Made by a program: the position numbers and the translations under genes
Shown: piece after piece, positions 1 to 64,000 of the stretch
How positions within the stretch are numbered: the stretch's first letter is position 1
How the letters are laid out: each line of letters opens with the position of its first letter
The notes under the pieces: model-generated
Seen by the model: the letters and a program-made list of their open reading frames with translations, nothing else
Databases searched by the model: none
Told to the model about the DNA's origin: nothing
Sequence record: MZ311865.1
DNA: 64,000 bases
Strand: one strand, 5' to 3'
Source: Escherichia phage vB_EcoM_LNA2

Positions 1-2277
1 ACACTTACTACTAAATTAATGGGCCTTCGTAATGATGGCGCAATGGTATTACGTCGTTCGCTTGCTATTGGCACAATTACCACTGACGAAAATACTAATA
101 ACTATGGCTCTCCTACTCCAATGGGAGAAAGATATATTGCTTTGGGCGATGCTGCCACTGGTTTAAAATACATTAAGCAGGGTGTTTATGATTTAGTAGG
201 TAATTGGAATTCTGTTGCTTCTATTACTCCAGATAGTTTCCGTAGTACTCGTAAAGGTATATTTGGCCGTTCCGAGGACCAAGGTGGAACATGGATAATG
301 CCGGGAACCAATGCTGCTCTCTTGTCTGTTCAAACACAAGCTGATAATAACAATGCTGGAGACGGACAAACTCATATCGGGTACAACGCTGGCGGTAAAA
401 TGAACCACTATTTCCGCGGTACTGGTCAGATGAATATCAATACCCAACAAGGTATGAAAATTAACCCGGGTATTTTGAAACTGGTAACTGGCGGTGAAAG
501 TATTAGCTTTAATGCCGCAACTGGAAGTATTAATTCTACATTAGCTTTTCGTCTTAATAAAGGCATAATTATTGATGGACCTGATAATCAGGGATTCCAG
601 TTTAACGCCCCGACGGCTGCAGATGGTACTAGAAGTATATACTGGAACAGTGGTACTCGCGCAGGTCAAAACAAAATCCCTGTTACAGTTAAAGTGTGGG
701 GTAATTCATTTAACGCATCTGGCGATCGTTCTCGTGAAACGGTTTTTGAAGTAGCTGATGGGCAAGGTTACCATTTTTATTCTCAACGCGTAGCTCCTGC
801 TCCTGGTTCTACCGTCGGACCTATTCAATTTCGAGTTAATGGTGGTTTATTAACTTCAGGTAGTATTGTTACTTCTGGTTCTATTACAACTGAATCTTCT
901 TTAAGTGTTAATAATGGCATGTCAGTAAACGGACAAGCTAAATTCGGTGGAACAGCTGATGCATTAAGAATTTGGAATGCTGAATACGGCGCAATTTTCC
1001 GTCGTTCAGAAGCATCATTATATATTATCCCGACTCCTAAAGATGCTGGAGAATCAGGCGGTATAAGTAATCTTAGACCATTGATAATAGAACTGAACAC
1101 TGGCACAGTTAAAATGTCGCATGATGTTCATTTAGGAGATTCTGGATCTGGTACAGGATTATTACAAGTAAGTAATAGTCTTAAAACTATTAAAATGATA
1201 TGTCCAGTAACTATTACTGAACGTAATGCAGCGCTTACTCTAGATTCTCCTTCATCTTCTTCTGCTAATTATTTACAGGGTTCTAAAGCTGGAACTAGAA
1301 CGTGGTATGTTGGTCTTGGTGGCTCTGGAAATGATTTATCACTTTATAGTCAATCTTATGGACACGGTCTTGTTATAAGCGATAATTTCGTGGCAATCAG
1401 TAAACCTCTTAAAGTTGGAAATGCTCAATTCGGTACTGATGGTAACATTACTGGTGGTTCTGGTAATTTTGCTAACTTGAATACCACAATAAATAACCTT
1501 AAGACGGATATTGTGTCGAGTTACCCAATTGGTGCTCCGATTCCTTGGCCTACTGATACACCTCCTGAAGGTTATGCCATAATGGAAGGTCAAACATTTG
1601 ATGCTGGCTTGTATCCTAAGTTAGCTGCGGTGTATCCTTCCGGCACTCTGCCTGATATGCGTGGTCAAACTATCAAGGGTAAACCATCTGGGCGTGCTGT
1701 ATTAAGTACAGAAGCGGACGGCGTTAAGTCACATAGCCATAGTGCAAGTGCATCAAGCACAGATTTGGGTACTAAAACTACGTCAAGCTTTGATTATGGT
1801 ACTAAGACGACAAGTAGCTTCGACTATGGTACTAAGACCAGTAATACCACTGGTAACCATAACCATACCGTGAGTGGTAATACTGGTTCCGCTGGTGCGC
1901 ACCAACACGCGCGTTCAGGTCCTCAGGTACAAGGCGGCATACCCACTAGCGTATTCTATGATGGATACAATAGTGCTGGTCCAAACGGCAACGCTAAATT
2001 CACTGCAACCGTGAGCGGTGCTACTGCATCGTCGAATATGGCCAAAACTTCTTCAGACGGCGCCCACACCCATAGTTGGTCAGGAACTACTAGCGCTACT
2101 GGTAACCATGCTCATACTGTGGGTATTGGTGCTCATACCCATTCGGTAGGTATTGGTGCCCACTCTCATTCGGTAGCGATTGGTTCTCATGGCCATACTA
2201 TCACTGTAAATAGTACAGGTAATACAGAAAACACGGTTAAAAACGTTGCTTTTAACTATATCGTTCGTTTAGCATAA
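1..2277 (+). CDS. 37: Long tail fibre distal subunit gp37, C-terminal ~750 aa (5' end outside window)
   Basis: ORF open from nt 1; Gly/Ser/Thr-rich fibre sequence, C-terminal His-x-His boxes, ends ...NYIVRLA as I recall for T4 gp37; followed by gp38 and t. Confidence 0.9.
1771..1842 (+). repeat. Tandem 30-bp in-frame repeat in gene 37 ([10 protein letters not shown] x2.4)
   Basis: [26 protein letters not shown] with synonymous differences between copies. Confidence 0.8.
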
Positions 2278-2283
2278 GGAGAA

Positions 2284-2302
2284 GGGACTTCGGTCCCTTT
2301 TT
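2284..2302 (+). terminator. GGGAC-UUCG-GUCCC hairpin plus U5 between gene 37 stop and gene 38 start
   Basis: Perfect 5-bp stem, UUCG tetraloop, T-run; sits between the AAGGAG SD and the gene 38 ATG. Confidence 0.55.
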
Positions 2303-2307
2303 ATAAC

Positions 2308-2859
2308 ATGAAACTCTATCATTATTATTTTGACACTAAAGAATTTTACAAAGAAGAAAATTATAAACCATTAAAAGGCGTAGGATTTCCGGCTCATTCG
2401 ACACCAAAAAAACCTTTAGACCCTAAAGAAGGCTATGCTGTTATATTTGATGAACGCGAACAAGAATGGGTATATGTTGAAGACCATCGCGGAAAAACAG
2501 TATGGACTTATGATAAGCAAAAAATTGTTATTGACACCCCAGGTGCTCTTCAAAATGTTACTACAGAAGAACCTGGTGAATTTGACATTTGGACCGGTGA
2601 CGGGTGGAAGGAAGATGAAGCATATAAACGCGTAGTTCAACGTGATAAGAAAATTCATGAACTCTATAAATTATTCAGTGTTTTAAGTTCTCTTATTGAC
2701 GCAGAGGTTGCTAATAGAGAAGAAAAACGAAAATTTAAAGAGCTCAAAAAATTCTTTGCTCTTTTAGAAAAACATGAACATCTTGGCGGCGAATTCCCTA
2801 AATTCCCTGACCTTGAAAACAAATCTATTATCAAAGCGATTATAAATATCTTTAAGTAA
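2308..2859 (+). CDS. 38: Tail fibre assembly chaperone gp38 (T4 type)
   Basis: 183 aa, MKLYHYYFDTKEFYKEENYKP... very close to recalled T4 gp38; position after 37. Confidence 0.9.
   Translation: MKLYHYYFDTKEFYKEENYKPLKGVGFPAHSTPKKPLDPKEGYAVIFDEREQEWVYVEDHRGKTVWTYDKQKIVIDTPGALQNVTTEEPGEFDIWTGDGWKEDEAYKRVVQRDKKIHELYKLFSVLSSLIDAEVANREEKRKFKELKKFFALLEKHEHLGGEFPKFPDLENKSIIKAIINIFK
2841..2848 (+). promoter_or_regulatory. T4-type late promoter TATAAATA upstream of holin t
   Basis: Exact TATAAATA about 20 nt upstream of the t start, inside the 3' end of gene 38. Confidence 0.55.
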
Positions 2860-2868
2860 GGAGGTATT

Positions 2869-3528
2869 ATGGCAACACCAAAAGTGTCATTTTCGCCTAG
2901 TGATATTCTATTTGGGTTGCTAGATCGTATTTTCAAAGATAACGCTACTGGAAAGGTTTTAATGTCCCGAGTAGCGGTAATTATTCTTTTGTTCCTAATG
3001 GCACTAATATGGTACAAAGGAAGTATTTTGCTGGATTATTATGTAAGAGCTAAGTATGATACTTATACTGAAATAATCCAAAAAGAACGAGCTTTACGTT
3101 TTGAATCTGCGGCTCTAGAACAACTGCAAATAGTTCATATCTCATCTGGTGCAGATTTTAGTGCTGTGTATTCTTTCAGACCTAAAAACTTAAATTATTT
3201 TGTCGACCTTATAGCTTATGAAGGCAAACTACCTAGCACAATTTCTGAAAAGTCCCTTGGTGGATTCCCGGTGGATAAAACGGCCAATGAATATATAATT
3301 CATTTAAGTGGCCGTCATTTCTCGTCTAAATCAGAATTTGCATTTTTGCCTACAAAATCTAAGACTGCCGAACTTTCTTATATGTATAGTTGTCCATACT
3401 TTAATTTGGATAACATCTATGCTGGAACTGTGACGATGTATTGGTATAAGGGGAATAATATACTTGAGGAAGATCGCTTAGCGGCTATATGCAACCAAGC
3501 GGTCCGAATACTAGGAAGGGCTAAATAA
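2869..3528 (+). CDS. t: Holin T
   Basis: 219 aa, N-terminal TM segment, close to recalled T4 holin; SD GGAGG upstream. Confidence 0.9.
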   Translation: MATPKVSFSPSDILFGLLDRIFKDNATGKVLMSRVAVIILLFLMALIWYKGSILLDYYVRAKYDTYTEIIQKERALRFESAALEQLQIVHISSGADFSAVYSFRPKNLNYFVDLIAYEGKLPSTISEKSLGGFPVDKTANEYIIHLSGRHFSSKSEFAFLPTKSKTAELSYMYSCPYFNLDNIYAGTVTMYWYKGNNILEEDRLAAICNQAVRILGRAK

Positions 3529-3801
3529 TTAGTTGTTAGAATACATCGCTAAATGACGATAAATATTTTCAAAACCTTCATTGAATTCACTAATCAGTGT
3601 TTTCTTTTCTTCGGCAGTTAAATTTGTAATTAGTTTTCTGAACGAATTCTGATTTAGCTGCCGACCATCTTTTTTAATTCCAATCTCATTCAAGAATCCG
3701 ATGAAACTTGCTCGGTCTTCAACAATATCTTCCCTAGAGAATTTAATCAAAATAGAAGCAATAGTAATAATTTCACGTACGATTTCAATGTCTTTATTCA
3801 T
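3529..3801 (-). CDS. asiA: Anti-sigma70 AsiA
   Basis: 90 aa MNKDIEIVREIITIASILIKFSREDIVE... matches recalled T4 AsiA; convergent with t. Confidence 0.9.
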   Translation of the reverse strand: MNKDIEIVREIITIASILIKFSREDIVEDRASFIGFLNEIGIKKDGRQLNQNSFRKLITNLTAEEKKTLISEFNEGFENIYRHLAMYSNN

Positions 3802-3835
3802 AACGTTTTATTCATTCCACTTAATTGATAGGAGT

Positions 3836-3865
3836 ATAGTACCATTATCAGTGTTGATTGTAAAC
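3836..3865 (-). promoter_or_regulatory. Early promoter (GTTTAC-18-TACTAT) upstream of asiA
   Basis: Minus-strand sigma70-like T4 early promoter. Confidence 0.5.
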
Positions 3866-4009
3866 GGCTTTTTCTACGCTTTTAACGTAATCGGTATAGT
3901 CTTCCTGTTCGTACGAGTGTAAGACCAAGAATTGAACTAATAGTTCATTATAGACTAAAGCCTCACGCTCACGTTCGGCCTCTACTACGTTCTGAAGATT
4001 ATGACTCAT
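3848..4009 (-). CDS. Hypothetical early protein (53 aa from internal ATG with SD)
   Basis: ORF track 3848..4063; ATG at 4009 preceded by AAGGA; asiA-motA interval (T4 arn region). Confidence 0.35.
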   Translation of the reverse strand: MSHNLQNVVEAEREREALVYNELLVQFLVLHSYEQEDYTDYVKSVEKAVYNQH

Positions 4010-4298
4010 ATTGTTCCTTATAACTATCAATGTAGTCCTGTATGTCAAAGAATGACATTTCATATTCTAGGACATTAAGAGCCCGTTCTTCAGTATAGTC
4101 AGAACCAAAGACGATAGTGATTTCACCAGGATTCATGTGATTGAAATCGACACTAAAAGGAATACGAGAACAGACTTCATCTTCCATATCTACGATAACA
4201 CTACGACACACTTCTCGGTTAACCTGATAAAGCTCTGCAAGTTCTTCACAATGAATAACAAGTTCAGTGGCAGGATTTTCTTTGATTTTAGTAAGCAT
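3999..4298 (-). CDS. Hypothetical acidic early protein
   Basis: ORF track 3999..4385; likely start ATG 4298 with AGGG-type SD. Confidence 0.4.
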   Translation of the reverse strand: MLTKIKENPATELVIHCEELAELYQVNREVCRSVIVDMEDEVCSRIPFSVDFNHMNPGEITIVFGSDYTEERALNVLEYEMSFFDIQDYIDSYKEQYES

Positions 4299-4381
4299 AG
4301 TCTTTACCCTTATGTTTTTGTTTACGTTTAGATTGAAGTTCTGATTTCTTTTTGTCCTTATGGACGGAAGCCTTATTGAAA

Positions 4382-4600
4382 TCATGTTTTGCTACAAGAT
4401 TGTTCATAATGATTTATAACCTCGTTTAAACATTTGTCTGTGAAAGAAAACTTTTTAGCCACAGAACATTCTATAATGTGCTCTTTCAAATCTTTAGAGT
4501 CAGTATATCCCATCTCAGTAATAAAGTGACGAATTAAAGCTTTATTCTTATCATTAACAGAATTAAAATAATCTGCTTTAGAATCAATTATTCTCATCAT
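4382..4600 (-). CDS. Hypothetical protein, 72 aa
   Basis: ORF track; ATG-ATG start with AAGGA SD. Confidence 0.4.
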   Translation of the reverse strand: MMRIIDSKADYFNSVNDKNKALIRHFITEMGYTDSKDLKEHIIECSVAKKFSFTDKCLNEVINHYEQSCSKT

Positions 4601-4865
4601 CTAATTTCCTTAATTGATATTGCAATGAGCTAATAATTTCTTCGTTCATTTTAATATACATGTCGCGCAAGAAAGGTTTTAACCCATCACGAATAATTGC
4701 TAACGTATCACCTTTACATAAATTAACCAAATAAGGATGGTCTAAAGCCTCCCAACCAGGCTGATTAGCATACATACCATAATTTTCTTCCATCATAGCA
4801 TTCAGGCGTTTGATATGATTAATGTGGGCTTCAATAGCATCAATCTGGAGTTGTTTAAGATTCAT
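4584..4865 (-). CDS. Hypothetical protein, 93 aa
   Basis: ORF track; start overlaps stop of upstream gene (coupled). Confidence 0.45.
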   Translation of the reverse strand: MNLKQLQIDAIEAHINHIKRLNAMMEENYGMYANQPGWEALDHPYLVNLCKGDTLAIIRDGLKPFLRDMYIKMNEEIISSLQYQLRKLDDENN

Positions 4866-5326
4866 TAGTAAAGGTCCTCAGAGTAAAGTTCTTTTTCATT
4901 ACCACCACGTTCAATACGTACTTGTCCAGCGTAAGTTGCAATAATCATTGCTTCTTCACGTGTCCAATAATTACTATATTGGTCAATAAACCCTTGGTCA
5001 TCATCACAAACTTGTTGAGTAACTAATTGAGGTTTAACTACATCTAAAACTTCTGCCATATCTTTAGAATAATGACGAGCACCTGGAATAATAAGAGTTC
5101 GTCCATCTTTTAATTTAAAACGGTTGGCTGCACAGACAATTCGTCGTTGATACTTTTGGTTTTCATCCCAATACAAAGTCTGCCAACAGATTTCAGGAAC
5201 TTCATCTAAAACATTTTGTTCTGTATATTCACCACCGTAAGAAGCTAATTTAGCAGCCAAACTTTCCGGAGTCTCACGAGATAAAGCTTTATCTAACAGA
5301 GCTAAACGTTCTTTAAAAGTTTTCAT
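4865..5326 (-). CDS. Hypothetical protein, 153 aa
   Basis: ORF track; ATGA overlap with upstream ORF. Confidence 0.5.
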
Positions 5327-5652
5327 TTAAACCATCCTTTAATACGTTGCCACAAAGTTTTCTGCTGAGCTTTGTTAACACCAATCGAACGAATAACCGG
5401 TTGTGACTGCTGATATTCTTTATAATCTTCTTTATAGATTTCGTAAGCTGCATCAACAAATGAACTGATCGCTGCCATGTAGTTTTTACGAAGGCCAAAT
5501 GGCGCGTCATTATTTTCACGAATAACCGTATATTGGCCTGCTTTAATCTTTACAATTGTCCCTAAATAAGCCCCGTGGTACCAAATATCCCATCCTTCCT
5601 GAGTAGGTTCTGCACATTTACGAAGTTCGTTAATAATATTCAGCTTATTCAT
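5323..5652 (-). CDS. Hypothetical protein, ~109 aa
   Basis: ORF track 5323..5673; ATG at 5652 has GAGGAA SD. Confidence 0.5.
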
Positions 5653-5662
5653 TATGTATTCC

Positions 5663-6295
5663 TCACAGTACATTAGTTACAAGGGTAATGATTTCTTTGG
5701 ACACATTAGGGAAGTCAATGTAAGTATATTTACCACCGATCTTAATCTTAACATCATTTTCAAGAGAAGTAAACAGCTTTGATTCAGTTTCTGACATGTT
5801 GTATGCAAAGATTCTAAGAGCGCCATCTCGACGAATTTCAATTTGGCGAATGCCTAGAACTCGTTTAGCGAATCGAACTTCTAAGTTACTACGGTTTTCA
5901 CCAATTTCTTTAACTTCAACTTTATCTTTAATATTTTCAAAAACAAAGTTTGCTAATTCATGCATTTCAGGAGTAACTCCACGTGCTTTTCTAGTGTTAC
6001 GTTTCTGAAGAAGTTCTGGAGCATTTTCTTTGGCAAAGAGGTCTGCAGCTTTTTGGATAATATCCATTGCTTCGCCTGTTGCTACAAGTCCATCACCGGA
6101 TTTTTCGACTAAACCTTTCTTAATCAATACACCAATGTTAGAGTTAACAACTGATGCATTGTATTCCGCTTCCAGAGCTTCACGGACATTGGCAGCAGTG
6201 GTGAAGTTGTTCTTAATGATATAAACCATTATTGCAGCAGTTTTTTCATTCAGAGCGTTTTCAGAAGCTTTGATGATGTAAGTAACTTTAGACAT
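5663..6295 (-). CDS. motA: Middle-transcription activator MotA
   Basis: 210 aa, MSKVTYIIKAS...GVLIKKGLVEKSGDGL... matches recalled T4 MotA; early promoter upstream. Confidence 0.85.
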   Translation of the reverse strand: MSKVTYIIKASENALNEKTAAIMVYIIKNNFTTAANVREALEAEYNASVVNSNIGVLIKKGLVEKSGDGLVATGEAMDIIQKAADLFAKENAPELLQKRNTRKARGVTPEMHELANFVFENIKDKVEVKEIGENRSNLEVRFAKRVLGIRQIEIRRDGALRIFAYNMSETESKLFTSLENDVKIKIGGKYTYIDFPNVSKEIITLVTNVL

Positions 6296-6352
6296 TTTAT
6301 TTCTCCAAATTAGTATTTGTTTTGATAGGTCTATAATATCATGTTTGAAGCA
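6286..6352 (-). repeat. Direct repeat copy 1 (motA promoter/leader/start)
   Basis: About 65 bp near-identical to 6606-6673. Confidence 0.8.
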
Positions 6353-6361
6353 AAAGTAAAC
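6333..6361 (-). promoter_or_regulatory. Early promoter (GTTTAC-17-TATTAT) upstream of motA
   Basis: Part of duplicated ~65-bp leader. Confidence 0.6.
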
Positions 6362-6399
6362 TTTATTTTGGGCTCTTTTTCCAAAAGCCCTGGTAAAAT

Positions 6400-6615
6400 T
6401 TACAAACTCATTTCTTTAATAAGGCCAATAAGTTTTGCCTTTTTAGAACGAAGCTTTTCTAAACGATGTCCATTTGAACCGCGAACCACTAAAGAATTGA
6501 TTTCAACTTCTAAGAAATTTAATTCTTCAACAAGTGCTTTACGGGGAGCATTCATACCAGGTTTAACTTTACCAAAACGAGTAGTTGTGTTTTGGGTTAA
6601 TTTCATTTTAGACAT
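6400..6615 (-). CDS. Hypothetical basic protein, 71 aa
   Basis: ORF track; own promoter and leader duplicated from motA (starts MSK like motA). Confidence 0.5.
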   Translation of the reverse strand: MSKMKLTQNTTTRFGKVKPGMNAPRKALVEELNFLEVEINSLVVRGSNGHRLEKLRSKKAKLIGLIKEMSL

Positions 6616-6673
6616 TTTATTTCTCCAATTTGGTTGTTTTGTTTTGATAGGTCTATAATATCATGTTTGAAGC
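6606..6673 (-). repeat. Direct repeat copy 2 (motA promoter/leader/start duplicated)
   Basis: About 65 bp near-identical to 6286-6352 with small indels. Confidence 0.8.
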
Positions 6674-6683
6674 ACATGTAAAC
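6655..6683 (-). promoter_or_regulatory. Early promoter (GTTTAC-17-TATTAT), duplicate of motA promoter
   Basis: Drives ORF 6400..6615. Confidence 0.6.
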
Positions 6684-6708
6684 TGTTTTGTGAGAAAAAT
6701 GCACAAAA

Positions 6709-6724
6709 GGGAGCCGAAGCTCCC
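6709..6724 (-). terminator. Intrinsic terminator after gene 52
   Basis: GGGAGC-UUCG-GCUCCC followed by U-rich tract on the transcript. Confidence 0.6.
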
Positions 6725-6800
6725 TAATCATGTTTGTCCAACCAATACAGCCAAATCACTAGTGCAGCTATTGCACCGAGAAATCCTAAGGCTAGGGCAC

Positions 6801-8126
6801 TCAAAGTGCCTCCAAGTCTTTAGTGTACTCTGTCACAACATCGGTAGACTTCCAATACTCATTTTCTTCTTTCTTAGCTTTAGCTTCTTCGGCTAGTTTA
6901 CGTGCTTCATCGGAAGTGATATGGAAGATGTTAAGACCTACCAGTTTATCGACATGTTCTTTATACATTTCTATTTGTGCTAGCTCTTCAGTCAAAGCTT
7001 TACGAGTCTTGCCCTGAATCACAATTTCACCGTTGATAACTTTTTTGATGAAGTGTGCCTTAGCAAAAGCCAGTTTAAATGCTTTTTCAGATTCAAGGAT
7101 TTTGTTGTCAATACGTTTCTGAACGTAAGTCTTACGGACTTCAACAAAATCTTTGATTAAGTCCACTACGTTATCGTAGACAGCTAATTTACCCTTTTCA
7201 TTAATCACTGTGATGTTTTGTGAACGACGTTCGATGAGACTAAAATCTTTCATGATTTTTTCATGACGTAGCTCTTCATCATCAGGAAGCGAGTACTCTT
7301 TACGGAACTTCACCTTAAACCCAAAGCCGTGTTCACCACAATCATCTTCCCATGAGATTAGACCTTTGTCTTCCAACGGGTCAAGAACCTTACTCACATA
7401 CGTTTCACGGTCGAATTTATATGGGATTTCAGTTATCTGCATTTGAGTGCGAGATGTGAACTTATACGTTCCGTGAATCTCATAACGCCCATCAACTTCA
7501 TGTACTTCACCACGGAATTCCGGGAATTCAACTTTTGGCTTAGTGACATTTTTACCTTGAAGAGCTTGTAATACAGCCTTTTTTACCGATTTAAAACTAT
7601 GAGGCAGAATATTTGTTGCGTAACCGGTTGCAATACCAGAGACGCCATTCAAAAGAACTGTCGGAATAATAGGAAGATAGAATTTTGGTGGAATGTGTTC
7701 TTTATCTTCATGAGCTGGAGCATATTCAGTATCTTTATATACGTTATAGAAATTTTTACTTACACGAGCAAAAATATAACGAGATGCTGCAGCTTTTTGG
7801 ACTGTTCTAGAACCAAAGTTGCCTTGGCCATCTAACAGTGGATAGTTGTTGTTCCATGTGTTAGCCATCAATGCACCTGCATCTTGTGCAGAAGATTCAC
7901 CATGGTGATAACCTAAATCTGCAACACCGCCTGCAATTGACGCAAGTTTATGAAATTTTTCTTTATTACCACGAGCCAAATCTAACGCACGATGGACCAC
8001 AAAACGTTGAACCGGCTTAAATCCATCAATCATGTTTGGGATTGCACGGTTTTCAACGGTGTACATCGCATATGCTAAGGCTTCGTTATCAATAATACTT
8101 TTTAGATTACGAGAATTCAATTGCAT
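6801..8126 (-). CDS. 52: DNA topoisomerase II medium subunit gp52
   Basis: 441 aa, MQLNSRNLKSIIDNEALAYAMYTVENRAIPNMIDGFKPVQRF... GyrA-like; T4 synteny. Confidence 0.9.
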   Translation of the reverse strand: MQLNSRNLKSIIDNEALAYAMYTVENRAIPNMIDGFKPVQRFVVHRALDLARGNKEKFHKLASIAGGVADLGYHHGESSAQDAGALMANTWNNNYPLLDGQGNFGSRTVQKAAASRYIFARVSKNFYNVYKDTEYAPAHEDKEHIPPKFYLPIIPTVLLNGVSGIATGYATNILPHSFKSVKKAVLQALQGKNVTKPKVEFPEFRGEVHEVDGRYEIHGTYKFTSRTQMQITEIPYKFDRETYVSKVLDPLEDKGLISWEDDCGEHGFGFKVKFRKEYSLPDDEELRHEKIMKDFSLIERRSQNITVINEKGKLAVYDNVVDLIKDFVEVRKTYVQKRIDNKILESEKAFKLAFAKAHFIKKVINGEIVIQGKTRKALTEELAQIEMYKEHVDKLVGLNIFHITSDEARKLAEEAKAKKEENEYWKSTDVVTEYTKDLEAL

Positions 8127-8130
8127 ATTT

Positions 8131-8271
8131 TCACCATATTAATGAACGAATATCCATTATAACATCTGAAATGAAAAGCACTACTTGGATTAGTCCAAAC
8201 ATCACACCGTAGTACAGAACCGTAAGCAACAACAAGAGCCCGAAGGCTCCTGCTAAAATTTTCTTAATCAT
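8131..8271 (-). CDS. Small hydrophobic protein, 46 aa (not in ORF track)
   Basis: Hand translation MIKKILAGAFGLLLLLTVLYYGVMFGLIQVVLFISDVIMDIRSLIW; start overlaps upstream stop (TAATG); position of T4 ac/52.1-type small genes. Confidence 0.4.
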   Translation of the reverse strand: MIKKILAGAFGLLLLLTVLYYGVMFGLIQVVLFISDVIMDIRSLIW

Positions 8272-8417
8272 TACTCGCCTTTTAACACGTTAAGAAGAGC
8301 TAAGACCGCTAAGGTACCTTGTGATACGGCCTGTTGAAATACTGTTGTTTCGCCTGTAACTAAAGTGCTAACGAATAAAAATGTCCAACACAGCAATGCA
8401 ATAATCCATGCTATCAT
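8271..8417 (-). CDS. Small hydrophobic protein, 48 aa (not in ORF track)
   Basis: Hand translation MIAWIIALLCWTFLFVSTLVTGETTVFQQAVSQGTLAVLALLNVLKGE. Confidence 0.4.
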   Translation of the reverse strand: MIAWIIALLCWTFLFVSTLVTGETTVFQQAVSQGTLAVLALLNVLKGE

Positions 8418-8469
8418 TTTAATTACCTCAAAAATAAATTAAAGGCCCAACTTAATAGGCCTGTATAAA

Positions 8470-8916
8470 TTAGTAACTCTGCAGAATGAATTTGAAATTA
8501 TCTGCCAGAAGACGGTTCATTTCAGTGAGTGTTTGATATTCTGATGTATGGTTGCGAGTGAATGCCAGAGCCAATTGACCTTTACCATAACCAGTGGTCA
8601 GTGGTTTCATGTTCTTAGCTGCAACAAAGATTACATCATATTCAATATTGTTAGTGCCCATGGTACGGGCTAGTTGTGAACGGCCTTGACGAATGTGAGA
8701 AAGAATTGCATCCAACCCTTGTTTAGAACGTTGACGTCCTACAAAGAATCGTGCTGCTACTTGTCGCCAATCAGATGAACCTTTAACGAAGAAGTAAAAA
8801 CCTTCACGAGAACGAAACTCTTTAGAAACTTCAGAACCGTATTCGCCATTACGAACTACTGCAACAACTTCACCGCCAACTGCCAGAAGGTCTTTACGAG
8901 TTAAATATTTGGACAT
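8470..8916 (-). CDS. ndd: Nucleoid disruption protein Ndd-like
   Basis: 148 aa; position between 52 and rIIB; C-terminal ...[30 protein letters not shown] resembles my recollection of T4 Ndd. Confidence 0.55.
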
Positions 8917-8960
8917 GCTAATTTCCTCAATTGATTAATGTTTTTGTAATCCATGAGAGC

Positions 8961-8990
8961 ATTATACTCTGCTCTCAAGAGTTTGTACAA
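8961..8990 (-). promoter_or_regulatory. Early promoter (TTGTAC-18-TATAAT) upstream of ndd-like gene
   Basis: 34-bp core identical to the copy at 53686-53719. Confidence 0.5.
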
Positions 8991-8992
8991 TT

Positions 8993-9193
8993 TTATTCGG
9001 CTATATCAGAACGTTCAAAAAGCTCTTCAACAGTTAAACATTCAGTGTCATCTTCAATAAAGAATCGAGTCCAACACGTTGGGGCGATACAGTTATGAGT
9101 TTGTCCGGCTATAGAAGCTACACGAATAAGCTGCTGGCCATTGTTCAGGACAAATTTTTCACCAATTTCAACATCTTTAAAAAGCTTAGCCAT
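8993..9193 (-). CDS. Hypothetical protein, 66 aa
   Basis: ORF track; GAGGAA SD; own early promoter. Confidence 0.45.
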   Translation of the reverse strand: MAKLFKDVEIGEKFVLNNGQQLIRVASIAGQTHNCIAPTCWTRFFIEDDTECLTVEELFERSDIAE

Positions 9194-9221
9194 TTTGTGT
9201 TCCTCATGTTTCAGTAGGACT

Positions 9222-9251
9222 ACTATACCATAATCCTACCTTGTTGTAAAC
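9222..9251 (-). promoter_or_regulatory. Early promoter (GTTTAC-18-TATAGT)
   Basis: Upstream of ORF 8993..9193. Confidence 0.55.
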
Positions 9252-9443
9252 AATTAAATTACATTAAAATATGTTAAAGCCAACCATGTTCCAGTGAACG
9301 AACATGCAATGTAAAAACCCGTATCACAAATTGTTCTTAGTACAATAAGAAGTGCAATTTTCATAAGTACCTCAACACAATTGAAAATATTATACAAATC
9401 ATTGGGATACTAAGCAACCATATTCCTATCCACATTTTAGAGC

Positions 9444-9707
9444 TCATATCTCAACTTCCGCGAGTTCCATATATCCTTTGTTGATAACCTCTTTAAGGTC
9501 TTTAGAAAGAATAACACTAAAATGGTCGTTCATATGTCCATTAACTAAACGAGTTATTTCTGCTTCAGATGACATATAAGGCACGTCTGAGTCCCAATGA
9601 GATAGACCCAAATGGGTATAAATCATCCCTTCGTCATCTGCAGTGTTGTACATTGAAACAAATTCGCCTGTTACTTTATGTTTTGCGTAGAAAAATTTAA
9701 ATTTCAT
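9444..9707 (-). CDS. Hypothetical protein, 87 aa
   Basis: ORF track; GAGGA SD; own early promoter. Confidence 0.5.
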   Translation of the reverse strand: MKFKFFYAKHKVTGEFVSMYNTADDEGMIYTHLGLSHWDSDVPYMSSEAEITRLVNGHMNDHFSVILSKDLKEVINKGYMELAEVEI

Positions 9708-9733
9708 GATGTTATCCTCTTTTAGATAGGACT

Positions 9734-9763
9734 ACTATATCATAGTCCTACTTAGTTGTAAAC
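9734..9763 (-). promoter_or_regulatory. Early promoter (GTTTAC-18-TATAGT)
   Basis: Upstream of ORF 9444..9707. Confidence 0.55.
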
Positions 9764-9775
9764 ACTTTTATGAAA

Positions 9776-10333
9776 TTAAAGATGAAGATACCACCCGTTG
9801 TAGTTGCTCTTGCGGACGATTTTCTTTAGGTCTTCATGGTCTCCCACGAACTTTATAGAATAAGAGAAGACGTCAGGTGAGGTTTCTTTGACATCTAATA
9901 TAATAATGCAATCTGCGACTCGATGGTTCAAGAAGGGCCCTATATTGATTCCATTACCACCCGGATAATCACCACTGTATCCTGTGGTAACTGAAATCCA
10001 TTTAGAATCTATCTGGTGTGTCTTGACTTCTACACGAATTCCACAATACTTGGGATGGGCTAACACGTCCCACGCATACGTGTACGGGTCTTCTACGTCT
10101 TCAATACCTTTATTAACATATCCGTCTAGCCAATTTGCTACCACATACTCTGCAAAGACCGCAACCTTACAACGTCGAACTACATCTTCTTTGTTTTGGT
10201 CAGGATTTTGGCTCAGGGAATACCGAGCAGTGTCAGCAATCTTCACCTTCATTTCACTAGTCAAAAACTCATTCGACAGGATAAATGTCGGAAGATTCTT
10301 CAGTCTCAACAGTCCCAAGTTCGTCTTTACCAT
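9776..10333 (-). CDS. DenB-position protein (endonuclease IV-like by location), ~185 aa
   Basis: ORF track 9776..10396; ATG 10333 has SD; adjacent to rIIB as T4 denB; no catalytic motif recognised. Confidence 0.4.
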   Translation of the reverse strand: MVKTNLGLLRLKNLPTFILSNEFLTSEMKVKIADTARYSLSQNPDQNKEDVVRRCKVAVFAEYVVANWLDGYVNKGIEDVEDPYTYAWDVLAHPKYCGIRVEVKTHQIDSKWISVTTGYSGDYPGGNGINIGPFLNHRVADCIIILDVKETSPDVFSYSIKFVGDHEDLKKIVRKSNYNGWYLHL

Positions 10334-10556
10334 AGATACCTCTGATGTGTAGTTCGCCAAAATAAATGCGGTCACCTTCTTCAAGATATTCAGCATCTAC
10401 CGGTGGGATTTCAATAACAACTTCGTCGCATTCTAACCAGCCGTAGTGTGCATCACCAGGATGTTTTACCAATTTAGCACAATAAACTGATTTACACTTA
10501 TGATGACCACGAAGATTAGCAATTTTGGATTCTGATACGTCAAATGGATGAATCAT
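10269..10556 (-). CDS. Hypothetical protein, 95 aa
   Basis: ORF track; overlaps 5' end of downstream ORF; follows rIIB terminator. Confidence 0.35.
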   Translation of the reverse strand: MIHPFDVSESKIANLRGHHKCKSVYCAKLVKHPGDAHYGWLECDEVVIEIPPVDAEYLEEGDRIYFGELHIRGIYGKDELGTVETEESSDIYPVE

Positions 10557-10576
10557 AATTACCCCTAAAGAAAAAA

Positions 10577-10592
10577 GGGGACCGAAGTCCCC
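10577..10592 (-). terminator. Intrinsic terminator after rIIB
   Basis: GGGGAC-UUCG-GUCCCC plus U6. Confidence 0.65.
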
Positions 10593-10597
10593 AATTA

Positions 10598-11545
10598 TTA
10601 TTCTGCAAATAATTCAGTAACGTCTGAAATTACTTCATAACGACAAGTACGCATCTTAGCATCGCCATAGTCAACTGGGATAGATACAACATCACGTGGA
10701 TGAACTTTAACCTTCACAACTTTATCTGAGCTTGAACCAAAGTGGCGAATATAAGATTTAGCACAAACGTGGAGACCGCGAGAACAGGTTTGAGTATCAT
10801 CGTCGTTAACTCGAGTACGAGGCATTGAAACAACTTTACCTGGGGAGTTATCAAACGTACCACTATAGCAGTCTAAATAGTCCTTACGAACTACTTTCCA
10901 CGCATAGAAATGACCATCTTCAGTGATTTCAATATCGTTTGCAACCAAGAAGTCGAATAAACGTTGTACAGCTTTTTCGCTTGGGTTTTCTAACAGGTTT
11001 TCAAGGAATGGCAGATAGAATTTAAAGTCTTCACCTTTTTCCATGGAATCAATAATACGGTTAACCAGCCCTGAACGAATCTCTATACCTTGATAAAATA
11101 AACTACCACCTTCAATAACAACATTACCGTCAACAAACTTACTAATAGCTTTCTTGATGTTAATAAGTTCGACAGCTTTACTAAGGTTTCCTGCGACCAA
11201 ATTAGCTTTAATTTCTTCAAAATTTGCATGACTTGATGGAGTCGCATTGTATGCTACGCGTCCTTCAATAATTGAAATAAATTTAGATGACGCGTTCCAT
11301 ATGATTTCAGGACGATGTCCGCCGATAATAGGTTCATCATTTTCTGGAACTTCTTCGATTACATAAGAGGCATCGTTTGCTTCAGGGACAACGCCTTCTG
11401 CTTTAAAATTCTTAACAATCTTACGAAGAGTATCTGTTGAAATGTCGAAGTAATCGGCAATTTCTTTACGAGTCCATTTGCCTGATTCAACCAGGCCATA
11501 AGCTTCTAACTGTTCTTCTTGGGACAAGCATTTGATATTGTACAT
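10598..11545 (-). CDS. rIIB: Rapid-lysis protein rIIB
   Basis: 315 aa, MYNIKCL...; C-terminal half matches recalled T4 rIIB (DDDTQTCSRGLHVC...). Confidence 0.9.
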   Translation of the reverse strand: MYNIKCLSQEEQLEAYGLVESGKWTRKEIADYFDISTDTLRKIVKNFKAEGVVPEANDASYVIEEVPENDEPIIGGHRPEIIWNASSKFISIIEGRVAYNATPSSHANFEEIKANLVAGNLSKAVELINIKKAISKFVDGNVVIEGGSLFYQGIEIRSGLVNRIIDSMEKGEDFKFYLPFLENLLENPSEKAVQRLFDFLVANDIEITEDGHFYAWKVVRKDYLDCYSGTFDNSPGKVVSMPRTRVNDDDTQTCSRGLHVCAKSYIRHFGSSSDKVVKVKVHPRDVVSIPVDYGDAKMRTCRYEVISDVTELFAE

Positions 11546-11554
11546 AATGTTTCC

Positions 11555-13768
11555 TTATTTGGCCGCTTCCACGGCCTTCATGAATTTAACGATTTGAGCG
11601 ACCTGTTCTTTAGAAAGAGTACCACGTCGTCCCATGTATTCTGACACAATATGATAATTGGTTTCAAATTCAATAACCATTTTATCATCATTATCGTAAG
11701 CATTATCTTTAAGCTTATCGAAAATTTTAGCACACAATTCTAACTTCTTATTCAGATCTCTGTTAGTAGCACCCGAGAATCGATTCCAACCCCAACGATT
11801 ATTTACTGTTGAAAGTTTTGCAAAATCTTTACTGATTTCTTTGTTCTTAGAGCTAAAATACTTACTAAGGAAGTTAAGCTCTTCATTACGAGTAATATGA
11901 TTCAAATAAGGCTGTGCTCTACGACTTGGTGATACATACTCATCATAATCCACTTTATCAATTAGCGTAATATAGTCGTTAATTGATTTTTCGAACAAGC
12001 ATTCTACTTCACCAAGTTTACGAACTTTCTTAGCAATCTGTGGACGAACTACAGTGAACTCTTTAATACCTGACAAATCAGCAATACGGGTCAAGAAATT
12101 GGAGTCATAGTTCAACCAACCTTTATCTGCGTCAAGACATTCAGCATTAGAACGATTACGAACTATAGCATAACCTTGGATTTCATCAGCTTCACTCGCT
12201 GGAATAAAGAGATCTTCTAATACCCAAACATCGTTTTCATTCTTAAAGAACCGATGAGCACTTGGAGATTTAGGACGAGGCTCATTAGTTCGTTTCCTGA
12301 CTTCAATCCATGGTTTAACGATTTGTAAAAGCTCTGAAGTCTTGTACATGTTAATGCTATCGCCATCAAAGATAACTTTAAGGCGTTCCAGAAGTTTCAT
12401 TGCATCTTCGTCTGTAGGGTCAACGAATAGTACGCTTTTACCAAAACCGCGTGGAACTTTACCGGTTAATTTAACCTCGTCTTTAGACATTTCAATTGAA
12501 TTAAGAGCTCGCATTAATGGAACGCGTCCCTTAACGTCGTCAATAACAATTTCAACGTTTTTAATGTTAATGCCAATCAGACTGTTAATTGAAATGGTTG
12601 CCGTTGAGCTACCGCTTTCACGAATACGACGAAGACGAGGGGATTCAACGATATCGTATACGACACCAAGATTACACCACTCAGGCCCCATTTTAAAACG
12701 TTTGTACAACTCAGAATAAGTTAGTTGTTCTTTAGAGTATTTCAGTGATTCAATATTAGACCCGGCCTTTTCCATGTATTTACGAGCGGTATAGCCAAGA
12801 GAATCAATTTCACGGAACACATGACGTGGGTATTTACAATCAATCCATTTCTTAGAATCTTCAGCAAATAATTTTGCATCGATTTCTGCAACACGTTTAT
12901 GGATATTTGCTACTGTACGTTTATCAAATGACAATGCTTCACGAGACGGGGCTACATCTAGTTCACCCATAGGGAATTTAATATAAGCTGTAGTGCATCG
13001 CGTCATCATCCATGTTTGTTCTTTAATAACACTTCCGATTGGATATACAATACCACCATAAACAGCCATGATATTACCACGTTCACCCCATGGAGCTTCC
13101 TTGGCCAAATATACATCGTCAAATTCTGGGAAGTATTTGATATCTTTAACACCGCGAACTTCTGCAATATCACCTAGAGGACGCATAACATATGCAATTT
13201 CAGATGCGAACTTTTCAAAATCTTCTGGGTTAACCGGTACAACTACTTCTACACCCGTACGGTCATCAGGGCCCATCTTATCTACAAAGGTTGGCTTAAT
13301 CTGTGGACCACTGTCATCTTGGTAGATTACGTAACCACGAACTTCACCATTGTGATAAGACGTAAGGTTAAACGTATCAGTATATGCTAGCGGAGCTTTA
13401 GAGCCGAGTCCGAATCCACCAATGAAATCGTTACTCGATGTTTTAGTTGAAGCAAAATATGAGTTATAGATTCCTGGCTCTTCGTCATTACCTCGAATGG
13501 TGAAATCACTCATACCAGGACCAAAGTCTCGAACTACAAAACGTGGGTCTAAACGACCTGGAGCCTGAACAATAAACTTATCAGTGCAACCGTTAAGAAT
13601 TTGTCCATCGATACAGTTTGTAATTAATTCACGTACACAAGCCAATTCTTTGTTTGTATAAAGGTCATTAGACAAAATCTTATAAACTTTGCTATTGCCT
13701 TGAATAGTAAATGCTGTGCTCTTACCGCCTGAACCAATAATCGTTTCTTTAGCCGTTTCAATAATCAT
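11555..13768 (-). CDS. rIIA: Rapid-lysis protein rIIA
   Basis: 737 aa, N-terminus MIIETAKETIIGSGGKS...LYTNK...RELITN..D GHKL-ATPase-like as in T4 rIIA. Confidence 0.9.
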   Translation of the reverse strand: MIIETAKETIIGSGGKSTAFTIQGNSKVYKILSNDLYTNKELACVRELITNCIDGQILNGCTDKFIVQAPGRLDPRFVVRDFGPGMSDFTIRGNDEEPGIYNSYFASTKTSSNDFIGGFGLGSKAPLAYTDTFNLTSYHNGEVRGYVIYQDDSGPQIKPTFVDKMGPDDRTGVEVVVPVNPEDFEKFASEIAYVMRPLGDIAEVRGVKDIKYFPEFDDVYLAKEAPWGERGNIMAVYGGIVYPIGSVIKEQTWMMTRCTTAYIKFPMGELDVAPSREALSFDKRTVANIHKRVAEIDAKLFAEDSKKWIDCKYPRHVFREIDSLGYTARKYMEKAGSNIESLKYSKEQLTYSELYKRFKMGPEWCNLGVVYDIVESPRLRRIRESGSSTATISINSLIGINIKNVEIVIDDVKGRVPLMRALNSIEMSKDEVKLTGKVPRGFGKSVLFVDPTDEDAMKLLERLKVIFDGDSINMYKTSELLQIVKPWIEVRKRTNEPRPKSPSAHRFFKNENDVWVLEDLFIPASEADEIQGYAIVRNRSNAECLDADKGWLNYDSNFLTRIADLSGIKEFTVVRPQIAKKVRKLGEVECLFEKSINDYITLIDKVDYDEYVSPSRRAQPYLNHITRNEELNFLSKYFSSKNKEISKDFAKLSTVNNRWGWNRFSGATNRDLNKKLELCAKIFDKLKDNAYDNDDKMVIEFETNYHIVSEYMGRRGTLSKEQVAQIVKFMKAVEAAK

Positions 13769-13780
13769 ATTTTTCTCTCA

Positions 13781-13981
13781 TCACAAGTTACGTTTAAAAA
13801 TTTCTGCCACTTCGAGAAGTTCTTCTTTAGTAGCTGTATCGGTTTGTATTTTATATCGAATTTCTTTAAAGCGTTCTTTAAAGGACTCTGCTGACTCGAT
13901 ATCAAAAAATCTTTGGATAAGCCGGAATTCCCGGAGCACTGCTTTATCAAAAAGTTCCAAGTCCACGTTATATGTTCTCAT
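13781..13981 (-). CDS. Hypothetical protein, 66 aa (rIIA.1 position)
   Basis: ORF track; immediately upstream of rIIA. Confidence 0.5.
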   Translation of the reverse strand: MRTYNVDLELFDKAVLREFRLIQRFFDIESAESFKERFKEIRYKIQTDTATKEELLEVAEIFKRNL

Positions 13982-14005
13982 AATATTCTCTTCAGTAGAT
14001 TCCTA

Positions 14006-14057
14006 GGGCACTATTACTAAAGACCATATAATCTATCATCTTATGTGTAATAGTGCC
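14006..14057 (-). repeat. Imperfect 11-bp inverted repeat with 30-nt loop between GT gene and rIIA.1
   Basis: GGCACTATTAC ... GTAATAGTGCC; loop contains TATAAT-like sequence. Confidence 0.5.
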
Positions 14058-14073
14058 TCAGGCTATTCAGGAT

Positions 14074-15174
14074 TTACGCTGTGAAGATTTTATCCCACAT
14101 CGCAACAACTGCATCTCGATTATACTTCTTCCATACTGCTTCAGCACGTTTAACTCGAGCTTCGTATGTGTCAGTGAATTCTAATACAGCTTTTGTGTAA
14201 AGCGCAACTACTTCTTTCTTAGGAGTAGAGGAATCAATTTCTACACGCACAGTATCTGGGTCGTATTCGAATGTCGCATGAGGATAATCCTTAAAAACTA
14301 ACTGGATTACAGGGACACCTTTAGAGATGGCTTCAATAGAACTATTCTCTACCGTACCTGTGTCAGGACACGTATTAATAAGTGCTTTAGCTGTTTTAAG
14401 ACGTTCCATAATTTCACTGTGTGGAGCATCAATAATAACAGGATATTTAGCCGGTGGCGCCCATTTACTAGGACAGTATCCTACACCATTTTCGCCTAGT
14501 GCTTTAATCGCTTCAAGAGCAACATCAGTACGACGCATTTTAGTGTCATAACGTTGTGCACTAATAATCAGATCCGTCGCCGGAAGAACTTCTGGCTTTT
14601 CAGTCAAACAAATAACCGGATAATCTTCGGCTTCAAACAACGGATTTGCTCGCCAATAATCATAATCAATTTTGTCAGTCAGACCTGAAGTCATATAACA
14701 ATATTTGCGTTCAAATTCACGGAAGGCTTTAGTAGGAGCATAGCTCTTCCCACCATTCTTATGAATTTGAATAGTCTGGTCCCAAATTTGAACAATGCCA
14801 CGAGATACTGGTTCAAATGGTGTTGCCATAAAATTCTTATGAACTTTAGAGAGACCTGCGTCTTTAATTGCCTGAACGGTTAGTTTAGTCGGTTCCATAG
14901 TAACAACAAAATCGTATTCATGGATGCCGGCTAGTTCAACAATCTTACGAGCCATAGTATAACTCATACCTAGACTGAATTTTGTCAGATGACCAACAGG
15001 ATGATGATTAACTTTCCAATCACCAAATGTGTCATTATCAAAACCGATATAATCAATATCAGCACCGATGGACACAAGATATTTCAACACGTTCAAATGA
15101 ACCGCTTCAAGACCACCTTGTACACGTTCTGGGTTAAATGGGACTGCACGAGATGGGATAAACATAACTTTCAT
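14074..15174 (-). CDS. Glycosyltransferase-like protein (GT-B type motif), candidate DNA sugar transferase
   Basis: 366 aa; C-terminal ...DTGTVENSSIEAISKGVPVIQL... resembles GT-B E..EA..G.PVI motif; sits where T4 has gene 60/mobA. Confidence 0.55.
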   Translation of the reverse strand: MKVMFIPSRAVPFNPERVQGGLEAVHLNVLKYLVSIGADIDYIGFDNDTFGDWKVNHHPVGHLTKFSLGMSYTMARKIVELAGIHEYDFVVTMEPTKLTVQAIKDAGLSKVHKNFMATPFEPVSRGIVQIWDQTIQIHKNGGKSYAPTKAFREFERKYCYMTSGLTDKIDYDYWRANPLFEAEDYPVICLTEKPEVLPATDLIISAQRYDTKMRRTDVALEAIKALGENGVGYCPSKWAPPAKYPVIIDAPHSEIMERLKTAKALINTCPDTGTVENSSIEAISKGVPVIQLVFKDYPHATFEYDPDTVRVEIDSSTPKKEVVALYTKAVLEFTDTYEARVKRAEAVWKKYNRDAVVAMWDKIFTA

Positions 15175-15200
15175 AATTAAGCCTTATTAAAATTAAAATG

Positions 15201-15218
15201 AAGCTCCCGAAGGAGCTT
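15201..15218 (-). terminator. Hairpin terminator immediately after gene 39
   Basis: AAGCUCC-UUCG-GGAGCUU overlapping stop codon; U-rich tail. Confidence 0.5.
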
Positions 15219-17034
15219 AGGACATCCATTCTTTACGAAGTTCTGAATCATCACCCATCAACATTTCAAAGAGTTCTTTCCAATTTTCAGGAAGTTTAAC
15301 TACGTCGTACACAGGGTTCTGAATCATTTCACGATATTCTGACTTTTCAAGGGAGCCTAATCCCTTGATGTATCGAATACTGTGCTTAGGCAGTGTATCT
15401 TTAACTTCTTCGTACTCAGCCACAGTATAAAACCATTTTTGAGTTTTGCCAATTTGTGCAATAATTACAGGCGTTTTAACAAAGCGAATACGTCCTTGTT
15501 CAAACAATTCAGGCCAATTACTAAAGAAAGCAAGCAAAGCCGGATAGATACTTCCAAGACCGTCATGATCGGCATCGGTCATAATTGCAATATTACGATA
15601 GTTCGTATTCTCTGCCTTTTCACCAAGAATAAGACCCGTGATAGCACAGATATCAAAGAGCTCTTTGTTCTTCATCATATCAGCATATGACATACCCCAG
15701 CTATTCATCACCTTACCACGTAATGGGAATCCACCGTGTAGTTCACGGTCACGAACATCAATGAGATAACCAATTGCCGAATCACCTTCTGTTAAGAACA
15801 ATGTCGTATCTGCATCTTTACCGCATTGGTTAGCTTTAATATGCTTATGAACCTTAGCTTTAGTTGCCTTTTTAGCTGCTTTAGTTTCTGCAGCCTTTTC
15901 TGCTGCCAATTTACGAGCTAATGCTGCTTCAACAATAGGCATAATCAAGGCTTCGTTTTTAAGAAGTGCCTGAGCAATTTTCTTAGCATCTAATTGGATA
16001 TGATTACGAATATCACCATACGTTGACGTTAAACGTTCTTTAGTCTGAGAATCAAAACGCATGTTGCTCATGTCTCTAATAAACATCAACATTGTGAGAC
16101 ATTCTTTAACACGAGCTTTAGTGACTTCAATACCCTTATATTTCTTTTTAATACCAGGCAAAAGATGTTCGCAGATATCATCCATTACACATTCAACATG
16201 ATGACCACCATTTTTAGTATGGATGTTATTCACGTAAGTTAAATGACGGAAGCCATCTGGTGATGTTGTGAATGCCATAGAGACTCTATCGTTTTCTTGA
16301 ATGATGTTATCTTCGCCAAATTGTTTAGCAAATCGTTTAAAATTACCATCAACCTTTTTACCATTAAATGTGAACTTGATATCAGGATAAACGACTGCCA
16401 ATGTTTGAAGTCGGTCTAAAGTAATATCTAAATAAATTTGAGATAAATTATGCTCTTCAAATGAAGAGAAATCAGGAGTGAAGATTACTTTAGTGCCTTT
16501 ACCTTTAGATTTCTTAGAAGACCATGATTTGTTTTCCATTCCGTTTGAACAGTTAACAGTGATTTCATTTTCGCCATCTGACGTGATGCCTGTAAACAAC
16601 GTAGAGAAGATATTAGTTAAACTACTCCCGACGCCGTTCATACCACCAGTCTTGCGTTCAGAGTCATCACCAAAGTTACCACCAGCCTTTGGAATAGTCC
16701 AGGCTGCTACAGGCCCAGGAATTTGTTCACCTGTTTGGTCGGTAACTAAACCTTGAGGAATACCACGTCCGTTATCTTCCACTGAGACTTGATTATTTTT
16801 AATTTGCACATCGATTTTATTTGCAAACTTAAATGATGTACGAATAGCTTCATCAACCGAGTTGTCAATAATCTCATCGATTAATTTAACCAGACCAGGA
16901 ACATATTCAACTTGTTGATATTTGCCAAACAAAAAACGCTCATGTGCTTCTTTAGCAGAAGAACCAATATACATACCACTACGTTTCTTAATATGTTCTA
17001 CATCTGACAATACCTTAATTTCATTTTTAATCAT
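15217..17034 (-). CDS. 39: DNA topoisomerase II large (ATPase) subunit, contiguous 39+60 equivalent
   Basis: 605 aa; GHKL ATPase motifs (IIDNSVDEA, GLHG-type region); no split or bypass. Confidence 0.9.
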   Translation of the reverse strand: MIKNEIKVLSDVEHIKKRSGMYIGSSAKEAHERFLFGKYQQVEYVPGLVKLIDEIIDNSVDEAIRTSFKFANKIDVQIKNNQVSVEDNGRGIPQGLVTDQTGEQIPGPVAAWTIPKAGGNFGDDSERKTGGMNGVGSSLTNIFSTLFTGITSDGENEITVNCSNGMENKSWSSKKSKGKGTKVIFTPDFSSFEEHNLSQIYLDITLDRLQTLAVVYPDIKFTFNGKKVDGNFKRFAKQFGEDNIIQENDRVSMAFTTSPDGFRHLTYVNNIHTKNGGHHVECVMDDICEHLLPGIKKKYKGIEVTKARVKECLTMLMFIRDMSNMRFDSQTKERLTSTYGDIRNHIQLDAKKIAQALLKNEALIMPIVEAALARKLAAEKAAETKAAKKATKAKVHKHIKANQCGKDADTTLFLTEGDSAIGYLIDVRDRELHGGFPLRGKVMNSWGMSYADMMKNKELFDICAITGLILGEKAENTNYRNIAIMTDADHDGLGSIYPALLAFFSNWPELFEQGRIRFVKTPVIIAQIGKTQKWFYTVAEYEEVKDTLPKHSIRYIKGLGSLEKSEYREMIQNPVYDVVKLPENWKELFEMLMGDDSELRKEWMS

Positions 17035-17085
17035 GTTGTCTCCTCGTTATGAAGGTATTCTATCATCCGAAATCTAAAGCAAAAA

Positions 17086-17097
17086 GGGCCGAAGCCC
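17086..17097 (-). terminator. Intrinsic terminator after ORF 17098..17541
   Basis: GGGC-UUCG-GCCC plus UUUUUGCUUU. Confidence 0.55.
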
Positions 17098-17541
17098 TTA
17101 TTTAAATTTAATTTTCTGAAGTGCATCAATTGCAGCTAAACGCCCTTGTTCACTTTTAACTGTAATGACCACATCGCCTGATACGATCACCGAACCATCA
17201 ACAAATTCTATAGAGCCTTTTTTGAAATCGACAGCTGTATCTGGTTCCGGAACTTCTTCAAAGAATTTAAATTCTGCACCATAAATCAGAATATCACCTT
17301 GCATACTAATGATTGTACGTCTAGGTCCATCGGTTTCAGCGGCAATCATTGAAACACCATAACCAATCATCTCTTCTACAATAAAATCTCTTGATAATAA
17401 AACTGTATGCAGAGTAGTGTTAAGACGTTTACCAGTTGTATTAAGAATTCTCAAGAAATTATCTTCTTGACCTTTGATAATACGATATTTCTTACCAACT
17501 TCAAAACCTTTAAAACCTTTAAAAGCCGTATTAAAAGCCAT
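17098..17541 (-). CDS. Hypothetical protein, 147 aa
   Basis: ORF track; followed by UUCG terminator. Confidence 0.5.
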   Translation of the reverse strand: MAFNTAFKGFKGFEVGKKYRIIKGQEDNFLRILNTTGKRLNTTLHTVLLSRDFIVEEMIGYGVSMIAAETDGPRRTIISMQGDILIYGAEFKFFEEVPEPDTAVDFKKGSIEFVDGSVIVSGDVVITVKSEQGRLAAIDALQKIKFK

Positions 17542-17543
17542 AA

Positions 17544-17723
17544 TTAACCCTTCTTAAGTAAGTCGTAAAAACCACCGTTCACATGTTTAGGAGCAGAAAC
17601 CCGACGAGTAGACAGACGATGACATTCAGGGCAAACATCGTTTTCTCGTTCAGAAATCCTTTTAATTTTTTCATATTCATGACCACAATCTTCAGATTGA
17701 CATTTATAGTCGTATAACGGCAT
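17544..17723 (-). CDS. FmdB-like zinc-ribbon protein, 59 aa (not in ORF track)
   Basis: Hand translation [59 protein letters not shown]; C-x4-C ... C-x2-C. Confidence 0.5.
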   Translation of the reverse strand: MPLYDYKCQSEDCGHEYEKIKRISERENDVCPECHRLSTRRVSAPKHVNGGFYDLLKKG

Positions 17724-18136
17724 TATTGTTCCTTAAAGTGAGCTTTCAACATTTGATACAAAGACCATGCCTGGTCGTTATTTTCGATAGTAATCGTCAT
17801 CACCGGAAATTCAGACAATTCATCAAGTTCACCAGAATCTTGCTCTTCAGACTCTTGATACGGATTTCCAACTTCGTCAAAGAACTCTGCTTCATTCGTG
17901 GAGAGCCAGATAAAGTTTTCATCAAGGATGTCACCGCCTGTTGCGTATCCAACCATGCCAGTAGATGTCACAATTTTAGTAGGACGACCAAGATGGTCAA
18001 CATCTAATATTTTAAATGGTTCCATGCCAAGACGTCGTGCGTAAATCCCATTATCAGTGTGGTCTTTAATAAACTCTTCTTGGGCACGTTTATCTTTAAA
18101 TTGGTACCATGAGTTAACGCGGAATTTATTAGCCAT
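17723..18136 (-). CDS. Hypothetical acidic protein, ~137 aa
   Basis: ORF track 17723..18154 (TTG); ATG at 18136 with AAGGAA SD. Confidence 0.5.
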
Positions 18137-18363
18137 TAGTAAGTTTCCTTCCAATAAGTTGTACCATTTTCAGTGATTTCACGGAAGATACCATAGATAG
18201 GCATTTCGTCACCGAGTTTTTCGTAAACGTAAACCACTTCAGTGTAGCATAAAAATTCAGTCCAGTTTTTCTGTACAACAACTAAATCAGGATTAAACAG
18301 AACATCTTCAAACTCATCGATGTTTGAATCAGTAGTTACGTTTTTAATGATTTGACGTTTCAT
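18136..18363 (-). CDS. Hypothetical protein, ~75 aa
   Basis: ORF track 18136..18408; ATG 18363 with GAGGAG SD; the 18408 ATG lies inside the promoter. Confidence 0.45.
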
Positions 18364-18391
18364 AATATTCTCCTCTTGTTTTGATAGGTCT

Positions 18392-18421
18392 ATAGTATCA
18401 TAGACCATAGTTGTTGTACAT
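18392..18421 (-). promoter_or_regulatory. Early-like promoter (ATGTAC-18-TACTAT)
   Basis: Upstream of ORF 18136..18363; -10 within GGTCTAT/ATAGACC palindrome. Confidence 0.45.
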
Positions 18422-18945
18422 CATTTTAGCAAAATAAAATCAACTTGTTCTGCCAATGAACGTCTGAACATTAATTGACAACTTCCGAGGATGAAATCAG
18501 GTGCTTCATAGACCGCGATGTAGTATCCTTTAGCTTTCAAGAGTTCAACATCCACCTGGTCATCAAACCATGCATAAACCGCGTCAACACTTTCAAATCC
18601 AAAATAGAACTCTTGAGCCCAATCTTCGCTCAATTCAAATGTGTGCTCAATTCTATAGTATCTTAAGATATTTTGTTCAAGGAGTTTGTCTTCATTTACT
18701 GTAGGACGATTAGGGACATTATAGTTGTCGCCATGATGGTAGAAGTTACCTGAGAGTATTCCATGCTTATCAAGGAACTCCCATGTTTCTTCAGAGTTGT
18801 CGGTGCCCGACCAACCGTATGGCGAACGAGGTTCTTTATTCCAAGAGGTTTCCCAAATTCTGACGGCTTTACCGTCTTCAATAGCAATTCCTGGTAATGA
18901 TTCACGTTGAGTACAAAAACTACGTTCTACGCGGTAAACTAACAT
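18421..18945 (-). CDS. Hypothetical protein, 174 aa
   Basis: ORF track; GAGGAG SD inside a 12-bp inverted repeat. Confidence 0.5.
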   Translation of the reverse strand: MLVYRVERSFCTQRESLPGIAIEDGKAVRIWETSWNKEPRSPYGWSGTDNSEETWEFLDKHGILSGNFYHHGDNYNVPNRPTVNEDKLLEQNILRYYRIEHTFELSEDWAQEFYFGFESVDAVYAWFDDQVDVELLKAKGYYIAVYEAPDFILGSCQLMFRRSLAEQVDFILLK

Positions 18946-18950
18946 ATTAT

Positions 18951-18993
18951 TCTCCTCTGGTTGATATGGTTATAATATCAAAACCAGAGGAGA
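18951..18993 (-). repeat. 12-bp perfect inverted repeat enclosing promoter -10 (PeSL-like stem-loop)
   Basis: TCTCCTCTGGTT ... AACCAGAGGAGA; stem contains SD of ORF 18421..18945. Confidence 0.7.
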
Positions 18994-19000
18994 AGTAAAC
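18972..19000 (-). promoter_or_regulatory. Early promoter (GTTTAC-17-TATTAT) inside stem-loop
   Basis: Upstream of ORF 18421..18945; -10 in loop of a 12-bp inverted repeat. Confidence 0.55.
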
Positions 19001-19004
19001 AACT

Positions 19005-19424
19005 TTATGCAAAAGATGCTGGACAATATTTTTTGATTTGGAACTCAGGAACTACCATGAACTGTCCAGCAAAAACAATGTTATAAAGCTTGACTCCATC
19101 TTCAACCCATTGGTCACTGATGAACCCAGCGACTTGATTCGTTGTCCACGGTGTTCCATCTGTCGCAGAGGCAATGGTGAACTTGTGGTCTTTTACAACT
19201 AAAACCGATCTGCACAGTTTCCATTTGAACGCTTTTTCTTCCGGTTCAATGAATTGGCTTTTAACGTAACCAATGTTACCATCGGCGTCACGAACTTTAA
19301 CTTCGTTACGTCCAAAAACAGGATCACTCACATAAAGAACTTCAACCAACTTCCCGGCAACTTTAGAGCGAGAAGCATCCGATACGTGTACATAATCACC
19401 AATAGAGAGATTTGCAATATTCAT
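19005..19424 (-). CDS. Paralog A of a three-gene family (KOW-like N-term + conserved C-terminal domain)
   Basis: 139 aa; shares IGDYVHVSDASRSKVAGKLVEV and GFISDQWVEDGVKLYNIVF.G.F.VVPE with the next ORF. Confidence 0.55.
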   Translation of the reverse strand: MNIANLSIGDYVHVSDASRSKVAGKLVEVLYVSDPVFGRNEVKVRDADGNIGYVKSQFIEPEEKAFKWKLCRSVLVVKDHKFTIASATDGTPWTTNQVAGFISDQWVEDGVKLYNIVFAGQFMVVPEFQIKKYCPASFA

Positions 19425-19433
19425 AATAATTCC

Positions 19434-19931
19434 TTAAGCTTTACGAGGAGACACATAGCGAGTGATTTCAGATTCTTCAACAACTCGGAAGTCACCTAAG
19501 AATACAATATTGTATAGCTTTTTACCATCTTCAACCCATTGGTCGCTGATGAAGCCGCACATAGTATCAGTTTTGCTTGGATAACCGTATTCGTCGATGT
19601 AATCAAATTCTTTATCGGTTATAAATTCAACGCCTTTGCAAAGGGCCCATTTGAACTGTGTAGTAGGCTCAACGATATCGCTTGAAGCAAAGTGTGCAGG
19701 TGCAACTTCTTCGCTTGAAGCAAATTGGACTCGTATATGTTTTTCCAGGAATTTAGGACTTACGTAAGCATACTGGGCATCTTGTCCGCCAAAACTGGGG
19801 ATGATTCGAACTTTAACTTCTTTAACACGTCCCATGCCGTTAGTACGAAGCCCTGCTACTTCAACCAGACGACCTGCAGCTTTAGAACGAGAAGCAGGAG
19901 ATACACGAAGGATTTCACCAATAGTAATCAT
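19434..19931 (-). CDS. Paralog B of the same family
   Basis: ORF track 19434..19994; ATG 19931 (MITIGEILRVSPASRSKAAGRLVEV...) with SD; own promoter. Confidence 0.55.
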   Translation of the reverse strand: MITIGEILRVSPASRSKAAGRLVEVAGLRTNGMGRVKEVKVRIIPSFGGQDAQYAYVSPKFLEKHIRVQFASSEEVAPAHFASSDIVEPTTQFKWALCKGVEFITDKEFDYIDEYGYPSKTDTMCGFISDQWVEDGKKLYNIVFLGDFRVVEESEITRYVSPRKA

Positions 19932-19961
19932 ATTTTTTCTCTCTTTGTTTAAGTTGAATTC

Positions 19962-19991
19962 ATTATACTCCATCCATCCTTGGATGTAAAA
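19962..19991 (-). promoter_or_regulatory. Early promoter cassette (TTTTAC-18-TATAAT)
   Basis: TATACTCCA.CCATCCTTGG.TGTAAA family; upstream of paralog B. Confidence 0.5.
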
Positions 19992-19993
19992 CA

Positions 19994-20488
19994 TTAATTA
20001 AGAATATTAACTACTGCACTACGTGGAACAACACTAAAATCACCAGCATGAACAACGTTAATAAGTTCAACACCATCTTCAATCCACTGGTCAGTTACCC
20101 ATCCACTCACTGGACCTGCGAACGGACGTCGAATTGAAACGGCTTTACACAACAAATCAGTAGGCTCAATAGGCTTAATCAGAGTACCGTACATACAAGC
20201 GATGTCCATATCAAAGTGGAGACCATCTTTAACAGGTGCTTCTTCAATCAAGAGTTCAAAGTCGGTGCTCGGAAGGGCAGTAGTAGAAATTGTACCGTAT
20301 GAATTTTTAATTTCTAAGAATAACCAAGGGCCTTCAACTTGTTTGATGAAGTTAACAATAGTGAAACTATTACCTTGAGTGGCACCTAAAATTTCACAAA
20401 ACTTTTCATAAGCTCGCACTGAAGCACCGTACCAATTGATTTGTTTTTCGTCTTTCAGGATGTAAGTAGCCGTAGTATTGATATTCAT
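19994..20488 (-). CDS. Paralog C (shares C-terminal domain only)
   Basis: 164 aa; C-terminal GWVTDQWIEDGVELINVVHAGDFSVVP; own promoter. Confidence 0.55.
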   Translation of the reverse strand: MNINTTATYILKDEKQINWYGASVRAYEKFCEILGATQGNSFTIVNFIKQVEGPWLFLEIKNSYGTISTTALPSTDFELLIEEAPVKDGLHFDMDIACMYGTLIKPIEPTDLLCKAVSIRRPFAGPVSGWVTDQWIEDGVELINVVHAGDFSVVPRSAVVNILN

Positions 20489-20519
20489 AATGTTTTTCCT
20501 GTTTGGTTAAGATAGAAAG

Positions 20520-20549
20520 ATTATACTCCAACCATCCTTGGTTGTAAAC
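20520..20549 (-). promoter_or_regulatory. Early promoter cassette (GTTTAC-18-TATAAT)
   Basis: Same family; upstream of paralog C. Confidence 0.6.
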
Positions 20550-20554
20550 TGCTT

Positions 20555-21232
20555 TTATCGCTGTTTTACACTTAACGGGTCAGGATTCTCAGGGACATCT
20601 TCAAGGCCAAGCGCATAACGCTGAGCATATTTTAACATCAAAATATCTTTAGCACAATCATGAATACTATCATGGGCAACGAATCCTTTTAGCGTACCCA
20701 TCGGTAATGGACACATACTTAATCCTCGTGTCAACGAGTAAGCTTCGATTGCTGTACGAATATCACGTTGAGCCCAGAATTTAACCGGTTCTAATTTATC
20801 AGTATCAATATCTGGTTCAAGAACACCTTCATCACGATAGAGGTCACGAATCAAATCGACCAAGATTGGGAAGTCAAAGCTCATACCACGGCACCACATC
20901 TGTGATTTCCATTGGTCAACTTTATTAGCTCGACAATAATCTAAAAAGATTTTAATGCCTTCAAGCGTAGTGACATCGTCTTCAGACGGAGCCAAGTTTT
21001 TACGCGCTTCAGCAGATTGTTCTTTCCACCATTTCATAGTGGATTTAGCGAAAACTCGCTTCCCTTTCTGAGAAGCTAAATTAAATTTAATTCGCTTACC
21101 TCGTTGAACAAGGTCTTCAAATGATTCAACAACTTCTGGGTCGGAATTATATGCAATAACCGCAAGGTCAATAACAGCCGCTTTTGATGTATTGCCGAAT
21201 GTTTCAAAATCTATAATAACATCAGTGCTCAT
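20555..21232 (-). CDS. dexA: Exonuclease A (DnaQ-like 3'-5' exonuclease)
   Basis: 225 aa; IDFETFG exo motif; T4 synteny next to dda. Confidence 0.85.
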   Translation of the reverse strand: MSTDVIIDFETFGNTSKAAVIDLAVIAYNSDPEVVESFEDLVQRGKRIKFNLASQKGKRVFAKSTMKWWKEQSAEARKNLAPSEDDVTTLEGIKIFLDYCRANKVDQWKSQMWCRGMSFDFPILVDLIRDLYRDEGVLEPDIDTDKLEPVKFWAQRDIRTAIEAYSLTRGLSMCPLPMGTLKGFVAHDSIHDCAKDILMLKYAQRYALGLEDVPENPDPLSVKQR

Positions 21233-21241
21233 AATTTTCTC

Positions 21242-22555
21242 TCAAATAAAATGGACGTCAAACCGGCCACGAGTTGTGCCGACATACAATAACTGTTTAG
21301 CTAATTCTGAATCGGCATAATGGATACACGGTGTATAAACAAAGGCCGTGTCAACAGACATACCCTGAGCCTTATGGAAGGTTGATACTGGTAGTGCCTT
21401 CACCTTAGTGAACATACGTTTAGCATCCCAGAATTCGCTCCATGGAGCTTTACCACCTTTATTCCAGAATTTGTATGTTTCTGCTGTCTTAGCCAAAAAC
21501 AAATTGAATTTATAAAGCTCTTCTTCAGAAGAAATAACCTTTATATCTTCACGGATGTATTCTTCATCATCCCCATATGTTTCTACTGTAAGATTCCAGT
21601 ATCGTATCATATATTCGCCTGAAACACCACGTGCTTTAACGAATGTAGACGTTTCTACAGCATCTCGAATACGAACGAATTGCCCATTATTGAAAAGCAT
21701 TTCGGTCATATTTTTACCGTCTAGCTTATATGTCTTAGTAAATGGCTCTTGTAGAACAATGACTTCGTCTTTAATAAATGGTTTTTCTGTTTCAAGAAGT
21801 TTTCGGCGAATAATTGAATTTAACTTGTCCACCGACTTATTTGTGAATGCCATCATTCGATTTTCGAAAAGGTCTTCAGGAGTTTTAACGACGTTAAAAT
21901 AGTTCATCATATACGATTTAAGGTCTGTATATCCATGAACACCGTGTCCATCAACTACTTTATCGTAAATCCATTTGCCATTACGAATATCAGTCGCAAC
22001 ATCAATAATTGGTGCATTACTACGTTTAACTTCTGTAAGGTTGCATTGCACGAAGTCTTTGTGAGTGAAGAAAGGACTTAGATACGCAGTTGATTCGCCT
22101 GGGTCTACCGGTCGAATTTGACATCGGTCGCCGATTCCAATTACTGTGCACCATTTAGGGATACTAGCTAACATTATTTTAAACAGAGAACGGTCGCACA
22201 TTGACGCTTCATCAAATAACAGTACACGACACAAGGCTAAGTCGGGAACCTTTTTCTGTTCAAACAATACGTTTTCTTCGTATGTAGTTGGGTTGATTTT
22301 AAGAATGCTATGAATAGTCGATGCTTCTTGACCTGCAAGTTTGCTTAGAACCTTTTTAGCAGCATGTGTAGGGGCTGCTAAAATAATACCTGATTCTCCA
22401 GAAGAAATAAGGGCTTCAACGATGAATCTAGTAAGGGTTGTTTTACCTGTACCAGCAGGTCCATTAATAGTTACATGATGTTTCTTTTCTTTAATAGCTT
22501 CCATAACAACGTTGAAGGCGTTTTTCTGGCCTTCAGTCAAATCATCAAATGTCAT
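21242..22555 (-). CDS. dda: Dda DNA helicase (SF1)
   Basis: 437 aa; MTFDDLTEGQKNAF...GPAGTGKTT Walker A; close to recalled T4 Dda. Confidence 0.9.
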   Translation of the reverse strand: MTFDDLTEGQKNAFNVVMEAIKEKKHHVTINGPAGTGKTTLTRFIVEALISSGESGIILAAPTHAAKKVLSKLAGQEASTIHSILKINPTTYEENVLFEQKKVPDLALCRVLLFDEASMCDRSLFKIMLASIPKWCTVIGIGDRCQIRPVDPGESTAYLSPFFTHKDFVQCNLTEVKRSNAPIIDVATDIRNGKWIYDKVVDGHGVHGYTDLKSYMMNYFNVVKTPEDLFENRMMAFTNKSVDKLNSIIRRKLLETEKPFIKDEVIVLQEPFTKTYKLDGKNMTEMLFNNGQFVRIRDAVETSTFVKARGVSGEYMIRYWNLTVETYGDDEEYIREDIKVISSEEELYKFNLFLAKTAETYKFWNKGGKAPWSEFWDAKRMFTKVKALPVSTFHKAQGMSVDTAFVYTPCIHYADSELAKQLLYVGTTRGRFDVHFI

Positions 22556-22863
22556 CGTAAAGTCCCTGCAATTGGAATACTAACAATACGGCCTGTATCC
22601 AGGATTCGTTGATACAATTTTTGCGTCTCCGCATCTAGTTTAATGTGTTTCATTTCAAGCTTATTAAACCAGAATTTACGCGGAGTTTCGACCATTCTTA
22701 GAACTCCCATTTTTAAATCTGTTTTATACTGTGTTTTCAAAGTATCGAAAACTTTATCTGCAATATCCTTTCTAAAAAATACTGCAGGACGATGCTCATC
22801 AAGTGGAACCGGGACAGTAAATCCTTCCATATCTCGATAAACTATTGCATATACATAAACCAT
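22552..22863 (-). CDS. Hypothetical protein, 103 aa (dda.1 position)
   Basis: ORF track; ATGA overlap with dda. Confidence 0.5.
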   Translation of the reverse strand: MVYVYAIVYRDMEGFTVPVPLDEHRPAVFFRKDIADKVFDTLKTQYKTDLKMGVLRMVETPRKFWFNKLEMKHIKLDAETQKLYQRILDTGRIVSIPIAGTLR

Positions 22864-22865
22864 AA

Positions 22866-23612
22866 TTAACCTTTAATCAGTTGGAATAATGATGCGCTAA
22901 GTGGTAAGCCACGTTTCAATTTTAATTTACCAATGAAACCGATCTTTTCAAAACGTTGCAGACCTTGGATAACTTTATCATATGTATCGAAAAGCGATTC
23001 AGCGTCAGTTAATTTAGTTTTAGTTTTCCAGTCAGAGCCTTTAAGAAGAACGTTGAGTTTAGTAAGTTCACGGCCTTCTGCTTGATGTGAGCCATTAATG
23101 CGTGCTTTCAAAGCAACAATTCTAAGTTTAGATTCGTTAGATAAAGGTTGATTTTTCATCATGTTCGCCATATGCTTAACACGATTTTCACGTTTTGCTC
23201 GGATTTTTAAAATAGTACCATAAACCTTTTTAATTTGGGCCCATTTCTTCTCGTCGAGATTAAGTTTCTCTACTTTACTGGCAGAAGGATTAGCGATACG
23301 TCTTGCAATGGCATCACGTTTCTCAATAAGCTCTTCTAATGTTAAATCAGAACGAGCCGTGTTATATTTTTTCTTAACTGGGATAACATTACCTTTAATG
23401 TAGCCTATATCATTATTAAAACGTTCTAAGGATAATTTCTCACCTTCAACAGAGTTATTGAAAGATTCACCTGAGTAAGCGCAGACCTTTTGATCAAGAA
23501 TGTTTTTAAGGTAATTAAAGTCTAAGTTAAAATCCTTAGAGCGCCTCTTCGCAGAAGCTCTGGTGTGGTCAAGACGACGATTGATTTTGTTAATTTTATT
23601 ATTAGATAACAT
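22866..23612 (-). CDS. srd: Srd-position protein (putative sigma-decoy), 248 aa
   Basis: Size and position between dda.1 and modA as in T4; basic, coiled-coil rich. Confidence 0.55.
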   Translation of the reverse strand: MLSNNKINKINRRLDHTRASAKRRSKDFNLDFNYLKNILDQKVCAYSGESFNNSVEGEKLSLERFNNDIGYIKGNVIPVKKKYNTARSDLTLEELIEKRDAIARRIANPSASKVEKLNLDEKKWAQIKKVYGTILKIRAKRENRVKHMANMMKNQPLSNESKLRIVALKARINGSHQAEGRELTKLNVLLKGSDWKTKTKLTDAESLFDTYDKVIQGLQRFEKIGFIGKLKLKRGLPLSASLFQLIKG

Positions 23613-23661
23613 AATATTTTCCTCTGTCTTACGGACGTTAGGTCATTTAGCTGATGGGTCT

Positions 23662-23690
23662 ATAATATCATGCCCTCAGGTAGTGTACAC
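23662..23690 (-). promoter_or_regulatory. Early-like promoter (GTGTAC-17-TATTAT) upstream of srd
   Basis: Minus strand, about 50 nt upstream of srd ATG. Confidence 0.45.
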
Positions 23691-23764
23691 TCCTTTTTCG
23701 TAAAATGCTTTAATTTTTTATGTGTTATAATGGTTCTGAGTTCCATCCGGTTATTCCAATCCAG

Positions 23765-24373
23765 TCAGTAACCGACAATAGACAGATTCCAGATTGTATA
23801 ACGTCCATCTTGAATAATAGAATCTACACGCAGTGTAGTCCCTATAGGGAGCATAAATTCACATTCGTCAGATATAAGCCTAGCATTAGACCGTCTTGTC
23901 GCTTCAGGGAAAGCTCCATTGAACTCACAAGATGGCGCAGCCAGAATCATGTTAAGCATATGTTCACGGAAGTTGAAAGCAAATGGCGCATCTTTGATGC
24001 AGAACATATTAAATGTTCCGTAAAAATTATACGAAGCAAAGTTACGTGCTACACCGAACACTGGGCTGAAGCTCATTACTCTGTCAAATTTAATAATACT
24101 ACCAATGCCTTTATCATCAAGTGTGGCCATAGTTTTCTTAGAGATTCCACGATACATTGTCTCAGGAACAGAAGATGTCCAATTTCTACGAACGATTGAA
24201 CTTAACTCCTGTTGAATACAGTCTGGCTTGTTTTCCATACACTGCCAAAGGATGCTTTGTTCATTATCGTTGAATTGACTATCAATTTCATACTGCAATT
24301 CATCTTGATATTCAGGGTTTTGAGCACGTCGAACCATTTCTTCAATTTCACACTCGTTATACGGCATAAACAT
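23765..24373 (-). CDS. modA: ADP-ribosyltransferase ModA-like
   Basis: 202 aa; YRG ... SFS ... ECEFM (R-S-E type ART motifs); paralog of next gene. Confidence 0.7.
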   Translation of the reverse strand: MFMPYNECEIEEMVRRAQNPEYQDELQYEIDSQFNDNEQSILWQCMENKPDCIQQELSSIVRRNWTSSVPETMYRGISKKTMATLDDKGIGSIIKFDRVMSFSPVFGVARNFASYNFYGTFNMFCIKDAPFAFNFREHMLNMILAAPSCEFNGAFPEATRRSNARLISDECEFMLPIGTTLRVDSIIQDGRYTIWNLSIVGY

Positions 24374-24401
24374 TTAGGTTTCTCCTGTGGTTGATAAAGG
24401 T

Positions 24402-24431
24402 ATAGTATCATCATCGGAAGAGTTTGTACAC
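24402..24431 (-). promoter_or_regulatory. Early-like promoter (GTGTAC-18-TACTAT) upstream of modA
   Basis: Minus strand. Confidence 0.45.
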
Positions 24432-25012
24432 TAAAAATTCAACATTTTCAAATGAATGATTTTGTATAATCGAGATAAAGGGTCATATTCTAAGTCTTCA
24501 ATTTCCACAATCTCAAATCTAGAGATACCTGAGACCATGTACTCTTGTTCAGATTCAATCATATCTAGGATGTCAACACGCGTTTCTTCCATAACATGCT
24601 TAGGGTTCTTTCCGGCGAGTACAATGTTAACCATGTTTTGGTAGTAATCAAAAATGAATGGAGCATTCCTGAGACTAAGAATAGTGTACGTCTGATATTC
24701 CCATCTCCCAGAGAATTGACGAGCTGTACTGAAATCAGTTGTGAATGATGTTACTCGTCCAGGAGACCAATAGCATCCAACAGAAAGAAGTGAAAGACGT
24801 TCTACTTCTTCTGGAGTTACACCACGGTAGAGTTCTACTGGTACTGTAGAAGTCATATGCTTACGAACAAGATGGTCTAATTCATAGTGGAAATCCGGGT
24901 CTTCCTTAGAATCGGTGCAAGCCCAGAGAATGTTTTGTTCTTGGCGGGTGAATTTGCTATCAATCAGATTTGTTAGGTATTCACGTTCTTGAAGTTCAGA
25001 TTGACATGTCAT
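24431..25012 (-). CDS. modB: ADP-ribosyltransferase ModB-like
   Basis: 193 aa; LYRG ... SFT ... EQEYM; paralog of modA. Confidence 0.7.
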   Translation of the reverse strand: MTCQSELQEREYLTNLIDSKFTRQEQNILWACTDSKEDPDFHYELDHLVRKHMTSTVPVELYRGVTPEEVERLSLLSVGCYWSPGRVTSFTTDFSTARQFSGRWEYQTYTILSLRNAPFIFDYYQNMVNIVLAGKNPKHVMEETRVDILDMIESEQEYMVSGISRFEIVEIEDLEYDPLSRLYKIIHLKMLNF

Positions 25013-25039
25013 GATAGACCTCCATTTAAAGATAAGCCT

Positions 25040-25068
25040 ATCATAACACGAGAGGAGGGAATGTAAAC
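25040..25068 (-). promoter_or_regulatory. Early promoter (GTTTAC-17-TATGAT) upstream of modB
   Basis: Minus strand. Confidence 0.5.
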
Positions 25069-25228
25069 TACTTTTTAAGCTTTCCTACTAAAGGTCCGTC
25101 AGGTCCAGGTTGTTCTAACATGAATAAGGATGCTTTAAAAAGCAATGTCAACCCTTTCACCATTCGATACCATGTCTCAAAGTCTTTTTCCTTGATTTCT
25201 AGTAAGAATTTCTCTTTAAATTTCTCTT

Positions 25229-25408
25229 TCATTTCCAAGGACTCCATGGTGGAGGGTCGTCATAATAAGAGGCAAGGTCTTTCAGGGCTTCAACAGGTAA
25301 ACTAAAGCCGTGACGTTGTATAATACTATCTAGTTCATCAACAAGTTCACTACGATGCACTTTAGGAGCCTCAACTTCAGGCTCATCAAACATACTCATC
25401 AAGTCCAT
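25229..25408 (-). CDS. Hypothetical acidic protein, ~59 aa
   Basis: ORF track 25229..25417 (GTG); ATG 25408 directly after upstream stop. Confidence 0.4.
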   Translation of the reverse strand: MDLMSMFDEPEVEAPKVHRSELVDELDSIIQRHGFSLPVEALKDLASYYDDPPPWSPWK

Positions 25409-25409
25409 A

Positions 25410-25874
25410 TTATTCACCGAGATAAAAACTAGCAGGTTCAGAGAATGTTTCTAGCGCTACACCTTTTGTCTTAAAAAATTTCCAAATAGCCCGTTGCAAA
25501 TGGATTAAATCCGCTAATGATGTGATAAAGTATTTTTTGGCAAAATACTTATGGTCTCGCTTTTCAAACAAGTCTAAACGCTTTTCTGGATTCACATAAA
25601 CTGCATTTTCCGTAGATTCATAACCTAAGTCCTTTATGCCTTCTTCAAGACTAAACGGAGAATTTTTAGAACGAGTAATAGCTCCAACTCGCTCTACACG
25701 AATTTTGTAACCTTTAGGAATCTGCAATTTACAGAATTCTTCTACGATATATTGCGGATTATTTAGACTTTTGTTAATGAGAATAGCTATTTCTAGTGGA
25801 GTCTTATCTTCTACTGGTATATGTTTAAACGACTTGGCTTCAAGCAAATACATTTTAAATAACATAACATCCAT
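25410..25874 (-). CDS. Hypothetical protein, 154 aa
   Basis: ORF track. Confidence 0.5.
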   Translation of the reverse strand: MDVMLFKMYLLEAKSFKHIPVEDKTPLEIAILINKSLNNPQYIVEEFCKLQIPKGYKIRVERVGAITRSKNSPFSLEEGIKDLGYESTENAVYVNPEKRLDLFEKRDHKYFAKKYFITSLADLIHLQRAIWKFFKTKGVALETFSEPASFYLGE

Positions 25875-26053
25875 TATAATTTCCTCGATGGTTCACCCAT
25901 ATAAAGTTTTACAATACGTTCGCCTTCATCTTCGATGAGCTTCTCTTCGTGTTTCTGGAATTCTTTAGCCATATTCTCTTCAAGAACATCCAGCCAATCT
26001 TCTGGACCGACACCATCGTCCCAGCTTTTAAACCATTTTACTATTCTGTTCAT
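25874..26053 (-). CDS. Hypothetical protein, ~59 aa
   Basis: ORF track 25874..26080 (TTG); ATG 26053 with GGGAG SD. Confidence 0.4.
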   Translation of the reverse strand: MNRIVKWFKSWDDGVGPEDWLDVLEENMAKEFQKHEEKLIEDEGERIVKLYMGEPSRKL

Positions 26054-26250
26054 TCGCAGCTCCCTGAGCTTGAACCACAATCAGAATAACTTGACCCAGA
26101 ATCACCAGGCCAAGACGATACGTATGAATGATTATAATCGGAAGAGCTTGAAGCATTAACCTGTTTTGTTTTTGGACGAACAACTTCTTCCATCATTCCG
26201 TCACCGATATATTCCCAACTTTTTTCGTGTGTATCAGGAATAGGCATCAT
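26050..26250 (-). CDS. Hypothetical Ser-rich protein, ~66 aa
   Basis: ORF track 26050..26373 overlaps the next ORF; shortened to ATG 26250; ATGA-coupled to downstream gene. Confidence 0.3.
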   Translation of the reverse strand: MMPIPDTHEKSWEYIGDGMMEEVVRPKTKQVNASSSSDYNHSYVSSWPGDSGSSYSDCGSSSGSCE

Positions 26251-26263
26251 ACCTTCGCCTGGA

Positions 26264-26491
26264 TTAACAGCAAACAACTTCTTCAGCATCGTAAGCATTA
26301 ATTGTTCCTCGAACAAAACGAACACCGCCATCGTCCCAACGGATTTCGGCGTTAAATTTGACGTCTTCACCATCCATCATGAATGAGTGTACGACTACAT
26401 CATCATAGTATCCAAGACCATACTTCAATGAAACTTCTTGAGCAATCAAAGCACCTAATGTGTTATTAGGTTTAATCCAACGATTTAACAT
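26264..26491 (-). CDS. Hypothetical protein, 75 aa
   Basis: ORF track; GAGGAG SD. Confidence 0.45.
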   Translation of the reverse strand: MLNRWIKPNNTLGALIAQEVSLKYGLGYYDDVVVHSFMMDGEDVKFNAEIRWDDGGVRFVRGTINAYDAEEVVCC

Positions 26492-26569
26492 ATTGTTCTC
26501 CTCTTAAGTAAGTAAGAATATCTTAACACAGTTTTTAGTGGTTGTAAACTGTAGAAACAAAAAAAAAAA

Positions 26570-26587
26570 GGAATCCCGAAGGATTCC
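26570..26587 (-). terminator. Intrinsic terminator after soc
   Basis: GGAAUCC-UUCG-GGAUUCC plus U11. Confidence 0.7.
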
Positions 26588-26595
26588 TTGAATTA

Positions 26596-26832
26596 TTAAC
26601 CAGCTACTGGTGTAGGCGTAAACATTGCGGCGTTCTTAGTTTTCCAATCAGATGCATCAGAAACTACAGTAGAATATGCTGCCTTTTCTGACGGAAAGAT
26701 TTGGTAATGAGAATCCGCAATCCGATGTTCGTTTGAATAAATCTCAAACGGCACAGAAACTTCCATACCTTTAACTTCTTTACCTTCACCAGCAGGATGC
26801 GTAAAGGTTTTGATGTTTACATAACCACCCAT
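26596..26832 (-). CDS. soc: Small outer capsid protein Soc
   Basis: 78 aa; GYVNIKTF...HYQIFPSEKAAYSTV... matches recalled T4 Soc; late promoter TATAAATA upstream. Confidence 0.85.
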   Translation of the reverse strand: MGGYVNIKTFTHPAGEGKEVKGMEVSVPFEIYSNEHRIADSHYQIFPSEKAAYSTVVSDASDWKTKNAAMFTPTPVAG

Positions 26833-26863
26833 AATTAACTCCTTTGTTGTTTAATTACAGGTG

Positions 26864-26871
26864 TATTTATA
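26864..26871 (-). promoter_or_regulatory. T4-type late promoter TATAAATA upstream of soc
   Basis: Minus-strand TATAAATA about 30 nt upstream of soc ATG. Confidence 0.55.
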
Positions 26872-26878
26872 TCAGTAA

Positions 26879-27400
26879 TCAGTAACCATTATCCTGGCGT
26901 TCAAAGTTGTGTTGGTTTTTCAAGTAGTAAAGTTTAAAGATTTCTTCAGCGGAAAGACCAAGACCTTGGAACATATTCAGAACAAAGTGCAGAATATCAA
27001 TCATCTCGAATTTAATTTCGAGCTGGTCTTCAGGAGACAGTTCATCGATACGACGATTTCGATATTCAGCATGTTGAGCTTTCCAAGGCTTCCATACAGA
27101 GCTAGCGGCTTTTTCACCATTGCTCATACCACCAAGTGAAGTCAACAGTTCACGGAATTCATCATCAATATAATCTTTCTGATTACGCAGCCAATCAACA
27201 ACATCGCCAGCAGTGGCCAATTCGTCAGGATGTTTGTTATGTTCAGGCTTATCATTTGCCAGACGAACCTGTAAAGATTTCTGCATATCAAGCATTACCT
27301 GCAGAGGGTCTTTATCTTCATGAATCAGAGCATTAAAATAAGCTTCTTCTGCTTTATCAACACCAGAAATAAGTTGTGAACATTCGTTAAAGTGCGCCAT
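26879..27400 (-). CDS. 56: dCTP pyrophosphatase gp56 (MazG-like)
   Basis: ORF track 26879..27415; ATG 27400 gives MAHFNEC... matching recalled T4 gp56. Confidence 0.85.
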   Translation of the reverse strand: MAHFNECSQLISGVDKAEEAYFNALIHEDKDPLQVMLDMQKSLQVRLANDKPEHNKHPDELATAGDVVDWLRNQKDYIDDEFRELLTSLGGMSNGEKAASSVWKPWKAQHAEYRNRRIDELSPEDQLEIKFEMIDILHFVLNMFQGLGLSAEEIFKLYYLKNQHNFERQDNGY

Positions 27401-27490
27401 TATTTTTCCTTTCAATTCAGTATAAGAGAGTTTAATTCTAACATTAATTTTATAAAGCGTAATAAATAATAAGGTAACTAAGGAGATATT

Positions 27491-27688
27491 ATGTTTAAAC
27501 TTCCATCGTTAATCAACGCTATTAAAGGCAATAAAAAGAAAACTGCTATCGCTGCAATAGTTGTAGGTGGCATTATTTCATGGAACTTCGGGATTGCGCC
27601 ATTGTTAGTTGCCCATGGTGTTATGGTTCCTTCTGTTCCATTGGATACTGTAGTTGATTTGGCCTTTGCTATTATAGGGCTTGTTTAA
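27491..27688 (+). CDS. Small membrane protein, 65 aa (isolated + strand gene)
   Basis: ORF track; strong SD AAGGAG 7 nt upstream; hydrophobic; convergent with gene 61. Confidence 0.45.
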   Translation: MFKLPSLINAIKGNKKKTAIAAIVVGGIISWNFGIAPLLVAHGVMVPSVPLDTVVDLAFAIIGLV

Positions 27689-28707
27689 ATCTTAGAATAA
27701 TGAGATAATCTCATTTTAGCATGCAACCCACTTGAAATATTCTGTTTCATATATTCTAAAATTTCTTGTGGTGTTGCATTTTCTTTCATTACCATATCAT
27801 TCACATCCTTTGATCTCCACGGAGCTCGGTCCCAGAACATGACACGTTCGCCTGCATCAACTAATCGCTTCATGCGAGCTATAGTATCCGGATGCCTAGG
27901 TTCATTATCCATCACCCATACCCGACGTTCTTTAAATGGTACCACATCTAAATCTATTGAGCCGCCTGTAATAGCTATTGCATTGGGTATGAATAAACTA
28001 TCAATAGGGCCTTCCATTACCCAGACGTCTCCTTCCTTAACACGTTCAACACCATAAATTTTTGTTGCAGACTCAAATGCTTTAATAGTGATATATTTCT
28101 GAGGAGCATCTTTACGAAGTGCACGTCCTTGGAATGACTCAGCCTTCCCGTCTTTATTAAAAATAGGAATCACTAAACGTGGTTCGGGAATCTCTTTCTT
28201 ATACGTACCAGGTTGAATCTTGTTGACCAATTTAGGCCATTCTAATGTGAACCATAATCTGTTCCATGATTCTTTAGGAATGCATCGAGACTTAACATAT
28301 TTCACAATAGGATGCTCTTCAGGCAGCTTGTCCAGACGAGAACAAGACGGCAAAGAATTTATAGTCTTTTTCTCCGGTTCTGGTTTATGTTCAGGAACCT
28401 TTTCAATCTTTGGTTCCATTCTAGCTTTTTCTTTACGAACTTCCATTAGATATTCGCGGTAAAGCTCTTCATCATACTCTTTTAAGTATCCGGAAATTGT
28501 ATTGTGGTATTGGCAGTTATAGCAATGTACATTACCAGGAGTACCGCCATAATACCATCCACGAGCTTTCATTGCATCTGTCTGGGAGTCGCCACAAACT
28601 GGACAACGAAATGTTAATTTAAATGTGCTTGAATTATTGATTTGTCTAAAACGAGGTAGGTGAGAAAACGCACGATAAGCAAATTCATTATCTATCCATT
28701 CAGCCAT
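27685..28707 (-). CDS. 61: DNA primase gp61
   Basis: 340 aa; zinc-ribbon CPVCGDS...CYNCQ and TOPRIM-like region. Confidence 0.9.
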   Translation of the reverse strand: MAEWIDNEFAYRAFSHLPRFRQINNSSTFKLTFRCPVCGDSQTDAMKARGWYYGGTPGNVHCYNCQYHNTISGYLKEYDEELYREYLMEVRKEKARMEPKIEKVPEHKPEPEKKTINSLPSCSRLDKLPEEHPIVKYVKSRCIPKESWNRLWFTLEWPKLVNKIQPGTYKKEIPEPRLVIPIFNKDGKAESFQGRALRKDAPQKYITIKAFESATKIYGVERVKEGDVWVMEGPIDSLFIPNAIAITGGSIDLDVVPFKERRVWVMDNEPRHPDTIARMKRLVDAGERVMFWDRAPWRSKDVNDMVMKENATPQEILEYMKQNISSGLHAKMRLSHYSKI

Positions 28708-28746
28708 AGTATTCTCCAGAGGCCTTAAATTAATAAGGCCATCATA

Positions 28747-29214
28747 TCACAACTTATTAATATTTACTTTAATTCGCTTTCTTTTCTTGGAAGGAATTTG
28801 TTCTGGACCTTTATTTACGACTGCACCTGTAGTTGTTCCTGATGCAACAGCTTGAGGACTACCGCCTGAATCACCAGCAACCATATCCTCAAATAAAGGG
28901 AGTTCTTTAAATATTTCTTTCTGTTGTTCTTCCGTAATGTTATAGCGTGAAGCTACAGCACTCCAGGCAGACATCATTGAGGCCATTCCATTAAGACCTG
29001 GAACAGTGCTCATCATTCGCTTCATTGAACGAACTGAAGCATGAAAAGGTGTATAAGCCGCTTTCTCTTCGGGAGTAGAAGGACGTTTAAGAACACTTCC
29101 ACGTTCATCGATGATTTTGGCTTCGTATGCTTTCCATTCGGTAAAAGGTTTTTGCATTAGCCGAATAAACTTATATGCATAAACAGAATCTATTGCAGTG
29201 TTAATAATACCCAT
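28747..29214 (-). CDS. Hypothetical protein, ~155 aa
   Basis: ORF track 28747..29241 (TTG); ATG 29214 with AGGAGG SD. Confidence 0.5.
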   Translation of the reverse strand: MGIINTAIDSVYAYKFIRLMQKPFTEWKAYEAKIIDERGSVLKRPSTPEEKAAYTPFHASVRSMKRMMSTVPGLNGMASMMSAWSAVASRYNITEEQQKEIFKELPLFEDMVAGDSGGSPQAVASGTTTGAVVNKGPEQIPSKKRKRIKVNINKL

Positions 29215-29233
29215 AGGTACCTCCTGAGTATAT

Positions 29234-29431
29234 TTAATCAATTACAAAGATTGCTTTGTCACCATTTATATCTGTGACTTCATACGTAGTGCCTTCATAC
29301 TGTGGAATATTCCAAATTACACCATCATTAGCTTTTACGCTAATATGGCATTGGTGTTTTGAAACAACTTCATAATCTTCAAAACTTGTAAAAACACTAA
29401 TTTTAGAACCAGTGCAAATTGCAGTAGTCAT
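29234..29431 (-). CDS. Hypothetical protein, 65 aa
   Basis: ORF track; GAGGT SD. Confidence 0.45.
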   Translation of the reverse strand: MTTAICTGSKISVFTSFEDYEVVSKHQCHISVKANDGVIWNIPQYEGTTYEVTDINGDKAIFVID

Positions 29432-29432
29432 T

Positions 29433-30083
29433 TTAACCTCGATTCATAAATGCATTAAATATTTGGTCATCAACAGAAATTTCTAATTCGACTTCAATTG
29501 TTTCAGCCTTTTCTTCAGGTGGTAATTCGTATCCACACACTACAATTTTTTCATCGATATCAAAATATACAGAAGCAATACGATTAATGTTACTTTCAGT
29601 TAAGTCTAAATCAACATCAACATCTTTTTGACCTACACTTAAAGGATAACTAATACGGGTTATTTTATTATCTTTAACAAAGAGTCCACCGACATACTCT
29701 GTACTACGTTTGAAGTTTACACGTTTCCGAAATGAAAGATATGATGCATCTTTACCGTGAGCTCGGCTCATAGGACATAATGAATAGCTAGAATAAGAGA
29801 TGTCAAATCCTACACCTTCAATATGAGCCAACGCGTCATGATTAAACCAATTATAATCATATGCCAAATCCATTATATTGTAATATGTGAAAGGCACCGG
29901 ATTAACATCATACGTTGTACCTTTAAAATCTGCCCAGGCAACGATTTCGTTATCTTTAACAATTACAAAAATTACACCAATATGGTATCCGTTATTATTT
30001 TCGTTAGGCGTTATATTATAACATTGTGCATTAGGAAATTTACCATATTTAAATGGCGCATTTTTGTGCATATAATAAATCAT
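29433..30083 (-). CDS. Hypothetical protein, ~216 aa
   Basis: ORF track 29433..30092 (GTG); ATG 30083. Confidence 0.5.
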   Translation of the reverse strand: MIYYMHKNAPFKYGKFPNAQCYNITPNENNNGYHIGVIFVIVKDNEIVAWADFKGTTYDVNPVPFTYYNIMDLAYDYNWFNHDALAHIEGVGFDISYSSYSLCPMSRAHGKDASYLSFRKRVNFKRSTEYVGGLFVKDNKITRISYPLSVGQKDVDVDLDLTESNINRIASVYFDIDEKIVVCGYELPPEEKAETIEVELEISVDDQIFNAFMNRG

Positions 30084-30084
30084 A

Positions 30085-30378
30085 TTATTCACCTGTGATT
30101 TCGGTTACGATATCTTTGTTATCGAAATTAGGGTCACAATACAAAACATAATTGTACTGCATGATACCACCAGACTTAAGTTGTTCAACAACTTTATTAA
30201 CCATATTAGGACGGTCTCGTTTAGTGATGTTCATGATATCAGAGAAGATTTGTTGTTCAACATCTTCTTGATTTGCAGTCATTGACCACTCACAGAGGTC
30301 TTTATCATAACCTGCTGTAACTGGAGCCGGTGCACATGATACTGCAAGTAAGATTGCTGCCAATGATAACTTTTTCAT
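30085..30378 (-). CDS. sp: Spackle-like periplasmic protein (signal peptide)
   Basis: 97 aa; MKKLSLAAILLAVSCAPAPVTAGYDKDLCEWSM... signal peptide; size and position as T4 sp. Confidence 0.65.
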   Translation of the reverse strand: MKKLSLAAILLAVSCAPAPVTAGYDKDLCEWSMTANQEDVEQQIFSDIMNITKRDRPNMVNKVVEQLKSGGIMQYNYVLYCDPNFDNKDIVTEITGE

Positions 30379-30407
30379 TTTAACTCCTTAGTTGATTTGA
30401 TAGGACT

Positions 30408-30437
30408 ACTATACTATAGTCCATCTATAATGTAAAC
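30408..30437 (-). promoter_or_regulatory. Early promoter (GTTTAC-18-TATAGT) upstream of sp
   Basis: Minus strand. Confidence 0.55.
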
Positions 30438-30441
30438 AAGT

Positions 30442-30690
30442 TTATTCTTTTTCGCGAATAATAATTACTTGTTGAGGCTGCTGAGCAGATTTCTTTTCGG
30501 CAACGATAGACCAAATTAAAGTTCCAATCCAACCAATCATCGTCCAGTTAAAGAGTAAAGATACAAAGAAGATTGCTGTTGTGCTTTTTGTGCCACGAAT
30601 AAGTGCGATTACCCAAGGCAACATGTAAATGATGATTGAACCAATACCTGCGATTAAAACTGCTACTGAACTAGCTACGAATAATTCCAT
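30442..30690 (-). CDS. Two-TM inner-membrane protein, possibly superinfection-immunity-like
   Basis: 82 aa; ...YMLPWVIALIRGTKSTTAIFFVSLLFNWTMIGWIGTLIWSIV...; own early promoter. Confidence 0.5.
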   Translation of the reverse strand: MELFVASSVAVLIAGIGSIIIYMLPWVIALIRGTKSTTAIFFVSLLFNWTMIGWIGTLIWSIVAEKKSAQQPQQVIIIREKE

Positions 30691-30718
30691 GTTAATTTCC
30701 TCTTGATTTGTTATGTTT

Positions 30719-30748
30719 ATAATATCTTGTTTTAACTTTGGTGTAAAC
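30719..30748 (-). promoter_or_regulatory. Early promoter (GTTTAC-18-TATTAT)
   Basis: Upstream of membrane protein 30442..30690. Confidence 0.55.
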
Positions 30749-30751
30749 CAA

Positions 30752-31120
30752 TTAATTAAATTTGTTTAAACGTTCAATACACTGGACGTAGTTATTTGCG
30801 ATTTGTTTCTGGGTAGGCTCTTTACCAGTTGTTTCAACATAGCGAATGAATGCGATTTCAGTAGCCTGTAGACAATGTTCTTTAACGCGTTGTTCTTTTG
30901 ACAATGCTACAGTATCAGAGTCACGATAACGTTGAGCATGGGCATCAGCTTGAATCATTCGATTACCTACAGTAACCGGGTCTTCCACTTCAACTTTAGG
31001 TTGGTCGTACTGTTTAACATTCGGATTGTAAATCAGTTGGCCAACGTTATTAGGGATAAAGCCATGGGCACCACATCCGGTTAATCCAAATACCATTGTT
31101 AAAGCGATTAATTTTTTCAT
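30752..31120 (-). CDS. Lipoprotein (lipobox LTGC)
   Basis: 122 aa; MKKLIALTMVFGLTGCGAHG signal peptide with lipobox; own promoter. Confidence 0.55.
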   Translation of the reverse strand: MKKLIALTMVFGLTGCGAHGFIPNNVGQLIYNPNVKQYDQPKVEVEDPVTVGNRMIQADAHAQRYRDSDTVALSKEQRVKEHCLQATEIAFIRYVETTGKEPTQKQIANNYVQCIERLNKFN

Positions 31121-31148
31121 TTTAATTTCCTCTGTAGTTGATAGAAAG

Positions 31149-31178
31149 ATAGTAACATAGTATGTGGTGCTTGTAAAC
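31149..31178 (-). promoter_or_regulatory. Early promoter (GTTTAC-18-TACTAT)
   Basis: Upstream of lipoprotein gene. Confidence 0.5.
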
Positions 31179-31191
31179 AGTTATTTTAAAA

Positions 31192-31380
31192 TTATCGAAA
31201 ATCTGCTTCGAAAACTTTCTCGTCATTAACAAATGCTTTAACTAATGCGTTGTTCACTTCAGCAAGTTGTACCGTAACCCACTCGATTTCTTCGCGATCA
31301 CCTGATAACATGATATCTTTAGTGAACATCTCACCGCTTTTAAACCAACCGATAAAAGTAACTTTAGTTAATTTGCTCAT
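31192..31380 (-). CDS. Dmd-position small protein, ~62 aa
   Basis: ORF track 31192..31401; ATG 31380 with GAGGAA SD; ATGA-coupled. Confidence 0.4.
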   Translation of the reverse strand: MSKLTKVTFIGWFKSGEMFTKDIMLSGDREEIEWVTVQLAEVNNALVKAFVNDEKVFEADFR

Positions 31381-31694
31381 ATTTCCTCGCAAAATGCCCA
31401 TTCAGCGTGATAAACTGTAGCACCTTTAGTATCATTCATTTGAACTACGTCTACCGGAGAAATTACTCGATAGAGACGTGGTTCACCTCCATAAGAGCGT
31501 GCTGCTCGTCCTGCATAAATCTTTGCTAAACCGATATCTTCAGTAAAGAATACACGATCCAAGTTTTTCTTACGTCCAGTTTCAGACAGAACTCCTGTTT
31601 CCTCAGGAGGACAAAGCATGTTTTCGATGTTAGCTGAACTACTTGAACCGTGATAAAAAATCTTAAATTCTGCTTTACAATCGATGGTTTTCAT
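31377..31694 (-). CDS. Hypothetical protein, 105 aa
   Basis: ORF track; own early promoter. Confidence 0.5.
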   Translation of the reverse strand: MKTIDCKAEFKIFYHGSSSSANIENMLCPPEETGVLSETGRKKNLDRVFFTEDIGLAKIYAGRAARSYGGEPRLYRVISPVDVVQMNDTKGATVYHAEWAFCEEI

Positions 31695-31720
31695 TTTGTT
31701 CTCCAGTAGTTGATAGGTCT

Positions 31721-31749
31721 ATAATAACACAACTACTGGAGAAGTAAAC
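31721..31749 (-). promoter_or_regulatory. Early promoter (GTTTAC-17-TATTAT)
   Basis: Upstream of ORF 31377..31694; TTGATAGGTCTATAATA motif. Confidence 0.55.
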
Positions 31750-32124
31750 TTAAAAACGTAATTTAGATATATCTGCGTTGATTTCGGTTTGGTTTGCGTC
31801 GTATGCAATTAAACGAACAGCTTTAGATGGATCATTCAATGCATAGAAATGATGGAACATTGCTCGAACGATATCACCATTTACGAGTTCTACCTGGATA
31901 GGAGAACCTTTTTCGAGTTGGAAATGTTCATAGGCTTTGATGGTTCGCAGATAATCAAGTTTTTGATTTCCGGCTCCAACAATTTGTACGATACGTTTGC
32001 CCATGTTTTCCATACGAGATACAATAGTTTTAGGAGCAAGAATAACGTAGGTTGCCAGCGGAGAAACTACTTCAACAGTGGTGTTTTCGGTGATTGCAGT
32101 AAAAATTGCTTGAGACATATTCAT
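31750..32124 (-). CDS. Hypothetical protein, 124 aa
   Basis: ORF track; own early promoter. Confidence 0.5.
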   Translation of the reverse strand: MNMSQAIFTAITENTTVEVVSPLATYVILAPKTIVSRMENMGKRIVQIVGAGNQKLDYLRTIKAYEHFQLEKGSPIQVELVNGDIVRAMFHHFYALNDPSKAVRLIAYDANQTEINADISKLRF

Positions 32125-32153
32125 AATGTTTTCCTCTTGGTTTGTGTAAGTAC

Positions 32154-32183
32154 ATCATATCATGCCTAGAGGAAGATGTAAAC
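32154..32183 (-). promoter_or_regulatory. Early promoter (GTTTAC-18-TATGAT)
   Basis: Upstream of ORF 31750..32124; adjacent to gene 41 terminator. Confidence 0.5.
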
Positions 32184-32190
32184 CCCGAAA

Positions 32191-32206
32191 GGAGACCGAA
32201 GTCTCC
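32191..32206 (-). terminator. Hairpin after gene 41 (terminator-like, strand ambiguous)
   Basis: GGAGAC-UUCG-GUCUCC; the T-run is stronger on the + strand side. Confidence 0.4.
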
Positions 32207-32212
32207 TTTTTG

Positions 32213-33655
32213 TTAAAATTTTAACTCATTGGCTAAGCTATCTAGGTCAGCACGTGTTGCTTTGGCTTTACCTACGCGTTCCGTACGATTCACCTCTGCC
32301 TGACGCATCTGAGCACCTGCGTTTTCATTTACTGTGTTAGGTGTGTTCATGCCTTCTTGCTCAATCTCAACCCATTTCTGGTTGCCTTTACGTACACCCA
32401 TCAGGAATTTATTCCACTTATTCTTATCACCATATCGTGATTTGATTTGTTTGATAAGTTGTTGTTCAGCTTGTGCAAGTTCTTCGGTTTCAATTACGGC
32501 CAACATGAAATCTGCTGTTGCTGGTAAACCTGCTGATTCTGCAATATCGCTCATGTTCATATCCGAAGCATCCCATGCTGCACGTCCTACTTGAGCTGCA
32601 GTCCATAGAACTGTTTCAGATTCTACTGCTAATGCACGAAGTTCTTCTGCGATAGCTTTAACTAATGTGTAGCTATTTTCAGTGTAAACTCTGATACGAC
32701 AAGACCCACAAATACCTAAGTAATCAACCATGATTACAGATGGCACAAAGTTCTTCTTGAGTTTCAATTCATTAAGCAATGCACGGAATGTATTAGCATT
32801 AGCTCCGCCAGTAGGATACTGTTTAACTACTAAACGTCCTAATGTGGATTTTGAACGCCATTTTTCCATCTTGGCTTTATATTCAGCATAAGATACGTTA
32901 CCATCATCAATATCATCGAGTGATACATCAAGCATGTTTGCATCTATACGCTTAGCACAAACTTCTTCGGCCATTTCCATGGAAATATAAAGAACATTAT
33001 GACCTGTTTGAAGATAATCTGCAGCAAGTGAACAAAGGCCTAAAGATTTACCAACGTTAACACCAGCCATTAAAACATTCAGCGTACCGGTTTCAGCACC
33101 ACCTTTAGTGATTTTATTCAGAATGTTTAATTTGAACGGGACCTTACGTGCTTTATTTAGATAAGAAAGCCAGCGTGCTTCATAGTCTTCCATCCAGTCA
33201 TGTCCAACATAACTATCAAACGAAATTGAAAGTGCTTGACGCATAATATCAGGAATAGCTCCTACGTCAGGCATTTTCTTGTTACGTTGTTCTGGAGGTA
33301 GTTCAGCATTAGACTGAATCTCAATGATTTTGGACGTAGCGTTATACATCGCTTTTTGCTGGACATATTTCTCAGTTTCTTTAACCAACCATTCGTGGTC
33401 TTCAGGAGTATCAGCCAATTTTTCAATTAGGTCTGAAGTTCCTTTATATTCAGCTTCAGTTAAAGAACTGTTATCTAAAGCCACCTTTAATGCATTGATA
33501 GACGGCATTGCATTATATTCGTTAACGTGGCTCTTTATAATTTTAAAGACATTTTTTGCCGGTCCACGCTCAAAATACTCAGAATCCATATAAGGCCAGA
33601 CCTTAGAAAAATAAGCCTGGTCATATACTAGATGAGACAAAATAATTTCTACCAC
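32213..33655 (-). CDS. 41: Replicative DNA helicase gp41 (DnaB family)
   Basis: 480 aa; Walker A GVNVGKS; very close to recalled T4 gp41; GTG start with AAGGAG SD. Confidence 0.9.
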   Translation of the reverse strand: MVEIILSHLVYDQAYFSKVWPYMDSEYFERGPAKNVFKIIKSHVNEYNAMPSINALKVALDNSSLTEAEYKGTSDLIEKLADTPEDHEWLVKETEKYVQQKAMYNATSKIIEIQSNAELPPEQRNKKMPDVGAIPDIMRQALSISFDSYVGHDWMEDYEARWLSYLNKARKVPFKLNILNKITKGGAETGTLNVLMAGVNVGKSLGLCSLAADYLQTGHNVLYISMEMAEEVCAKRIDANMLDVSLDDIDDGNVSYAEYKAKMEKWRSKSTLGRLVVKQYPTGGANANTFRALLNELKLKKNFVPSVIMVDYLGICGSCRIRVYTENSYTLVKAIAEELRALAVESETVLWTAAQVGRAAWDASDMNMSDIAESAGLPATADFMLAVIETEELAQAEQQLIKQIKSRYGDKNKWNKFLMGVRKGNQKWVEIEQEGMNTPNTVNENAGAQMRQAEVNRTERVGKAKATRADLDSLANELKF

Positions 33656-33664
33656 GATAACTCC

Positions 33665-34024
33665 TTAAAAGAATTTAAATTTTTTCTTGGTCCGTTCATT
33701 AAAAGCTTGTTGTACTTGCATTGTAATACATTTTTCAACATGCGGTGCAAGTTCTGCTTTTCTGTCCTGGTCAAGAACTGCAAAGTCCATTACGATTTTA
33801 CCATCAACCCAGTCTAGTTTTGTAATATAGACTATATGATGAGAACCATCTTCAAGTGTAATCAGAATCTCTTGAATGACATTTTCCATTGCTGAACGGA
33901 TAATTTTAAGAGATTCATTAAACACTCGTTCTTTGCGAATGTCTTCCCCTTCCGAAGAAGGGGATTCATCAACGATTTCTAGATTTAAATCATCGAGATT
34001 ATTCATCGAAATCTTCCATTTCAT
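33665..34024 (-). CDS. Gene 40-position protein, ~119 aa
   Basis: ORF track 33665..34027; overlaps uvsX 3' end; position between uvsX and 41. Confidence 0.45.
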   Translation of the reverse strand: MKWKISMNNLDDLNLEIVDESPSSEGEDIRKERVFNESLKIIRSAMENVIQEILITLEDGSHHIVYITKLDWVDGKIVMDFAVLDQDRKAELAPHVEKCITMQVQQAFNERTKKKFKFF

Positions 34025-35171
34025 CAAGGTCGTTTTCTATATCTGCTGCAGACGGAGCATCAGAAGTTTTAACCGGAACTTTAGTTGTTGCTTTGCAATT
34101 AATAAGGTCATTAACAGCGTCATCAACTTCTTTAATAGAAGAGATAGCACCTAGTTTATATTTAGTTTCAATTGCATCTCGGAAAGGTTTGTGTTTAAAC
34201 AAAGGTCCCCAGAATTCTACACAATCAGTAGCTTTAGCACGCCATGATTTTTCTTCACGAATCATTTCGCCAGTTTCTTCGTCAAGGAATTCACGAGCAT
34301 ACCAACCAGCTTTAGGCTTAACTACAAAACCAATTTCAGTTGCCATTTCTAACAAGCCACTGAATGGGTCGATACCACCATCAAAATTAACAGTGATTGG
34401 GAAAGTAGATTTTTCTTTAACGGTGCGAGATTTTTCCGCTTTCAACGTGAAGTCATAACCGGTCAATTCTGTACCTTCTTTAACCTGACGTTTAGAGATA
34501 AAAAATACCGTGTTGGCAGAATAAAGAATACCTGTACCACCACCCATAATCTCTTTAGGATACAATCCGCCGATTTCCATTGCTGTATGGTTGATTGCAA
34601 CACATGGAATATCTTTAATAGTCAGATAAGGAGTCACAATGCGGAACAGAGATTTAAGTGCCTTAGCACGAGACATATCACCTACAACTTTCTCGTTCAA
34701 TGCATCTTCAGTTTCTTTCTTAGATGCAGTATTACCGATTGAATCGATAAAGATAATAACTTTATCACCGCGTTCAATCGCGTCAAGCTGATTAGTCATA
34801 TCAACTTTAAGTTGTTCGACAGATTGAATCGGAGTATGAACTACACGGTCTAAATCAACACCCATTGAACGAAAATAAGATTCTGAAGCACCAAATTCAG
34901 AATCATAGAACAAACAAATTGCATCTTTATATTTCTTCATATATGCTGCAACCATGGTCAGCCCAAACAACGTTTTAAAGTGTTTAGAAGGAGCAGCAAA
35001 AATAGTTAAGCCTGATTGCAACCCGGCATTCAGTGCACCACCTAATGCAATATTCAACATCGGAATACGAGTAGGGACTTCATCACGATTATTAAACAGC
35101 TTAGACTTAGTCAAGTCTGCAGTCATTTTAGAAGTAGAAGCTTTAATCAGACGAGATTTTAAATCAGACAT
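33999..35171 (-). CDS. uvsX: Recombinase UvsX (RecA family)
   Basis: 390 aa; MSDLKSRLIKASTSK...; Walker A-type region; close to recalled T4 UvsX. Confidence 0.9.
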   Translation of the reverse strand: MSDLKSRLIKASTSKMTADLTKSKLFNNRDEVPTRIPMLNIALGGALNAGLQSGLTIFAAPSKHFKTLFGLTMVAAYMKKYKDAICLFYDSEFGASESYFRSMGVDLDRVVHTPIQSVEQLKVDMTNQLDAIERGDKVIIFIDSIGNTASKKETEDALNEKVVGDMSRAKALKSLFRIVTPYLTIKDIPCVAINHTAMEIGGLYPKEIMGGGTGILYSANTVFFISKRQVKEGTELTGYDFTLKAEKSRTVKEKSTFPITVNFDGGIDPFSGLLEMATEIGFVVKPKAGWYAREFLDEETGEMIREEKSWRAKATDCVEFWGPLFKHKPFRDAIETKYKLGAISSIKEVDDAVNDLINCKATTKVPVKTSDAPSAADIENDLDEMEDFDE

Positions 35172-35270
35172 TGTATTTTTCCATAGGCATCATTATATTT
35201 TACTCATGTTTAAAAGATAAGACGATTATATAATAAGGGTTATACAGCATTTAAAACTTTAAACAGGCTC

Positions 35271-35819
35271 TTAACGAGCCCATTTGATAATTTCTGTAAT
35301 CAAATTATTACGTTCGCTTGCATTAAATCCTATAACTTTGTTAGCACCATCATGATTAAGTAATTGATACGTTTGGATTTCGTTATGAATTGCAAACTCT
35401 TCAAAATATGAAATGACTGTATTAAAACCAAATGAAGACAAAGTAATAAGGTCGTCTTCAAAACTTTCAGTCATTTCGTTACGTGTTAAAATAATTGTGA
35501 ACACATCATGGTTTTGGCAAAGACGAACATAGTCCTGTTCATAAACGTCAAGAACCGAGTCCGCATCTTGTCGAATACGTCCGTAAACCCAGTTACTAAT
35601 ATATCCACGGTCTAATAGATAAATCTTAGTAGGGTCTAAATAATTCAACATCGTTTCGAAACAGCCAACTTCATTTCGAGACTTAACATCGAAACGTCCA
35701 TCAACTGTTCGTTTAGGGAAATCAATCTTTACATATCTTTCACTAATTTCCATTATGTCATTAATGAAAGTTGTTTTACCAGCATTATCTGGGCCATCTA
35801 CTAAAATAATTTTAGCCAT
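35271..35819 (-). CDS. P-loop kinase (nucleotide/nucleoside kinase-like)
   Basis: 182 aa; Walker A VDGPDNAGKTT; LLDRGYIS resembles dNK-type motif. Confidence 0.6.
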   Translation of the reverse strand: MAKIILVDGPDNAGKTTFINDIMEISERYVKIDFPKRTVDGRFDVKSRNEVGCFETMLNYLDPTKIYLLDRGYISNWVYGRIRQDADSVLDVYEQDYVRLCQNHDVFTIILTRNEMTESFEDDLITLSSFGFNTVISYFEEFAIHNEIQTYQLLNHDGANKVIGFNASERNNLITEIIKWAR

Positions 35820-35820
35820 T

Positions 35821-36720
35821 TTATTCCTCGATTACGACATCTTCATATTTAGGTATATTATACGGTGAAGAAATTAAAGCGTTAAAGTAGATGAACTCAC
35901 CAAGACCTGGATGGAATACTTCTTCAGGATTTTCGAAATATTGAATTTTCGGACGTCCTTTAAGAATTTGATAGTACTCAGTTTTAGTTGGTTTAAAAAT
36001 TCGAATCAACGCTTCTTCAGGATACTTATTTCTGTCGAAGCTATTATTTGGATCGGTTATATAAAGCGGTTGACCTAATTGAATTGCGCATTCAACAACT
36101 TGTTCAAAACGATAGCATGGGTCACTAATTCGAAATGGATGAAAAATACCATCTAGATGAATAGGAGCCAAATCACCTACAAGACGCTGCATGATGGAAG
36201 GACGTATAACTTTCTGCGTTACGATAATCTTATTACCATCTGCACCAGCGTTAACCAGCACTTCTTTTTGACGTTCATTCAACACAGTAGTTTGAAGTGA
36301 ACGATTAACCGACAACATATCGGTTTTTAAGAATTCGTCAATATAAAAACGTGGTTTATTAGGGTCTGCAGTGATATTGAAATTGAATTCCGCATCAAAA
36401 GCGCCGTCATATCCAGTGATATCTGTGATTAGAAAATCACAGTCATAATAAGCAATTAATGAATCAACCACAAATTCATTTTCAGACCAGAAATATTTAC
36501 GAGTGTTATACGCGTTATCTTTATACCATAATGGAACAAACTTAAATTCTGGAAAAAGACGTTCGCATTCTTTAATATCAGATGCATTACGTGGATATGT
36601 AATCACATCACCCGGATTAGCACGGTGCAAATGAAGTTGGAAGTTGCCATCCTTAAGGATAGCATACTGTCCAGTTTCATAAGACCGCATACTCAAGATA
36701 GGTACGCGGAAAATAGCCAT
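35821..36720 (-). CDS. Hypothetical protein, 299 aa (occupies T4 beta-gt position)
   Basis: ORF track; no recognised motif; TAATG-coupled to TS-like gene. Confidence 0.5.
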   Translation of the reverse strand: MAIFRVPILSMRSYETGQYAILKDGNFQLHLHRANPGDVITYPRNASDIKECERLFPEFKFVPLWYKDNAYNTRKYFWSENEFVVDSLIAYYDCDFLITDITGYDGAFDAEFNFNITADPNKPRFYIDEFLKTDMLSVNRSLQTTVLNERQKEVLVNAGADGNKIIVTQKVIRPSIMQRLVGDLAPIHLDGIFHPFRISDPCYRFEQVVECAIQLGQPLYITDPNNSFDRNKYPEEALIRIFKPTKTEYYQILKGRPKIQYFENPEEVFHPGLGEFIYFNALISSPYNIPKYEDVVIEE

Positions 36721-37436
36721 TAGTCAAGGAATCCTTTAACATAATCAAAATCACGTTCAAACACATGGGCACTTACCATGGTATGAGTATAATCACCAAC
36801 TTCTACACCACATTCTTTAGCGATATAATGAAGTAATTTTCCTTGGAGATAAAAATCCAACTGCATAACAACAGCACAGTTCTGAGAACGCATATGACAG
36901 TGGGTATAAAGCTTACCATCACGAATATAATAAGTCACTGAGTCAGTACATGGATATTCAAGTGTTTCGTCCGAATCAAGCAAAGCCTGATCAGAACTTT
37001 CTAGAATTTGGAACACAACTCTTCGAGAGTTAGGCTTCTCTTTAAGTTCTTTTAGAAGAGCTGGTAATTGGGCCGCAATGCGAGGACCATAGAAAGTGTT
37101 GAAGTTCGCCGGCAAAACATCTGATTTTGGTTTAGAAATAAATTTAGCGACATTAGGATATGCCTTAAACGCTTCTTCTGCGTTGGTACCACCAGAAATC
37201 ATAAACTTCCAGAAGTCTTCGGCATATTCATAAGAGATGCGGTTAATACGTGGGTCGGTCATTTTGAATGATGATGGAGTGTCAACAACTACTGTCATAG
37301 ACCCAATTTCATTACAACGTCCAATACGAGAATCAGTTACGAATTCCGGGTTTTCTAAAATTTCACGATTGACAGCTTTAAATGCGGATTGAAAATCTGC
37401 GGCTTTAATATATTTCATTGTGTTATGTTTTCCCAT
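36720..37436 (-). CDS. Thymidylate-synthase-family pyrimidine hydroxymethylase-like enzyme (gene 42 position, divergent)
   Basis: 238 aa; NSRRVVFQ, YPCTDSVTYY and MRSQN resemble recalled T4 gp42 DSRRGIMIY, FMCTNTVQY, MRSND, but overall divergent. Confidence 0.65.
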   Translation of the reverse strand: MGKHNTMKYIKAADFQSAFKAVNREILENPEFVTDSRIGRCNEIGSMTVVVDTPSSFKMTDPRINRISYEYAEDFWKFMISGGTNAEEAFKAYPNVAKFISKPKSDVLPANFNTFYGPRIAAQLPALLKELKEKPNSRRVVFQILESSDQALLDSDETLEYPCTDSVTYYIRDGKLYTHCHMRSQNCAVVMQLDFYLQGKLLHYIAKECGVEVGDYTHTMVSAHVFERDFDYVKGFLD

Positions 37437-37714
37437 GTTTACCTCAATACAATTTATTATATACTCAATTCATAAAGCTTATTTGAATTTCTTAGCGATG
37501 TTGATATAACGTAAAGCTTCAGCATCGATATTTCCAAGAACACTATGAAGAAATGCATCAGCGTAGTATTACAGTTGAACAGGTTCTTTAATCACTTTAG
37601 CCGCTTTAGTTTCAAACAGGCCCATCAGGGCCTTTTTAAGAATTTGTTCGTTAGTGTTCAGTTTCGTAGTCAAAATCTCTTCATTAAGTTGGTGGTTAAA
37701 AGTTTTTCTAGAAA

Positions 37715-38875
37715 TCATTCCGGGTACCTCAAAGCGTCATCAGAGTTAGTTATATCAATAATAGATATAGAGTTTTCTGATAACCCATTTTTAGATAACT
37801 GACGTTTATAATATCTTTCACAATATGTACACGTTGACCCACAGATTTCATTAGCACAATCGAAATCTGGATGTCTGAACCACCTTTTTTCTAAAAAGCC
37901 ATCTAACAAAGAGGTTTCAATATTTACTGTATGTGAAAACTCAGTTTCGTTTTCAAGAGTGAAAATAGTCTCTAAAGGCTTCCACAGTTCTAACAAATTA
38001 CCTTCAAACTTTTCAGAAGCGTATGCTTCAAGAACTTTCAAAATGTAGTCTGTGCTACCTGTACGTCCTGAAACTTTGAATTGAGTGATACCAATATCAT
38101 TATAAAGTTTCAAATCTTGAGGACGAACAAAACGAGTTCTCAACCAGTTAAATGGGTCTGTATCACGAGCTTTAATACAGTGCTGCATAGGATATCCGTT
38201 TAAGGATTTAGCATCATCAGCTGTAACATCAGTACTATGGAAAATATAGCAAGAGTCACGATAGCTACAATGTGTTGTATACCCTTTACCAGCATTAGAA
38301 CAGAACTCATTTACAAGAACTTCAAATATTATATTGTTCTTATTACAAAACTCTGCTGCACGCTTCAGGAAAGAAACTGAACGGTTCTTATGAATTCCAC
38401 AGCAGACCTTTTTGATATTATATTGGTCGTGCAAGTATTTGATTTGAGTTACAGCATCGACATGTAGAATTGTTGAAACTTCAATCTCAATGTCTTTATT
38501 GACTTCACGAACAATTTCCATAACAACAGGGTTAGCGATAGTAATACGCCATACGCCTATTGACCAAAGATACTGAACATAATCCTGAATAGCTTTCTTC
38601 TTCCACTCAACTAGTTCTCTTTTTGAACCAGGATTTATCGTGTTGAGTGTATAGTTAAAGCAAATACCTAATTCGTTACAACGTTTAACGTAATCTTCTA
38701 ACATCTTTTTGTCAACGTCAGGAAGCCTAAAATCAGGTCTGGCTGCTACAAAAGCCATTTCTCTTGTAGAGCCGTATACTTCGTTTATCAAGCTATTAGG
38801 ATAAGTTTTATTGAGCTCTACGATTTTATCAAGAAGAGCTAAATCAAAATTCGTTCCGATTTTAAAAGTATTCAT
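37715..38875 (-). CDS. Hypothetical enzyme with C-terminal Cys cluster, 386 aa
   Basis: ORF track; DCANEICGSTCTYCE cluster; no confident family. Confidence 0.5.
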   Translation of the reverse strand: MNTFKIGTNFDLALLDKIVELNKTYPNSLINEVYGSTREMAFVAARPDFRLPDVDKKMLEDYVKRCNELGICFNYTLNTINPGSKRELVEWKKKAIQDYVQYLWSIGVWRITIANPVVMEIVREVNKDIEIEVSTILHVDAVTQIKYLHDQYNIKKVCCGIHKNRSVSFLKRAAEFCNKNNIIFEVLVNEFCSNAGKGYTTHCSYRDSCYIFHSTDVTADDAKSLNGYPMQHCIKARDTDPFNWLRTRFVRPQDLKLYNDIGITQFKVSGRTGSTDYILKVLEAYASEKFEGNLLELWKPLETIFTLENETEFSHTVNIETSLLDGFLEKRWFRHPDFDCANEICGSTCTYCERYYKRQLSKNGLSENSISIIDITNSDDALRYPE

Positions 38876-38933
38876 TTTTTTGCATCTCGCGTTAATTGAT
38901 GCGATGGTTTTTTTGCAGGTCTTACTTAAATTA

Positions 38934-39335
38934 TTATAGATTCGGTTTATACGATTTAAATGTTTCGAATTCGCCTTTATTCATAAGAGCTTTGAATTCG
39001 TCAGGACGCATAGCTTTGTCGTCGATAATCCAATCATATACTGGTTTATGTGTTAGCAAATTATGGTACTTCAAGCCAATGTTTGCCAAGTTCTGAATCA
39101 GACTTGGGAGAATGTCAATTGCTATACGACCAGGACCTACTGACTTCATACCGCGAGCAGTGTAAAGCGTTATGGTATGCCCTGCATCATACAGAGCATT
39201 AATGGCAGACACCATTTCGGTGTCTGGTTTGAAGTTCACGTAATCACGATTGTTATTCCATTCCGTGATGCAATCATCGACATCAAAACAAAGATTAAGC
39301 ATGTTTTCTACACGGTGCATTAGATTCGTTCCCAT
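38934..39335 (-). CDS. HAD-superfamily phosphatase (KdsC/GmhB-like small phosphatase)
   Basis: 133 aa; motif I FDVDDCIT, motif II LYTAR, later K and IIDD. Confidence 0.6.
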   Translation of the reverse strand: MGTNLMHRVENMLNLCFDVDDCITEWNNNRDYVNFKPDTEMVSAINALYDAGHTITLYTARGMKSVGPGRIAIDILPSLIQNLANIGLKYHNLLTHKPVYDWIIDDKAMRPDEFKALMNKGEFETFKSYKPNL

Positions 39336-41005
39336 TGATGAGTGATATCGCCACCGATTGGACGATAGGAAACACCAGTTTCTTTATCAGTTAGTACCCA
39401 TTTACCAGGATTTTTTGTAATCAGAGTAGCCGTTACAGGTTCTGCTACGTCATAACTAATAGAGCCGTCTTGAAGTACACGGCCCATATTACGTAATTGC
39501 TTAGTCAGAAGTTCCATACCTTTATAATATGCGGCTACCGCTTTAAGTGGATTATTCTTGAAATAACCACCTAATGCAATCCAGATAATTGCTACAGCCA
39601 AATGATGATACTCGTTAAACGAACTCATCTTTCCATATTTGTAAACTAGTGGATTGATGTTAATAGTCACATTACAAGTTGTTTCGTCAATAGTAAACTG
39701 TCCCCAGGTCGGATTAGCGTTGAATTCATCATAACCTGAAACAGCATAAAGCACTTTAGCTTCATCGTACAATTTTGGCCCGTAAATCTTGGTTTCACCA
39801 AAATATCCACGAGGGTCGATAAACTTGACTTCGCCGTTATCAGTAATCATAGTATTACTGAAGTTCGGGTCGCCGTGAATAACAGAGTACTGTCCCTGAG
39901 AACGGTTATGATAACGAATAAGGTGTTCTAAAGCTTGTTTCAGCATTGGCTTCAGACGTCCAATCTTAGTGTAGTTCACATGTGTGATTTTACCAAATGA
40001 ATCAATCAATGGTTGAATGCTTTCACAACGATCAATAACTTTCGTATAGAATTCTTTAGTGAAATCACGACGAACAGTTTCAGGACTTACAAAATAAGTG
40101 TCTGTGCTGAATTTCAGTGCATCTAAAATTGCACCAACAATTTGTGGACGAGCAAGACTTGATTTGGATTTAATATATTCAAATGCCGGCTTACCTTTAA
40201 TGCGTTCCATTTCAAAGTTATTTTCATTAACAGAAACTAACTGAGGGACTGAATCTGATTTCACTTTAAGATACCATGAAATCTCATCTTTCTGAAGAGC
40301 TCGACCCTGTTCGGTTAATGCGAATTTAGTTACAGTTTCTTCACCAATTTCAACTGCATTAAAACTACGATTAAGTTCACGAACTTCATGAGCTTTTTCA
40401 AGTTTAGGCATATCACCTAAATCAATTAGATTCATAAGCTCTGATTTATTGAATGTGCTGCCGTAAAGGAATTCTACGAAATCACGTCCTTTGCAGTATT
40501 CATGAATTTCCTCATCAGTAGAACCCATATAGAATTCCCAGTCTTTGAACTGATAAATTCCTACAACATTACCACCTGTTGAACCTACGTTAGTGATATT
40601 TTCACCGTCGAAATTATATCGACATTCGTCACCCTTAACATAGATTGCGTTAACATTCCAAGACCATGAACCAAAATCGGGAATAATATCACACCAGTTA
40701 ACAATTACGTTATGGCCGTCTAAATCTTTGTGTAATTTAGCAAGAGCATAAGCAGAACCATACGCTTCATCAACTGTACGAATAGTCACATTGAACTCTT
40801 CTTGCTCACAATAAGCTCGAACAGTTTCAGCAAATTTTGAATGAACTACTACAATAATTTCATCTGCGCCAAGGTCAGAATAAATTGTATACAAATTGCT
40901 CAGAATAGTGTCTTGTTTATAGTTAACAAGCACCTTAGGAATATGATGCGTTATTGGATACAAACGAGTTGCTAATCCAGCACCAAGAATAACAGCTTTT
41001 TTCAT
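39320..41005 (-). CDS. Bifunctional sugar-1-phosphate nucleotidyltransferase / APH-type sugar kinase
   Basis: 561 aa; N-term KAVILGAGLATRL (G-x-G-T-R nucleotidyltransferase signature); C-term VIHGDPNFSNTMI...KFIDP (APH/choline-kinase catalytic motif). Confidence 0.65.
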   Translation of the reverse strand: MKKAVILGAGLATRLYPITHHIPKVLVNYKQDTILSNLYTIYSDLGADEIIVVVHSKFAETVRAYCEQEEFNVTIRTVDEAYGSAYALAKLHKDLDGHNVIVNWCDIIPDFGSWSWNVNAIYVKGDECRYNFDGENITNVGSTGGNVVGIYQFKDWEFYMGSTDEEIHEYCKGRDFVEFLYGSTFNKSELMNLIDLGDMPKLEKAHEVRELNRSFNAVEIGEETVTKFALTEQGRALQKDEISWYLKVKSDSVPQLVSVNENNFEMERIKGKPAFEYIKSKSSLARPQIVGAILDALKFSTDTYFVSPETVRRDFTKEFYTKVIDRCESIQPLIDSFGKITHVNYTKIGRLKPMLKQALEHLIRYHNRSQGQYSVIHGDPNFSNTMITDNGEVKFIDPRGYFGETKIYGPKLYDEAKVLYAVSGYDEFNANPTWGQFTIDETTCNVTININPLVYKYGKMSSFNEYHHLAVAIIWIALGGYFKNNPLKAVAAYYKGMELLTKQLRNMGRVLQDGSISYDVAEPVTATLITKNPGKWVLTDKETGVSYRPIGGDITHQWERI

Positions 41006-41033
41006 GTTGTGGTCCTCATTGGTAAGTAGGTGT

Positions 41034-41058
41034 ATTGTACACTATTCTAGTTAAAGCA
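41034..41058 (-). promoter_or_regulatory. Middle-promoter-like element (MotA box TGCTTTA, 12-nt spacer, TACAAT)
   Basis: Minus-strand AATGCTTTAA-N12-TACAAT about 30 nt upstream of the nucleotidyltransferase/kinase gene. Confidence 0.45.
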
Positions 41059-41190
41059 TTCATACTTTGCTTGTAGTCCAATCATAATCCATCCAATTAC
41101 AAGTGTTGGAATCATTACTGGAGCCGTTAAGCTCCAGTAGATAGTCATGGCAAGCATCAATAGTAAAAGTCCTATTGTTATTGCTTTCAT
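41047..41190 (-). CDS. Small hydrophobic protein, 47 aa (not in ORF track)
   Basis: Hand translation MKAITIGLLLLMLAMTIYWSLTAPVMIPTLVIGWIMIGLQAKYECFN; ATGA overlap with SIS gene. Confidence 0.35.
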   Translation of the reverse strand: MKAITIGLLLLMLAMTIYWSLTAPVMIPTLVIGWIMIGLQAKYECFN

Positions 41191-41822
41191 TGTTCGCCTC
41201 GTAACATGGCACCTAGTGCACCGCCTGGATGGAACTTAAGGAAGTCATTAGAGGTAAATCCACGTTCAGACGAAAGGTTGATAGCAAACGTATCGATAAG
41301 CGCTAACAACAATGTAGTGGACATAGTCGGAGCCAGAGAATTCTCATCAACCTCTACCGCGATGCCTGTACAGAAAGAGTAATCAAAAAGGGCTTCATTT
41401 TCTTGTGGAATGTCTGGGTTACAATGCAACAGAATCTGTTTGACGTTCGGTCGAATCATTTTAAGATGCTTAGCCACGCCTATCATTTCTTCAGTTTTAC
41501 CAGAACGACTAATATGAATCAACACATCATTAGGCGCAATGAATCCTGCATCACCGTGAGAATAATGCCCAGTGTTCAAGTACATACTCGGGATACCGAG
41601 TGAAGCAAATGTCTCAGAAGCTTTAGTTGCAATATTAGCATTCTTACCAACACCTGTAATAATTACTCGGCTTTCATAATTACTAAGTCCCGGGCGTCGA
41701 AGAGTTTCTAGAATAGCATTATAACGAGCAGGGTTTTGACTAATTACTTTGGCCATAGCGGCCAAAGAAGAAGCTTGTTTTATGATTGCGTCAATAGCGA
41801 TAGTAATAGGAGTAGTTTTCAT
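41187..41822 (-). CDS. SIS-domain sugar-phosphate isomerase, KdsD/GutQ arabinose-5-phosphate isomerase-like (no CBS domains)
   Basis: 211 aa; GVGKN...TFASLGIPS...HGD.G...ISRSGKTEE...LAPTMSTT...FHPGGALG parallels E. coli KdsD SIS domain as I recall it. Confidence 0.65.
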   Translation of the reverse strand: MKTTPITIAIDAIIKQASSLAAMAKVISQNPARYNAILETLRRPGLSNYESRVIITGVGKNANIATKASETFASLGIPSMYLNTGHYSHGDAGFIAPNDVLIHISRSGKTEEMIGVAKHLKMIRPNVKQILLHCNPDIPQENEALFDYSFCTGIAVEVDENSLAPTMSTTLLLALIDTFAINLSSERGFTSNDFLKFHPGGALGAMLRGEQ

Positions 41823-41862
41823 ATTTCTCTCATTTAATTAGTTTACCGTCCATGGCATTATA

Positions 41863-44574
41863 TCAAAAATCGAACATATCGAACAGAGATGCTTTCTTCT
41901 CGTAATCGAGTTTCGCTGCTGATGTGAATCCTTCAAGTGGTTTAATAAATGTCTTCTCAAGGAGAACAGTGTAGTCCATCCAATGAAGTACATCGTCTTT
42001 AATTAAATCTGTGATTTCAGTACCAGAAGGCCATGCGATACATTTATCACCGAATGGGTTTCCTTCACGTAAAGGCAGAACATATACTTTTTCACCTTCT
42101 ACAACTTGTGGTGCATCGATATTACCTTTGATAGCCCGGTTATACGTCAGAATTCCACGAATATGGAACGGGCATTTAGGACCAGGGAATCCACCGACGT
42201 CATATTTAGCAATGTTATTCGCAGAAGATACCGACGCGATGCTAATATAATTCAATTGACGGAATTCTTTTTCAAACTCTTTAAAATATTCTTGTAATGA
42301 TTCTTCACCTTCTTGAAGCATACGACGAATACATTCTTTAAGAGCTTTCTGTACTGCTTTAGGAGTCGAAGATTTCTGAGTCTCTAGACCCATGATTTTG
42401 AGTTTAGGCTCAGCGTAACGAGTACCTTCCATATCCCACACGTTTAATGCATAACGTTTCTTACCAGTCCAAAATCCGCCAATACCTTTAGAACCGAGTG
42501 GAGGCCCAGCGATAGCTTCTCGGTCCATGAACATTAAGTGTTGTTTATTGTTCATGTATTCACACATTTCACGGAAACCTCTATCAATAGCAGGTTCCAT
42601 ACGTTCATGTGCAAACTTATCTAAGAAGTCTACCCAATGGTTGGTATCACGGAATTTAGATTCACCAACCTTATCAATAATTTTATCTGCAGATACGTAA
42701 ATGGAGTCTGTATCACCATATAGAACGAAAGCTTCACCTTCTGTACCACAAACTTCATTCAGATATTCATTAACTTTACGTTCAATCCACTGTAAAGCCA
42801 TTTGCCCGAATGTTGTGATTGCAGTAGCATTACGCAAATCATAATAACGGAACCAAACGTTTCCAAGTGCACCATAAAGCGAGTTGATGAGCAATTTACG
42901 GTTAATCTGTGCAGTCATACCTGCAACTTCAGTACGTTGAGCTCTAAACAACATTTCATTAAGAGATTTAGCAGACAACTTTTTAATCTTTTCTTTAATC
43001 TCGTCAGTGAAGTCGAAACGATAATCAACATCTAATGGTTCGTCAACAGAAAGATTAGGATTATGCAATGCCTCTTTAATTATTTCACCATTACGTTGAG
43101 CTGCAAGCATGTAACCTTTATGTTCTTTACGTTGATTAAAGACCTTAGTGATTTCAGTTGGAACTACACCATCACGGTCTTTATAATACATCATGCCGTT
43201 AGGAGAACAACTGTACACATCAGAAGGACGTTCAGCAACAGCGTTAATATAATCATGCAATGGAGCTACTTTAAACGTTCCTGCTATTGTTTCTGGGCTA
43301 ATATTCACTTGGCGAATGATGCTTGGATACAGAGATGTAAGGTCGAAACTCATTACATATTTGTATCGATTTGGAATAGGTTCCTTAACAAAAGCGCCAG
43401 GATAAGGTTGAACCGGGTGAGAACGACCTTGTGGAATCACCTTGTTCTGCTCTTTAAGGCTATTAAAAATAATAGCATCCCATGTTTTAATTGGACTAAA
43501 CACAGATTGAATCTGTATCTTAGCATAATAACCCATGTCCAAACTCAAGTTGATGAACTGACGCTTAGCATCAATTTGCAATACACGATACACGTCGATA
43601 ATGTTATAAGAAATATATCGTTGGTGATTGCTTTCACGAAGCTTAGAAATAGGGCCGTCATATTTCAGTTTACCAACGTTCAATTCAAATTCTGAAATGT
43701 AATCCAGAGAATACGACGGTTGATTGGTAAAAGAGAATTTTTTGTAAAGGTCAATGTAATCAAGAACAGAGATACCGAACAATGTAATGATTTCACGAGA
43801 ACCATACATGTTTTCGATAACTTTAACACGAGTTTTACGATGTGGTGATAAACGTTTCGCAGTAGATTCGCCAAAAATATTCTTGATTCGGTTATACACA
43901 TATGGAATATCAAATGACTCAACGTTCCATCCAGTCAAAATGACAGGAGTTTTCTGTTGCCAGAAGTTGAGATATTCCATCAACAATTCTTTTTCGTTAT
44001 CGAACGGCATATAAATGATTTTATCGATAATTTCAGATGGAACTTCATCACCACCTTGTTCTTGAAGTTTAGCAGCGATTTCAATAGACCATTCTTCTAC
44101 ATTACCGTATGGAGAATTCAATAGATCAAATACGTAGAACCTGTCGTCAATTGAGTCATAATGGGTGATAGCATCAATCGGATGTTTTGCTTGTGACGGC
44201 TCAGGGAACCCATCTGGAGATGTTACTTCGATGTCGAAGTTAGCCACACGAATTTTTGTATGGTCGTATTTGATTTCATAGTTATAAGTGTCAGACAAAT
44301 ACGCCAATTTGAAATCGTCCATGCCAAGTGCTTCAAGTCCGATATCTTCCATGCGTTTAATCCATTGGGAGGCATCACGCATATTAGCGAACAACTTACG
44401 AGTACACGGCTTACCGTAGATATCGAAATATTTCGTAGCCTGACTTTCCGGACAATGAGCAAACAGTGATGGTTTATATTCTACTTCACGAGTACGTTCA
44501 CGGCCATTAGAATCGATGTAACGTTCAAAAATTGAATCACCAATCTGTTCAACCGTTAAGTAAAATTCTTTCAT
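41863..44574 (-). CDS. 43: DNA polymerase gp43 (family B)
   Basis: 903 aa; exo motifs FDIE; pol motifs DxxSLYPS and YGDTDS. Confidence 0.95.
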   Translation of the reverse strand: MKEFYLTVEQIGDSIFERYIDSNGRERTREVEYKPSLFAHCPESQATKYFDIYGKPCTRKLFANMRDASQWIKRMEDIGLEALGMDDFKLAYLSDTYNYEIKYDHTKIRVANFDIEVTSPDGFPEPSQAKHPIDAITHYDSIDDRFYVFDLLNSPYGNVEEWSIEIAAKLQEQGGDEVPSEIIDKIIYMPFDNEKELLMEYLNFWQQKTPVILTGWNVESFDIPYVYNRIKNIFGESTAKRLSPHRKTRVKVIENMYGSREIITLFGISVLDYIDLYKKFSFTNQPSYSLDYISEFELNVGKLKYDGPISKLRESNHQRYISYNIIDVYRVLQIDAKRQFINLSLDMGYYAKIQIQSVFSPIKTWDAIIFNSLKEQNKVIPQGRSHPVQPYPGAFVKEPIPNRYKYVMSFDLTSLYPSIIRQVNISPETIAGTFKVAPLHDYINAVAERPSDVYSCSPNGMMYYKDRDGVVPTEITKVFNQRKEHKGYMLAAQRNGEIIKEALHNPNLSVDEPLDVDYRFDFTDEIKEKIKKLSAKSLNEMLFRAQRTEVAGMTAQINRKLLINSLYGALGNVWFRYYDLRNATAITTFGQMALQWIERKVNEYLNEVCGTEGEAFVLYGDTDSIYVSADKIIDKVGESKFRDTNHWVDFLDKFAHERMEPAIDRGFREMCEYMNNKQHLMFMDREAIAGPPLGSKGIGGFWTGKKRYALNVWDMEGTRYAEPKLKIMGLETQKSSTPKAVQKALKECIRRMLQEGEESLQEYFKEFEKEFRQLNYISIASVSSANNIAKYDVGGFPGPKCPFHIRGILTYNRAIKGNIDAPQVVEGEKVYVLPLREGNPFGDKCIAWPSGTEITDLIKDDVLHWMDYTVLLEKTFIKPLEGFTSAAKLDYEKKASLFDMFDF

Positions 44575-44586
44575 TTAATTTCCTTT

Positions 44587-44602
44587 AGACGAGTTATTGT
44601 CT
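44587..44602 (-). promoter_or_regulatory. Gene 43 translational operator hairpin (loop AAUAACUC)
   Basis: mRNA AGAC-AAUAACUC-GUCU just 5' of the gene 43 SD; loop matches the T4 gp43 operator loop as I recall it. Confidence 0.55.
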
Positions 44603-44635
44603 TTTGTTTGTTGATGAACTTATTATACTCCAAAT

Positions 44636-44649
44636 GGGACCGAAGTCCC
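44636..44649 (-). terminator. UUCG-tetraloop hairpin after regA (terminator or stabilising element)
   Basis: GGGAC-UUCG-GUCCC 6 nt after regA stop; weak U-tract. Confidence 0.4.
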
Positions 44650-44655
44650 ATTGCT

Positions 44656-45024
44656 TTAATTACCAATTGTATATTTTGCTTTCAAAGTCCAGTCATCTTT
44701 CTGTTTAAAAGAGATGACACGGAAGTTATTAGTCAGGCCAAACAGATCTTCACGAGCAGAGTCTTCAATAACAATCAAGCCCCAGTCTTCAAGCAACTGA
44801 GCAATCGAATCACGTCGCTGATAGTCTTCACCATCAATATCAACCTGCCGTCCATCCATACGCAACATTTCTTTAAAGTGGACGATGTAGTATTTACCTT
44901 GCTTTTGGAGGATATGACAGGACTGATAAAGGACTTTATCCTTGTTATTAGCGATGCCCATACGGGTCAGAGTCTCTTTGACTTTCAGAAAATCTTCGGG
45001 GTTCTTCAATTTAATTTCGATCAT
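44656..45024 (-). CDS. regA: Translational repressor RegA
   Basis: ORF track 44656..45033; from MIEIKLKNPEDFLKVKETLTRMGIANNKDKVLYQSCHILQK... matches recalled T4 RegA. Confidence 0.85.
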   Translation of the reverse strand: MIEIKLKNPEDFLKVKETLTRMGIANNKDKVLYQSCHILQKQGKYYIVHFKEMLRMDGRQVDIDGEDYQRRDSIAQLLEDWGLIVIEDSAREDLFGLTNNFRVISFKQKDDWTLKAKYTIGN

Positions 45025-45026
45025 TT

Positions 45027-45590
45027 TTACCATTCCAATGCTAATTTTTTAAATTGTTTTTGTTCTTTCACATTTTTTGTAACTTCTTTGAGAAACTCAT
45101 CAGTGACCATGGCCTTCAGTTCTTTAAGGACTATTGGCAACTTGTTATTTTTTTCAAGGAGCCGCTTATACTCGGTAGCATCATTCATGTTGATTGTGTA
45201 ATGTTTCATCAACAGTTTGATAACTAGTAACTCTGAAGTGTCTTCGACTAGTTTAGCCCATTTAGAGAATCGACGACCACGCGGAATTGCCGCCATCATA
45301 TAGTTGAAGTGCGCTTCATCACTTAATTCAGAACCGACTAAGTTCATCATGTAAACAGCTGGCATACATTCTGGGAACTGGGATAATGAGTTCTCAACCA
45401 TAAATTTTGAATAGTCGACCTGAGCAATTGACATAGATTTCTTTTCATTAATAGCATTAATGATTTTAAAAAATTCATTCTCAGGTTTTTCTTTAAACAT
45501 ATCAGCACATTTTTGAATCGCATCAGCGTCATTAGACTTCCATGCAATTTGGTGCTCGTTAAGCTGGACGTCATCATCAAATAAGTTCAT
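45027..45590 (-). CDS. 62: Clamp loader small subunit gp62
   Basis: 187 aa; T4 synteny 45-44-62-regA-43. Confidence 0.85.
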
Positions 45591-45591
45591 A

Positions 45592-46554
45592 TTATTTCCA
45601 AGTCAGTTCGCAGGTCAGTTGAAGAAGCATATACATAACATGTAATTCAATATTACTTGCTAATCCATGAAACTTATTATTTTCGCCTGCAATTTCATAA
45701 AGCGAAATAATACTTTTACCAGGTGCAACTTGGTCATAACATTCTGAAACTAATTTATCGATGAACCATGAATAATCTGCGGCATATTTTGGAGCTAATG
45801 CACGAAGCTGTTTGATATCTTTATTTTTCATTGCTTCTATGACATCATCTACTGTGCCACGATCATTGGTCACAATCGACAAAATACCTGCGTCAAGAAC
45901 ACCTTTAGACGAGTACTGGTCTAATTGACCAATTGTACGACGAAAGTCCGGGAAGTTCTTTTTAACCAGAGCTGCAACAACTTTCATATCAGCGATTTCG
46001 ATATTTTCGTTCTTACAGATTTCAACCATACGATGAATCATTTTCTTCATCATCGAGATTTTATCTTCTTCGGTTGGACGTCCGAATTCGATAACTCGAC
46101 AACGACTACGTAATGGTTCAATAATTCCATCGATGTTGTTAGCAGTAATAATAATAGAACAGTTACTAGAGAATTCTTCCATGAATGTACGAAGGTGCCG
46201 TTGTGATTCGGCGAGGCCACTACGGTCAAATTCATCAATAACAATAACTTTAGGCTTGCCTTCCATTGAGACTGAACGAGCGAATGCAGTTAACGGACCA
46301 CGTACAAAATCAATTTTACAATCAGAACCGTTGACGAACATCATTTCAGCGTTGATATCGTTACATAATGCTTTTGCTACGGTTGTTTTACCGGTACCAG
46401 GAGATGGAGAGTGCAAAATAATATGAGGAAGTTTTCCTTTAGATACTAAAGACTTGAATGTTTCATGGTCATACGCAGGCAGAATACATTCGTCAATGGA
46501 AGAAGGACGATATTTCTGTTCTAGAATGTGCTCTTTGGAATTGATAGTAATCAT
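45592..46554 (-). CDS. 44: Clamp loader large subunit gp44 (AAA+)
   Basis: 320 aa; Walker [11 protein letters not shown]; close to recalled T4 gp44. Confidence 0.9.
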
Positions 46555-46629
46555 GTAATTTTCCTCATTATCATTAAACTGGAGGATTTCTCCTCCATAA
46601 TCGTATCACAATAAACGTAAAGCTTTGAC

Positions 46630-47316
46630 TTAGAAGTCGTGAGTAGAATCGGCTTCCATCGCAATAACATAACTTACTTGAGAGCTTTCAAACTTAGCTG
46701 CAACTTTATCACCAGCTCCCCACAACATTACTTTATAGTTACCTGGCTGGATTTTCATATTAGCCATATTGATTACGAAGTTAAAGTTGTTAGAACCATC
46801 ATAATCGGTAAGAGTCAAAGAATACTTAGGACGAGTTAGTCCAGAATCTTCAACTTTATTGTAGCCATTGATAACAATTTTACCATCTTTATTTGTAATA
46901 GCAATTGTATCAATCTGAAGACCACGTGAAACTCGAAGCAATTGTTGAAGGTCTTCGGCTTTAATTTCAGTAATCACAGAAGCCACTGGGAATTGAATTG
47001 GCTTATTAGGAAAAACAATGGTGCTCTTGTCGGCAGCAGGCCAATAAACTGTAGAACGTGTATCTGCAATTTTAATATTGCCATCAGTATGCATTGAAAT
47101 TTCGGCATCATCAGACACTAGACTCAAAATGCTTAAGAAGCTATTCAAATCATAAAGTGCTACGTCAAAATCAATTTCATCAGAGATATTTGCTTCCGCA
47201 TAAGTGGTGCCATTAACTGCACGAGTCATAATAAATTTACCTTGACTCAGCAGAATACCGGAGTTAATAGAGGCAAAGTTTTTCAGAATAGCGATAGTAT
47301 CTTTAGACAGTTTCAT
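46630..47316 (-). CDS. 45: Sliding clamp gp45
   Basis: ORF track 46630..47331 starts at TTG; ATG 47316 (MKLSKDTIAILKNFASINSG...) with AAGGAA SD; 228 aa as T4. Confidence 0.9.
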   Translation of the reverse strand: MKLSKDTIAILKNFASINSGILLSQGKFIMTRAVNGTTYAEANISDEIDFDVALYDLNSFLSILSLVSDDAEISMHTDGNIKIADTRSTVYWPAADKSTIVFPNKPIQFPVASVITEIKAEDLQQLLRVSRGLQIDTIAITNKDGKIVINGYNKVEDSGLTRPKYSLTLTDYDGSNNFNFVINMANMKIQPGNYKVMLWGAGDKVAAKFESSQVSYVIAMEADSTHDF

Positions 47317-47358
47317 TTTATTTCCTTTCAAGACAATTCAAAGTTTATAACAAATTTA

Positions 47359-47775
47359 TTATGCAGCAACCATCTGCTTTTTAATAGCTTCAGGCAGTGA
47401 TTCAATATATTCTGGAATTTTGGAAGCAACAATTTCGCCAGCTGCAATTAGTTGTTCGTCGGCATCAACACAATAGAAATCTTCCAGACGCTCAGAACCG
47501 TCTTTATCAAGAACGATTTTTCCGCCGGCTTCAATAGAATCTTTATAGTGCTTACGCATCAGATGAATCCACATATCAGATACATCGTTATCAATAAAAC
47601 CATAAATCATAAAACGAGTTTCTTGTGGCAAAGATTGGAGTTTTTTAGCACTTGCGTCATCACAATGCAGGACCCATGCTTTACGAACACGATTATGGTT
47701 ATGTGGGTTAGCGTCAGTACGGATAGAAGTAACTTTCAGATCAGCAGCAGTGAAACCTTTAGCAGTAGTAAACAT
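47359..47775 (-). CDS. Hypothetical protein, 138 aa (rpbA/45.x position)
   Basis: ORF track; between 45 and 46. Confidence 0.45.
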   Translation of the reverse strand: MFTTAKGFTAADLKVTSIRTDANPHNHNRVRKAWVLHCDDASAKKLQSLPQETRFMIYGFIDNDVSDMWIHLMRKHYKDSIEAGGKIVLDKDGSERLEDFYCVDADEQLIAAGEIVASKIPEYIESLPEAIKKQMVAA

Positions 47776-47787
47776 ATTATTTCTCTC

Positions 47788-47988
47788 TTATTCGTAGAAG
47801 TCGGTAACTGTCCATGCGGAATTGCGATTAGACATTATTTTATTATACTCATCTTTAAAAGCAGATTTGAGCATTTGTTCAGTAACAATATGTTCTTCAC
47901 CTGAAAACGTATTGGTCAAAACATATTTTTTAATTTCAGGGACAACGAGAAGATGTTGACCGGTTGAATACTCCATGTTGTTCTCCAT
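47788..47988 (-). CDS. Hypothetical protein, 66 aa
   Basis: ORF track. Confidence 0.45.
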   Translation of the reverse strand: MENNMEYSTGQHLLVVPEIKKYVLTNTFSGEEHIVTEQMLKSAFKDEYNKIMSNRNSAWTVTDFYE

Positions 47989-48030
47989 TTAATTTGATGT
48001 GGTCATTATAACCACATCATGTTAAAGCGT

Positions 48031-49719
48031 TTATGAAACAGTCATTACCGTAAATCGTCCAACTTTGCTCATCTGAAGATGTTGTCCATACCGTTGAGGG
48101 TCATGGTCTCGATGAGAGATAATGAACACATTAGTATTTTGTAAACTTCCAAGAATGGTATCTATAGCCTTAACAGCCTCAGAATCGACAGCACCATCAA
48201 AAACCTCATCAAGAATCAGAGTGTTGATTTTAACACCAGAGACCTTTTCAGCAATATCTCGCCATGTAAACAACAATGCGATATCGATACGTGCCTTTTC
48301 ACCTTGACTAAATGAAGCATAGCTAAAATCTTCACGACCACGTGATTTTATAGATTCATTGAATTCTTCGTCAATAGAAAACACGTAATCAGCTTCCATG
48401 ATTTTAAGATAATGATTAATCTGCTTGTTGAACAGAGGCACATATTTTTTAATGATAGCACCTTTAATACCAGAATCTTTTAACATATCTGTGATAATAC
48501 CACGATGGTATTTTTCAAGAACGATATCCGATTTTGTTTTAATGATTTTATCAAGTTCTTTTTGAAGCAAAGCTATCTCATCAGCATGGTCGATAAATTC
48601 CGCCGAGGCTTGTTCTATTGCAGCTTTAACTTTCTTAGCTTTATCAATAGTGGCAATCATTGCTTGTTTCTTGGTACGAATATCAGATGCAAGGTCCTGT
48701 TTAGTCTTAACATTAGCTCTATATTCGTCCACTAGGACACTCAGATTATCTCTGTGATAGGTAAGTTGCTCGAATGAGTGATTACATTCATGAAGCTTAT
48801 CGGTAATCTTAGAGACAATAGGATCGCCCTGATGCAACTGTGATGCACAAGTAGGACATGTACCGCCATCATGATACATCTTAATAACTTTGTTATATGA
48901 GTCAATTTTAGATTTAATCAAGAATGCTTCTTGTCCTATCTTGTTGAATGCCTCAGTAGGGTCTTCATCAAGAACGATATTAAGTAGTCGCTCATTAGCT
49001 TCTTCGATTTCTGCTTTTAATGAACGAGCTTCTTTGGCTAGGTCGTCATACATATTCTGTAGACGCGCTACATTATCACCAGATAATTTCTTTTGACGTT
49101 CGATATTCTCGTTATAAATCTTAATTTGTTGGATAATACCATCTTTCTTGGCATCGAGAACTTGTCCCTGGGAATTAAGTTCTCGAACTTGAGACTTATT
49201 GATTTTATCCATTTCAGCGAGTGTGCCGACTTCTAAAAGGTCTTCGACAAGTTTTCTACGAGCAGGGGTGCTAAGAGCCATGAAAGGGGTATACCCTGCC
49301 GTCCCAAGCACAACGATCTGTTTAAAAGACGCGTATGACATTCCGATGCTACGTTCAAATTCTTCTTGGAAGTCACGACTGCTGGCAGATTCATCAAGAC
49401 GAACACCGTCAACGGAGATTTCGAAAATATTGGGCTTTTGGCCACGTTTAATGAAGTATTTTTTATCATCGAATTCCATCCAAAGCTCAACTAAGAGCTC
49501 TTTCTTGTTCGTGCTATTAATGATTTGTCCTTTCTTAACATCACGAAATGGTTTACCGAAAAGTCCGAAAGTAATGGCTTCTAACATCGTAGATTTACCA
49601 CCGCCATTTTTACCAGTGATTAATGTCTTTTGGACTTTATCTAATTGGATATCAATAGGATTCCCACCTACCGACATGATGTTTTGATAACGAACACGAT
49701 TTAATTTAAATGATTTCAT
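48031..49719 (-). CDS. 46: Recombination nuclease subunit gp46 (SbcC/Rad50-like ATPase)
   Basis: 562 aa; Walker A GKNGGGKST, coiled-coil middle, C-terminal signature/Walker B region. Confidence 0.9.
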   Translation of the reverse strand: MKSFKLNRVRYQNIMSVGGNPIDIQLDKVQKTLITGKNGGGKSTMLEAITFGLFGKPFRDVKKGQIINSTNKKELLVELWMEFDDKKYFIKRGQKPNIFEISVDGVRLDESASSRDFQEEFERSIGMSYASFKQIVVLGTAGYTPFMALSTPARRKLVEDLLEVGTLAEMDKINKSQVRELNSQGQVLDAKKDGIIQQIKIYNENIERQKKLSGDNVARLQNMYDDLAKEARSLKAEIEEANERLLNIVLDEDPTEAFNKIGQEAFLIKSKIDSYNKVIKMYHDGGTCPTCASQLHQGDPIVSKITDKLHECNHSFEQLTYHRDNLSVLVDEYRANVKTKQDLASDIRTKKQAMIATIDKAKKVKAAIEQASAEFIDHADEIALLQKELDKIIKTKSDIVLEKYHRGIITDMLKDSGIKGAIIKKYVPLFNKQINHYLKIMEADYVFSIDEEFNESIKSRGREDFSYASFSQGEKARIDIALLFTWRDIAEKVSGVKINTLILDEVFDGAVDSEAVKAIDTILGSLQNTNVFIISHRDHDPQRYGQHLQMSKVGRFTVMTVS

Positions 49720-49955
49720 ATGTATTCTCTTCGAATGAAGTCCTCTACATATTTTAACATGTCATCTCTATCAGCAAAATACTCATCTAGTTCTGCATAC
49801 ATAACAACACCTGGTGCGTACTCGCAGGTAACATACATTGTTCCAAAGAAACGAGGAGTTGATTCCTCGTAATTCTCAGTCCATTCAACGATACCAATAT
49901 AACCATCACCAATACTAAATTCATGACGATGGATTTCATAATCAGTCTTCGTCAT
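49716..49955 (-). CDS. Hypothetical protein, ~79 aa
   Basis: ORF track 49716..49970 (TTG); ATG 49955 with GAGGAT SD. Confidence 0.45.
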   Translation of the reverse strand: MTKTDYEIHRHEFSIGDGYIGIVEWTENYEESTPRFFGTMYVTCEYAPGVVMYAELDEYFADRDDMLKYVEDFIRREYI

Positions 49956-50199
49956 TATACGCATCCTCAATACACGCTTCAGCCATTTTAAGAATAGATC
50001 CAGGAGTATCGTTGTCCATTATATTAAAGCTAAATTCAATAGCCCAGTCGGTGCAGACATGAACTGCTTTAACTTCATTGCCTTCAACGCGTAATGGCTC
50101 AATCCAATACTTGATAGTGTTCTCGAATCCATCATCATCTTTAACGTCCATTTCAACTTCAAGCCCGAGCCCAGCATTATTAAATTCATCTAAAGTCAT
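49942..50199 (-). CDS. Hypothetical acidic protein, 85 aa
   Basis: ORF track; ATGA-coupled to gene 47. Confidence 0.45.
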   Translation of the reverse strand: MTLDEFNNAGLGLEVEMDVKDDDGFENTIKYWIEPLRVEGNEVKAVHVCTDWAIEFSFNIMDNDTPGSILKMAEACIEDAYNDED

Positions 50200-51215
50200 T
50201 GTGTTGCCTCAATATAAAGTTCGTTGGAATATTTGACCAGCGCTTCTCTGTCTTCGTCTGAGATATCTGGAATCGCGTCAATATATTCTTTAATGATATC
50301 TTGAAGTGATTTAATCTCGATTTCCTGGTCGTCATCAGATTCAACACTGTTATCAACTTTAGAAACCATACGAAGAGAGTGAACTACTTTTTCAAGTTCA
50401 GATTCAAACTTAGTCAACTCTGAATCAATTTCTGATACTATAACACGTACGGCTAGATTAGTATAATCAGAATAATTGATTTTGCCTTTAAACGGATAAG
50501 TGATTCGTCTATGCCATGTTGTTTCATTAGGAATAAATTCCATACGTTCAACATCAGTGTCAAATACCCAGAATCCGCGCGGGTCATTCTCATCACCTGC
50601 AGTAAGGGTCCATGGTGTCCCAATATATTTGACGTTAGCAGCTTCAGAGATTGTGTGGAAGTGGCCAGACCAGACTTGTTTATAGGTCTTTAAGAAATCA
50701 GGTTCAAGCCCATGAGACTTCATTCCTTTATAGAAATAAAAGCCGTTCAGTTCCCAGTGACCAACACAATACGCAGCAGAAGAAGTCTTGATGTGCTCTA
50801 AGATTTCACCTGTATTTTCTTCACACATCCATGGAACGATATCAATCAGACATCCGTCAAAATCTACAGTAGTTGGATGCTCGTAAATAGTAAAGTTTTC
50901 AAATTGAGTCAACAATTCAGAAACAGTGTTAGGTGTTATTGTATTCTTAAACGCCATGTCATGGTTTCCTATCGTGACATGAACGTGAATGCCTGCTTTA
51001 GAAATCATATCAACGATTTCACGATTGAATTCCATTGTACGATGTGTTATTGCTTTACGGACGTCAAACCAATCACCGTACTGAATCCAAGTTTTAATCC
51101 CGTGTTTCTTAGAGTATTCAATTGCTTGTCGAATACCATCACGTTGAATATCTTGAACCCATGGGTCGTCTTGTTTGACTCCGATATGGAAGTCGCCTAA
51201 GTGCAAAATTTTCAT
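50196..51215 (-). CDS. 47: Recombination nuclease subunit gp47 (SbcD/Mre11-like)
   Basis: 339 aa; MKILHLGDFHIG... phosphoesterase motifs (GNHD, GHWE). Confidence 0.9.
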   Translation of the reverse strand: MKILHLGDFHIGVKQDDPWVQDIQRDGIRQAIEYSKKHGIKTWIQYGDWFDVRKAITHRTMEFNREIVDMISKAGIHVHVTIGNHDMAFKNTITPNTVSELLTQFENFTIYEHPTTVDFDGCLIDIVPWMCEENTGEILEHIKTSSAAYCVGHWELNGFYFYKGMKSHGLEPDFLKTYKQVWSGHFHTISEAANVKYIGTPWTLTAGDENDPRGFWVFDTDVERMEFIPNETTWHRRITYPFKGKINYSDYTNLAVRVIVSEIDSELTKFESELEKVVHSLRMVSKVDNSVESDDDQEIEIKSLQDIIKEYIDAIPDISDEDREALVKYSNELYIEATQ

Positions 51216-51267
51216 ATTATTTCCTCATTAGTTAATTCATTTTATCATCCGTTTATAAAGCAAAAAA

Positions 51268-51287
51268 AGGAACTCCGAAGAGTTCCT
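51268..51287 (-). terminator. Intrinsic terminator upstream of gene 47
   Basis: AGGAACU-CUUCGG-AGUUCCU plus U7. Confidence 0.55.
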
Positions 51288-51459
51288 ATCCACATAGTAC
51301 ACCGTACAGAGGCTCATTTGAACTTTTAAATCGAATGGGCTTGTACGTAATAGTTCCTTCGGCTTTAGCTTTATCATAAGACTCTTTAAAACGTCTCATT
51401 CTTTCTGCTTTGCCTTTACGGATTTTATCAAAATTTTCAGAAGTCAGGATGTTCGTCAT
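51286..51459 (-). CDS. Possible small basic protein, 58 aa (not in ORF track)
   Basis: Hand translation MTNILTSENFDKIRKGKAERMRRFKESYDKAKAEGTITYKPIRFKSSNEPLYGVLCG; GAGGTG SD. Confidence 0.3.
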   Translation of the reverse strand: MTNILTSENFDKIRKGKAERMRRFKESYDKAKAEGTITYKPIRFKSSNEPLYGVLCG

Positions 51460-51498
51460 GCATAAGCACCTCTCAGAAAATGCCTAAACCGATTTCTC

Positions 51499-51705
51499 TC
51501 ATCGTTTCCACCATTTCTTAACTTGAAATGAATCGACCCACACGAGTTGTTTTGGGTCTGCCTTTACAATAGGCGGACAAATTTCTGTAATAGAACCGTC
51601 GTGATATTCCTTTTCAGAAATTTTAACACAAAGAGGACCTCCCAATTTAAGGGTGAACCCTGCGTTCAGCTTCAGACGTTTAAACTTTGTTTGAACTAGC
51701 GCCAT
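51499..51705 (-). CDS. Hypothetical protein, ~68 aa
   Basis: ORF track 51499..51720 (TTG); ATG 51705 with GAGGA SD. Confidence 0.4.
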   Translation of the reverse strand: MALVQTKFKRLKLNAGFTLKLGGPLCVKISEKEYHDGSITEICPPIVKADPKQLVWVDSFQVKKWWKR

Positions 51706-52003
51706 TAATGATGTCCTCAATAGCCTGACGAGTAGTAACCCACTGGATTTTAATTAACTTGTCATTATACGGTTGTCGTAGAATATCCCGAGATTTCTTA
51801 ATAGCATATTCGTAAGCTTCGAAGTTGTTTTGAATTGCTGCTTCTTGAGCATGAGCATAAAGACGGTTTAGTTCAAAACGATTCTTTTTAAGAATCTTTT
51901 CGGATTTTTTACGTGCTTCAGCTTCATTTTTCTTTTGGATTTCTTGTAGCATTTTAGCTACTGCATCTTCTGCTTCTTTATTTTCAATAATCTCGGTAGT
52001 CAT
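51680..52003 (-). CDS. Hypothetical protein, 107 aa
   Basis: ORF track. Confidence 0.45.
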   Translation of the reverse strand: MTTEIIENKEAEDAVAKMLQEIQKKNEAEARKKSEKILKKNRFELNRLYAHAQEAAIQNNFEAYEYAIKKSRDILRQPYNDKLIKIQWVTTRQAIEDIINGASSNKV

Positions 52004-52004
52004 A

Positions 52005-52214
52005 TTATCTCATTAAATTAAAATAAAAACGTCCATCCTCTTCAATACAGAACTCATATTCAACTGGAGTCCCGTTTATCGAAAATGACACGTCATGTGG
52101 GTTCAAAGGGTCGATGTCAAAATTAATTTTAAATTCACGACCCAACAGTTTTACCAAATAAGGGATTGCTTCGTCAAAAGGTTCTTCTAAGTAGTTAGAG
52201 ATGTCAATTGTCAT
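52005..52214 (-). CDS. Hypothetical protein, ~69 aa
   Basis: ORF track 52005..52298 overlaps gp55; shortened to an internal ATG. Confidence 0.35.
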
Positions 52215-52761
52215 CCTCATATAAAAAATCCAAACTAGGCGAATCGCTAACAACTTCCTTCTTTTCAGCCCCAGGAGCTTTATAAGCGGATTCTTCATAA
52301 TGCGTCATTTTATCGTAGATGTCTTGAATAAACGTTTCATCTACCAACGCTACCATATCATCGTCATGACTGTCGTAGACATTATGAACGAAGTAACTAT
52401 ATTTCTTTGCAACTTCCTTACGTTCTTTTTTGATACGTTGGACAAAAGCATTAAAACAAGCTCGAGTTATGTATGCATGTGGGTTATTGTACTTAGTTTC
52501 GTCGAAATTATGAAGTCCCTTAATAGAGGCTTCAATCCCATCTGCAATCATCTCCTGCTTCCAAGACTGGGTATATCCTGAAAAGTTGAAACGTTTGGAC
52601 AGGCCTTCGGCGATAAGCATAATTGCTAAACCGATGGTATCATTCTGACGAATAATTTTGTTTGGGTCTTTATTATTTAAGAGCTCCTTTTTCCACTCGA
52701 TTATAGCGGCGAGAAGCTCTTTATTATTCACATAGTTATTTTTAGGTTTTTGTTCAGTCAT
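52204..52761 (-). CDS. 55: Late-transcription sigma factor gp55
   Basis: 185 aa; ...[45 protein letters not shown]... matches recalled T4 gp55. Confidence 0.9.
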
Positions 52762-52833
52762 AAGTACCTCTTAGCTCAATTCATAGGTCTATTATATCAT
52801 AATATTTAGAGACCTATCTTAAAGCACGAGATA

Positions 52834-53103
52834 CTATCGGAGCAAACAATAAGCCTGAAACACTTTTTCCATTAAACGTTTGAACTCATGGATATCGATA
52901 TAAAGCTCAGTAAGACCGGCATTATAAAGAAAATCTAAAAAGTTCTCATGTGTTTCGTTATAGTCGCCTTCGTTTAATTTAGATACATGAGTTTCCCAAA
53001 AACCAACACCTTTAACGAATGGAAAATACGTGACTTTCATATATTCGTCAACATAAAATTCGCCCAGCTTTTCTTCAGTTATACTGATTCGAGTTAATTT
53101 CAT
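52834..53103 (-). CDS. Hypothetical protein, 89 aa
   Basis: ORF track. Confidence 0.45.
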   Translation of the reverse strand: MKLTRISITEEKLGEFYVDEYMKVTYFPFVKGVGFWETHVSKLNEGDYNETHENFLDFLYNAGLTELYIDIHEFKRLMEKVFQAYCLLR

Positions 53104-53327
53104 TCTAGTTCCTTTGCTGCTTCAAGAGCATCATCCAACGAATCAAATTGGTCAACGAAATCGATATTCAACGCATCGTCAGCCGTAGCATATAGCCACC
53201 ATTGTTTGAATTCATATTCTAGGATAAATCCAAGCCCTTCAATCTGAGAAAGACCTAGGCTATTTGTACCAACTTCGTAACCAGCTAGACGCAGGTCATT
53301 AATCAAAGATTCTGTTAATACGCTCAT
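53100..53327 (-). CDS. Hypothetical acidic protein, 75 aa
   Basis: ORF track; ATGA coupling. Confidence 0.45.
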   Translation of the reverse strand: MSVLTESLINDLRLAGYEVGTNSLGLSQIEGLGFILEYEFKQWWLYATADDALNIDFVDQFDSLDDALEAAKELE

Positions 53328-53656
53328 TTTACCGCCTTAACAATTTTCAGGTCAACGAATTTTTTCTTACGTTGATTTTTCATACGACGGATAGTCTTTT
53401 CAGAGATTTCATGTTTCTGATAAGCTTTAGATTCAACACCAAATGCAGCAACATCAAATTCAGAAAGAATATATTGTACTAGAATTTCACGAATAGAATT
53501 ACGTCCAATTTTCTGGTCGTGTTTTTGCATGATTTCATAAAGACGGAATTCCCACGCGTCAAGAACTTGAGGAGTAACAATATTGCCGGATTCCAGAAGA
53601 GCAACAACTTTATCGAAAGCGAAAGAATTAACTACATTTTTGATTTTAGTAGACAT
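53324..53656 (-). CDS. Hypothetical protein, ~110 aa
   Basis: ORF track 53324..53695; ATG 53656 with GAGGA SD; the 53695 ATG lies in the promoter -10. Confidence 0.45.
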   Translation of the reverse strand: MSTKIKNVVNSFAFDKVVALLESGNIVTPQVLDAWEFRLYEIMQKHDQKIGRNSIREILVQYILSEFDVAAFGVESKAYQKHEISEKTIRRMKNQRKKKFVDLKIVKAVK

Positions 53657-53693
53657 ATTATTTTCCTCGGTTATTTTATTATCCAATGAGAGC

Positions 53694-53723
53694 ATTATAC
53701 TCTGCTCTCAAGAGTTTGTGCAT
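53694..53723 (-). promoter_or_regulatory. Early-like promoter (ATGCAC-18-TATAAT), repeat copy
   Basis: 34-bp core identical to 8953-8986. Confidence 0.45.
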
Positions 53724-53962
53724 TATTCCGTGATAAGATAATGTAAATAGTTTGCTTGACGAACACTGATATCAACACCCATATCAAAGATACCTTTATA
53801 GAACGGGTATTTGTTTTCAGTAGAATCTAGACTAAAAGCCTTTCCACCACAACTAACGGTAATAGCATCAGTTAAAGTGTCATATACAAACTTAATAGTT
53901 GAGCCATTCACTACGACTTCAAGACGTTTTTTCGATGTAATAACGTCTAATTCTTGTTCCAT
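53723..53962 (-). CDS. Hypothetical protein, 79 aa
   Basis: ORF track; GAGGAA SD. Confidence 0.45.
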   Translation of the reverse strand: MEQELDVITSKKRLEVVVNGSTIKFVYDTLTDAITVSCGGKAFSLDSTENKYPFYKGIFDMGVDISVRQANYLHYLITE

Positions 53963-53982
53963 GATATTTTCCTCATTTTAAG

Positions 53983-54016
53983 ACGATAGGAAGATAATAA
54001 CATGACTTCCTATCGT
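53983..54016 (-). repeat. 11-bp inverted repeat hairpin between small early genes
   Basis: ACGATAGGAAG ... CTTCCTATCGT with 12-nt AT-rich loop. Confidence 0.6.
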
Positions 54017-54025
54017 TGTATATTA

Positions 54026-54226
54026 TTATCCGAACTTTTTAGCGCCTTTCCAACCTTCGTACATAGCTGCGCAAGTCAATAGCACGGCATGTTGGCATTC
54101 TTTGTATTTGTAAATCCAGAACCAGCGTAAGAAGTCTTCATCCTCAACGCCGTTGAGTTTCATATTGGCAAAGAATTCGGCACGTTCTTCACGAAGCTTT
54201 TGCGATAACATAGATTCAGGATTCAT
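54026..54226 (-). CDS. Hypothetical protein, ~66 aa
   Basis: ORF track 54026..54238 (GTG); ATG 54226 ATGA-coupled. Confidence 0.4.
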   Translation of the reverse strand: MNPESMLSQKLREERAEFFANMKLNGVEDEDFLRWFWIYKYKECQHAVLLTCAAMYEGWKGAKKFG

Positions 54227-54357
54227 TTTGTGTTCCACGCCCCATTTTCATCGATGAACTTAATCCAGTCATTTACAGACCATTTAGTTGTATCACCCTT
54301 TGGATTAACATTTAAAGTATATAATCCCTGCTTAAAAAGCATTCGTTTGATATTCAT
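54223..54357 (-). CDS. Hypothetical protein, ~44 aa
   Basis: ORF track 54223..54450 overlaps the next ORF; ATG 54357 with GAGGAA SD. Confidence 0.3.
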   Translation of the reverse strand: MNIKRMLFKQGLYTLNVNPKGDTTKWSVNDWIKFIDENGAWNTK

Positions 54358-54364
54358 AATTTCC

Positions 54365-54658
54365 TCAACTGTAACGATAACATTCGTTAGCTTTACGTTT
54401 GGCTTCAGTATGAGAAGTATTATAATCATACTCTTCTTTACTGTAAACATCTTTTTTCAACTTACGAACTTCTTTGCGGAGTTGTCGATTCATTTCATTC
54501 TTGACTTCAGAATCAACGCCTTTCATACGTTTCCATTTATCTGAGCGGAAAATGTTTTCAACCATGTCTTTGTGGCTAACACCGTCAGGAGCTTTACGCT
54601 TACCAAAATAGTCGTAATCGCGAACTTTCAAATCTTTACGACGATATGTTTTACCCAT
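54365..54658 (-). CDS. Hypothetical highly basic protein, ~97 aa
   Basis: ORF track 54365..54685 (TTG); ATG 54658 with SD. Confidence 0.4.
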   Translation of the reverse strand: MGKTYRRKDLKVRDYDYFGKRKAPDGVSHKDMVENIFRSDKWKRMKGVDSEVKNEMNRQLRKEVRKLKKDVYSKEEYDYNTSHTEAKRKANECYRYS

Positions 54659-54665
54659 AAGTACC

Positions 54666-54914
54666 TCAGAGGTTGATTGATACAACGCGTTTGATAAAAT
54701 TCACTTCACTTACTGAAAGGTCTTTAAGACCGATTGATTCTAAACGCTGAGTAAGCGTCAACATCGGGATATAATCCCAATGAGTTTTAGTTGCTTGATA
54801 AGTACGAACTCCATTAGCAATTTCAACGTTCAAATCGGAAATGGTAATGAATATCGGACGCTCGTCATTAACTTTAAGGGTTAGAACAACTTTCTTTGAA
54901 TCTAAACTAATCAT
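54666..54914 (-). CDS. Hypothetical protein, 82 aa
   Basis: ORF track. Confidence 0.45.
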   Translation of the reverse strand: MISLDSKKVVLTLKVNDERPIFITISDLNVEIANGVRTYQATKTHWDYIPMLTLTQRLESIGLKDLSVSEVNFIKRVVSINL

Positions 54915-55093
54915 GACTTAATTTCCTTCGCAATTGAACAGAAGATACCACGGTCACAAAGCATTTCACCAATTTCTGGATATTTGATTGAACGGTACCA
55001 AACATCCAGGCTTGAAACTCTGGTTATCTGTATGGCATTACCATTGACAGAATAGTACTGGTCAACCTTAATTTCTTTATCTTCAATTGTCAT
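54911..55093 (-). CDS. Hypothetical protein, ~60 aa
   Basis: ORF track 54911..55255; ATG 55093 with GAGGA SD; upstream part is leader with promoter and terminator. Confidence 0.4.
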   Translation of the reverse strand: MTIEDKEIKVDQYYSVNGNAIQITRVSSLDVWYRSIKYPEIGEMLCDRGIFCSIAKEIKS

Positions 55094-55242
55094 TTTATTT
55101 TCCTCTATAGTAGATGGTTTAATCTTAACACATCTATTGAGGATGTAAACTGTTTTATGAAAATATTTTTTGATTTGAGAGGGGCACAAGGAGATAGTGA
55201 AGTGAAGATTCCAATGGATTATATTAGAAATGAGATAAAGAA

Positions 55243-55261
55243 GACCAGGCGGCACCTGGTC
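55243..55261 (-). terminator. Intrinsic terminator after nrdH-like gene
   Basis: GACCAGG-UGCCG-CCUGGUC then U-rich tract. Confidence 0.5.
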
Positions 55262-55568
55262 AATCTTCTATGATATCAGAGTCATATCCTAATGAAATCA
55301 AGGTCTTTTTAAACTCTGCAATATTCTTTTGTTTCTTATCATTTAAAAATATGACAGGATAACGAATATTAAGTGAAGTGAATCCTGCACGTTTAGCAAG
55401 AGATACGATTAAAGGACGGTCATATTCAATCTTACCATTATTAGTGAGGACTTTATAAAATGTATAAGGGGCATTGAGCTCCTTTAAAAGTTTTGTAACA
55501 GTATAACATCCTGGACAACGTCCTACTTCTTCAGGGATGCCATAAATTTCAATCTTGTTGTGTTCCAC
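55260..55568 (-). CDS. Glutaredoxin/NrdH-like redoxin
   Basis: 102 aa; CPGC redox motif near N-terminus; upstream of nrdG/nrdD; GTG start with AAGGA SD. Confidence 0.5.
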   Translation of the reverse strand: MEHNKIEIYGIPEEVGRCPGCYTVTKLLKELNAPYTFYKVLTNNGKIEYDRPLIVSLAKRAGFTSLNIRYPVIFLNDKKQKNIAEFKKTLISLGYDSDIIED

Positions 55569-55570
55569 AA

Positions 55571-55783
55571 TTATTCCTTACCAAAAACAGAATTCAGTTT
55601 ATTAGTAATTTTGTCCAAACGTTCATTGAATTCGCTGGAGGATAATCCCTTTTCCGGAGAAATTAAACTAATCACGAAAAATACAACAGTAAAAGGAATA
55701 AGAAAAATAGCTCCAACTGCCATAAACAAAAATAACGTTACAGTTGTAAGAAAATCAGCTAAACCTTTACGAAATTTATACAT
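55571..55783 (-). CDS. Small membrane protein, 70 aa
   Basis: ORF track; hydrophobic core. Confidence 0.45.
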   Translation of the reverse strand: MYKFRKGLADFLTTVTLFLFMAVGAIFLIPFTVVFFVISLISPEKGLSSSEFNERLDKITNKLNSVFGKE

Positions 55784-55893
55784 ATTTACCCTTAATTAAC
55801 TAAGCATTGATAATCATTAAACTATATTGCGAATAAAATTCTGGACCAAAACGAAAAATCATATCATTTATAGTATCCATAATGTAATTCAAT

Positions 55894-56364
55894 TTAATCA
55901 TGTTTCCACACCCCATCGGTATTTGACCAAAGTCGCTGATTATCTGATCCTCGCCACAGCTTTTTAGTCGGAAGATTTTTCTCATACTTCCCATCAATAA
56001 TAACATCAACATATTTAAGCATTTCTAGTTGTTTAATATCTTCAAACTTATATCCTGTCCACAACCAAATGCTTTTATTGGGATAAAGATTTTTTACTGT
56101 TTGAGCAATGCGATGAATAACATCTCGGTTATCAGGATAGAGAGGGTCTCCTCCGGTTATAGTTAATCCTTCTATATAATCATTATTCAAACATTCAATC
56201 AATTGTTCTAGTGTCTCTCCAGTGAATGGAATACCATTTCTAGCATTCCATGTTGATTTATTATAACACCCTTCACATTTATGCAAACAACCTGTAACGA
56301 AAAGAACGACCCTGCAACCAGGGCCATTCACAAAATCGCAAGGATAAAATCTATCATAATTCAT
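55894..56364 (-). CDS. nrdG: Anaerobic ribonucleotide reductase activase NrdG (radical SAM)
   Basis: 156 aa; Cys-rich N-terminal CDFVNGPGC...C..C..C region. Confidence 0.9.
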   Translation of the reverse strand: MNYDRFYPCDFVNGPGCRVVLFVTGCLHKCEGCYNKSTWNARNGIPFTGETLEQLIECLNNDYIEGLTITGGDPLYPDNRDVIHRIAQTVKNLYPNKSIWLWTGYKFEDIKQLEMLKYVDVIIDGKYEKNLPTKKLWRGSDNQRLWSNTDGVWKHD

Positions 56365-58178
56365 TGGTGTTTAACCCTATGCATGATTTCTTTATTTTTA
56401 CCGAGATTAAATCCGCGTTCGTTCGGATTTCCCAAATAACCGCACGTTCTTCTTATTGTGTTCATCTTTTTAGGATCAGTTTCTCCACAAATAGAACAAA
56501 CAAATCCGTTTTCAGTAGGAGTCATTTCATGGGTACTTCCACACGTAAAACATTTATCTACTGGCATATTAACACCAAAATAATCTAAATGTTGTGCAGC
56601 ATAATCCCACACGGCCTCAAGACCTTTTAAGTTATTTTTCATATCAGGAAGTTCAACATAAGAAATGTGACCGCCGGTCGCTATGAAATGATATGGTGCT
56701 TCGCGAGAAATCTTTTCAAACGGAGTGATATTTTCTTCTACTGAAACGTGGAAACTGTTAGTATACCAGCCTTTATCGGTAACATCTTTTACACTTCCAT
56801 ATTTTTCGGTATCAAGTTTACAGAAGCGATAACAAAGGTTTTCAGCAGGAGTAGAATATAAACTAAAAGCAAATCCAGTTCTTTCAGACCACTGTTTAAG
56901 ATGAGCATTCATTTTAGTTAAAATTTCTTGCCCAATATCACGACCAACAAGAATATTCAATTCGTGAATACCAATGTATCCTAAGGACACTGAACTTCTA
57001 CCGTTTTTAAATAACTCAATTATATCGTCATCAGGTTTAAGACGAACCCCGAATGCACCTTCTTGGTAAAGAATAGGAGCAACAGTTGCTTTAACACCCT
57101 TTAAAGAACTAATTCTACACATCAAGGCTTCAAAACACAGATCCATTCGTTCATTAAATAGCTCAACAAATTTCTGTTCATTGAATTGTGTTCCAATATA
57201 AGAATCTAACGCAATACGAGGAAGATTCAGTGTTACAACACCAAGATTATTACGTCCATCAAGAATTTCATTTCCAGTCGAATCTTTCCATACACTCAAG
57301 AAACTACGACAACCCATTGGAGAAACAGGAATAGATGAACCAGTGATAGCTTTATTGTTCTTAACTGAAATAATATCAGGATACATTCTTTTGCTTGCAC
57401 ACTCTAGGGCAAGCTGCTTAATATCATAGTTCGGGTCGTCTTTATAAAGATTGACACCCTCTTCAATGAACATAACAAGTTTAGGGAAAATAGGAGTTAT
57501 TCCATCACGACCAAGGCCTTTAATGCGGTTTTTAAGAATTGCTTTCTGAATAATTCGTTCAGTCCAGTCAGTTCCAGTACCAAATGTAATTGTTACAAAA
57601 GGCGTTTGACCGTTTGAGCTAAAAAGAGTATTTACTTCATACTCATAAGCTTGAAATGCATCGTATACGTCTTTTTCTGTTTTAGATTGGGCATAATTCA
57701 ACGCATCAGCGATTTGCCATTTTTCTGCATCCTCAATATGTTTTGCATAGGTGCGTTTAACATAAGGAGAAAGTACTTTATCTACATTAGCAAAAGTCGT
57801 TCCGCCGTACTGATGTGAAGCAACCTGTGCGGTAATTTGTGCCATAATTGCAGTAGCAACACCAATCGATTTAGGCGTTTCAATTTGAGCATTACCTAGC
57901 TTAAACCCGTTTTCAAGCATTCCTTTTAAATCTACTAAACAGCAATTAGTAAATGGAAGAGCAGGGGAATAATCAATATCATGGAAATGGATAATTCCGC
58001 TTTCATGTGCTTTCATAATAAAAGACGGGACCATATTTTTGGCAATGTGCTTAGACACAATACCAGCCATAAGGTCCCGTTGAGTTGGAAAAACACGAGA
58101 ATCTTTATTAGCATTCTCGTTCAAAAGATCTTTATTAGTTTTATGAATTAATCCTTCAATTTCTTTTTCAATTTTCAT
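56361..58178 (-). CDS. nrdD: Anaerobic ribonucleotide reductase NrdD (glycyl radical enzyme), uninterrupted
   Basis: 605 aa; C-terminal glycyl radical motif RRTCGYLG and Zn-ribbon CxxC...CxxC. Confidence 0.9.
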   Translation of the reverse strand: MKIEKEIEGLIHKTNKDLLNENANKDSRVFPTQRDLMAGIVSKHIAKNMVPSFIMKAHESGIIHFHDIDYSPALPFTNCCLVDLKGMLENGFKLGNAQIETPKSIGVATAIMAQITAQVASHQYGGTTFANVDKVLSPYVKRTYAKHIEDAEKWQIADALNYAQSKTEKDVYDAFQAYEYEVNTLFSSNGQTPFVTITFGTGTDWTERIIQKAILKNRIKGLGRDGITPIFPKLVMFIEEGVNLYKDDPNYDIKQLALECASKRMYPDIISVKNNKAITGSSIPVSPMGCRSFLSVWKDSTGNEILDGRNNLGVVTLNLPRIALDSYIGTQFNEQKFVELFNERMDLCFEALMCRISSLKGVKATVAPILYQEGAFGVRLKPDDDIIELFKNGRSSVSLGYIGIHELNILVGRDIGQEILTKMNAHLKQWSERTGFAFSLYSTPAENLCYRFCKLDTEKYGSVKDVTDKGWYTNSFHVSVEENITPFEKISREAPYHFIATGGHISYVELPDMKNNLKGLEAVWDYAAQHLDYFGVNMPVDKCFTCGSTHEMTPTENGFVCSICGETDPKKMNTIRRTCGYLGNPNERGFNLGKNKEIMHRVKHQ

Positions 58179-58648
58179 TTTAAACTCTTTCTAAGCTGCT
58201 TTTTGAATGAAGCTATTAATTGTGTTTTGGTATCAGATTCATTATATTCAAATCCTCTTTGAAGCATCTCAGCCATCATTTCCTCTTTACCTAGTCTTGA
58301 GAACTCTTTAGTTTTGTCTGGAACAAAATTAGGATGGATATTATTATCAGAATAATCTTGTTTCAAATAAGCAAGAAGAGCTTCAAGCCATTCGAGGTAG
58401 TCGACATCACGTCCTTTAAGACCGGAGCGGTTGAACTTATGCTTCATTTGGCCTTCTGCTGCGTTGCACAGATTACAGAGTAATCCACGAACTCTACCGG
58501 CTTTTGGCCCGTTTAATTCGTGGTCGTGGTCAAGATGGTTACCTTGAACATCAGGGTCTAATTCACGGTGACAAATAGGACACTTACCGTTCTGTGCATA
58601 ATAAAATTTTTGTTTTTCTTCTTTATATTTTGCGCCTGATAATAACAT
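58175..58648 (-). CDS. 49: Endonuclease VII (Holliday junction resolvase) gp49
   Basis: 157 aa; CPICHRELDP...HLDHDHELNGPKAGRVRGLLCNLCN; close to recalled T4 EndoVII; late promoter upstream. Confidence 0.9.
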   Translation of the reverse strand: MLLSGAKYKEEKQKFYYAQNGKCPICHRELDPDVQGNHLDHDHELNGPKAGRVRGLLCNLCNAAEGQMKHKFNRSGLKGRDVDYLEWLEALLAYLKQDYSDNNIHPNFVPDKTKEFSRLGKEEMMAEMLQRGFEYNESDTKTQLIASFKKQLRKSLK

Positions 58649-58677
58649 GATAAACCCTTACCTTAAATAGATAAGGG

Positions 58678-58685
58678 TATTTATA
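58678..58685 (-). promoter_or_regulatory. T4-type late promoter TATAAATA upstream of gene 49
   Basis: Minus-strand TATAAATA 30 nt upstream of gene 49 ATG. Confidence 0.5.
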
Positions 58686-58687
58686 AT

Positions 58688-58867
58688 TTAGTAAACGTTA
58701 TAAAAGTCTCGATGAAAACGTTTATATTGACGAATCATTTTCTTAGTAGGACGTGTTACTGAAATAATTGAAGTAGTCATAGTCGGATTGTTTGGAGCAC
58801 CAGTCATAACAAATTTCCAGGATTTTTGTCCATTTTTTCTTTCACCATAAAATAATTCAGTTTTCAT
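58688..58867 (-). CDS. Possible small protein, 59 aa (not in ORF track)
   Basis: Hand translation MKTELFYGERKNGQKSWKFVMTGAPNNPTMTTSIISVTRPTKKMIRQYKRFHRDFYNVY. Confidence 0.3.
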   Translation of the reverse strand: MKTELFYGERKNGQKSWKFVMTGAPNNPTMTTSIISVTRPTKKMIRQYKRFHRDFYNVY

Positions 58868-58876
58868 AATAAACCT

Positions 58877-59290
58877 TTAACTTAAACGTCTTTCTAAATA
58901 TTCAATGTATTCCGCTGCGGCTTGCATCAGATTACCTTCATAACCGTCATTATTTTCTTGGGCGGCTAATTTAGCTAAAGCATAAGAAATACGTTCACCT
59001 TCGAATTCGCCAAGTCCACCATCACAAACTACTTGGTCAATTTCTTCGAGTTCATCTATTGAATGGGCTTCCCAGAAGCACCAAAGAGAAGTATCACGGT
59101 CATAGATGCAAAGTTTCTCACCTGTGTTCAACATCACTTCGATAATGCCATGGTCGCCATAACCATCTTCGGTAGTAGTACCAATTACCTTGATGATTGT
59201 TCCTTTCTTTAATTCAGGAAACTTGACTTGTAGTTCTTCATCTTCTTTAACAATCTTGAACCATTTACCGCGAGTTTCAGAAATATTCAT
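58877..59290 (-). CDS. Hypothetical protein, ~137 aa
   Basis: ORF track 58877..59308 (TTG); ATG 59290 with GGAG SD. Confidence 0.45.
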   Translation of the reverse strand: MNISETRGKWFKIVKEDEELQVKFPELKKGTIIKVIGTTTEDGYGDHGIIEVMLNTGEKLCIYDRDTSLWCFWEAHSIDELEEIDQVVCDGGLGEFEGERISYALAKLAAQENNDGYEGNLMQAAAEYIEYLERRLS

Positions 59291-59415
59291 AACCATACTC
59301 CATATCAATTAATTCATTTATTGAAGGTTCATCATAACACGTTTCTTCGTCGTTGTAAACTGTTTCGACGTCTGGCTCGACTGTCTCCCATCGAGCCGAA
59401 TACCACGGTTTAACC

Positions 59416-59580
59416 GCGGAGCTTATTGAGCTCTTCATAATCAATCCAGGATTCTAGCCCAGATGGCAAATCAGATTCAATTTCCCAAAGAAGCTCTTCA
59501 ATTTTCTGAAGACGATCCAATTCTTCAACAGGAATAGTAACCATTGATGGAGCTCTTGCTGCACTAATATCGTAAATCAT
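59416..59580 (-). CDS. Possible small acidic protein, 54 aa (not in ORF track)
   Basis: Hand translation MIYDISAARAPSMVTIPVEELDRLQKIEELLWEIESDLPSGLESWIDYEELNKLRG; an acidic open frame continues downstream in another frame. Confidence 0.3.
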
Positions 59581-59582
59581 AT

Positions 59583-59798
59583 TTACCCCAGTTTAACCAT
59601 GCAATCGCCGTATTTCCATTTAGAAATAGACTTTTCGCCATTAGAATAATAAACTTCGAGTTTAGCACGATTATTTTTAATTTGAATAACCTTGGCTGTC
59701 ATCAAAGTTCCATACCCATAGTAAACTGCAACTTCATCACCTACATATACCGCGTTTCCACGGTAGTCATGGATATAATCAGTTCCTTCAAGCATCAT
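59583..59798 (-). CDS. Hypothetical protein, 71 aa
   Basis: ORF track. Confidence 0.45.
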   Translation of the reverse strand: MMLEGTDYIHDYRGNAVYVGDEVAVYYGYGTLMTAKVIQIKNNRAKLEVYYSNGEKSISKWKYGDCMVKLG

Positions 59799-60058
59799 TT
59801 AAAATATTCTCGCAGTTGATCAAATCCACCAATGTGACTTCCGTCAGGAGCAAACACTTGAGGCATAGTCAATCCAACTTGTGATTCGCGTCCAAGCTTA
59901 ACAAGAAGCTCAGTAATTTTCTCATCGTCGAACACACCTTTTTCTGGCATAACATTAATGAATTCGAACGGCTGTTTCTTAACAGTCAGCAATCGTTTCG
60001 CATTATCACAATAAATGCATTTATGAATAGTAGAGTCATACCCGTACACTTTAAACAT
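59795..60058 (-). CDS. nrdC: Thioredoxin/glutaredoxin NrdC
   Basis: ORF track 59795..60076; ATG 60058 gives MFKVYGYDSTIHKCIYCDNAKRLL... matching recalled T4 NrdC. Confidence 0.85.
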   Translation of the reverse strand: MFKVYGYDSTIHKCIYCDNAKRLLTVKKQPFEFINVMPEKGVFDDEKITELLVKLGRESQVGLTMPQVFAPDGSHIGGFDQLREYFK

Positions 60059-60464
60059 TATTTTTCCTTTCATCAATTAAATATGCAATGCCAAATACAA
60101 TACATGTAATAAAACCTGTGATACAGATAGAAACCAACAACACTGTACCAAAGAACCAAATCAAGTTATCTTTAGTAGTTTGTTTGATATCCATCTCACG
60201 AATTTCTATAGCTATCGTATCACCTTTATTCAGAAGCGTATAAAACGATGGCGATACACGCCTGTCAAAAACTCGTCCTTGCTCATCTTTATAGACTGCA
60301 ATAAATTCTAATTTAGAATATTTTCCTGTAGATTGGCCTGAGATTAATTCCACTACCTCCACAGGAATTACTTTAGTTTCCATGTAAGTATTCTGGCTGT
60401 TCCAAATGAATGGAATAATAGCAAAAACTAAAGCTGTGATAAAACAACGAAGGCTATATCTCAT
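60051..60464 (-). CDS. Membrane protein, 137 aa
   Basis: ORF track; N- and C-terminal TM segments. Confidence 0.5.
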   Translation of the reverse strand: MRYSLRCFITALVFAIIPFIWNSQNTYMETKVIPVEVVELISGQSTGKYSKLEFIAVYKDEQGRVFDRRVSPSFYTLLNKGDTIAIEIREMDIKQTTKDNLIWFFGTVLLVSICITGFITCIVFGIAYLIDERKNNV

Positions 60465-60769
60465 TATAATGTTCTCTCAAATTTGTGGAAGCATTTACGG
60501 CATTTCAATTTCAAGTTATCAGTGGTCCAGTTAACCAGTTGGACTTGGATAGTTCCACATTCCGGACATGGATGTTTTGCTGCCGATTTGGCAGCATTTT
60601 CACGTCGTTCAACCATTTTCATTATTTCGTTCCATGCCGGAGGAACAAACTCTTCTTCACCGTGGATTTTATCTCGCTGAACAAATTCAATCTTTGAACT
60701 ATCGTCAATAAACTTAACCAAGCCATGATTAGTGCTCATACCAATATCCTCTAAAAGACGTAGTTTCAT
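60464..60769 (-). CDS. Zinc-ribbon protein, 101 aa
   Basis: ORF track; CPECG ... CRKC. Confidence 0.5.
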   Translation of the reverse strand: MKLRLLEDIGMSTNHGLVKFIDDSSKIEFVQRDKIHGEEEFVPPAWNEIMKMVERRENAAKSAAKHPCPECGTIQVQLVNWTTDNLKLKCRKCFHKFERTL

Positions 60770-61719
60770 TATAACACCTCAATGGCATTTCGTAAACCAT
60801 CCGCTTTCGCATTCAGAGCTTTTAACGATTTAGTTTGTTCTGCAATCTGGGCTTCGACTTCTTTCAGACGAGATTTGAGATATTCGCGTTCTTCTCTTAA
60901 GTTATCAACTTTTTCTGCTTTAGGCTCTTTAATAGGCTTAGGCTTATACTCGTTAGGGTTCTTCAACTTAATTTGAATGCGAGAACTGTATAACATTGAA
61001 CCATTATCTTCGGTTTCATCATACATTTCTACCACGTCCATGATTCTTAACATCATGCGAAGTTTATAAGACAGCGAACGAATGGTTTTATTGTGCTTCT
61101 TAATTTCTTCAGCTTTCATGGTGCCGAGATTACGTGAGTAATAATAAGGAACCTGAATATCAATTGATAATGATGCGGTACCATTACCGGTTGGTTTGAA
61201 CACTGCAGTAACCCAATCTTTAGCATGAACTGTATTTGTACGATCATCGCCGCCTGTGAATAATTTACGAGAATGTTTAAAAAGCATATTCACTTGGTTA
61301 TTGAATTCACAAGCAAATTTATCAACAAATTTAGTTTCAGGAATGGTAGATAACCAATCAGCCAAATGAGTCTTTTTAACATCGTTAATAATAGTAAATT
61401 CAACCAAATCGGTTTTAGATGTCACAGATTTAATAAAGCTCGGCTTCATAAAGTTTTTAATGTTATCGCGAGCTACAGTAGAAGATAATAAACGAGAACG
61501 TTTGAACCATTGAAGCAGTGTCCCTAATGAATGAGAATACGCATTCTGAGTATCTTTACAGATATGATTTTCTTGGCCTGTGTATGTACCAAAATCGCGA
61601 AGAATACCACTTACTACAACTCGGTGTGGAACATCAAATCCTAATGAACCAGAAGCACGTTGGGCATGAACGTTAGCGATAAGACCTGCAAAGTATTCAA
61701 TGTAATGTGAACGTGTCAT
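60769..61719 (-). CDS. Hypothetical protein with C-terminal coiled coil, 316 aa
   Basis: ORF track; heptad-like C-terminus; own promoter cassette. Confidence 0.5.
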   Translation of the reverse strand: MTRSHYIEYFAGLIANVHAQRASGSLGFDVPHRVVVSGILRDFGTYTGQENHICKDTQNAYSHSLGTLLQWFKRSRLLSSTVARDNIKNFMKPSFIKSVTSKTDLVEFTIINDVKKTHLADWLSTIPETKFVDKFACEFNNQVNMLFKHSRKLFTGGDDRTNTVHAKDWVTAVFKPTGNGTASLSIDIQVPYYYSRNLGTMKAEEIKKHNKTIRSLSYKLRMMLRIMDVVEMYDETEDNGSMLYSSRIQIKLKNPNEYKPKPIKEPKAEKVDNLREEREYLKSRLKEVEAQIAEQTKSLKALNAKADGLRNAIEVL

Positions 61720-61747
61720 AATATTTTCCTCTCGTTAAGATAGATTC

Positions 61748-61777
61748 ATTATACTCCAACCATCCTTGGTTGTAAAC
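61748..61777 (-). promoter_or_regulatory. Early promoter cassette (GTTTAC-18-TATAAT)
   Basis: Same family as 20520-20549; upstream of ORF 60769..61719. Confidence 0.6.
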
Positions 61778-61781
61778 TGAT

Positions 61782-62741
61782 TTATGATTTTAATGCATTC
61801 ATTGCGTTAAAAAGTTTAGAGTACTGTAACTGGAGATTCGTTACAACACTTTGAGCATCACGAAGCTTAGCTTGTGCTTTGTCAAGTTCAACAGACAGTT
61901 GGTCCATAGTGGCCTTGATTTGATTGTAATGGTAATCTTCGGCCGGAAGAAGGTCATTAGAAACATTTAGTTTTACTGCAGACAGTTTGCACACATTTGG
62001 CAAACCTTTAAACATTGATTTACCCGAAGTAGAATAAGCACTTAGGACTTCGGCCTGTTCAATTGGGGTCCCAGTAAGCGATGCTTCAAACAATGCATTT
62101 TCCTTTTTAAGATTTTGATAGTATTCAGAGTCTTTGTGCCACCATGGCGCAGGAACCTTTTTACCAATAGATACACGAGCCTGGATAGCGATATTGCCCT
62201 TATTCTTGATAGGGTCAATAATATTAAGCTCACGAGAATAAATCGCTTTAATCTGGTGGATATTATCGCCTAAAACTTCCAGTGCTTGGTGGAATACACG
62301 AGCAACGTTATCATTCTTAGGATTATATGTAAGAGTGAACTCGTTCTCACTGATAACCATGATTTCTAACTTATCGTAAGTATATTTCAAATGTTTCATG
62401 TTAATTGCTTGAGGACGAATACGAGAAGCAATGGCCATCAGATTGTTAAGGTTATTTCGGAACTGTTTAGCGAAATATTGTCCTTCACCGCCGATACAAA
62501 AATTACGAAGTTTCTGTTTGGCTAATAAACGGCTGAACTCACCATTTTTAATGAACTCTTTAACGGGTGTGTTAGTAATGCATTCAAATTGAGTAAACAT
62601 ACGAGAATTAATCCCATAATATGAACAGATTTCCTCAATCTCTTCAGGAGTCTTTACAGGCATACGGATAGGATTAGGTCCTGGGGTATATGCGTTCGAG
62701 GTAAATTCTTTGATAAGTTCTCTACGTGTAATAAAAGCCAT
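61782..62741 (-). CDS. Hypothetical protein with C-terminal coiled coil, 319 aa
   Basis: ORF track; own promoter cassette. Confidence 0.5.
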   Translation of the reverse strand: MAFITRRELIKEFTSNAYTPGPNPIRMPVKTPEEIEEICSYYGINSRMFTQFECITNTPVKEFIKNGEFSRLLAKQKLRNFCIGGEGQYFAKQFRNNLNNLMAIASRIRPQAINMKHLKYTYDKLEIMVISENEFTLTYNPKNDNVARVFHQALEVLGDNIHQIKAIYSRELNIIDPIKNKGNIAIQARVSIGKKVPAPWWHKDSEYYQNLKKENALFEASLTGTPIEQAEVLSAYSTSGKSMFKGLPNVCKLSAVKLNVSNDLLPAEDYHYNQIKATMDQLSVELDKAQAKLRDAQSVVTNLQLQYSKLFNAMNALKS

Positions 62742-62767
62742 TTTATATTCCTCATGTTGAAAAATTT

Positions 62768-62797
62768 ATTATACTCCAACCATCCCTGGTTGTACAT
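62768..62797 (-). promoter_or_regulatory. Early promoter cassette (ATGTAC-18-TATAAT)
   Basis: Same family; upstream of ORF 61782..62741. Confidence 0.5.
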
Positions 62798-63792
62798 CAT
62801 TCCTTAAGAAGTTTTACTACTTGAATAAGATTAGCTCGTTCCGTTTTATTTTTACCATTTAAGCCTGCTAATCGTGAGATTTCATCGTCAGTCTGTTGAA
62901 TAGTTACATTAAGTTCGTTAATCAAAGCTTCAAAGTATTTGATTTGCTCAGCATGTTTTGATTCAAATTTCTGAACCGGAATAACGTCTTGATTCAGTTC
63001 ATCAATAAGGTCTTTAAGAGCATCTTCTTGGTTGATATCATATTCAACTTCTTTTATTTCTTCAACGAGCTCGTCTTTATATCTAACGTCTTTTAGTCCT
63101 GGTGCTGGTCCTGAAATCTCTTCTTTAAGAGTACAAACATATCCAATACGGTATCCAATGCTGTCTCGCTTGATATCAACTTCGTCAATAAATCCACAAT
63201 GTTTAAGACCAGAGCCGATTAGGTCAAAATATCCTTGACGTCGTCCTTCAAACGTTACACGAACTACTAAGACAGTTTTACCTGCGACCTTTTGAAGCTC
63301 ACATTTATAAAAGTCTGTTGAACCTGAATAACGTGGATGAGTTTTAAAGTTCATCTGACGATCTAGGCCCATTTGTAAGCGTGCTGATACGGCCATAAAA
63401 CGTGTTTGATTCTCGTTAAGATGAGCAACAATCCATTTCAAAGGCATTTTACACTGTTCACGGCCGAACAAATCAGTACGTCCTAGATTACGCAGGATGT
63501 TGTTAGAGTTAATCATCGACAGAACGTTAAGTTTATTCAGCGCGCTGAAGATTCCATCGGCCATTGATTTTCCGTAACCTTTACACGCTTTAATAAGCGC
63601 TCGTGGTAGGTTAGTATAGATTTCAGACGGCATATGAAAATCAAATTTACTAGTCAGTAATTGATGAACTTGGATAGCAATTTGCTCATAATTAAGTGCT
63701 CTGCGATCATTATGGTCTTTAAACCACACTTTAATCTGTGAAGCACATAAACCGTTAATTTCATGTTTTACCGCATCAGATGTAATGCTCAT
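62797..63792 (-). CDS. Hypothetical protein with C-terminal coiled coil, 331 aa
   Basis: ORF track; degenerate copy of the promoter cassette upstream. Confidence 0.5.
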   Translation of the reverse strand: MSITSDAVKHEINGLCASQIKVWFKDHNDRRALNYEQIAIQVHQLLTSKFDFHMPSEIYTNLPRALIKACKGYGKSMADGIFSALNKLNVLSMINSNNILRNLGRTDLFGREQCKMPLKWIVAHLNENQTRFMAVSARLQMGLDRQMNFKTHPRYSGSTDFYKCELQKVAGKTVLVVRVTFEGRRQGYFDLIGSGLKHCGFIDEVDIKRDSIGYRIGYVCTLKEEISGPAPGLKDVRYKDELVEEIKEVEYDINQEDALKDLIDELNQDVIPVQKFESKHAEQIKYFEALINELNVTIQQTDDEISRLAGLNGKNKTERANLIQVVKLLKE

Positions 63793-63854
63793 AACTATTT
63801 CCTCAGATTGAATTGGAACTCAAAACCATTATAACCCGTCCTTGGGTAAAGCGT

Positions 63855-64000
63855 TTATGCGTGAACCGTCTTTAAACGTTCTTCAAATTTCCGAAGAGTA
63901 CTAATACGTTCTGCTTTCTGTTTTGTATAGTTTGCAATACGTTCTGAAGTGAGAGCGTATCGTTCATTTACTGTTTCTTTCATGAAGTCAGGGATTTCAC
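63855..64000 (-). CDS. 3' end of a gene continuing beyond the window (partial)
   Basis: Open minus-strand frame from window edge to stop near 63855 (...ERLKTVHA*). Confidence 0.35.
   Translation of the reverse strand, partial: EIPDFMKETVNERYALTSERIANYTKQKAERISTLRKFEERLKTVHA

Follow-up and report, generated by a model that had tools for sequence, protein, structure and literature searches.

A predicted arabinosyl-5-hydroxycytosine cluster in an RB69-like Escherichia phage, with a U32-family protein as a candidate oxygen-independent hydroxylase

Genes between uvsX and the DNA polymerase gene

The DNA analyzed here, referred to as the window, is a 64,000-nt stretch of Escherichia phage vB_EcoM_LNA2 (MZ311865.1), and its source is an RB69-like Mosigvirus. 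Translation of the open reading frames confirmed seven minus-strand ORFs in the region 35271-41822, flanked by uvsX (33999-35171) and the DNA polymerase gene (41863-44574), exactly where an earlier note, made from the sequence alone, had placed seven co-oriented genes. The motifs quoted in that note (GVGKN, LAPTMSTT, FHPGGALG, FDVDDCIT, GAGLATRL and HGDPNFSN) were all present in the translations, as was the P-loop motif GPDNAGKTT, and its assignments to the SIS, HAD, nucleotidyltransferase, kinase and thymidylate synthase (TS) families were backed by profile searches with Pfam, NCBIfam and PHROGs. The synteny comparison with RB69 showed that all 6552 nt of the region aligned to RB69 positions 24047-30598 with 98.4% nucleotide identity, and that the gene order between uvsX and gene 43 was the same as that of RB69 ORF045c-055c.

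An additional small minus-strand ORF, overlooked in the earlier note, is located at 37569-37718, between the genes for the U32 protein and the TS homolog. It is a truncated homolog of RB69 ORF049c (PHROG 8601, unknown function), 49 aa long as compared to 79 aa in RB69, with a stop at codon 50 that results from a GAA-to-TAA change. An AroQ chorismate mutase (CM_2) was considered for this ORF and rejected, as neither RB69 ORF049c nor the read-through version from the window gave a match at E <= 1. The genuine phage chorismate mutase of Entb_45 showed no similarity to ORF049c, and in Yersinia and Serratia phages an ORF049c-type gene and a chorismate mutase gene are found side by side.

Predicted synthesis and arabinosylation of the modified base

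The gene at 36720-37436 (minus strand, 238 aa) encodes the TS homolog (Pfam Thymidylat_synt, 1.8e-15), which corresponds to RB69 gp48 and is predicted to be a flavin/O2-dependent 5-hydroxy-dCMP synthase. In an ungapped register it carries L143E, D169N and N177D (ThyA numbering) with the catalytic Cys kept, as E160, N186, D194 and C163, respectively; this register is consistent with the HMMER coordinates. The three substitutions have been described as marking flavin/O2-dependent 5-hydroxy-dCMP synthases, with D169N distinguishing the hydroxylases (PMC13326640). At the D169 position, where Asp would mark a gp42-type dCMP hydroxymethylase, the phage enzyme has Asn186. The T4-type gp42 homologs were only about 26% identical to it, while 233 of its 238 residues (about 98%) are identical in PDB 9iqc/9ir2. 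The substitutions together with the identity to 9iqc refute the gp42-like function proposed in the earlier note. The RB69 enzyme makes 5-hydroxy-dCMP, as shown by expression and 18O2 labeling, and both mono- and di-arabinosyl-5-hydroxy-dC occur in the DNA of RB69 virions, with the arabinose ether-linked to 5-hydroxycytosine and not to a hydroxymethyl base (PMC13326640). Hence, the 5-hydroxymethyl-pyrimidine acceptor, which the note had also assumed, does not hold. The DNA of phage DLP3 likewise carries ara-5hoC, with the evidence for both phages coming from LC-MS and NMR (PMC13326640).

Two further proteins are assigned to the base branch. The gp56 dCTPase (26882-27400, minus strand), annotated from RB69 gp56 (97.1% identity in tblastn), is counted among the pathway members in Table 1 of PMC13326640. 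The gene at 35271-35819 (minus strand, 182 aa) encodes a predicted thymidylate-kinase-like P-loop nucleotide kinase (PHROG 761 'thymidylate kinase', 5.1e-45), which had no match in Pfam or by PDB sequence search; its RB69 homolog, gp45, is entered as 'nucleotide kinase' in the same table. A kinase of this type adjoins the transferase in most related clusters in the viral contig comparison, and we infer that it has a role in the ara-5hoC pathway. In this pathway, the dCTPase would remove dCTP and supply dCMP, leaving only modified dCTP for incorporation, and the TS homolog would hydroxylate dCMP at C5 using flavin and O2. Nucleotide kinases would then convert 5-hydroxy-dCMP to the triphosphate, which the polymerase would insert in place of dC.

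The profile and PDB searches showed a complete set for the supply of UDP-arabinose, consisting of an isomerase, a bifunctional nucleotidyltransferase-kinase and a phosphatase. The predicted arabinose-5-phosphate isomerase (41187-41822, minus strand, 211 aa; RB69 gp55) matched Pfam SIS (1e-10), NCBIfam KpsF/GutQ (2e-32) and KdsD (7e-31), and PDB 3etn (2.6e-25), 5uqi and 2xhz. Because the KdsD profile was matched at positions 47-202 of 328 only, which is its SIS part, this protein lacks the CBS domain pair, in agreement with the earlier description of a KdsD-like isomerase without CBS domains. It would probably act like an arabinose-5-phosphate isomerase, yet it is not a full-length KdsD/GutQ. 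The 561-aa protein at 39320-41005 (minus strand; RB69 gp52:53, AfhE-like) is intact and appears, as had been proposed, to be a fused nucleotidyltransferase and kinase, with Pfam NTP_transferase at residues 3-99 (4.9e-10), weak kinase-family matches at 354-409, and further matches to NCBIfam sugar-1-phosphate nucleotidylyltransferases and PDB 1jyk (5e-05). The RB69 counterpart was established as a single ORF of 561 residues by re-sequencing (PMC6024577). The small HAD phosphatase (38934-39335, minus strand, 133 aa; RB69 gp51, AfhF-like), also recognized in the earlier note, matched the NCBIfam capsule-biosynthesis phosphatase (3e-13), is related to 1xpj, and is near-identical to PDB 9iqw_A (2.8e-87, 292.6 bits, 129 residues); it is predicted to convert Ara-1,5-P2 to Ara-1-P. 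The PDB entries 9iqc, 9ir2, 9iqu and 9iqw presumably belong to He et al. (Nat Chem Biol 2026), judging from the series of entry codes and the citing text.

The order of steps in this branch differs from that in the earlier note, which had proposed a route from Ru5P through free pentose to NDP-pentose. The phage-encoded route from Ru5P through Ara5P to NDP-arabinose stands, while the free pentose is not supported: in the HY126 biochemistry of He et al., as related in PMC13326640, the kinase first converts Ara5P to Ara-1,5-P2, from which the HAD phosphatase makes Ara-1-P, and UDP-Araf is the donor made after it. Table 1 of that paper keeps the other order, in which gp51 'dephosphorylates Araf5p to Ara' and the kinase domain 'phosphorylates Ara to Araf1p', and the kinase-first correction follows He et al. 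as relayed there. On this order, Ara5P would be formed from host Ru5P by the isomerase and turned into Ara-1,5-P2 by the kinase domain at the C-terminus of the 561-aa protein; the HAD phosphatase would then remove the 5-phosphate, and the N-terminal nucleotidyltransferase domain would join Ara-1-P and UTP into UDP-arabinofuranose. The DNA chemistry and the hydroxylase, kinase, phosphatase and pyrophosphorylase steps have been shown experimentally in RB69, DLP3 or HY126.

The intact 299-aa protein encoded at 35821-36720 (minus strand; RB69 gp46:47), which the earlier note had left as unknown, had no match in Pfam or by PDB sequence search. Its AlphaFold2 model (pLDDT 93.7) matched glycosyltransferases of the GT-B fold in Foldseek (E about 1e-6), including MshA 3c4q (TMq 0.62), the pterin glucosyltransferases 9v0l and 5zer, and 6kih. 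The model suggests a GT-B arabinosyltransferase, predicted to be the first to act on 5-hydroxycytosine, and gp46:47 was likewise assigned as an arabinosyltransferase (PMC13326640). A homolog of RB69 ORF003c (gp3), located outside the seven-gene region at 14077-15174 (minus strand; 98.9% identity over 366 aa in tblastn), is the predicted second arabinosyltransferase, following the assignment of gp3 in PMC6024577 and PMC13326640. The GT-B enzyme would attach the first arabinose to the 5-OH and the gp3 homolog would add the second, although we infer which of them acts first. In published assays, single glycosyltransferases were inactive on 5hoC DNA and the first glycosyl transfer was not reconstituted (PMC13326640).

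The pathway could also be read as it was in the earlier note and in the 2018 model, with a gp42-type dCMP hydroxymethylase, arabinosyl-hydroxymethylcytosine DNA, and a route from Ara5P to Ara, Ara-1-P and NDP-Ara. This agrees with Thomas et al. 2018 (PMC6024577), who assigned ara-hmC on the basis of HPAEC and MALDI, and with the free-arabinose labels retained for gp51 and the kinase domain in Table 1 of PMC13326640. The ether link determined by NMR and LC-MS, the 18O2 labeling, which gave 5-hydroxy-dC and not hm-dC (PMC13326640), and the hydroxylase signature Asn at the ThyA D169 position argue against it, as does the text of PMC13326640, which follows the HY126 route without free arabinose. 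The hydroxymethyl-base version is already largely refuted, and we consider this reading very improbable. Even less credible is a reading of the isomerase, HAD and nucleotidyltransferase genes as auxiliary metabolic genes, whose products would change the synthesis of host capsule or LPS (KDO-type) and not phage DNA. Their nearest bacterial families are indeed KpsF/KdsD and 'capsule biosynthesis phosphatase', but they are tightly linked to the 5-hydroxy-dCMP synthase and DNA glycosyltransferase genes in many phage lineages, and arabinose was found on RB69 DNA itself (PMC6024577, PMC13326640). By transfer from RB69, the seven-gene block is very probably an arabinosyl-5-hydroxycytosine (ara-5hoC) DNA-hypermodification cluster. 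The RB69 identity and the published work bear out the hypermodification island with a phage-borne donor pathway that the earlier note had envisaged, and the 98.4% identity together with the published RB69 chemistry confirms the link to RB69 arabinosylation that it had raised. The cluster has already been characterized (Thomas 2018, PMC6024577; Lee et al. NAR 2026, PMC13326640), with He 2026 and Mahler 2025 cited in PMC13326640, and because of this the cluster finding as noted adds nothing new.

The U32-family protein

The gene at 37715-38875 (minus strand) encodes a 386-aa protein corresponding to RB69 gp50. It too had been noted as unknown, and it belongs to the Peptidase_U32 family (PF01136; 7.3e-11, 42.2 bits with a cutoff of 22.4), while its best NCBIfam match was UbiU, with 18.5 bits only. 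The closest structure to its AlphaFold2 model (pLDDT 87.4) was 5d88, and hhalign comparison with E. coli UbiU/UbiV/TrhP/RlhA gave 96% probability. In this alignment, C203, C209 and C233 fall on C169, C176 and C232 of UbiU, while UbiU C193 is unpartnered and the fourth ligand may be C192, which is invariant. The published 4Fe-4S motif of U32 hydroxylases contains four Cys in the spacing CX6CX15-16CX3/4 or X38C, from which the phage subfamily departs (C192-x10-C203-x5-C209-x23-C233). The subfamily has ten invariant Cys, including an extra C-terminal cluster (C340-x4-C345-x3-C349-x2-C352). The HY126 protein is 99.7% identical to that of the window, and no explanation of its role was found in the accessible literature.

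The neighborhoods of homologs of the 299-aa transferase were compared among 74 viral contigs. The data showed that the transferase always adjoined a hydroxylase-type TS homolog, U32, or both. Chorismate mutase (CM_2) or DAHP synthase genes were present beside U32 in 18 of the 34 U32-containing contigs and in none of the 38 TS-only contigs (Fisher p = 5e-8). Across the 74 contigs these genes accompany U32 only, while flavodoxin-like genes accompany the TS homolog only, which suggests that U32 is a prephenate-dependent, O2-independent hydroxylase. These patterns of co-occurrence are new here. Hence, the U32 protein is a candidate for hydroxylating cytosine at C5, either in a deoxynucleotide or in DNA, and would be a non-homologous alternative to the TS-like synthase; we give this proposal an even chance, and the same holds for the corollary that U32 would enable phages of the gut to form DNA with 5-hydroxycytosine when oxygen is absent. 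In the phage studied here it may serve as a second, prephenate-dependent hydroxylase under low oxygen, while in many uncultured phages it would be the sole such hydroxylase. The two types of hydroxylases would, by analogy, parallel the TrhO/TrhP, UbiIHF/UbiUV and NrdAB/NrdDG pairs. No statement of an O2-independent hydroxylase reading of phage U32 was found in the literature searched, which did not cover He et al. 2026 and Mahler et al. 2025.

The U32 protein could instead belong to the sugar branch, or be a generic reductase or protease. It is annotated as 'sugar or heterocycle reductase' (PMC13326640 Table 1) and, in a BASEL phage record, as 'putative enzyme involved in UDP-arabinose biosynthesis'; its gene lies between those for the HAD phosphatase and the TS homolog, and its TIM-barrel fold is common to many sugar enzymes. 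On the other hand, DLP3, other Acinetobacter phages and JS98-like phages lack U32 but carry the TS homolog and the complete set of arabinose genes, and since DLP3 makes ara-5hoC (PMC13326640), U32 is not needed for UDP-arabinose. Additionally, six uncultured contigs contain contiguous kinase, transferase and U32 genes and lack genes for arabinose activation within 10 kb. The chorismate mutase or DAHP synthase genes that co-occur with U32 likewise indicate a connection to prephenate rather than to sugar chemistry. We regard a function other than base hydroxylation as unlikely.

It is the U32 protein that could matter in this cluster. If the hydroxylase proposal is true, this protein would be the first of the U32 enzymes to be tied to DNA precursors, and its activity would account for replication in the anoxic gut by phages that otherwise have only an O2-requiring hydroxylase known. 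Prephenate-dependent hydroxylation could then be demonstrated in vitro with a system that is compact and genetically tractable; so far, no U32 protein has yielded such a demonstration (PMC10990095). The proposal would also make 5-hydroxypyrimidine DNA predictable in many uncultured phages without a TS-type enzyme.

Comparison with known systems

The RB69 gp45-gp55 cluster shares with the window its genes, their order, the uvsX and DNA polymerase flanks, and the gp3 and gp56 homologs. The RB69 reference record has sequencing frameshifts in the 299-aa and 561-aa genes, which are both intact in the window, while the ORF049c homolog, unlike RB69 ORF049c, ends at a premature stop. The DLP3 gp76-83 cluster has two additional transferases, and it lacks the U32 and ORF049c genes, homologs of which are present in the window. 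In the HY126 Afh pathway, the deposited TS homolog and HAD phosphatase chains are near-identical to those of the window. The isomerase has the SIS catalytic domain in common with KdsD/GutQ, as shown by strong profile and PDB matches, while lacking their C-terminal CBS pair, in which it resembles the SIS-only enzymes 3etn and 5uqi.

The T4 glucosylation genes (gp42, gp56, gp1, alpha-gt and beta-gt) occupy the same genome position as the window cluster. Both systems use a TS-family enzyme to modify dCMP ahead of replication, a dCTPase to keep dCTP out, and glycosyltransferases to add sugar to the base. In contrast to T4, the added group is a hydroxyl and not a hydroxymethyl, and the cofactor is flavin with O2 and not folate; the phage makes its own sugar donor, where T4 draws on host UDP-glucose, and the transferases are unrelated in sequence. 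The ara-5hoC cluster explains the resistance of RB69-like phages to many restriction enzymes and CRISPR nucleases, as well as their inability to recombine with T4, both of which are already published.

The phage U32 protein shares PF01136 with E. coli RlhA (ho5C2501 in 23S rRNA), TrhP (ho5U34 in tRNA) and UbiU/UbiV (ubiquinone), and three Fe-S Cys ligands align. The C5 hydroxylation of cytosine by RlhA is the same reaction as that proposed for the phage protein, which is linked genomically to enzymes producing prephenate, the oxygen donor or requirement of the E. coli factors (PMC10990095). The phage proteins form a subfamily apart from UbiU/V, TrhP and RlhA, with a different Cys spacing and the additional C-terminal Cys cluster, and they would act on a deoxynucleotide or on DNA, while the E. 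coli factors act on RNA or quinone.

Gene block and the published arabinosylation pathway

The block between uvsX (33999-35171) and the DNA polymerase gene (41863-44574) contains seven ORFs on the minus strand (35271-41822), all of them where the earlier note had placed them, and every sequence motif which it cited was found in the encoded proteins. The searches upheld its enzyme-family assignments. The isomerase is a KdsD/KpsF-type protein consisting of the SIS part only (SIS domain 1e-10; profile searches, NCBIfam), which matches the PDB entries 3etn, 5uqi and KdsD 2xhz, and the HAD protein is a capsule-type HAD phosphatase (NCBIfam), near-identical to PDB 9iqw. The 561-aa protein (39320-41005) showed an N-terminal sugar-1-phosphate nucleotidyltransferase domain and weak C-terminal kinase matches in profile searches, and the 182-aa protein is a thymidylate-kinase-like P-loop protein (PHROGs). 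The two proteins previously listed as unknown could also be assigned: the 386-aa protein (37715-38875) is a Peptidase_U32 protein (7.3e-11 in a profile search; U32 hereafter), and the 299-aa protein (35821-36720) adopts a GT-B fold in an AlphaFold2 model (pLDDT 93.7), with MshA, pterin glucosyltransferases and 6kih as the nearest structures. Sequence searches of the PDB gave no match for the U32, 299-aa and 182-aa proteins. The base composition along the block was not unusual, and a promoter and terminator scan of 35000-42000 stayed at chance level. The window also contains a homolog of gp3, a predicted second arabinosyltransferase (14077-15174), and a dCTPase gene (26882-27400).

From end to end, the region shares 98.4% identity with positions 24047-30598 of RB69 (ORF045c-055c), and it also resembles about 150 further Mosigvirus genomes. 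The window differs from the RB69 reference record: the 299-aa and 561-aa genes are each one intact ORF here, while the reference breaks both in two (ORF046c/047c and ORF052c/053c; 4551-5451 and 8048-9734 in the RB69 locus of our survey, L001). This observation backs the published view that both splits result from frameshifts introduced by sequencing errors (PMC6024577; PMC13326640).

The arabinose on RB69 DNA was described by Thomas et al. 2018, who already presented this eight-gene module, with ORF003c, ORF053_52c and ORF055c as the transferase and UDP-arabinose candidates (PMC6024577). Mono- and di-arabinosyl-5-hydroxy-dC were identified in RB69 DNA by LC-MS and NMR, with a direct ether bond between the arabinose and C5 of the base (Lee et al. 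NAR 2026, PMC13326640), and the 299-aa protein and gp3 were proposed as the first and the second arabinosyltransferase, respectively (PMC13326640). In phage HY126, according to the part of He et al. 2026 that is relayed in PMC13326640, a bifunctional enzyme converts arabinose-5-phosphate (Ara5P) to Ara-1,5-P2, the HAD phosphatase yields Ara-1-P, and the nucleotidyltransferase domain yields UDP-arabinofuranose. The order of steps in PMC13326640 itself is contradictory, as its Table 1 places the phosphatase first (Ara5P to Ara to Ara-1-P), while its text places the kinase first (Ara5P to Ara-1,5-P2 to Ara-1-P).

The central idea of the earlier note, that the phage carries its own route from ribulose-5-phosphate to an NDP-arabinose for DNA glycosylation, in place of the host UDP-glucose used by T4, is correct and already published, while three of its specifics are wrong. 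The acceptor is 5-hydroxycytosine, as determined by LC-MS and NMR for RB69 (PMC13326640), rather than a 5-hydroxymethyl-pyrimidine; the thymidylate-synthase (TS) family enzyme is a flavin/O2 hydroxylase, as indicated by its residue signature and the data on RB69 gp48 (PMC13326640), rather than a gp42-type hydroxymethylase; and the free pentose intermediate has no place in the HY126 order as relayed, while Table 1 of PMC13326640 still has the order of the note. The reading of the note is thus partly right and already in the literature, and U32 is the sole part of the finding that might be new.

TS-type hydroxylase and U32 beside the transferase gene

The TS homolog of the window (36720-37436) has a thymidylate-synthase domain (1.8e-15 in a profile search) and is identical to PDB 9iqc/9ir2 at 233 of 238 residues. 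Its RB69 counterpart, gp48, converts dCMP to 5-hydroxy-dCMP, takes in 18O from O2, and co-purifies with flavin (PMC13326640). The window protein retains the catalytic Cys and R166/S167, and has E160, N186 and D194 at the positions of ThyA L143, D169 and N177, as compared in an ungapped register in the D169/N177 region, which was backed by equal segment lengths and HMMER coordinates. The E/N/D residues at these positions are the published hydroxylase signature (PMC13326640), which was present in 47 of the 49 distinct TS sequences located beside or near the transferase gene.

Two sets of IMG/VR loci, one centered on U32 and the other on the 299-aa transferase family, served to survey the gene neighborhoods over 10 kb to either side on each contig. 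A transferase homolog was present on 74 distinct contigs, of which 38 contained only the TS homolog, 18 only U32, 16 both (15 of these from Straboviridae), and two, both of them fragments of about 4 kb, neither. The sole non-Straboviridae contig with both genes beside the transferase gene (IMG/VR 3300028591_000080, 230 kb; 5491-11086 in locus L028) encodes a TS with the canonical ThyA signature (LCRDN; L143, D169, N177), and for this reason the enzyme probably acts as a normal thymidylate synthase rather than as a hydroxylase.

A gene of the Flavodoxin_2 family was present in 15 of the 38 TS-only contigs and in none of the 34 that contain U32 (p = 1.5e-5), while genes for chorismate mutase (CM) and/or DAHP synthase (DAHPS) were present in 18 of the 34 U32-containing and in none of the 38 TS-only contigs (p = 5e-8), with Fisher tests that overstate independence since the contigs are mutually related. 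CM and DAHPS were counted as one class, because the second-round DAHPS HMM cross-matched stand-alone CM and some seeds were DAHPS-CM fusions; examples, such fusions among them, were confirmed with Pfam. On uncultured viral contigs, genes of this class, encoding DAHPS, DAHPS-CM fusions or stand-alone CM, lie immediately beside U32 at 8399-9430 in L037, 7290-8354 in L040, 8323-9384 in L041, 8145-8891 in L008, and 11107-11433 in L043. On one contig the homologs of the transferase, the isomerase and the nucleotidyltransferase-kinase are followed by U32 and then directly by a Bacillus-type DAHPS gene. The genes of the U32-only clusters are packed in the same orientation, and in six of these clusters the kinase, transferase and U32 genes are contiguous. 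To our knowledge, phage-borne shikimate-pathway genes (DAHPS, CM) beside U32 have not been described before.

In these 15 of the 38 TS-only clusters the Flavodoxin_2 gene, which encodes an NAD(P)H-flavin oxidoreductase-like protein, is located directly upstream of a hydroxylase-type TS (for example, 8715-9275 in L011, 2605-3123 in L010, and in L083-L098), which fits a dedicated flavin-reducing partner of the 5-hydroxy-dCMP synthase. The cluster of the RB69-like phages is without a Flavodoxin_2 gene.

In Straboviridae, too, U32 is linked to prephenate: a genuine CM gene is located between U32 and the TS homolog in 51 records of phages infecting Klebsiella, Serratia, Yersinia, Enterobacter, Edwardsiella, Erwinia, Shewanella and other hosts; the CM of the representative Entb_45 scored 40.9 bits on Pfam CM_2 (cutoff 27). 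The RB69-like phages have no CM gene, and their small ORF049c (PHROG 8601, of unknown function) is unrelated to CM. The idea that ORF049c is the CM annotated in related phages was rejected, as ORF049c had no CM_2 match and did not resemble the true CM of phages, and the two genes occur together in some genomes. Between U32 and TS, Yersinia phages TG1 and fHe-Yen9-01 (L020/L023) and Serratia phage 92A1 have both CM and a gene similar to ORF049c, and therefore the fullest module is U32, ORF049, CM and TS, from which the RB69-like phages have lost CM. The ORF049c homolog of the window (37569-37718, minus strand) is truncated to 49 aa, compared to 79 aa in RB69, by a single GAA-to-TAA change (stop codon at 37569-37571), beyond which the 30 codons are otherwise conserved. 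Because the match of phages PHB12 and DCP548 covers only ORF049c residues 1-47, they may share this stop. No database record exceeded 97.9% identity over this stretch of 291 nt.

Properties and possible role of U32

The RB69 counterpart of U32, gp50, appears in PMC13326640 in one line of Table 1, as a "sugar or heterocycle reductase", with no discussion, and it is annotated in other records as a peptidase or as a UDP-arabinose enzyme. In E. coli, the proteins of the U32 family are O2-independent hydroxylation factors (PMC10990095). The 5-hydroxycytidine at position 2501 of 23S rRNA depends on RlhA, and 5-hydroxyuridine in tRNA depends on TrhP, with direct in vitro activity yet to be demonstrated for each of UbiU/V, RlhA and TrhP (PMC10990095). 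The profile of the phage U32 family matched UbiU/UbiV/TrhP/RlhA with 96% probability in a profile-profile comparison, and the profile alignment placed phage C203, C209 and C233 at the UbiU Fe-S ligands C169, C176 and C232. The structure nearest to the U32 model (pLDDT 87.4) was 5d88, the only solved U32 structure. Ten cysteines are invariant in the phage family, and some of them form a C-terminal C-x4-C-x3-C-x2-C cluster at residues 340-352 (CANEICGSTCTYC), beyond residue 286, where the alignment to the E. coli proteins stops. The last three are spaced as CxxxCx(aromatic)C, a pattern typical of radical-SAM clusters, and this C-terminal cluster hints at a second metal site.

U32 was found in phages of Enterobacterales and Shewanella, and it was at most marginal among 65 Acinetobacter records. 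It was absent from Acinetobacter phage DLP3, which makes arabinosyl-5-hydroxycytosine (ara-5hoC) and in which the HAD gene directly abuts the TS homolog; U32 is dispensable for arabinose. Since JS98-like E. coli phages are without U32, the distribution gives only weak support to the idea that the presence of U32 tracks the oxygen lifestyle of the host. Distant U32 homologs (46-58% identity) adjoin genes for dCMP deaminase, thymidylate kinase, NT5C and deoxynucleoside kinase. On large contigs with a Pol III alpha gene, one of them 466 kb long, the dCMP-deaminase gene directly precedes or overlaps U32 (7447-9086 in L003, 6504-8083 in L009, and L049). These three loci had no 299-aa transferase homolog within reach, and the substrate of their U32 might be dUMP rather than dCMP.

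The gene for the 182-aa Tmk-like kinase adjoins that of the transferase (35271-36720) in most lineages, with either type of hydroxylase, and the first arabinosyl transfer on 5hoC DNA is still to be reconstituted (PMC13326640). Together, these observations make it conceivable that the mononucleotide receives the first sugar, and that the kinase then acts on the glycosylated nucleotide.

The transferase family needs a 5-hydroxyl acceptor, and its companion is a hydroxylase-type TS, U32, or both, each of which comes with a cofactor-supply gene of its own. Read most simply, this gene context makes U32 a candidate alternative hydroxylase, a reading to which we give about an even chance of being correct. 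No text on a role of U32 in ara-5hoC was found in the literature covered, outside of which were He et al. 2026 and Mahler et al. 2025, so that earlier publication is possible. As an alternative hydroxylase, U32 would act on dCMP, dUMP or DNA, and the enterobacterial Straboviridae, which keep both U32 and the TS-type hydroxylase, could use them in anoxic and aerobic growth. In place of O2, the phage U32 would use prephenate, which is the oxygen donor of UbiU/V (PMC10990095).

Follow-up and report, generated by a model that had tools for sequence, protein, structure and literature searches.

A thymidylate kinase-like protein beside the 5-hydroxy-dCMP synthase of an RB69-like phage: a candidate kinase for modified deoxycytidylate

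Why would a T4-like phage that has a gene 1-type dNMP kinase keep another small P-loop kinase among its base-modification genes? The question is raised by an open reading frame in the 64,000-nucleotide stretch of Escherichia phage vB_EcoM_LNA2 (MZ311865.1) that was analysed here, referred to below as the window. An earlier sequence-only reading of this stretch had pointed out, at 35271-35819 and with no strand given, a 182-aa protein with a Walker A motif, GPDNAGKTT (residues 9-17), and a second motif, LLDRGYIS (68-75), and had proposed that it acts on a modified nucleotide or on a sugar intermediate. The frame is present as described, on the minus strand. The gene 1 kinase was said to be encoded elsewhere in the genome, and indeed RB69 gp1 found no match in the window by tblastn (best E 1.6).

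The kinase gene and its neighbours

The window belongs to an RB69-like Mosigvirus (T4-like), with approximately 98% identity to RB69. The 5.5-kb stretch surrounding the kinase shares 98% nucleotide identity with RB69 and about 150 relatives, including HY126, and the gene order over the 5.5 kb compared is that of RB69. The RB69 gene numbers are used below. In minus-strand order, the features are:

41863-44574, minus strand: DNA polymerase, first in the order
41187..41822, minus strand: gp55, arabinose-5-phosphate isomerase (KpsF/GutQ/KdsD-like; NCBIfam TIGR00393 E 2e-32, KdsD E 7e-31)
39320..41005, minus strand: gp52:53, bifunctional nucleotidyltransferase/kinase (AfhE-like), a single ORF of 561 aa (NCBIfam sugar-1-phosphate nucleotidyltransferase; assignment PMC13326640)
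38934..39335, minus strand: gp51, HAD-type phosphatase (AfhF-like; PHROG 1238; assignment PMC13326640)
37715..38875, minus strand: gp50, Peptidase-U32-family member of the cluster with a putative role only (Pfam PF01136 E 7e-11; weak UbiU match, E 9e-4)
between gp50 and gp48, minus strand: small ORF
36720..37436, minus strand: gp48, thymidylate synthase (TS) homologue, 5-hydroxy-dCMP synthase with the RSQN signature (MRSQN motif; Pfam PF00303 E 2e-15)
35821..36720, minus strand: gp46:47, glycosyltransferase (GT) 'arabinosyltransferase 1' (GT1), 299 aa, a single ORF here (PHROG 3891 E 1e-155)
35271..35819, minus strand: gp45-type kinase with thymidylate kinase (TMPK) fold, orthologue of RB69 ORF045c/gp45, ATG-initiated ORF of 182 aa
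33999..35171, minus strand: uvsX, flanking the cluster downstream (Pfam T4_UVSX_C E 1e-38)

The kinase ORF is far beyond what chance would give and is a real, conserved gene. Full-length homologues were found by tblastn in 343 phage records at identities down to 35%, and residues 1-180 match PHROG 761 with an E-value of 5.1e-45; the label 'thymidylate kinase' that both PHROG 761 and RefSeq attach to the protein is an annotation, not a tested function. Besides gp45 itself, the window holds no member of the family. The stop codon of gp48 and the start codon of gp46:47 have one base in common, the kinase ATG comes 1 nt after the gp46:47 stop with no overlap problem between the ORFs, and a GAGGA ribosome-binding site for the kinase is located within the last codons of gp46:47. 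The three genes form a translationally coupled unit in which the kinase is third. A scan for promoters and terminators between 35000 and 42000 returned counts equal to the shuffled expectation.

The cluster was recently described by Lee et al. (NAR 2026; PMC13326640), who reported that the DNA of RB69 and of Acinetobacter phage DLP3 carries mono- to tri-arabinosylated 5-hydroxycytosine (5hoC), the arabinose being ether-linked directly to C5, and who located the modification cluster to RB69 gp45-gp55 and DLP3 gp76-83. There, RB69 gp48 was shown experimentally to be a flavin-binding 5-hydroxy-dCMP synthase, marked by a D169N change (PMC13326640). The neighbour that had been read as a hydroxymethylase carries this same RSQN (D169N) signature in the window and has an RB69 orthologue that makes 5-hydroxy-dCMP (PMC13326640); it is no hydroxymethylase, and the modification here is arabinosyl-5-hydroxycytosine. 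Nor does the kinase follow the TS-like gene immediately, as had been stated, since gp46:47, the putative first arabinosyltransferase (PMC13326640), intervenes.

As for gp45, it is already listed as a predicted nucleotide kinase and is a fixed part of the 5-hydroxycytosine glycosylation cluster. In the published paper it appears as 'Nucleotide kinase' only, and it was gp159, the RB69 gp1 homologue, that converted 5hodCMP to 5hodCDP in vitro; the in vivo assay likewise used gp159 rather than gp45, and the TS homologue and gp159 sufficed to bring 5hoC into the DNA of E. coli (PMC13326640). In the Figure 3 legend of bioRxiv version 1, 'DLP3 gp78 and RB69 gp45' are the cognate dNMP kinases, whereas gp169 (DLP3) and gp159 (RB69) have taken their place in the published version (PMC13326640). 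This swap may be a labelling correction or may reflect a changed experiment. We found no biochemical result on gp45 in the literature covered, which included PMC13326640 and its first bioRxiv version.

Fold, motifs and predicted acceptor site

The AF2 model of gp45 is confident (pLDDT 90.7) and has the three-layer P-loop NMP-kinase fold, for which a fold search returned TMPK structures as the closest. A family profile searched against PDB sequences found SPbeta YorR (7e-6), yeast TMPK (4e-5) and vaccinia TMPK (6.5e-5), with the yeast, vaccinia and Aquifex enzymes spanning 4e-5 to 9e-5. In the alignment with yeast TMPK, GPDNAGKT pairs with GLDRTGKT, FPKRT with FPERS and DRGYISNIVY with DRYVYSGVAY. 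When the P-loop was left out of the profile, no PDB relative was found at E<1, so that the likeness to TMPK depends on the first 90 residues of the sequence and on the fold. The sequence-only reading had allowed for homology to an unrelated ATPase family, and this did not materialise, TMPK and SPbeta YorR being nearest in the profile and fold searches. Its description 'dNK-like' was imprecise, as motifs and fold are TMPK-like; the combination that we took to define a dNK, a PF01712 match together with a Glu general base in an E-P-x motif, was not found in gp45. Neither the sequence nor the structural comparison with T4 gp1 (1dek/1del) gave similarity by our criteria.

The window protein had no match to PF02223 even at E<=1, and so did not pass the Pfam gathering threshold; faint or precomputed PF02223 matches occur in some distant gp45 relatives only. 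Other Pfam and NCBIfam matches to the window protein (AAA_14, MMR_HSR1, with E 0.04-0.1; IS4, spurious) were not meaningful, and a single-sequence phmmer search against the PDB gave P-loop noise only (RecA, thioredoxin). Among 1.84 billion representatives, the gp45 family is small, with 316 clusters at E<=1e-3, of which 45 reach E<=1e-10. Compared with the TMPK family proper (PF02223; yeast 1tmk, vaccinia 2v54, Thermus 5x7j), gp45 is approximately 30 residues shorter, is only 14-19% identical, falls below the Pfam threshold, has no helix after the position of FPER, lacks the thymine-O4 Arg, the P-loop Arg and the E. coli-type LID Arg, and is always linked to a cytosine-modifying TS homologue. 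From its sequence, gp45 is best placed as a divergent branch of the TMPK superfamily and not in the TMPK family proper. YorR (PDB 2axp/3kb2) is an uncharacterised structural-genomics protein with a degenerate P-loop (GPDCCFKST); to our knowledge it has no known function and does not adjoin a TS homologue.

The motifs on which the comparison with TMPK turns are the following:

35769..35795, minus strand: Walker A/P-loop GPDNAGKTT, residues 9-17, aligned with yeast TMPK GLDRTGKT
35709..35720, minus strand: FPKR, residues 34-37, counterpart of the TMPK 'FPER', aligned to the yeast and human FPERS
35646..35681, minus strand: predicted base-binding helix SRNEVGCFETML, residues 47-58 (helix 48-59 in the AF2 model)
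35592..35618, minus strand: LLDRGYISN, residues 68-76, the TMPK/dNK 'DR(Y/H)' catalytic motif that follows strand 3, with a Gly inserted ahead of the aromatic residue
35445..35483, minus strand: LID-equivalent segment R113-N-E-M-T-E-S-F-E-D-D-L-I125, with R113 retained

In an alignment of 42 diverse members, G9, D11, K15, F34, K36, D70, R71, S75, N76, Y79, R113, D122, D123, I125 and N133 are invariant, and P35, G41, F43, E50, V51, F54, E55, T56, L58, H156 and N160, among others, are near-invariant. D11 of the P-loop is as in the 'GxDRxGK' of type-I TMPK, and N12 stands in place of the P-loop Arg. The catalytic motif continues S75-N76-x-V-Y79 and also aligns to DRFVYSNLVY of YorR. In TMPK, the arginine of FPER binds the phosphate of the acceptor nucleotide, and gp45 has kept K36 and R37 of FPKR, a retention that points to a nucleoside monophosphate as the acceptor.

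TMPK also has an Arg one turn past the stacking Phe that reads thymine O4 (human R76). On the predicted base-binding helix of gp45 the stacking residue is likely F54, flanked by the acidic E50 and E55, and the only conserved Arg on helix 48-59 is R48 at its start; E50, V51, F54, E55, T56 and L58 are each at least 90% conserved in the 42-sequence alignment. The column of the thymine-O4 Arg holds E50 (HMMER, and hhalign with human TMPK) or L58 (hhalign with E. coli TMPK), in low-confidence and conflicting alignments for which the human and E. coli sequences compared by hhalign had been entered by hand. An enzyme whose acceptor had changed from thymine to a derivative of cytosine would be expected to lose the O4-reading Arg and to have acidic residues nearby, and gp45 tentatively fits this. 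With the same hand-entered E. coli sequence, hhalign pairs EDDLI with ELDRI, putting L124 of gp45 in the column of the E. coli-type LID Arg, and aligns the invariant R113 with an earlier LID Arg of that enzyme. The LID-equivalent segment is the block of lowest pLDDT in the AF2 model (70). Given N12 and L124 at the positions of the P-loop and LID arginines, the catalytic competence of gp45 is assumed here.

Distribution of the kinase with 5-hydroxy-dCMP synthases

By tblastn, 343 phage records had the kinase and 348 had GT1; for the RSQN synthase there were 373 (E<=1e-20), and the excess of synthase over kinase is made up by Pootjesviridae, about 25 records. Within host genera the counts of kinase, GT1 and synthase coincide: 176/176/176 for Escherichia, 57/57/57 for Acinetobacter, 15/15/15 for Shigella and 7/7/7 for Proteus phages, with equal or nearly equal numbers in the other genera. 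In IMG/VR, 44 of 51 loci with an RSQN synthase have a match to the kinase HMM (E<=1e-3). In three further loci, L086, L090 and L092, there is a weaker TMPK-like ORF in which a P-loop and a DR-like motif can be recognised, and the last four end at a contig edge, so that a kinase is present in 47/47 evaluable loci.

The order TS-GT-kinase is contiguous in RB69-like and Acinetobacter phages, in Pootjesviridae (RL38J1 gp216-215-214) and in metagenomic loci, including contigs whose kinase is only 31-41% identical; in the Acinetobacter phages two more GTs follow. JS98 has the order kinase-TS-GT, the three genes still being together. Most GTs of the RSQN loci are of the GT1 type, which in L080 and L086 carries a fused HAD domain; in L078 and L084 the GT is an unrelated protein of 446-457 aa beside an epimerase. 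In locus L007, the TS homologue that accompanies a GT and a distant TMPK-like kinase is dCMP-specific and of the RSQD (non-hydroxylase) type. In Pootjesviridae, a dNMP kinase, gp219, is annotated in addition to gp214. Outside classical T4, then, cytosine-modifying TS homologues are constantly accompanied by a TMPK-like kinase.

Separately, fusions to MBD4-like and UDG-like DNA glycosylase domains occur in some distant members of the gp45 family. For these kinase-glycosylase fusions IMG/VR provided no genomic context, and the one informative metagenomic contig ends at the fusion gene.

Candidate substrates of gp45

We give a little better than an even chance to the reading that gp45 is an ATP-dependent kinase of TMPK fold for the phage's modified deoxycytidylate. 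The conserved core of three genes, 5-hydroxy-dCMP synthase, GT and kinase, is best explained as giving these phages DNA with 5-O-glycosylated cytosine, and the simplest version is that gp45 would take the product of the TS homologue, 5-hydroxy-dCMP, to the diphosphate. Its role would then parallel that of T4 gp1 on hm-dCMP. The gp1 kinase is in this sense a functional analogue of gp45, turning the product of a TS homologue into a diphosphate (hm-dCMP in T4, 5hodCMP for gp159 in RB69; PMC13326640), and it is acidic like gp45 (net charge -10 and pI 4.7 for gp45, net -14 for RB69 gp1).

The pathway would begin with gp48 hydroxylating dCMP to 5-hydroxy-dCMP, a step shown in the literature (PMC13326640). 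gp45 would bind the modified deoxycytidylate in a TMPK-type acceptor site, with the 5'-phosphate held by FPKR, R42 and R48, the base stacked by F54, E50/E55 occupying the place of the thymine-reading arginine of TMPK, and Y79 facing the 2' position. Transfer of the ATP gamma-phosphate via K15/T16, D70-R71 and R113 would yield the diphosphate. The host nucleoside-diphosphate kinase would then form the triphosphate, the phage DNA polymerase would incorporate it, and glycosyltransferases would complete the modification.

If so, gp45 would complete a minimal tool-kit of hydroxylase, kinase and GT that replaces cytosine by sugar-coated 5-hydroxycytosine, by which the phage may escape restriction, CRISPR and DNA-glycosylase defences. 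A kinase accepting 5-hydroxy- or 5-O-glycosyl-dCMP would also be useful for the enzymatic synthesis of modified dNTPs and for the engineering of hypermodified DNA. As a plain 5hodCMP kinase, gp45 looks redundant because gp159 already performs this reaction; extra flux, different kinetics or a different substrate form could each account for having both, and a mere second 5hodCMP kinase would be routine pathway bookkeeping. The relation of gp45 to the gp1-type kinase might accordingly be one of added flux or of specialisation.

The substrate of gp45 bears directly on a gap in the pathway as published in 2026, where it is stated explicitly that the first arabinose might go onto the nucleotide or onto DNA (PMC13326640). 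If glycosylation were pre-replicative, GT1 would arabinosylate 5-hydroxy-dCMP, gp45 would be specialised for the 5-O-arabinosyl-5-hydroxy-dCMP that the gp1-type kinase would refuse, and the polymerase would incorporate the glycosylated dCTP analogue; the gene order TS-GT-kinase would then equal the order of the pathway. We consider this unlikely, although several observations speak for it. gp45 would gain a non-redundant job, 5hodCMP being covered by gp159. The kinase adjoins a GT1-family gene even in very distant phages (L005, L006, L009, L012 and RL38J1 gp215/214), and it diverges much faster than the synthase (37% versus 79% identity to the JS98 proteins). The acidity of the GT1 proteins (net -10 to -19) would be unusual for a DNA-binding enzyme, and individual GTs failed to arabinosylate 5hoC-DNA with UDP-Araf or UDP-Arap (PMC13326640). 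That last result is given as 'data not shown', however, and inactive protein could explain it; the later arabinoses are added on DNA, and the unglycosylated route works with the TS homologue and gp159 alone (PMC13326640). Moreover, TMPK-like kinases are also found beside RSQN synthases with unrelated GTs (L078, L084) and beside an RSQD synthase (L007), for which the simplest common substrate is the unglycosylated nucleotide. We also know of no characterised phage DNA glycosylation that is not post-replicative (T4 alpha-GT and beta-GT), which counts against this reading; if true, it would be the first pre-replicative pathway of DNA glycosylation and would explain why a second, fast-evolving TMPK-like kinase stands beside the first GT in every 5-hydroxycytosine phage. 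That gp45 is instead a genuine thymidylate kinase, or a dNMP kinase serving as a general back-up, whose place in the cluster has nothing to do with the modification, is quite unlikely: the TMPK fold and motifs and the RefSeq/PHROG label agree with it, but the position of the thymine-O4-reading Arg is taken by E50 or L58, gp1 is already present in these phages and its T4 orthologue is annotated as handling dTMP, and the gene occurs only in phages with an RSQN synthase, which it follows when the gene order changes.

The core of the sequence-only reading, an additional P-loop kinase of nucleotide type that belongs with the base-modification genes and may act on a modified nucleotide, holds up; its other suggestion, a sugar intermediate, fares less well. 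The kinase shares its operon with the arabinose-activation genes and might phosphorylate an arabinose phosphate, or recycle UMP/UDP for the supply of UDP-arabinose. Against this, gp55, gp52:53 and gp51 account for the whole route from Ru5P via Ara5P, Ara-1,5-P2 and Ara-1-P to UDP-Araf, the kinase step being assigned to gp52:53 (AfhE), in its C-terminal domain (PMC13326640, citing He et al.). gp45 keeps the nucleotide-monophosphate motifs of TMPK, its closest folds are deoxynucleotide kinases and not sugar kinases of the shikimate or gluconate type, and Pootjesviridae and marine loci, which use other sugars and lack the arabinose genes, have the kinase too, all of which makes the sugar branch very unlikely. 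Finally, the lead towards hydroxymethyl-base DNA kinases would, by analogy with the 5-hmU DNA kinases (5-HMUDKs) of M6, ViI and SP10, have gp45 phosphorylate the 5-hydroxyl of 5hoC in DNA. Like gp45, these enzymes (M6 gp54, ViI gp67/gp243, SP10 gp186) are small P-loop kinases (~187 aa) from phage pyrimidine-hypermodification clusters, where they co-occur with DNA-glycosylase-like proteins (PMC8989533), and MBD4-like or UDG-like glycosylase fusions are found among distant gp45-family members. When the lead was followed up with M6 gp54, only 23 columns, the P-loop residues, aligned with the gp45 family (hhalign). M6 gp54, a proven 5-hmU DNA kinase (PMC8989533), acts on DNA, has neither the DR nor the FPKR motif and has a basic pI of 8.7; gp45, by contrast, is very acidic and retains the FPKR motif by which TMPK binds the phosphate of a mononucleotide. 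RB69 DNA has no reported phosphorylated base, and O-glycosylation from a UDP-sugar does not require an activated acceptor. We regard a DNA-base kinase as most improbable.

Co-divergence of kinase and GT1 was also considered as a possible sign of a glycosylated substrate and was discarded: identities are 66% for GT1 and 37% for the kinase in JS98, and 68% and 72%, respectively, in Enterobacter phages.

The U32-family protein gp50 and its neighbours

Two features upstream of the 5-hydroxy-dCMP synthase gene (gp48) are considered here:

37715-38875, minus strand: gp50, a U32-family protein with a weak match to UbiU (E 9e-4)
37480-37718, minus strand: small ORF between gp50 and gp48, the counterpart of RB69 ORF049c

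Among U32 enzymes, TrhP, RlhA and UbiU/V catalyse hydroxylations that depend on prephenate and do not require O2. In L012, a related T4-like contig, the U32 gene is directly adjoined on its upstream side by a bona fide chorismate mutase gene (3469-3732; CM_2, E 1.2e-13). Because of this neighbour, the UbiU match and the prephenate dependence of such hydroxylases, gp50 might allow 5-hydroxycytosine to be made anaerobically, complementing gp48, which depends on O2. The label used for gp50 by Lee et al. (2026; PMC13326640) is 'sugar or heterocycle reductase'. RB69 ORF049c (79 aa) gave no match to Pfam, and is thus not evidently the chorismate mutase found in L012. In the window, its counterpart carries an in-frame stop at codon 50 (TAA vs. 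GAA in RB69), and all that remains is a 49-aa ORF.

Intact reading frames and the naming of the dNMP kinases

The glycosyltransferase (35821-36720, minus strand) and the nucleotidyltransferase/kinase (39320-41005, minus strand) are each encoded by one intact ORF in the window, of 299 and 561 aa, respectively, while the RB69 GenBank record divides them into ORF046c/047c and ORF052c/053c. These intact frames support the published claim that the ORF splits in RB69 are sequencing errors. The sources also differ on which dNMP kinases were expressed together with the synthase: these are gp45 and gp78 according to the Figure 3 legend of the preprint (bioRxiv 10.1101/2025.06.16.659550), but are instead given as gp159 and gp169 in both the legend and the text of PMC13326640.

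Divergent kinases and domain fusions

Kinase counterparts of gp45 were found in Pootjesviridae, with the P-loop GLDR(T/S)GKD:

L008, 6748-7383: RL38J1 gp214
L090, 2246-3004: kinase counterpart
L092, 5753-6433: kinase counterpart

This P-loop has Asp in place of the usual Ser/Thr of Walker A, and RL38J1 gp214 has Pro-Arg in the alignment column of the DR motif. The Pootjesviridae kinases may be catalytically unusual or inactive.

Among distant members of the gp45 family, DNA-glycosylase domains are joined to the kinase C-terminus (P0082, P0083, P0088, P0090, P0093, P0098, P0099, P0149, P0159), with eight fusions of about 314-357 aa having an apparent C-terminal glycosylase-type domain. Weak Pfam HhH-GPD matches were seen in P0082, P0083, P0088 and P0093; the P0083 domain is MBD4-like (PDB MBD4 match, E 4e-9) and retains the catalytic Asp. 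In one kinase fusion the attached domain belongs to the UDG superfamily (PF03167, E 7e-11). Next to the fusion gene of contig L005 (70-1092), on its downstream side, come a GT1-like gene and a DNA polymerase of family A.

Lastly, in two loci of environmental T4-like phages (L080, 11220-12848; L086, 10707-12368), a GT1-type glycosyltransferase carries an N-terminal KdsC/HAD-type phosphatase domain, a fusion that places the first transferase and the sugar-activation branch in a single polypeptide.

Follow-up and report, generated by a model that had tools for sequence, protein, structure and literature searches.

A predicted 5-hydroxy-dCMP synthase in the gene 42 position of Escherichia phage vB_EcoM_LNA2, set within an arabinosylation gene cluster

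Here, we propose that the gene at 36720-37436 (minus strand) of the analysed stretch of Escherichia phage vB_EcoM_LNA2 (MZ311865.1; 64,000 nt, the window) encodes a 5-hydroxy-dCMP (5hodCMP) synthase, a dCMP C5-hydroxylase of the thymidylate synthase (TS) superfamily that would convert dCMP to 5-hydroxy-dCMP in company with an arabinosylation pathway. We hold this assignment at a probability of about 0.93, based on the 98% identity of the predicted protein to characterised enzymes, the complete set of signature residues, and the genes clustered around it. We distinguish this enzyme from the hydroxymethylase that a sequence-only reading of the same DNA had named at this position, a label that must be dropped, as the product of near-identical homologs is 5-hydroxy-dCMP, formed with the help of O2 and a flavin (PMC13326640). 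The same reading had suspected a different substrate or product, and it was right as to the product (5-hydroxy-dCMP, judging by the homologs) and wrong as to the substrate: dUMP is unlikely because the aspartate that specifies cytosine (T4 D179, ThyA N177D) is kept as D194. The odd gene at the gp42 position is already known, and is explained in the literature of 2025-2026.

The gene corresponds exactly to a single open reading frame (ORF) of 238 aa with an ATG start, preceded 7 nt upstream by a GAGG Shine-Dalgarno sequence. That its product belongs to the TS family, as first claimed, is borne out by the Pfam model Thymidylat_synt (PF00303; E 1.8e-15; 57 bits, cut-off 24.3) and by matches to TS among PDB sequences at 5e-13. 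Bacterial TS (52.7 bits) and the CMP 5-hydroxymethylase MilA (47.7 bits) match it at least as well as T4 gp42 does. With E. coli ThyA and other TS it has in common a homologous core, the Cys nucleophile and the Arg phosphate clamp. Could it then be a genuine thymidylate synthase, converting dUMP to dTMP? The top Pfam and NCBIfam models are those of TS, and homologs in many phage records are labelled "thymidylate synthase". However, the NCBIfam scores all lie far under the family cut-offs (in one case, 69.7 where 174.6 is required), the residues at ThyA positions 177, 143 and 169 are changed (N177D, L143E, D169N) along with E58F and W80A, the protein stops about 45 residues short of the ThyA C-terminus and thus is without the segment that closes over the folate, and a canonical TS in locus L036 has the contrasting pattern E/W/L/D/N. 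We therefore regard a dTMP-forming enzyme, which would differ from the one proposed in substrate, cofactor and product, as the least probable of the readings weighed, with a chance close to nil.

The gene occupies the place of T4 gene 42, between uvsX and gene 43 and with a DNA glycosyltransferase gene directly downstream, as the sequence-only reading had recognised. The three motifs picked out there are present and each aligns with its T4 gp42 counterpart: NSRRVVFQ (residues 136-143) with DSRRGIMIY, YPCTDSVTYY (residues 161-170) with DFMCTNTVQY, and MRSQN (residues 182-186) with MRSND. Over its length, however, a pairwise alignment with T4 gp42, the check that had been called for, gives only 25% identity over 218 aa, whereas the replication neighbours are 62-86% identical to T4 (gp41 86%, gp46 83%, Dda 79%, gp44 and gp45 78% each, gp61 74%, gp56 72%, UvsX 68%, and gp43 62%). 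By these alignments, the divergence suspected from the outset is real and is confined to this gene among the neighbours compared. With T4 gp42 as the query, PDB entry 9iqc scores 29.8 bits, no higher than ordinary thymidylate synthases (31-43 bits), and Tequatrovirus genomes are mostly missing among the 475 tblastn matches to the LNA2 protein. The suggestion of a simply fast-evolving gp42 does not survive, since the protein is about equally far from gp42 and from ordinary TS and its signature is common to Rhizobium phage enzymes that are only 33% identical. Instead, the findings fit a lineage of the TS superfamily that split off long ago and would have come to sit in the gp42 slot.

The active site was mapped by pairwise alignments and by a MAFFT alignment of 25 sequences, and the codons (all minus strand) were checked. 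The cysteine proposed as catalytic is Cys163 (36948-36950), which aligns with the nucleophiles ThyA C146 and T4 gp42 C148. Asp194 (36855-36857) is the predicted cytosine-over-uracil selector, standing at ThyA N177, whose role in base selection is cited in PMC13326640. Glu160 (36957-36959) corresponds to ThyA L143 and T4 D145, and R138, R139 and R183 were also mapped. Asn186 (36879-36881) replaces ThyA D169, a position at which T4 gp42 retains Asp171, and this change is considered diagnostic of 5hodCMP synthases (Lee et al., NAR 2026, PMC13326640). Altogether, the folate-handling ThyA residues E58, W80 and D169, which T4 gp42 keeps (E60, W82, D171), become F75, A97 and N186 in the LNA2 protein, with the caveat that the first two equivalences lie in an N-terminal half of about 20% identity and may be off by 1-2 residues, E73 and D74 being located just before F75. 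The resulting signature, F/A/R/R/E/C/R/N/D, recurs in 23 members of the family, the most distant of them 33% identical, as against E/W/R/R/D/C/R/D/D in T4 gp42 and E/W/R/R/L/C/R/D/N in ThyA. The protein thus combines homology to the TS fold with the residues looked for in a 5hodCMP synthase (N186 together with C163, D194 and E160).

The LNA2 window is that of an RB69-like Mosigvirus, and the functional assignment draws on two close relatives of the protein. RB69 gp48 (ORF048c) is 98.3% identical over 238 residues (4 differences), and the phage HY126 protein, whose sequence is that of PDB 9iqc/9ir2, is 97.9% identical (5 differences). The substitutions (positions 17, 31, 85, 87, 107 and 207) are conservative and none falls at a signature position; the signature residues, the gene order and the flanking arabinosylation genes are all the same as for RB69 gp48 and HY126 (PDB 9IQC, 9IR2, 9IQU), and the DNA of the 6.7-kb cluster is 98.4% identical to RB69. 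RB69 gp48 is a 5-hydroxy-dCMP synthase by experiment, initiating an arabinosyl-5-hydroxycytosine modification of DNA and using O2 and flavin rather than methylene-tetrahydrofolate (Lee et al. 2026, PMC13326640). In that work, gp48 expressed with a dNMP kinase gave 5-hydroxy-deoxycytidine (5hodC) in E. coli DNA, 18O2 labelled the product, FMN co-purified with the enzyme, and 9 further homologs with the D169N change likewise gave 5hodC (PMC13326640). A flavin in the HY126 crystal and reconstitution of the O2-dependent reaction are attributed by Lee et al. to He et al. (Nat Chem Biol 2026) (PMC13326640).

An older view of RB69 offers a rival, in which the LNA2 enzyme would be an ortholog of T4 gp42 that has diverged strongly yet kept its function, using methylene-THF to make 5hmdCMP that is later arabinosylated. 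Thomas et al. (2018; PMC6024577) took the RB69 base to be arabosyl-hydroxymethylcytosine made by a gp42 homolog, and the RB69 record reads "similar to dCMP hydroxymethylase". Indeed, the resemblances to T4 gp42 (PDB 1B5D/1B5E) are considerable: the TS fold family, the catalytic Cys, the phosphate-binding Arg, the cytosine-specifying Asp, an acidic residue at ThyA position 143, a short C-terminus, dCMP as the substrate, and the same genomic slot beside a DNA glycosyltransferase. Against it stand an overall identity to gp42 that is no nearer than that to ordinary TS, and the replacement of the residues for folate chemistry, with which gp42 adds CH2OH from methylene-THF; by homology, the LNA2 enzyme would instead add OH from O2 via a flavin. 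Most directly, the product analysed for the RB69 enzyme (98% identical) was 5hodC carrying 18O from O2, with a retention time different from that of the 5hmdC made by T4 gp42 (PMC13326640). Conservation of the gp42 reaction is, on this evidence, very unlikely.

A further option is another nucleotide substrate, the protein being a hydroxymethylase or hydroxylase of dUMP, as the sequence-only reading had raised, or a MilA-like enzyme acting on CMP. Outside the family, no full-length sequence match is better than MilA (PDB 5JNH/5B6D; residues 14-237, E 1.7e-11), which is likewise a TS homolog specific for a cytosine nucleotide. It acts on a ribonucleotide, depends on folate and yields a hydroxymethyl product. 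Lee et al. report it as the top structural neighbour (PMC13326640). Nevertheless, Asp194, which stands at the N177 position, selects for cytosine, the nucleoside found in DNA by published in vivo assays was 5-hydroxy-deoxycytidine (PMC13326640), and the phage has a dCTPase that feeds dCMP, making either substrate even less probable than retention of the gp42 reaction.

The 5hodCMP synthase reading is also supported by its neighbours, all encoded on the minus strand. Directly downstream is DNA arabinosyltransferase 1 (AraT1; RB69 gp46:47; 35821-36720), a single ORF of 299 aa whose ATG overlaps the synthase stop codon (TAATG), assigned from Table 1 of PMC13326640. It is followed by a thymidylate-kinase-like nucleotide kinase (RB69 gp45; 35271-35819; 98.9% identical to RB69 and described in PMC13326640). 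On the other side are an HAD-type phosphatase (RB69 gp51, AfhF-like; 38934-39335), placed in UDP-arabinose synthesis by RB69 homology (PMC13326640); a bifunctional sugar kinase/nucleotidyltransferase (RB69 gp52:53, AfhE-like; 39320-41005), a single ORF of 561 aa with Pfam NTP_transferase and kinase-like matches (PMC13326640); and an arabinose-5-phosphate isomerase (API; RB69 gp55; 41187-41822), which matches RB69 at 100% identity over 194 aa and is named after the RB69 annotation. These five genes adjoin the synthase, and a second DNA arabinosyltransferase (AraT2; RB69 gp3; 14074-15174; 99% identical to RB69p003; PMC13326640 Table 1) lies apart. The gp56 dCTPase, which would supply dCMP and remove dCTP, is at 26879-27415 (72% identical to T4 gp56). 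Thus the remaining arabinosylation genes are all present and intact in the window, and no homolog of beta-glucosyltransferase was detected in its 64,000 nt. Scanning of 35100-41900 for promoters and terminators returned 23 sites where shuffled sequence predicts 26.1, hence no excess. Just upstream of the synthase, a small ORF (37569-37718) is cut to 49 aa instead of the 79 of its RB69 homolog, ORF049c, because a TAA at 37569-37571 stands where RB69 has GAA. We considered whether the ORF049c homolog might be a degenerate chorismate mutase, and rejected this: Pfam and NCBIfam gave no match, BLAST revealed no likeness to the chorismate mutase of Virsaitis27, and in Yersinia and Serratia phages the two genes occur next to each other.

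In light of these genes, how might the modification proceed? The gp56 dCTPase would convert dCTP to dCMP, which Asp194 would select and activate as a cytosine nucleotide while Arg138, Arg139 and Arg183 grip its phosphate. Attack of Cys163 on C6 would render C5 nucleophilic, and C5 would then be hydroxylated by an oxidant derived from flavin and O2 rather than by attacking the iminium ion of methylene-THF; the oxygen is probably transferred when the C5 carbanion attacks a flavin C4a-hydroperoxide. Elimination of Cys163 would release 5hodCMP, to be raised to 5hodCTP by the phage dNMP kinase and the host NDP kinase and inserted in place of dC by the phage polymerase. After replication, the two arabinosyltransferases (35821-36720 and 14074-15174) would add arabinose to the 5-hydroxyl from UDP-arabinose, itself presumably the product of the isomerase (41187-41822), the bifunctional kinase/uridylyltransferase (39320-41005) and the phosphatase (38934-39335).

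Two genes upstream of the synthase, at 37715-38875 (minus strand), is a gene for a U32-family protein (RB69 gp50), and we tentatively suggest, at a little under even odds, that the cluster holds two non-homologous hydroxylases. The U32 protein would be an Fe-S enzyme that depends on prephenate, not on O2, to hydroxylate C5 of the pyrimidine in a deoxynucleotide or in DNA. Such an enzyme would allow 5-hydroxycytosine DNA to be made in a gut host without oxygen, where the flavin/O2 enzyme fails, and in many uncultivated phages it would stand in for the TS-like enzyme entirely. The pairs UbiI/H/F and UbiU/V in ubiquinone synthesis, and TrhO and TrhP in the formation of tRNA ho5U, would be parallels. 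RlhA and TrhP hydroxylate C5 of cytidine and uridine. Prephenate gives the known U32 hydroxylases their oxygen (PMC10990095), and the phage U32 gene is linked genomically to enzymes that make prephenate: a chorismate mutase gene adjoins it in 54 phage records and occurs in 13 of 16 loci with U32 but in 0 of 34 without, and two loci (L045 and L048) have a DAHP synthase-chorismate mutase fusion alongside U32. In addition, 32 uncultivated-phage loci combine U32 with arabinosylation or nucleotide-metabolism genes and lack any TS-like gene closer than about 10 kb.

Structurally, the protein has the U32 domain (Pfam Peptidase_U32, E 7.3e-11, 42.2 bits, cut-off 22.4) and the fold, the AF2 model having a pLDDT of 90.5 and 5d88 as its best match, and like TrhP, RlhA and UbiU/UbiV it has invariant Cys clusters. 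In contrast to that likeness, BLASTP and phmmer comparisons with E. coli UbiU, UbiV, TrhP and RlhA gave nothing significant, and a PDB sequence search gave no match at E<1. Only 2 of the 4 cysteines of the canonical Fe-S motif CX6CX15CX3/4C align (C192 and C209), the others being nearby Cys/His residues, and there is an extra C-terminal motif, CX4CX3CX2C. Across 32 homologs, C192, C203, C209, H213 and C233 are invariant, as are C340, C345, C349 and C352. We also considered a rule by which U32 would occur in phages of facultative anaerobes and be missing from those of aerobes. It was only partly upheld: synthase-carrying Acinetobacter and Rhizobium phages are without U32, but so are E. coli Dhakaviruses such as JS98. 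Phylogeny confounds the pattern as well. Lee et al. list RB69 gp50 just as a "sugar or heterocycle reductase" (PMC13326640). A second-hydroxylase role for the U32 protein is not stated in the literature that could be searched; the lead may be new, although an earlier assignment, for instance in He et al. 2026 or in Mahler et al. 2025, may exist. If true, it would open a way to hydroxylated DNA bases that needs no oxygen, account for the chorismate mutase and DAHP synthase genes that phages encode, and predict glycosylated 5-hydroxypyrimidines in more phages, many with no TS homolog near these genes.

As for the synthase itself, the gene would mark the phage DNA as carrying arabosylated 5-hydroxycytosine, not glucosylated 5-hydroxymethylcytosine. 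Such a base changes which restriction, CRISPR and type IV defences can attack the DNA, as well as which enzymes can cut or sequence it. The enzyme also illustrates the scaffold of a folate enzyme recruited to flavin/O2 hydroxylation. This is known already for RB69 and HY126; the LNA2 window adds another member and a clean annotation, and many homologs in the databases are still named "thymidylate synthase", "dCMP hydroxymethylase" or "hypothetical".

Here, we assign the thymidylate synthase (TS)-like protein encoded at 36720..37436 (minus strand) as a 5-hydroxy-2'-deoxycytidine-5'-monophosphate (5hodCMP) synthase. This is based on the established activity of near-identical proteins, which convert dCMP to 5hodCMP with oxygen from O2 and a bound flavin (PMC13326640), and on the orthology, signature residues and gene cluster shown here for the window protein. 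The sequence-only reading had proposed that divergence from the T4 dCMP hydroxymethylase, gp42, might signal a different substrate or product. We find that the product does differ (5hodCMP), that dCMP is kept as the substrate, and that the hydroxymethylase label has to be dropped. The synthase finding itself is already known, and the window supplies one more member with conservative substitutions.

The activity was described by Lee et al. (NAR 2026, PMC13326640), who found mono- and poly-arabinosylated 5-hydroxycytosine in the DNA of phage RB69 and Acinetobacter phage DLP3, with the arabinose joined directly to C5 by an ether bond. Expressing RB69 gp48 with a phage dNMP kinase in E. coli placed 5-hydroxy-dC in the E. 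coli DNA, growth under 18O2 shifted the gp48 product by 2 Da, and the purified protein was yellow and released FMN (PMC13326640). [quoted passage not shown] For the phage HY126 enzyme, a flavin-containing crystal structure and in vitro reconstitution of the O2-dependent reaction are attributed to He et al. (Nat Chem Biol 2026, as cited by PMC13326640). Arabinose was first found in RB69 DNA in a 2018 paper, which still assumed a gp42-type hydroxymethylase; a survey of Durham Collection phages in 2026 makes the Lee et al. assignment for Mosigvirus.

The window can be classed by sequence as an RB69-like Mosigvirus, given that the 6.7 kb around the synthase is 98.4% identical in DNA to RB69 (and is covered almost fully by 151 other phage records) and that its proteins are 98-100% identical to those of RB69. 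The synthase is RB69 ORF048c with 4 substitutions (S17T, N85D, V107A and K207N) and differs at 5 positions from the HY126 homolog, whose sequence matches the deposited chain of PDB 9IQC/9IR2 in every letter and of which PDB 9IQU is an N-terminally shortened construct. Homologs in 475 phage records are variously labelled "thymidylate synthase", "dCMP hydroxymethylase", "deoxycytidylate 5-hydroxymethyltransferase" or "hypothetical protein", and for the D169N group most of these labels are now recognised as incorrect.

The synthase is the sole ORF at exactly these coordinates, encodes 238 residues from an ATG with a GAGG 7 nt 5' of it, and carries the motifs quoted in the sequence-only reading: NSRRVVFQ (136-143), YPCTDSVTYY (161-170) and MRSQN (182-186). 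The start codon is ambiguous (37419-37436): Mosigvirus proteins open with MGKHNTMKY, the JS98, Winklervirus and Acinetobacter homologs start at the equivalent of Met7, and 9IQU begins at Asn5; the protein may not need its first six residues. The protein matches the Pfam Thymidylat_synt family (E 1.8e-15, 57 bits, gathering score 24.3), with every NCBIfam thymidylate synthase model scoring far under its curated cut-off. That the protein in the gp42 slot diverges while its neighbours stay T4-like was also correct, as it is 25% identical to T4 gp42 over 218 residues (BLASTP, gp42 from the T4 record), against 62-86% for neighbouring proteins: gp41 (86%), gp46 (83%), gp47 (82%), Dda and gp39 (79%), gp44 and gp45 (78%), gp61 and gp62 (74%), gp56 (72%), UvsX (68%) and gp43 (62%). 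Queried against PDB sequences, T4 gp42 scores 29.8 bits to the synthase family and 31-43 bits to ordinary thymidylate synthases; the top non-family matches of the synthase are a bacterial TS (52.7 bits) and the CMP hydroxymethylase MilA (47.7 bits), with T4 gp42 absent among its 60 best PDB matches. On these scores, the synthase is not a drifted gp42, with gp42 and TS at about the same distance from it.

To map residues in ThyA numbering, we aligned the synthase with its homologs from RB69, JS98, Acinetobacter phage Konradin and Rhizobium phage AF3, T4 gp42 and ThyA, and extended the alignment to 25 sequences with 15 Straboviridae homologs from IMG/VR and one canonical TS (from uncultivated viral locus L036). 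ThyA C146 corresponds to C163 in the synthase (C148 in gp42), R126, R127 and R166 to R138, R139 and R183 (R123, R124 and R168), N177 to D194 (D179), L143 to E160 (D145), D169 to N186 (D171), E58 to F75 at 37212-37214 (E60), and W80 to A97 at 37146-37148 (W82). Taken in the order E58/W80/R126/R127/L143/C146/R166/D169/N177, the pattern is F/A/R/R/E/C/R/N/D in 23/23 synthase family members of the 25-sequence alignment, down to 33% identity, E/W/R/R/D/C/R/D/D in T4 gp42, and E/W/R/R/L/C/R/D/N in ThyA and the L036 enzyme. On these residue patterns, the synthase retains the residues that activate the nucleotide and select cytosine and lacks three folate-chemistry residues, all present in gp42, with the E58 and W80 equivalences being less certain at an alignment identity of about 20%. 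Phe and Ala at these two positions may be additional, alignment-dependent markers of lost folate chemistry beside the published D169N.

How might the enzyme work? By TS-family and flavin monooxygenase chemistry, Cys163 would add to C6 of dCMP, the resulting C5 carbanion would attack a flavin hydroperoxide instead of a folate iminium ion, and the Cys would then be eliminated. Once phosphorylated, the hydroxylated nucleotide would be built into DNA by the polymerase and receive its arabinose there.

Every pathway part described for RB69 is present and intact in the window. The synthase does occupy the gene 42 position, between uvsX (33999-35171) and gene 43 (41863-44574) and with a glycosyltransferase directly downstream; the T4 record has the order uvsX, segA, beta-gt, 42, imm, imm.1, 43. 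The cluster comprises a Tmk-like kinase (35271-35819), arabinosyltransferase 1 (35821-36720, minus strand), whose ATG overlaps the synthase stop as TAATG, a U32-family protein (37715-38875, minus strand), a HAD phosphatase (38934-39335), a bifunctional sugar kinase/nucleotidyltransferase (39320-41005, minus strand) and an arabinose-5-phosphate isomerase (41187-41822). Elsewhere lie a second arabinosyltransferase (14074-15174, 99% identical to RB69p003) and the gp56 dCTPase (26879-27415); the window holds no beta-glucosyltransferase homolog. Arabinosyltransferase 1 (299 aa) and the bifunctional enzyme (561 aa) are single ORFs, entered as ORF046c/047c and ORF052c/053c in the RB69 reference record, in support of published work that ascribes these RB69 splits to sequencing errors. 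In T4, genes 42 and 43 flank imm and imm.1, whereas here the arabinose-nucleotide genes fill that slot and imm (30445-30690, minus strand) and imm.1 (30755-31120, minus strand) lie beyond gene 41 near sp and 61.x, as in RB69. A 36-aa ORF at 41050-41157 corresponds to RB69 ORF054c, for which the RB69 record notes similarity to the T4 42-imm intercistronic region.

A homolog of RB69 ORF049c (37569-37718, minus strand) separates the U32 gene from the synthase and is shortened to 49 aa from 79 aa by a TAA at 37569-37571 that is GAA in RB69. The HY126 homolog has 40 aa, and in several other Mosigviruses, apparently shortened too, the match is broken in two or confined to residues 1-47; the U32 gene is always its neighbour. 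That ORF049c is a degenerate chorismate mutase was considered and rejected: Yersinia phage TG1 and Serratia phage 92A1 have both genes.

What, then, might the U32 protein, encoded two genes upstream of the synthase, contribute? Its RB69 ortholog, gp50, appears in Lee et al. only as a "sugar or heterocycle reductase", without discussion, and their Discussion names RlhA and TrhP, which hydroxylate pyrimidines in RNA, as belonging to unrelated pathways (PMC13326640). RlhA, TrhP and UbiU/UbiV are themselves U32 proteins whose hydroxylations are O2-independent, with prephenate shown to be the oxygen donor for UbiU/V and implicated for RlhA and TrhP (PMC10990095, PMC6747719). The window's U32 protein truly belongs to the family, though distantly: it scores 42.2 bits against Pfam U32 (cut-off 22.4), and its AF2 model (pLDDT 90.5) has the U32 protein 5d88 as top PDB fold match, with no pairwise similarity to the four E. 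coli U32 proteins. Invariant in 32 homologs (46-85% identity) are ten cysteines and one histidine: C158, C177, C192, C203, C209, H213, C233, C340, C345, C349 and C352.

The reading we hold most likely, at slightly below even odds (about 0.45), makes it a pyrimidine C5 hydroxylase that depends on prephenate and works without O2; in enterobacterial phages it would be a backup for the TS-like enzyme, which requires O2, and in other phages it would replace that enzyme. Against this, its Cys motif is non-canonical (CX6CX15CX3C aligns to C192 and C209 only) and the host pattern is confounded by phylogeny; the protein might instead act on something else in the pathway. The hydroxylase proposal draws on gene distribution, in which three configurations occur (synthase only, U32 only, or both), the same glycosyltransferase family being possible in all three, and prephenate-pathway genes follow U32, not the synthase. 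Two analogous enzymes that supply one hydroxylated base would give such a distribution. A literature search, outside which He et al. 2026 and Mahler et al. 2025 fell, found nothing relevant linking U32, prephenate or chorismate mutase to these phages or to 5-hydroxycytosine.

Among GenBank phages, the U32 protein occurs in 221 records, with hosts all Enterobacterales or Shewanella, and is absent from synthase-bearing Acinetobacter and Rhizobium phages and also from E. coli Dhakaviruses such as JS98. Erwinia phage Virsaitis27 has a true chorismate mutase (Pfam CM_2, 1.7e-11) between the U32 gene and the synthase, and chorismate mutase, found in 54 phage records, adjoins the U32/synthase genes wherever annotation or coordinates were checked. 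Across 50 synthase-anchored IMG/VR loci, it accompanies U32 in 13/16 cases and is present in 0/34 loci lacking U32 (Fisher's test, p = 1.6e-9, the loci not being phylogenetically independent).

U32 homologs (40-58% identity) also occur in 32 non-Straboviridae uncultivated viral loci, with a 5hodCMP-synthase-like gene within about 10 kb in 0/32 (one has a canonical TS), although a TS-like gene could lie beyond the roughly 10-kb flanks examined. None of the IMG/VR contigs among them appeared in a whole-collection scan for MRSQN-type synthases. A glycosyltransferase of the arabinosyltransferase 1 family (best E 1e-16 to the window's arabinosyltransferase 1) is found in about 20/32, often immediately upstream of U32, and a bifunctional enzyme of the sugar kinase/nucleotidyltransferase (AfhE-like) type in about 11/32, most also with arabinose-5-phosphate isomerase; at other loci U32 sits beside dCMP deaminase, Tmk-like kinases, NT5C, deoxynucleoside kinase or nucleoside deoxyribosyltransferase. 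Two loci (L045 and L048) share the order glycosyltransferase, isomerase, AfhE-like enzyme, Tmk-like kinase, fused DAHP synthase-chorismate mutase (DAHP_synth_1 3.9e-25 and 2.5e-36; CM_2 5.4e-20 and 7.9e-18), HAD phosphatase and U32, and a third (L016) has a DAHP-synthase-family gene as the next one after U32. At two loci on metagenome contigs (L014 and L015), the U32 gene is joined within a few kb by another, more divergent U32-like gene that follows a radical SAM/SPASM gene; NT5C, NMN transporter, deoxynucleoside kinase and nucleoside deoxyribosyltransferase genes lie in the neighbourhood.
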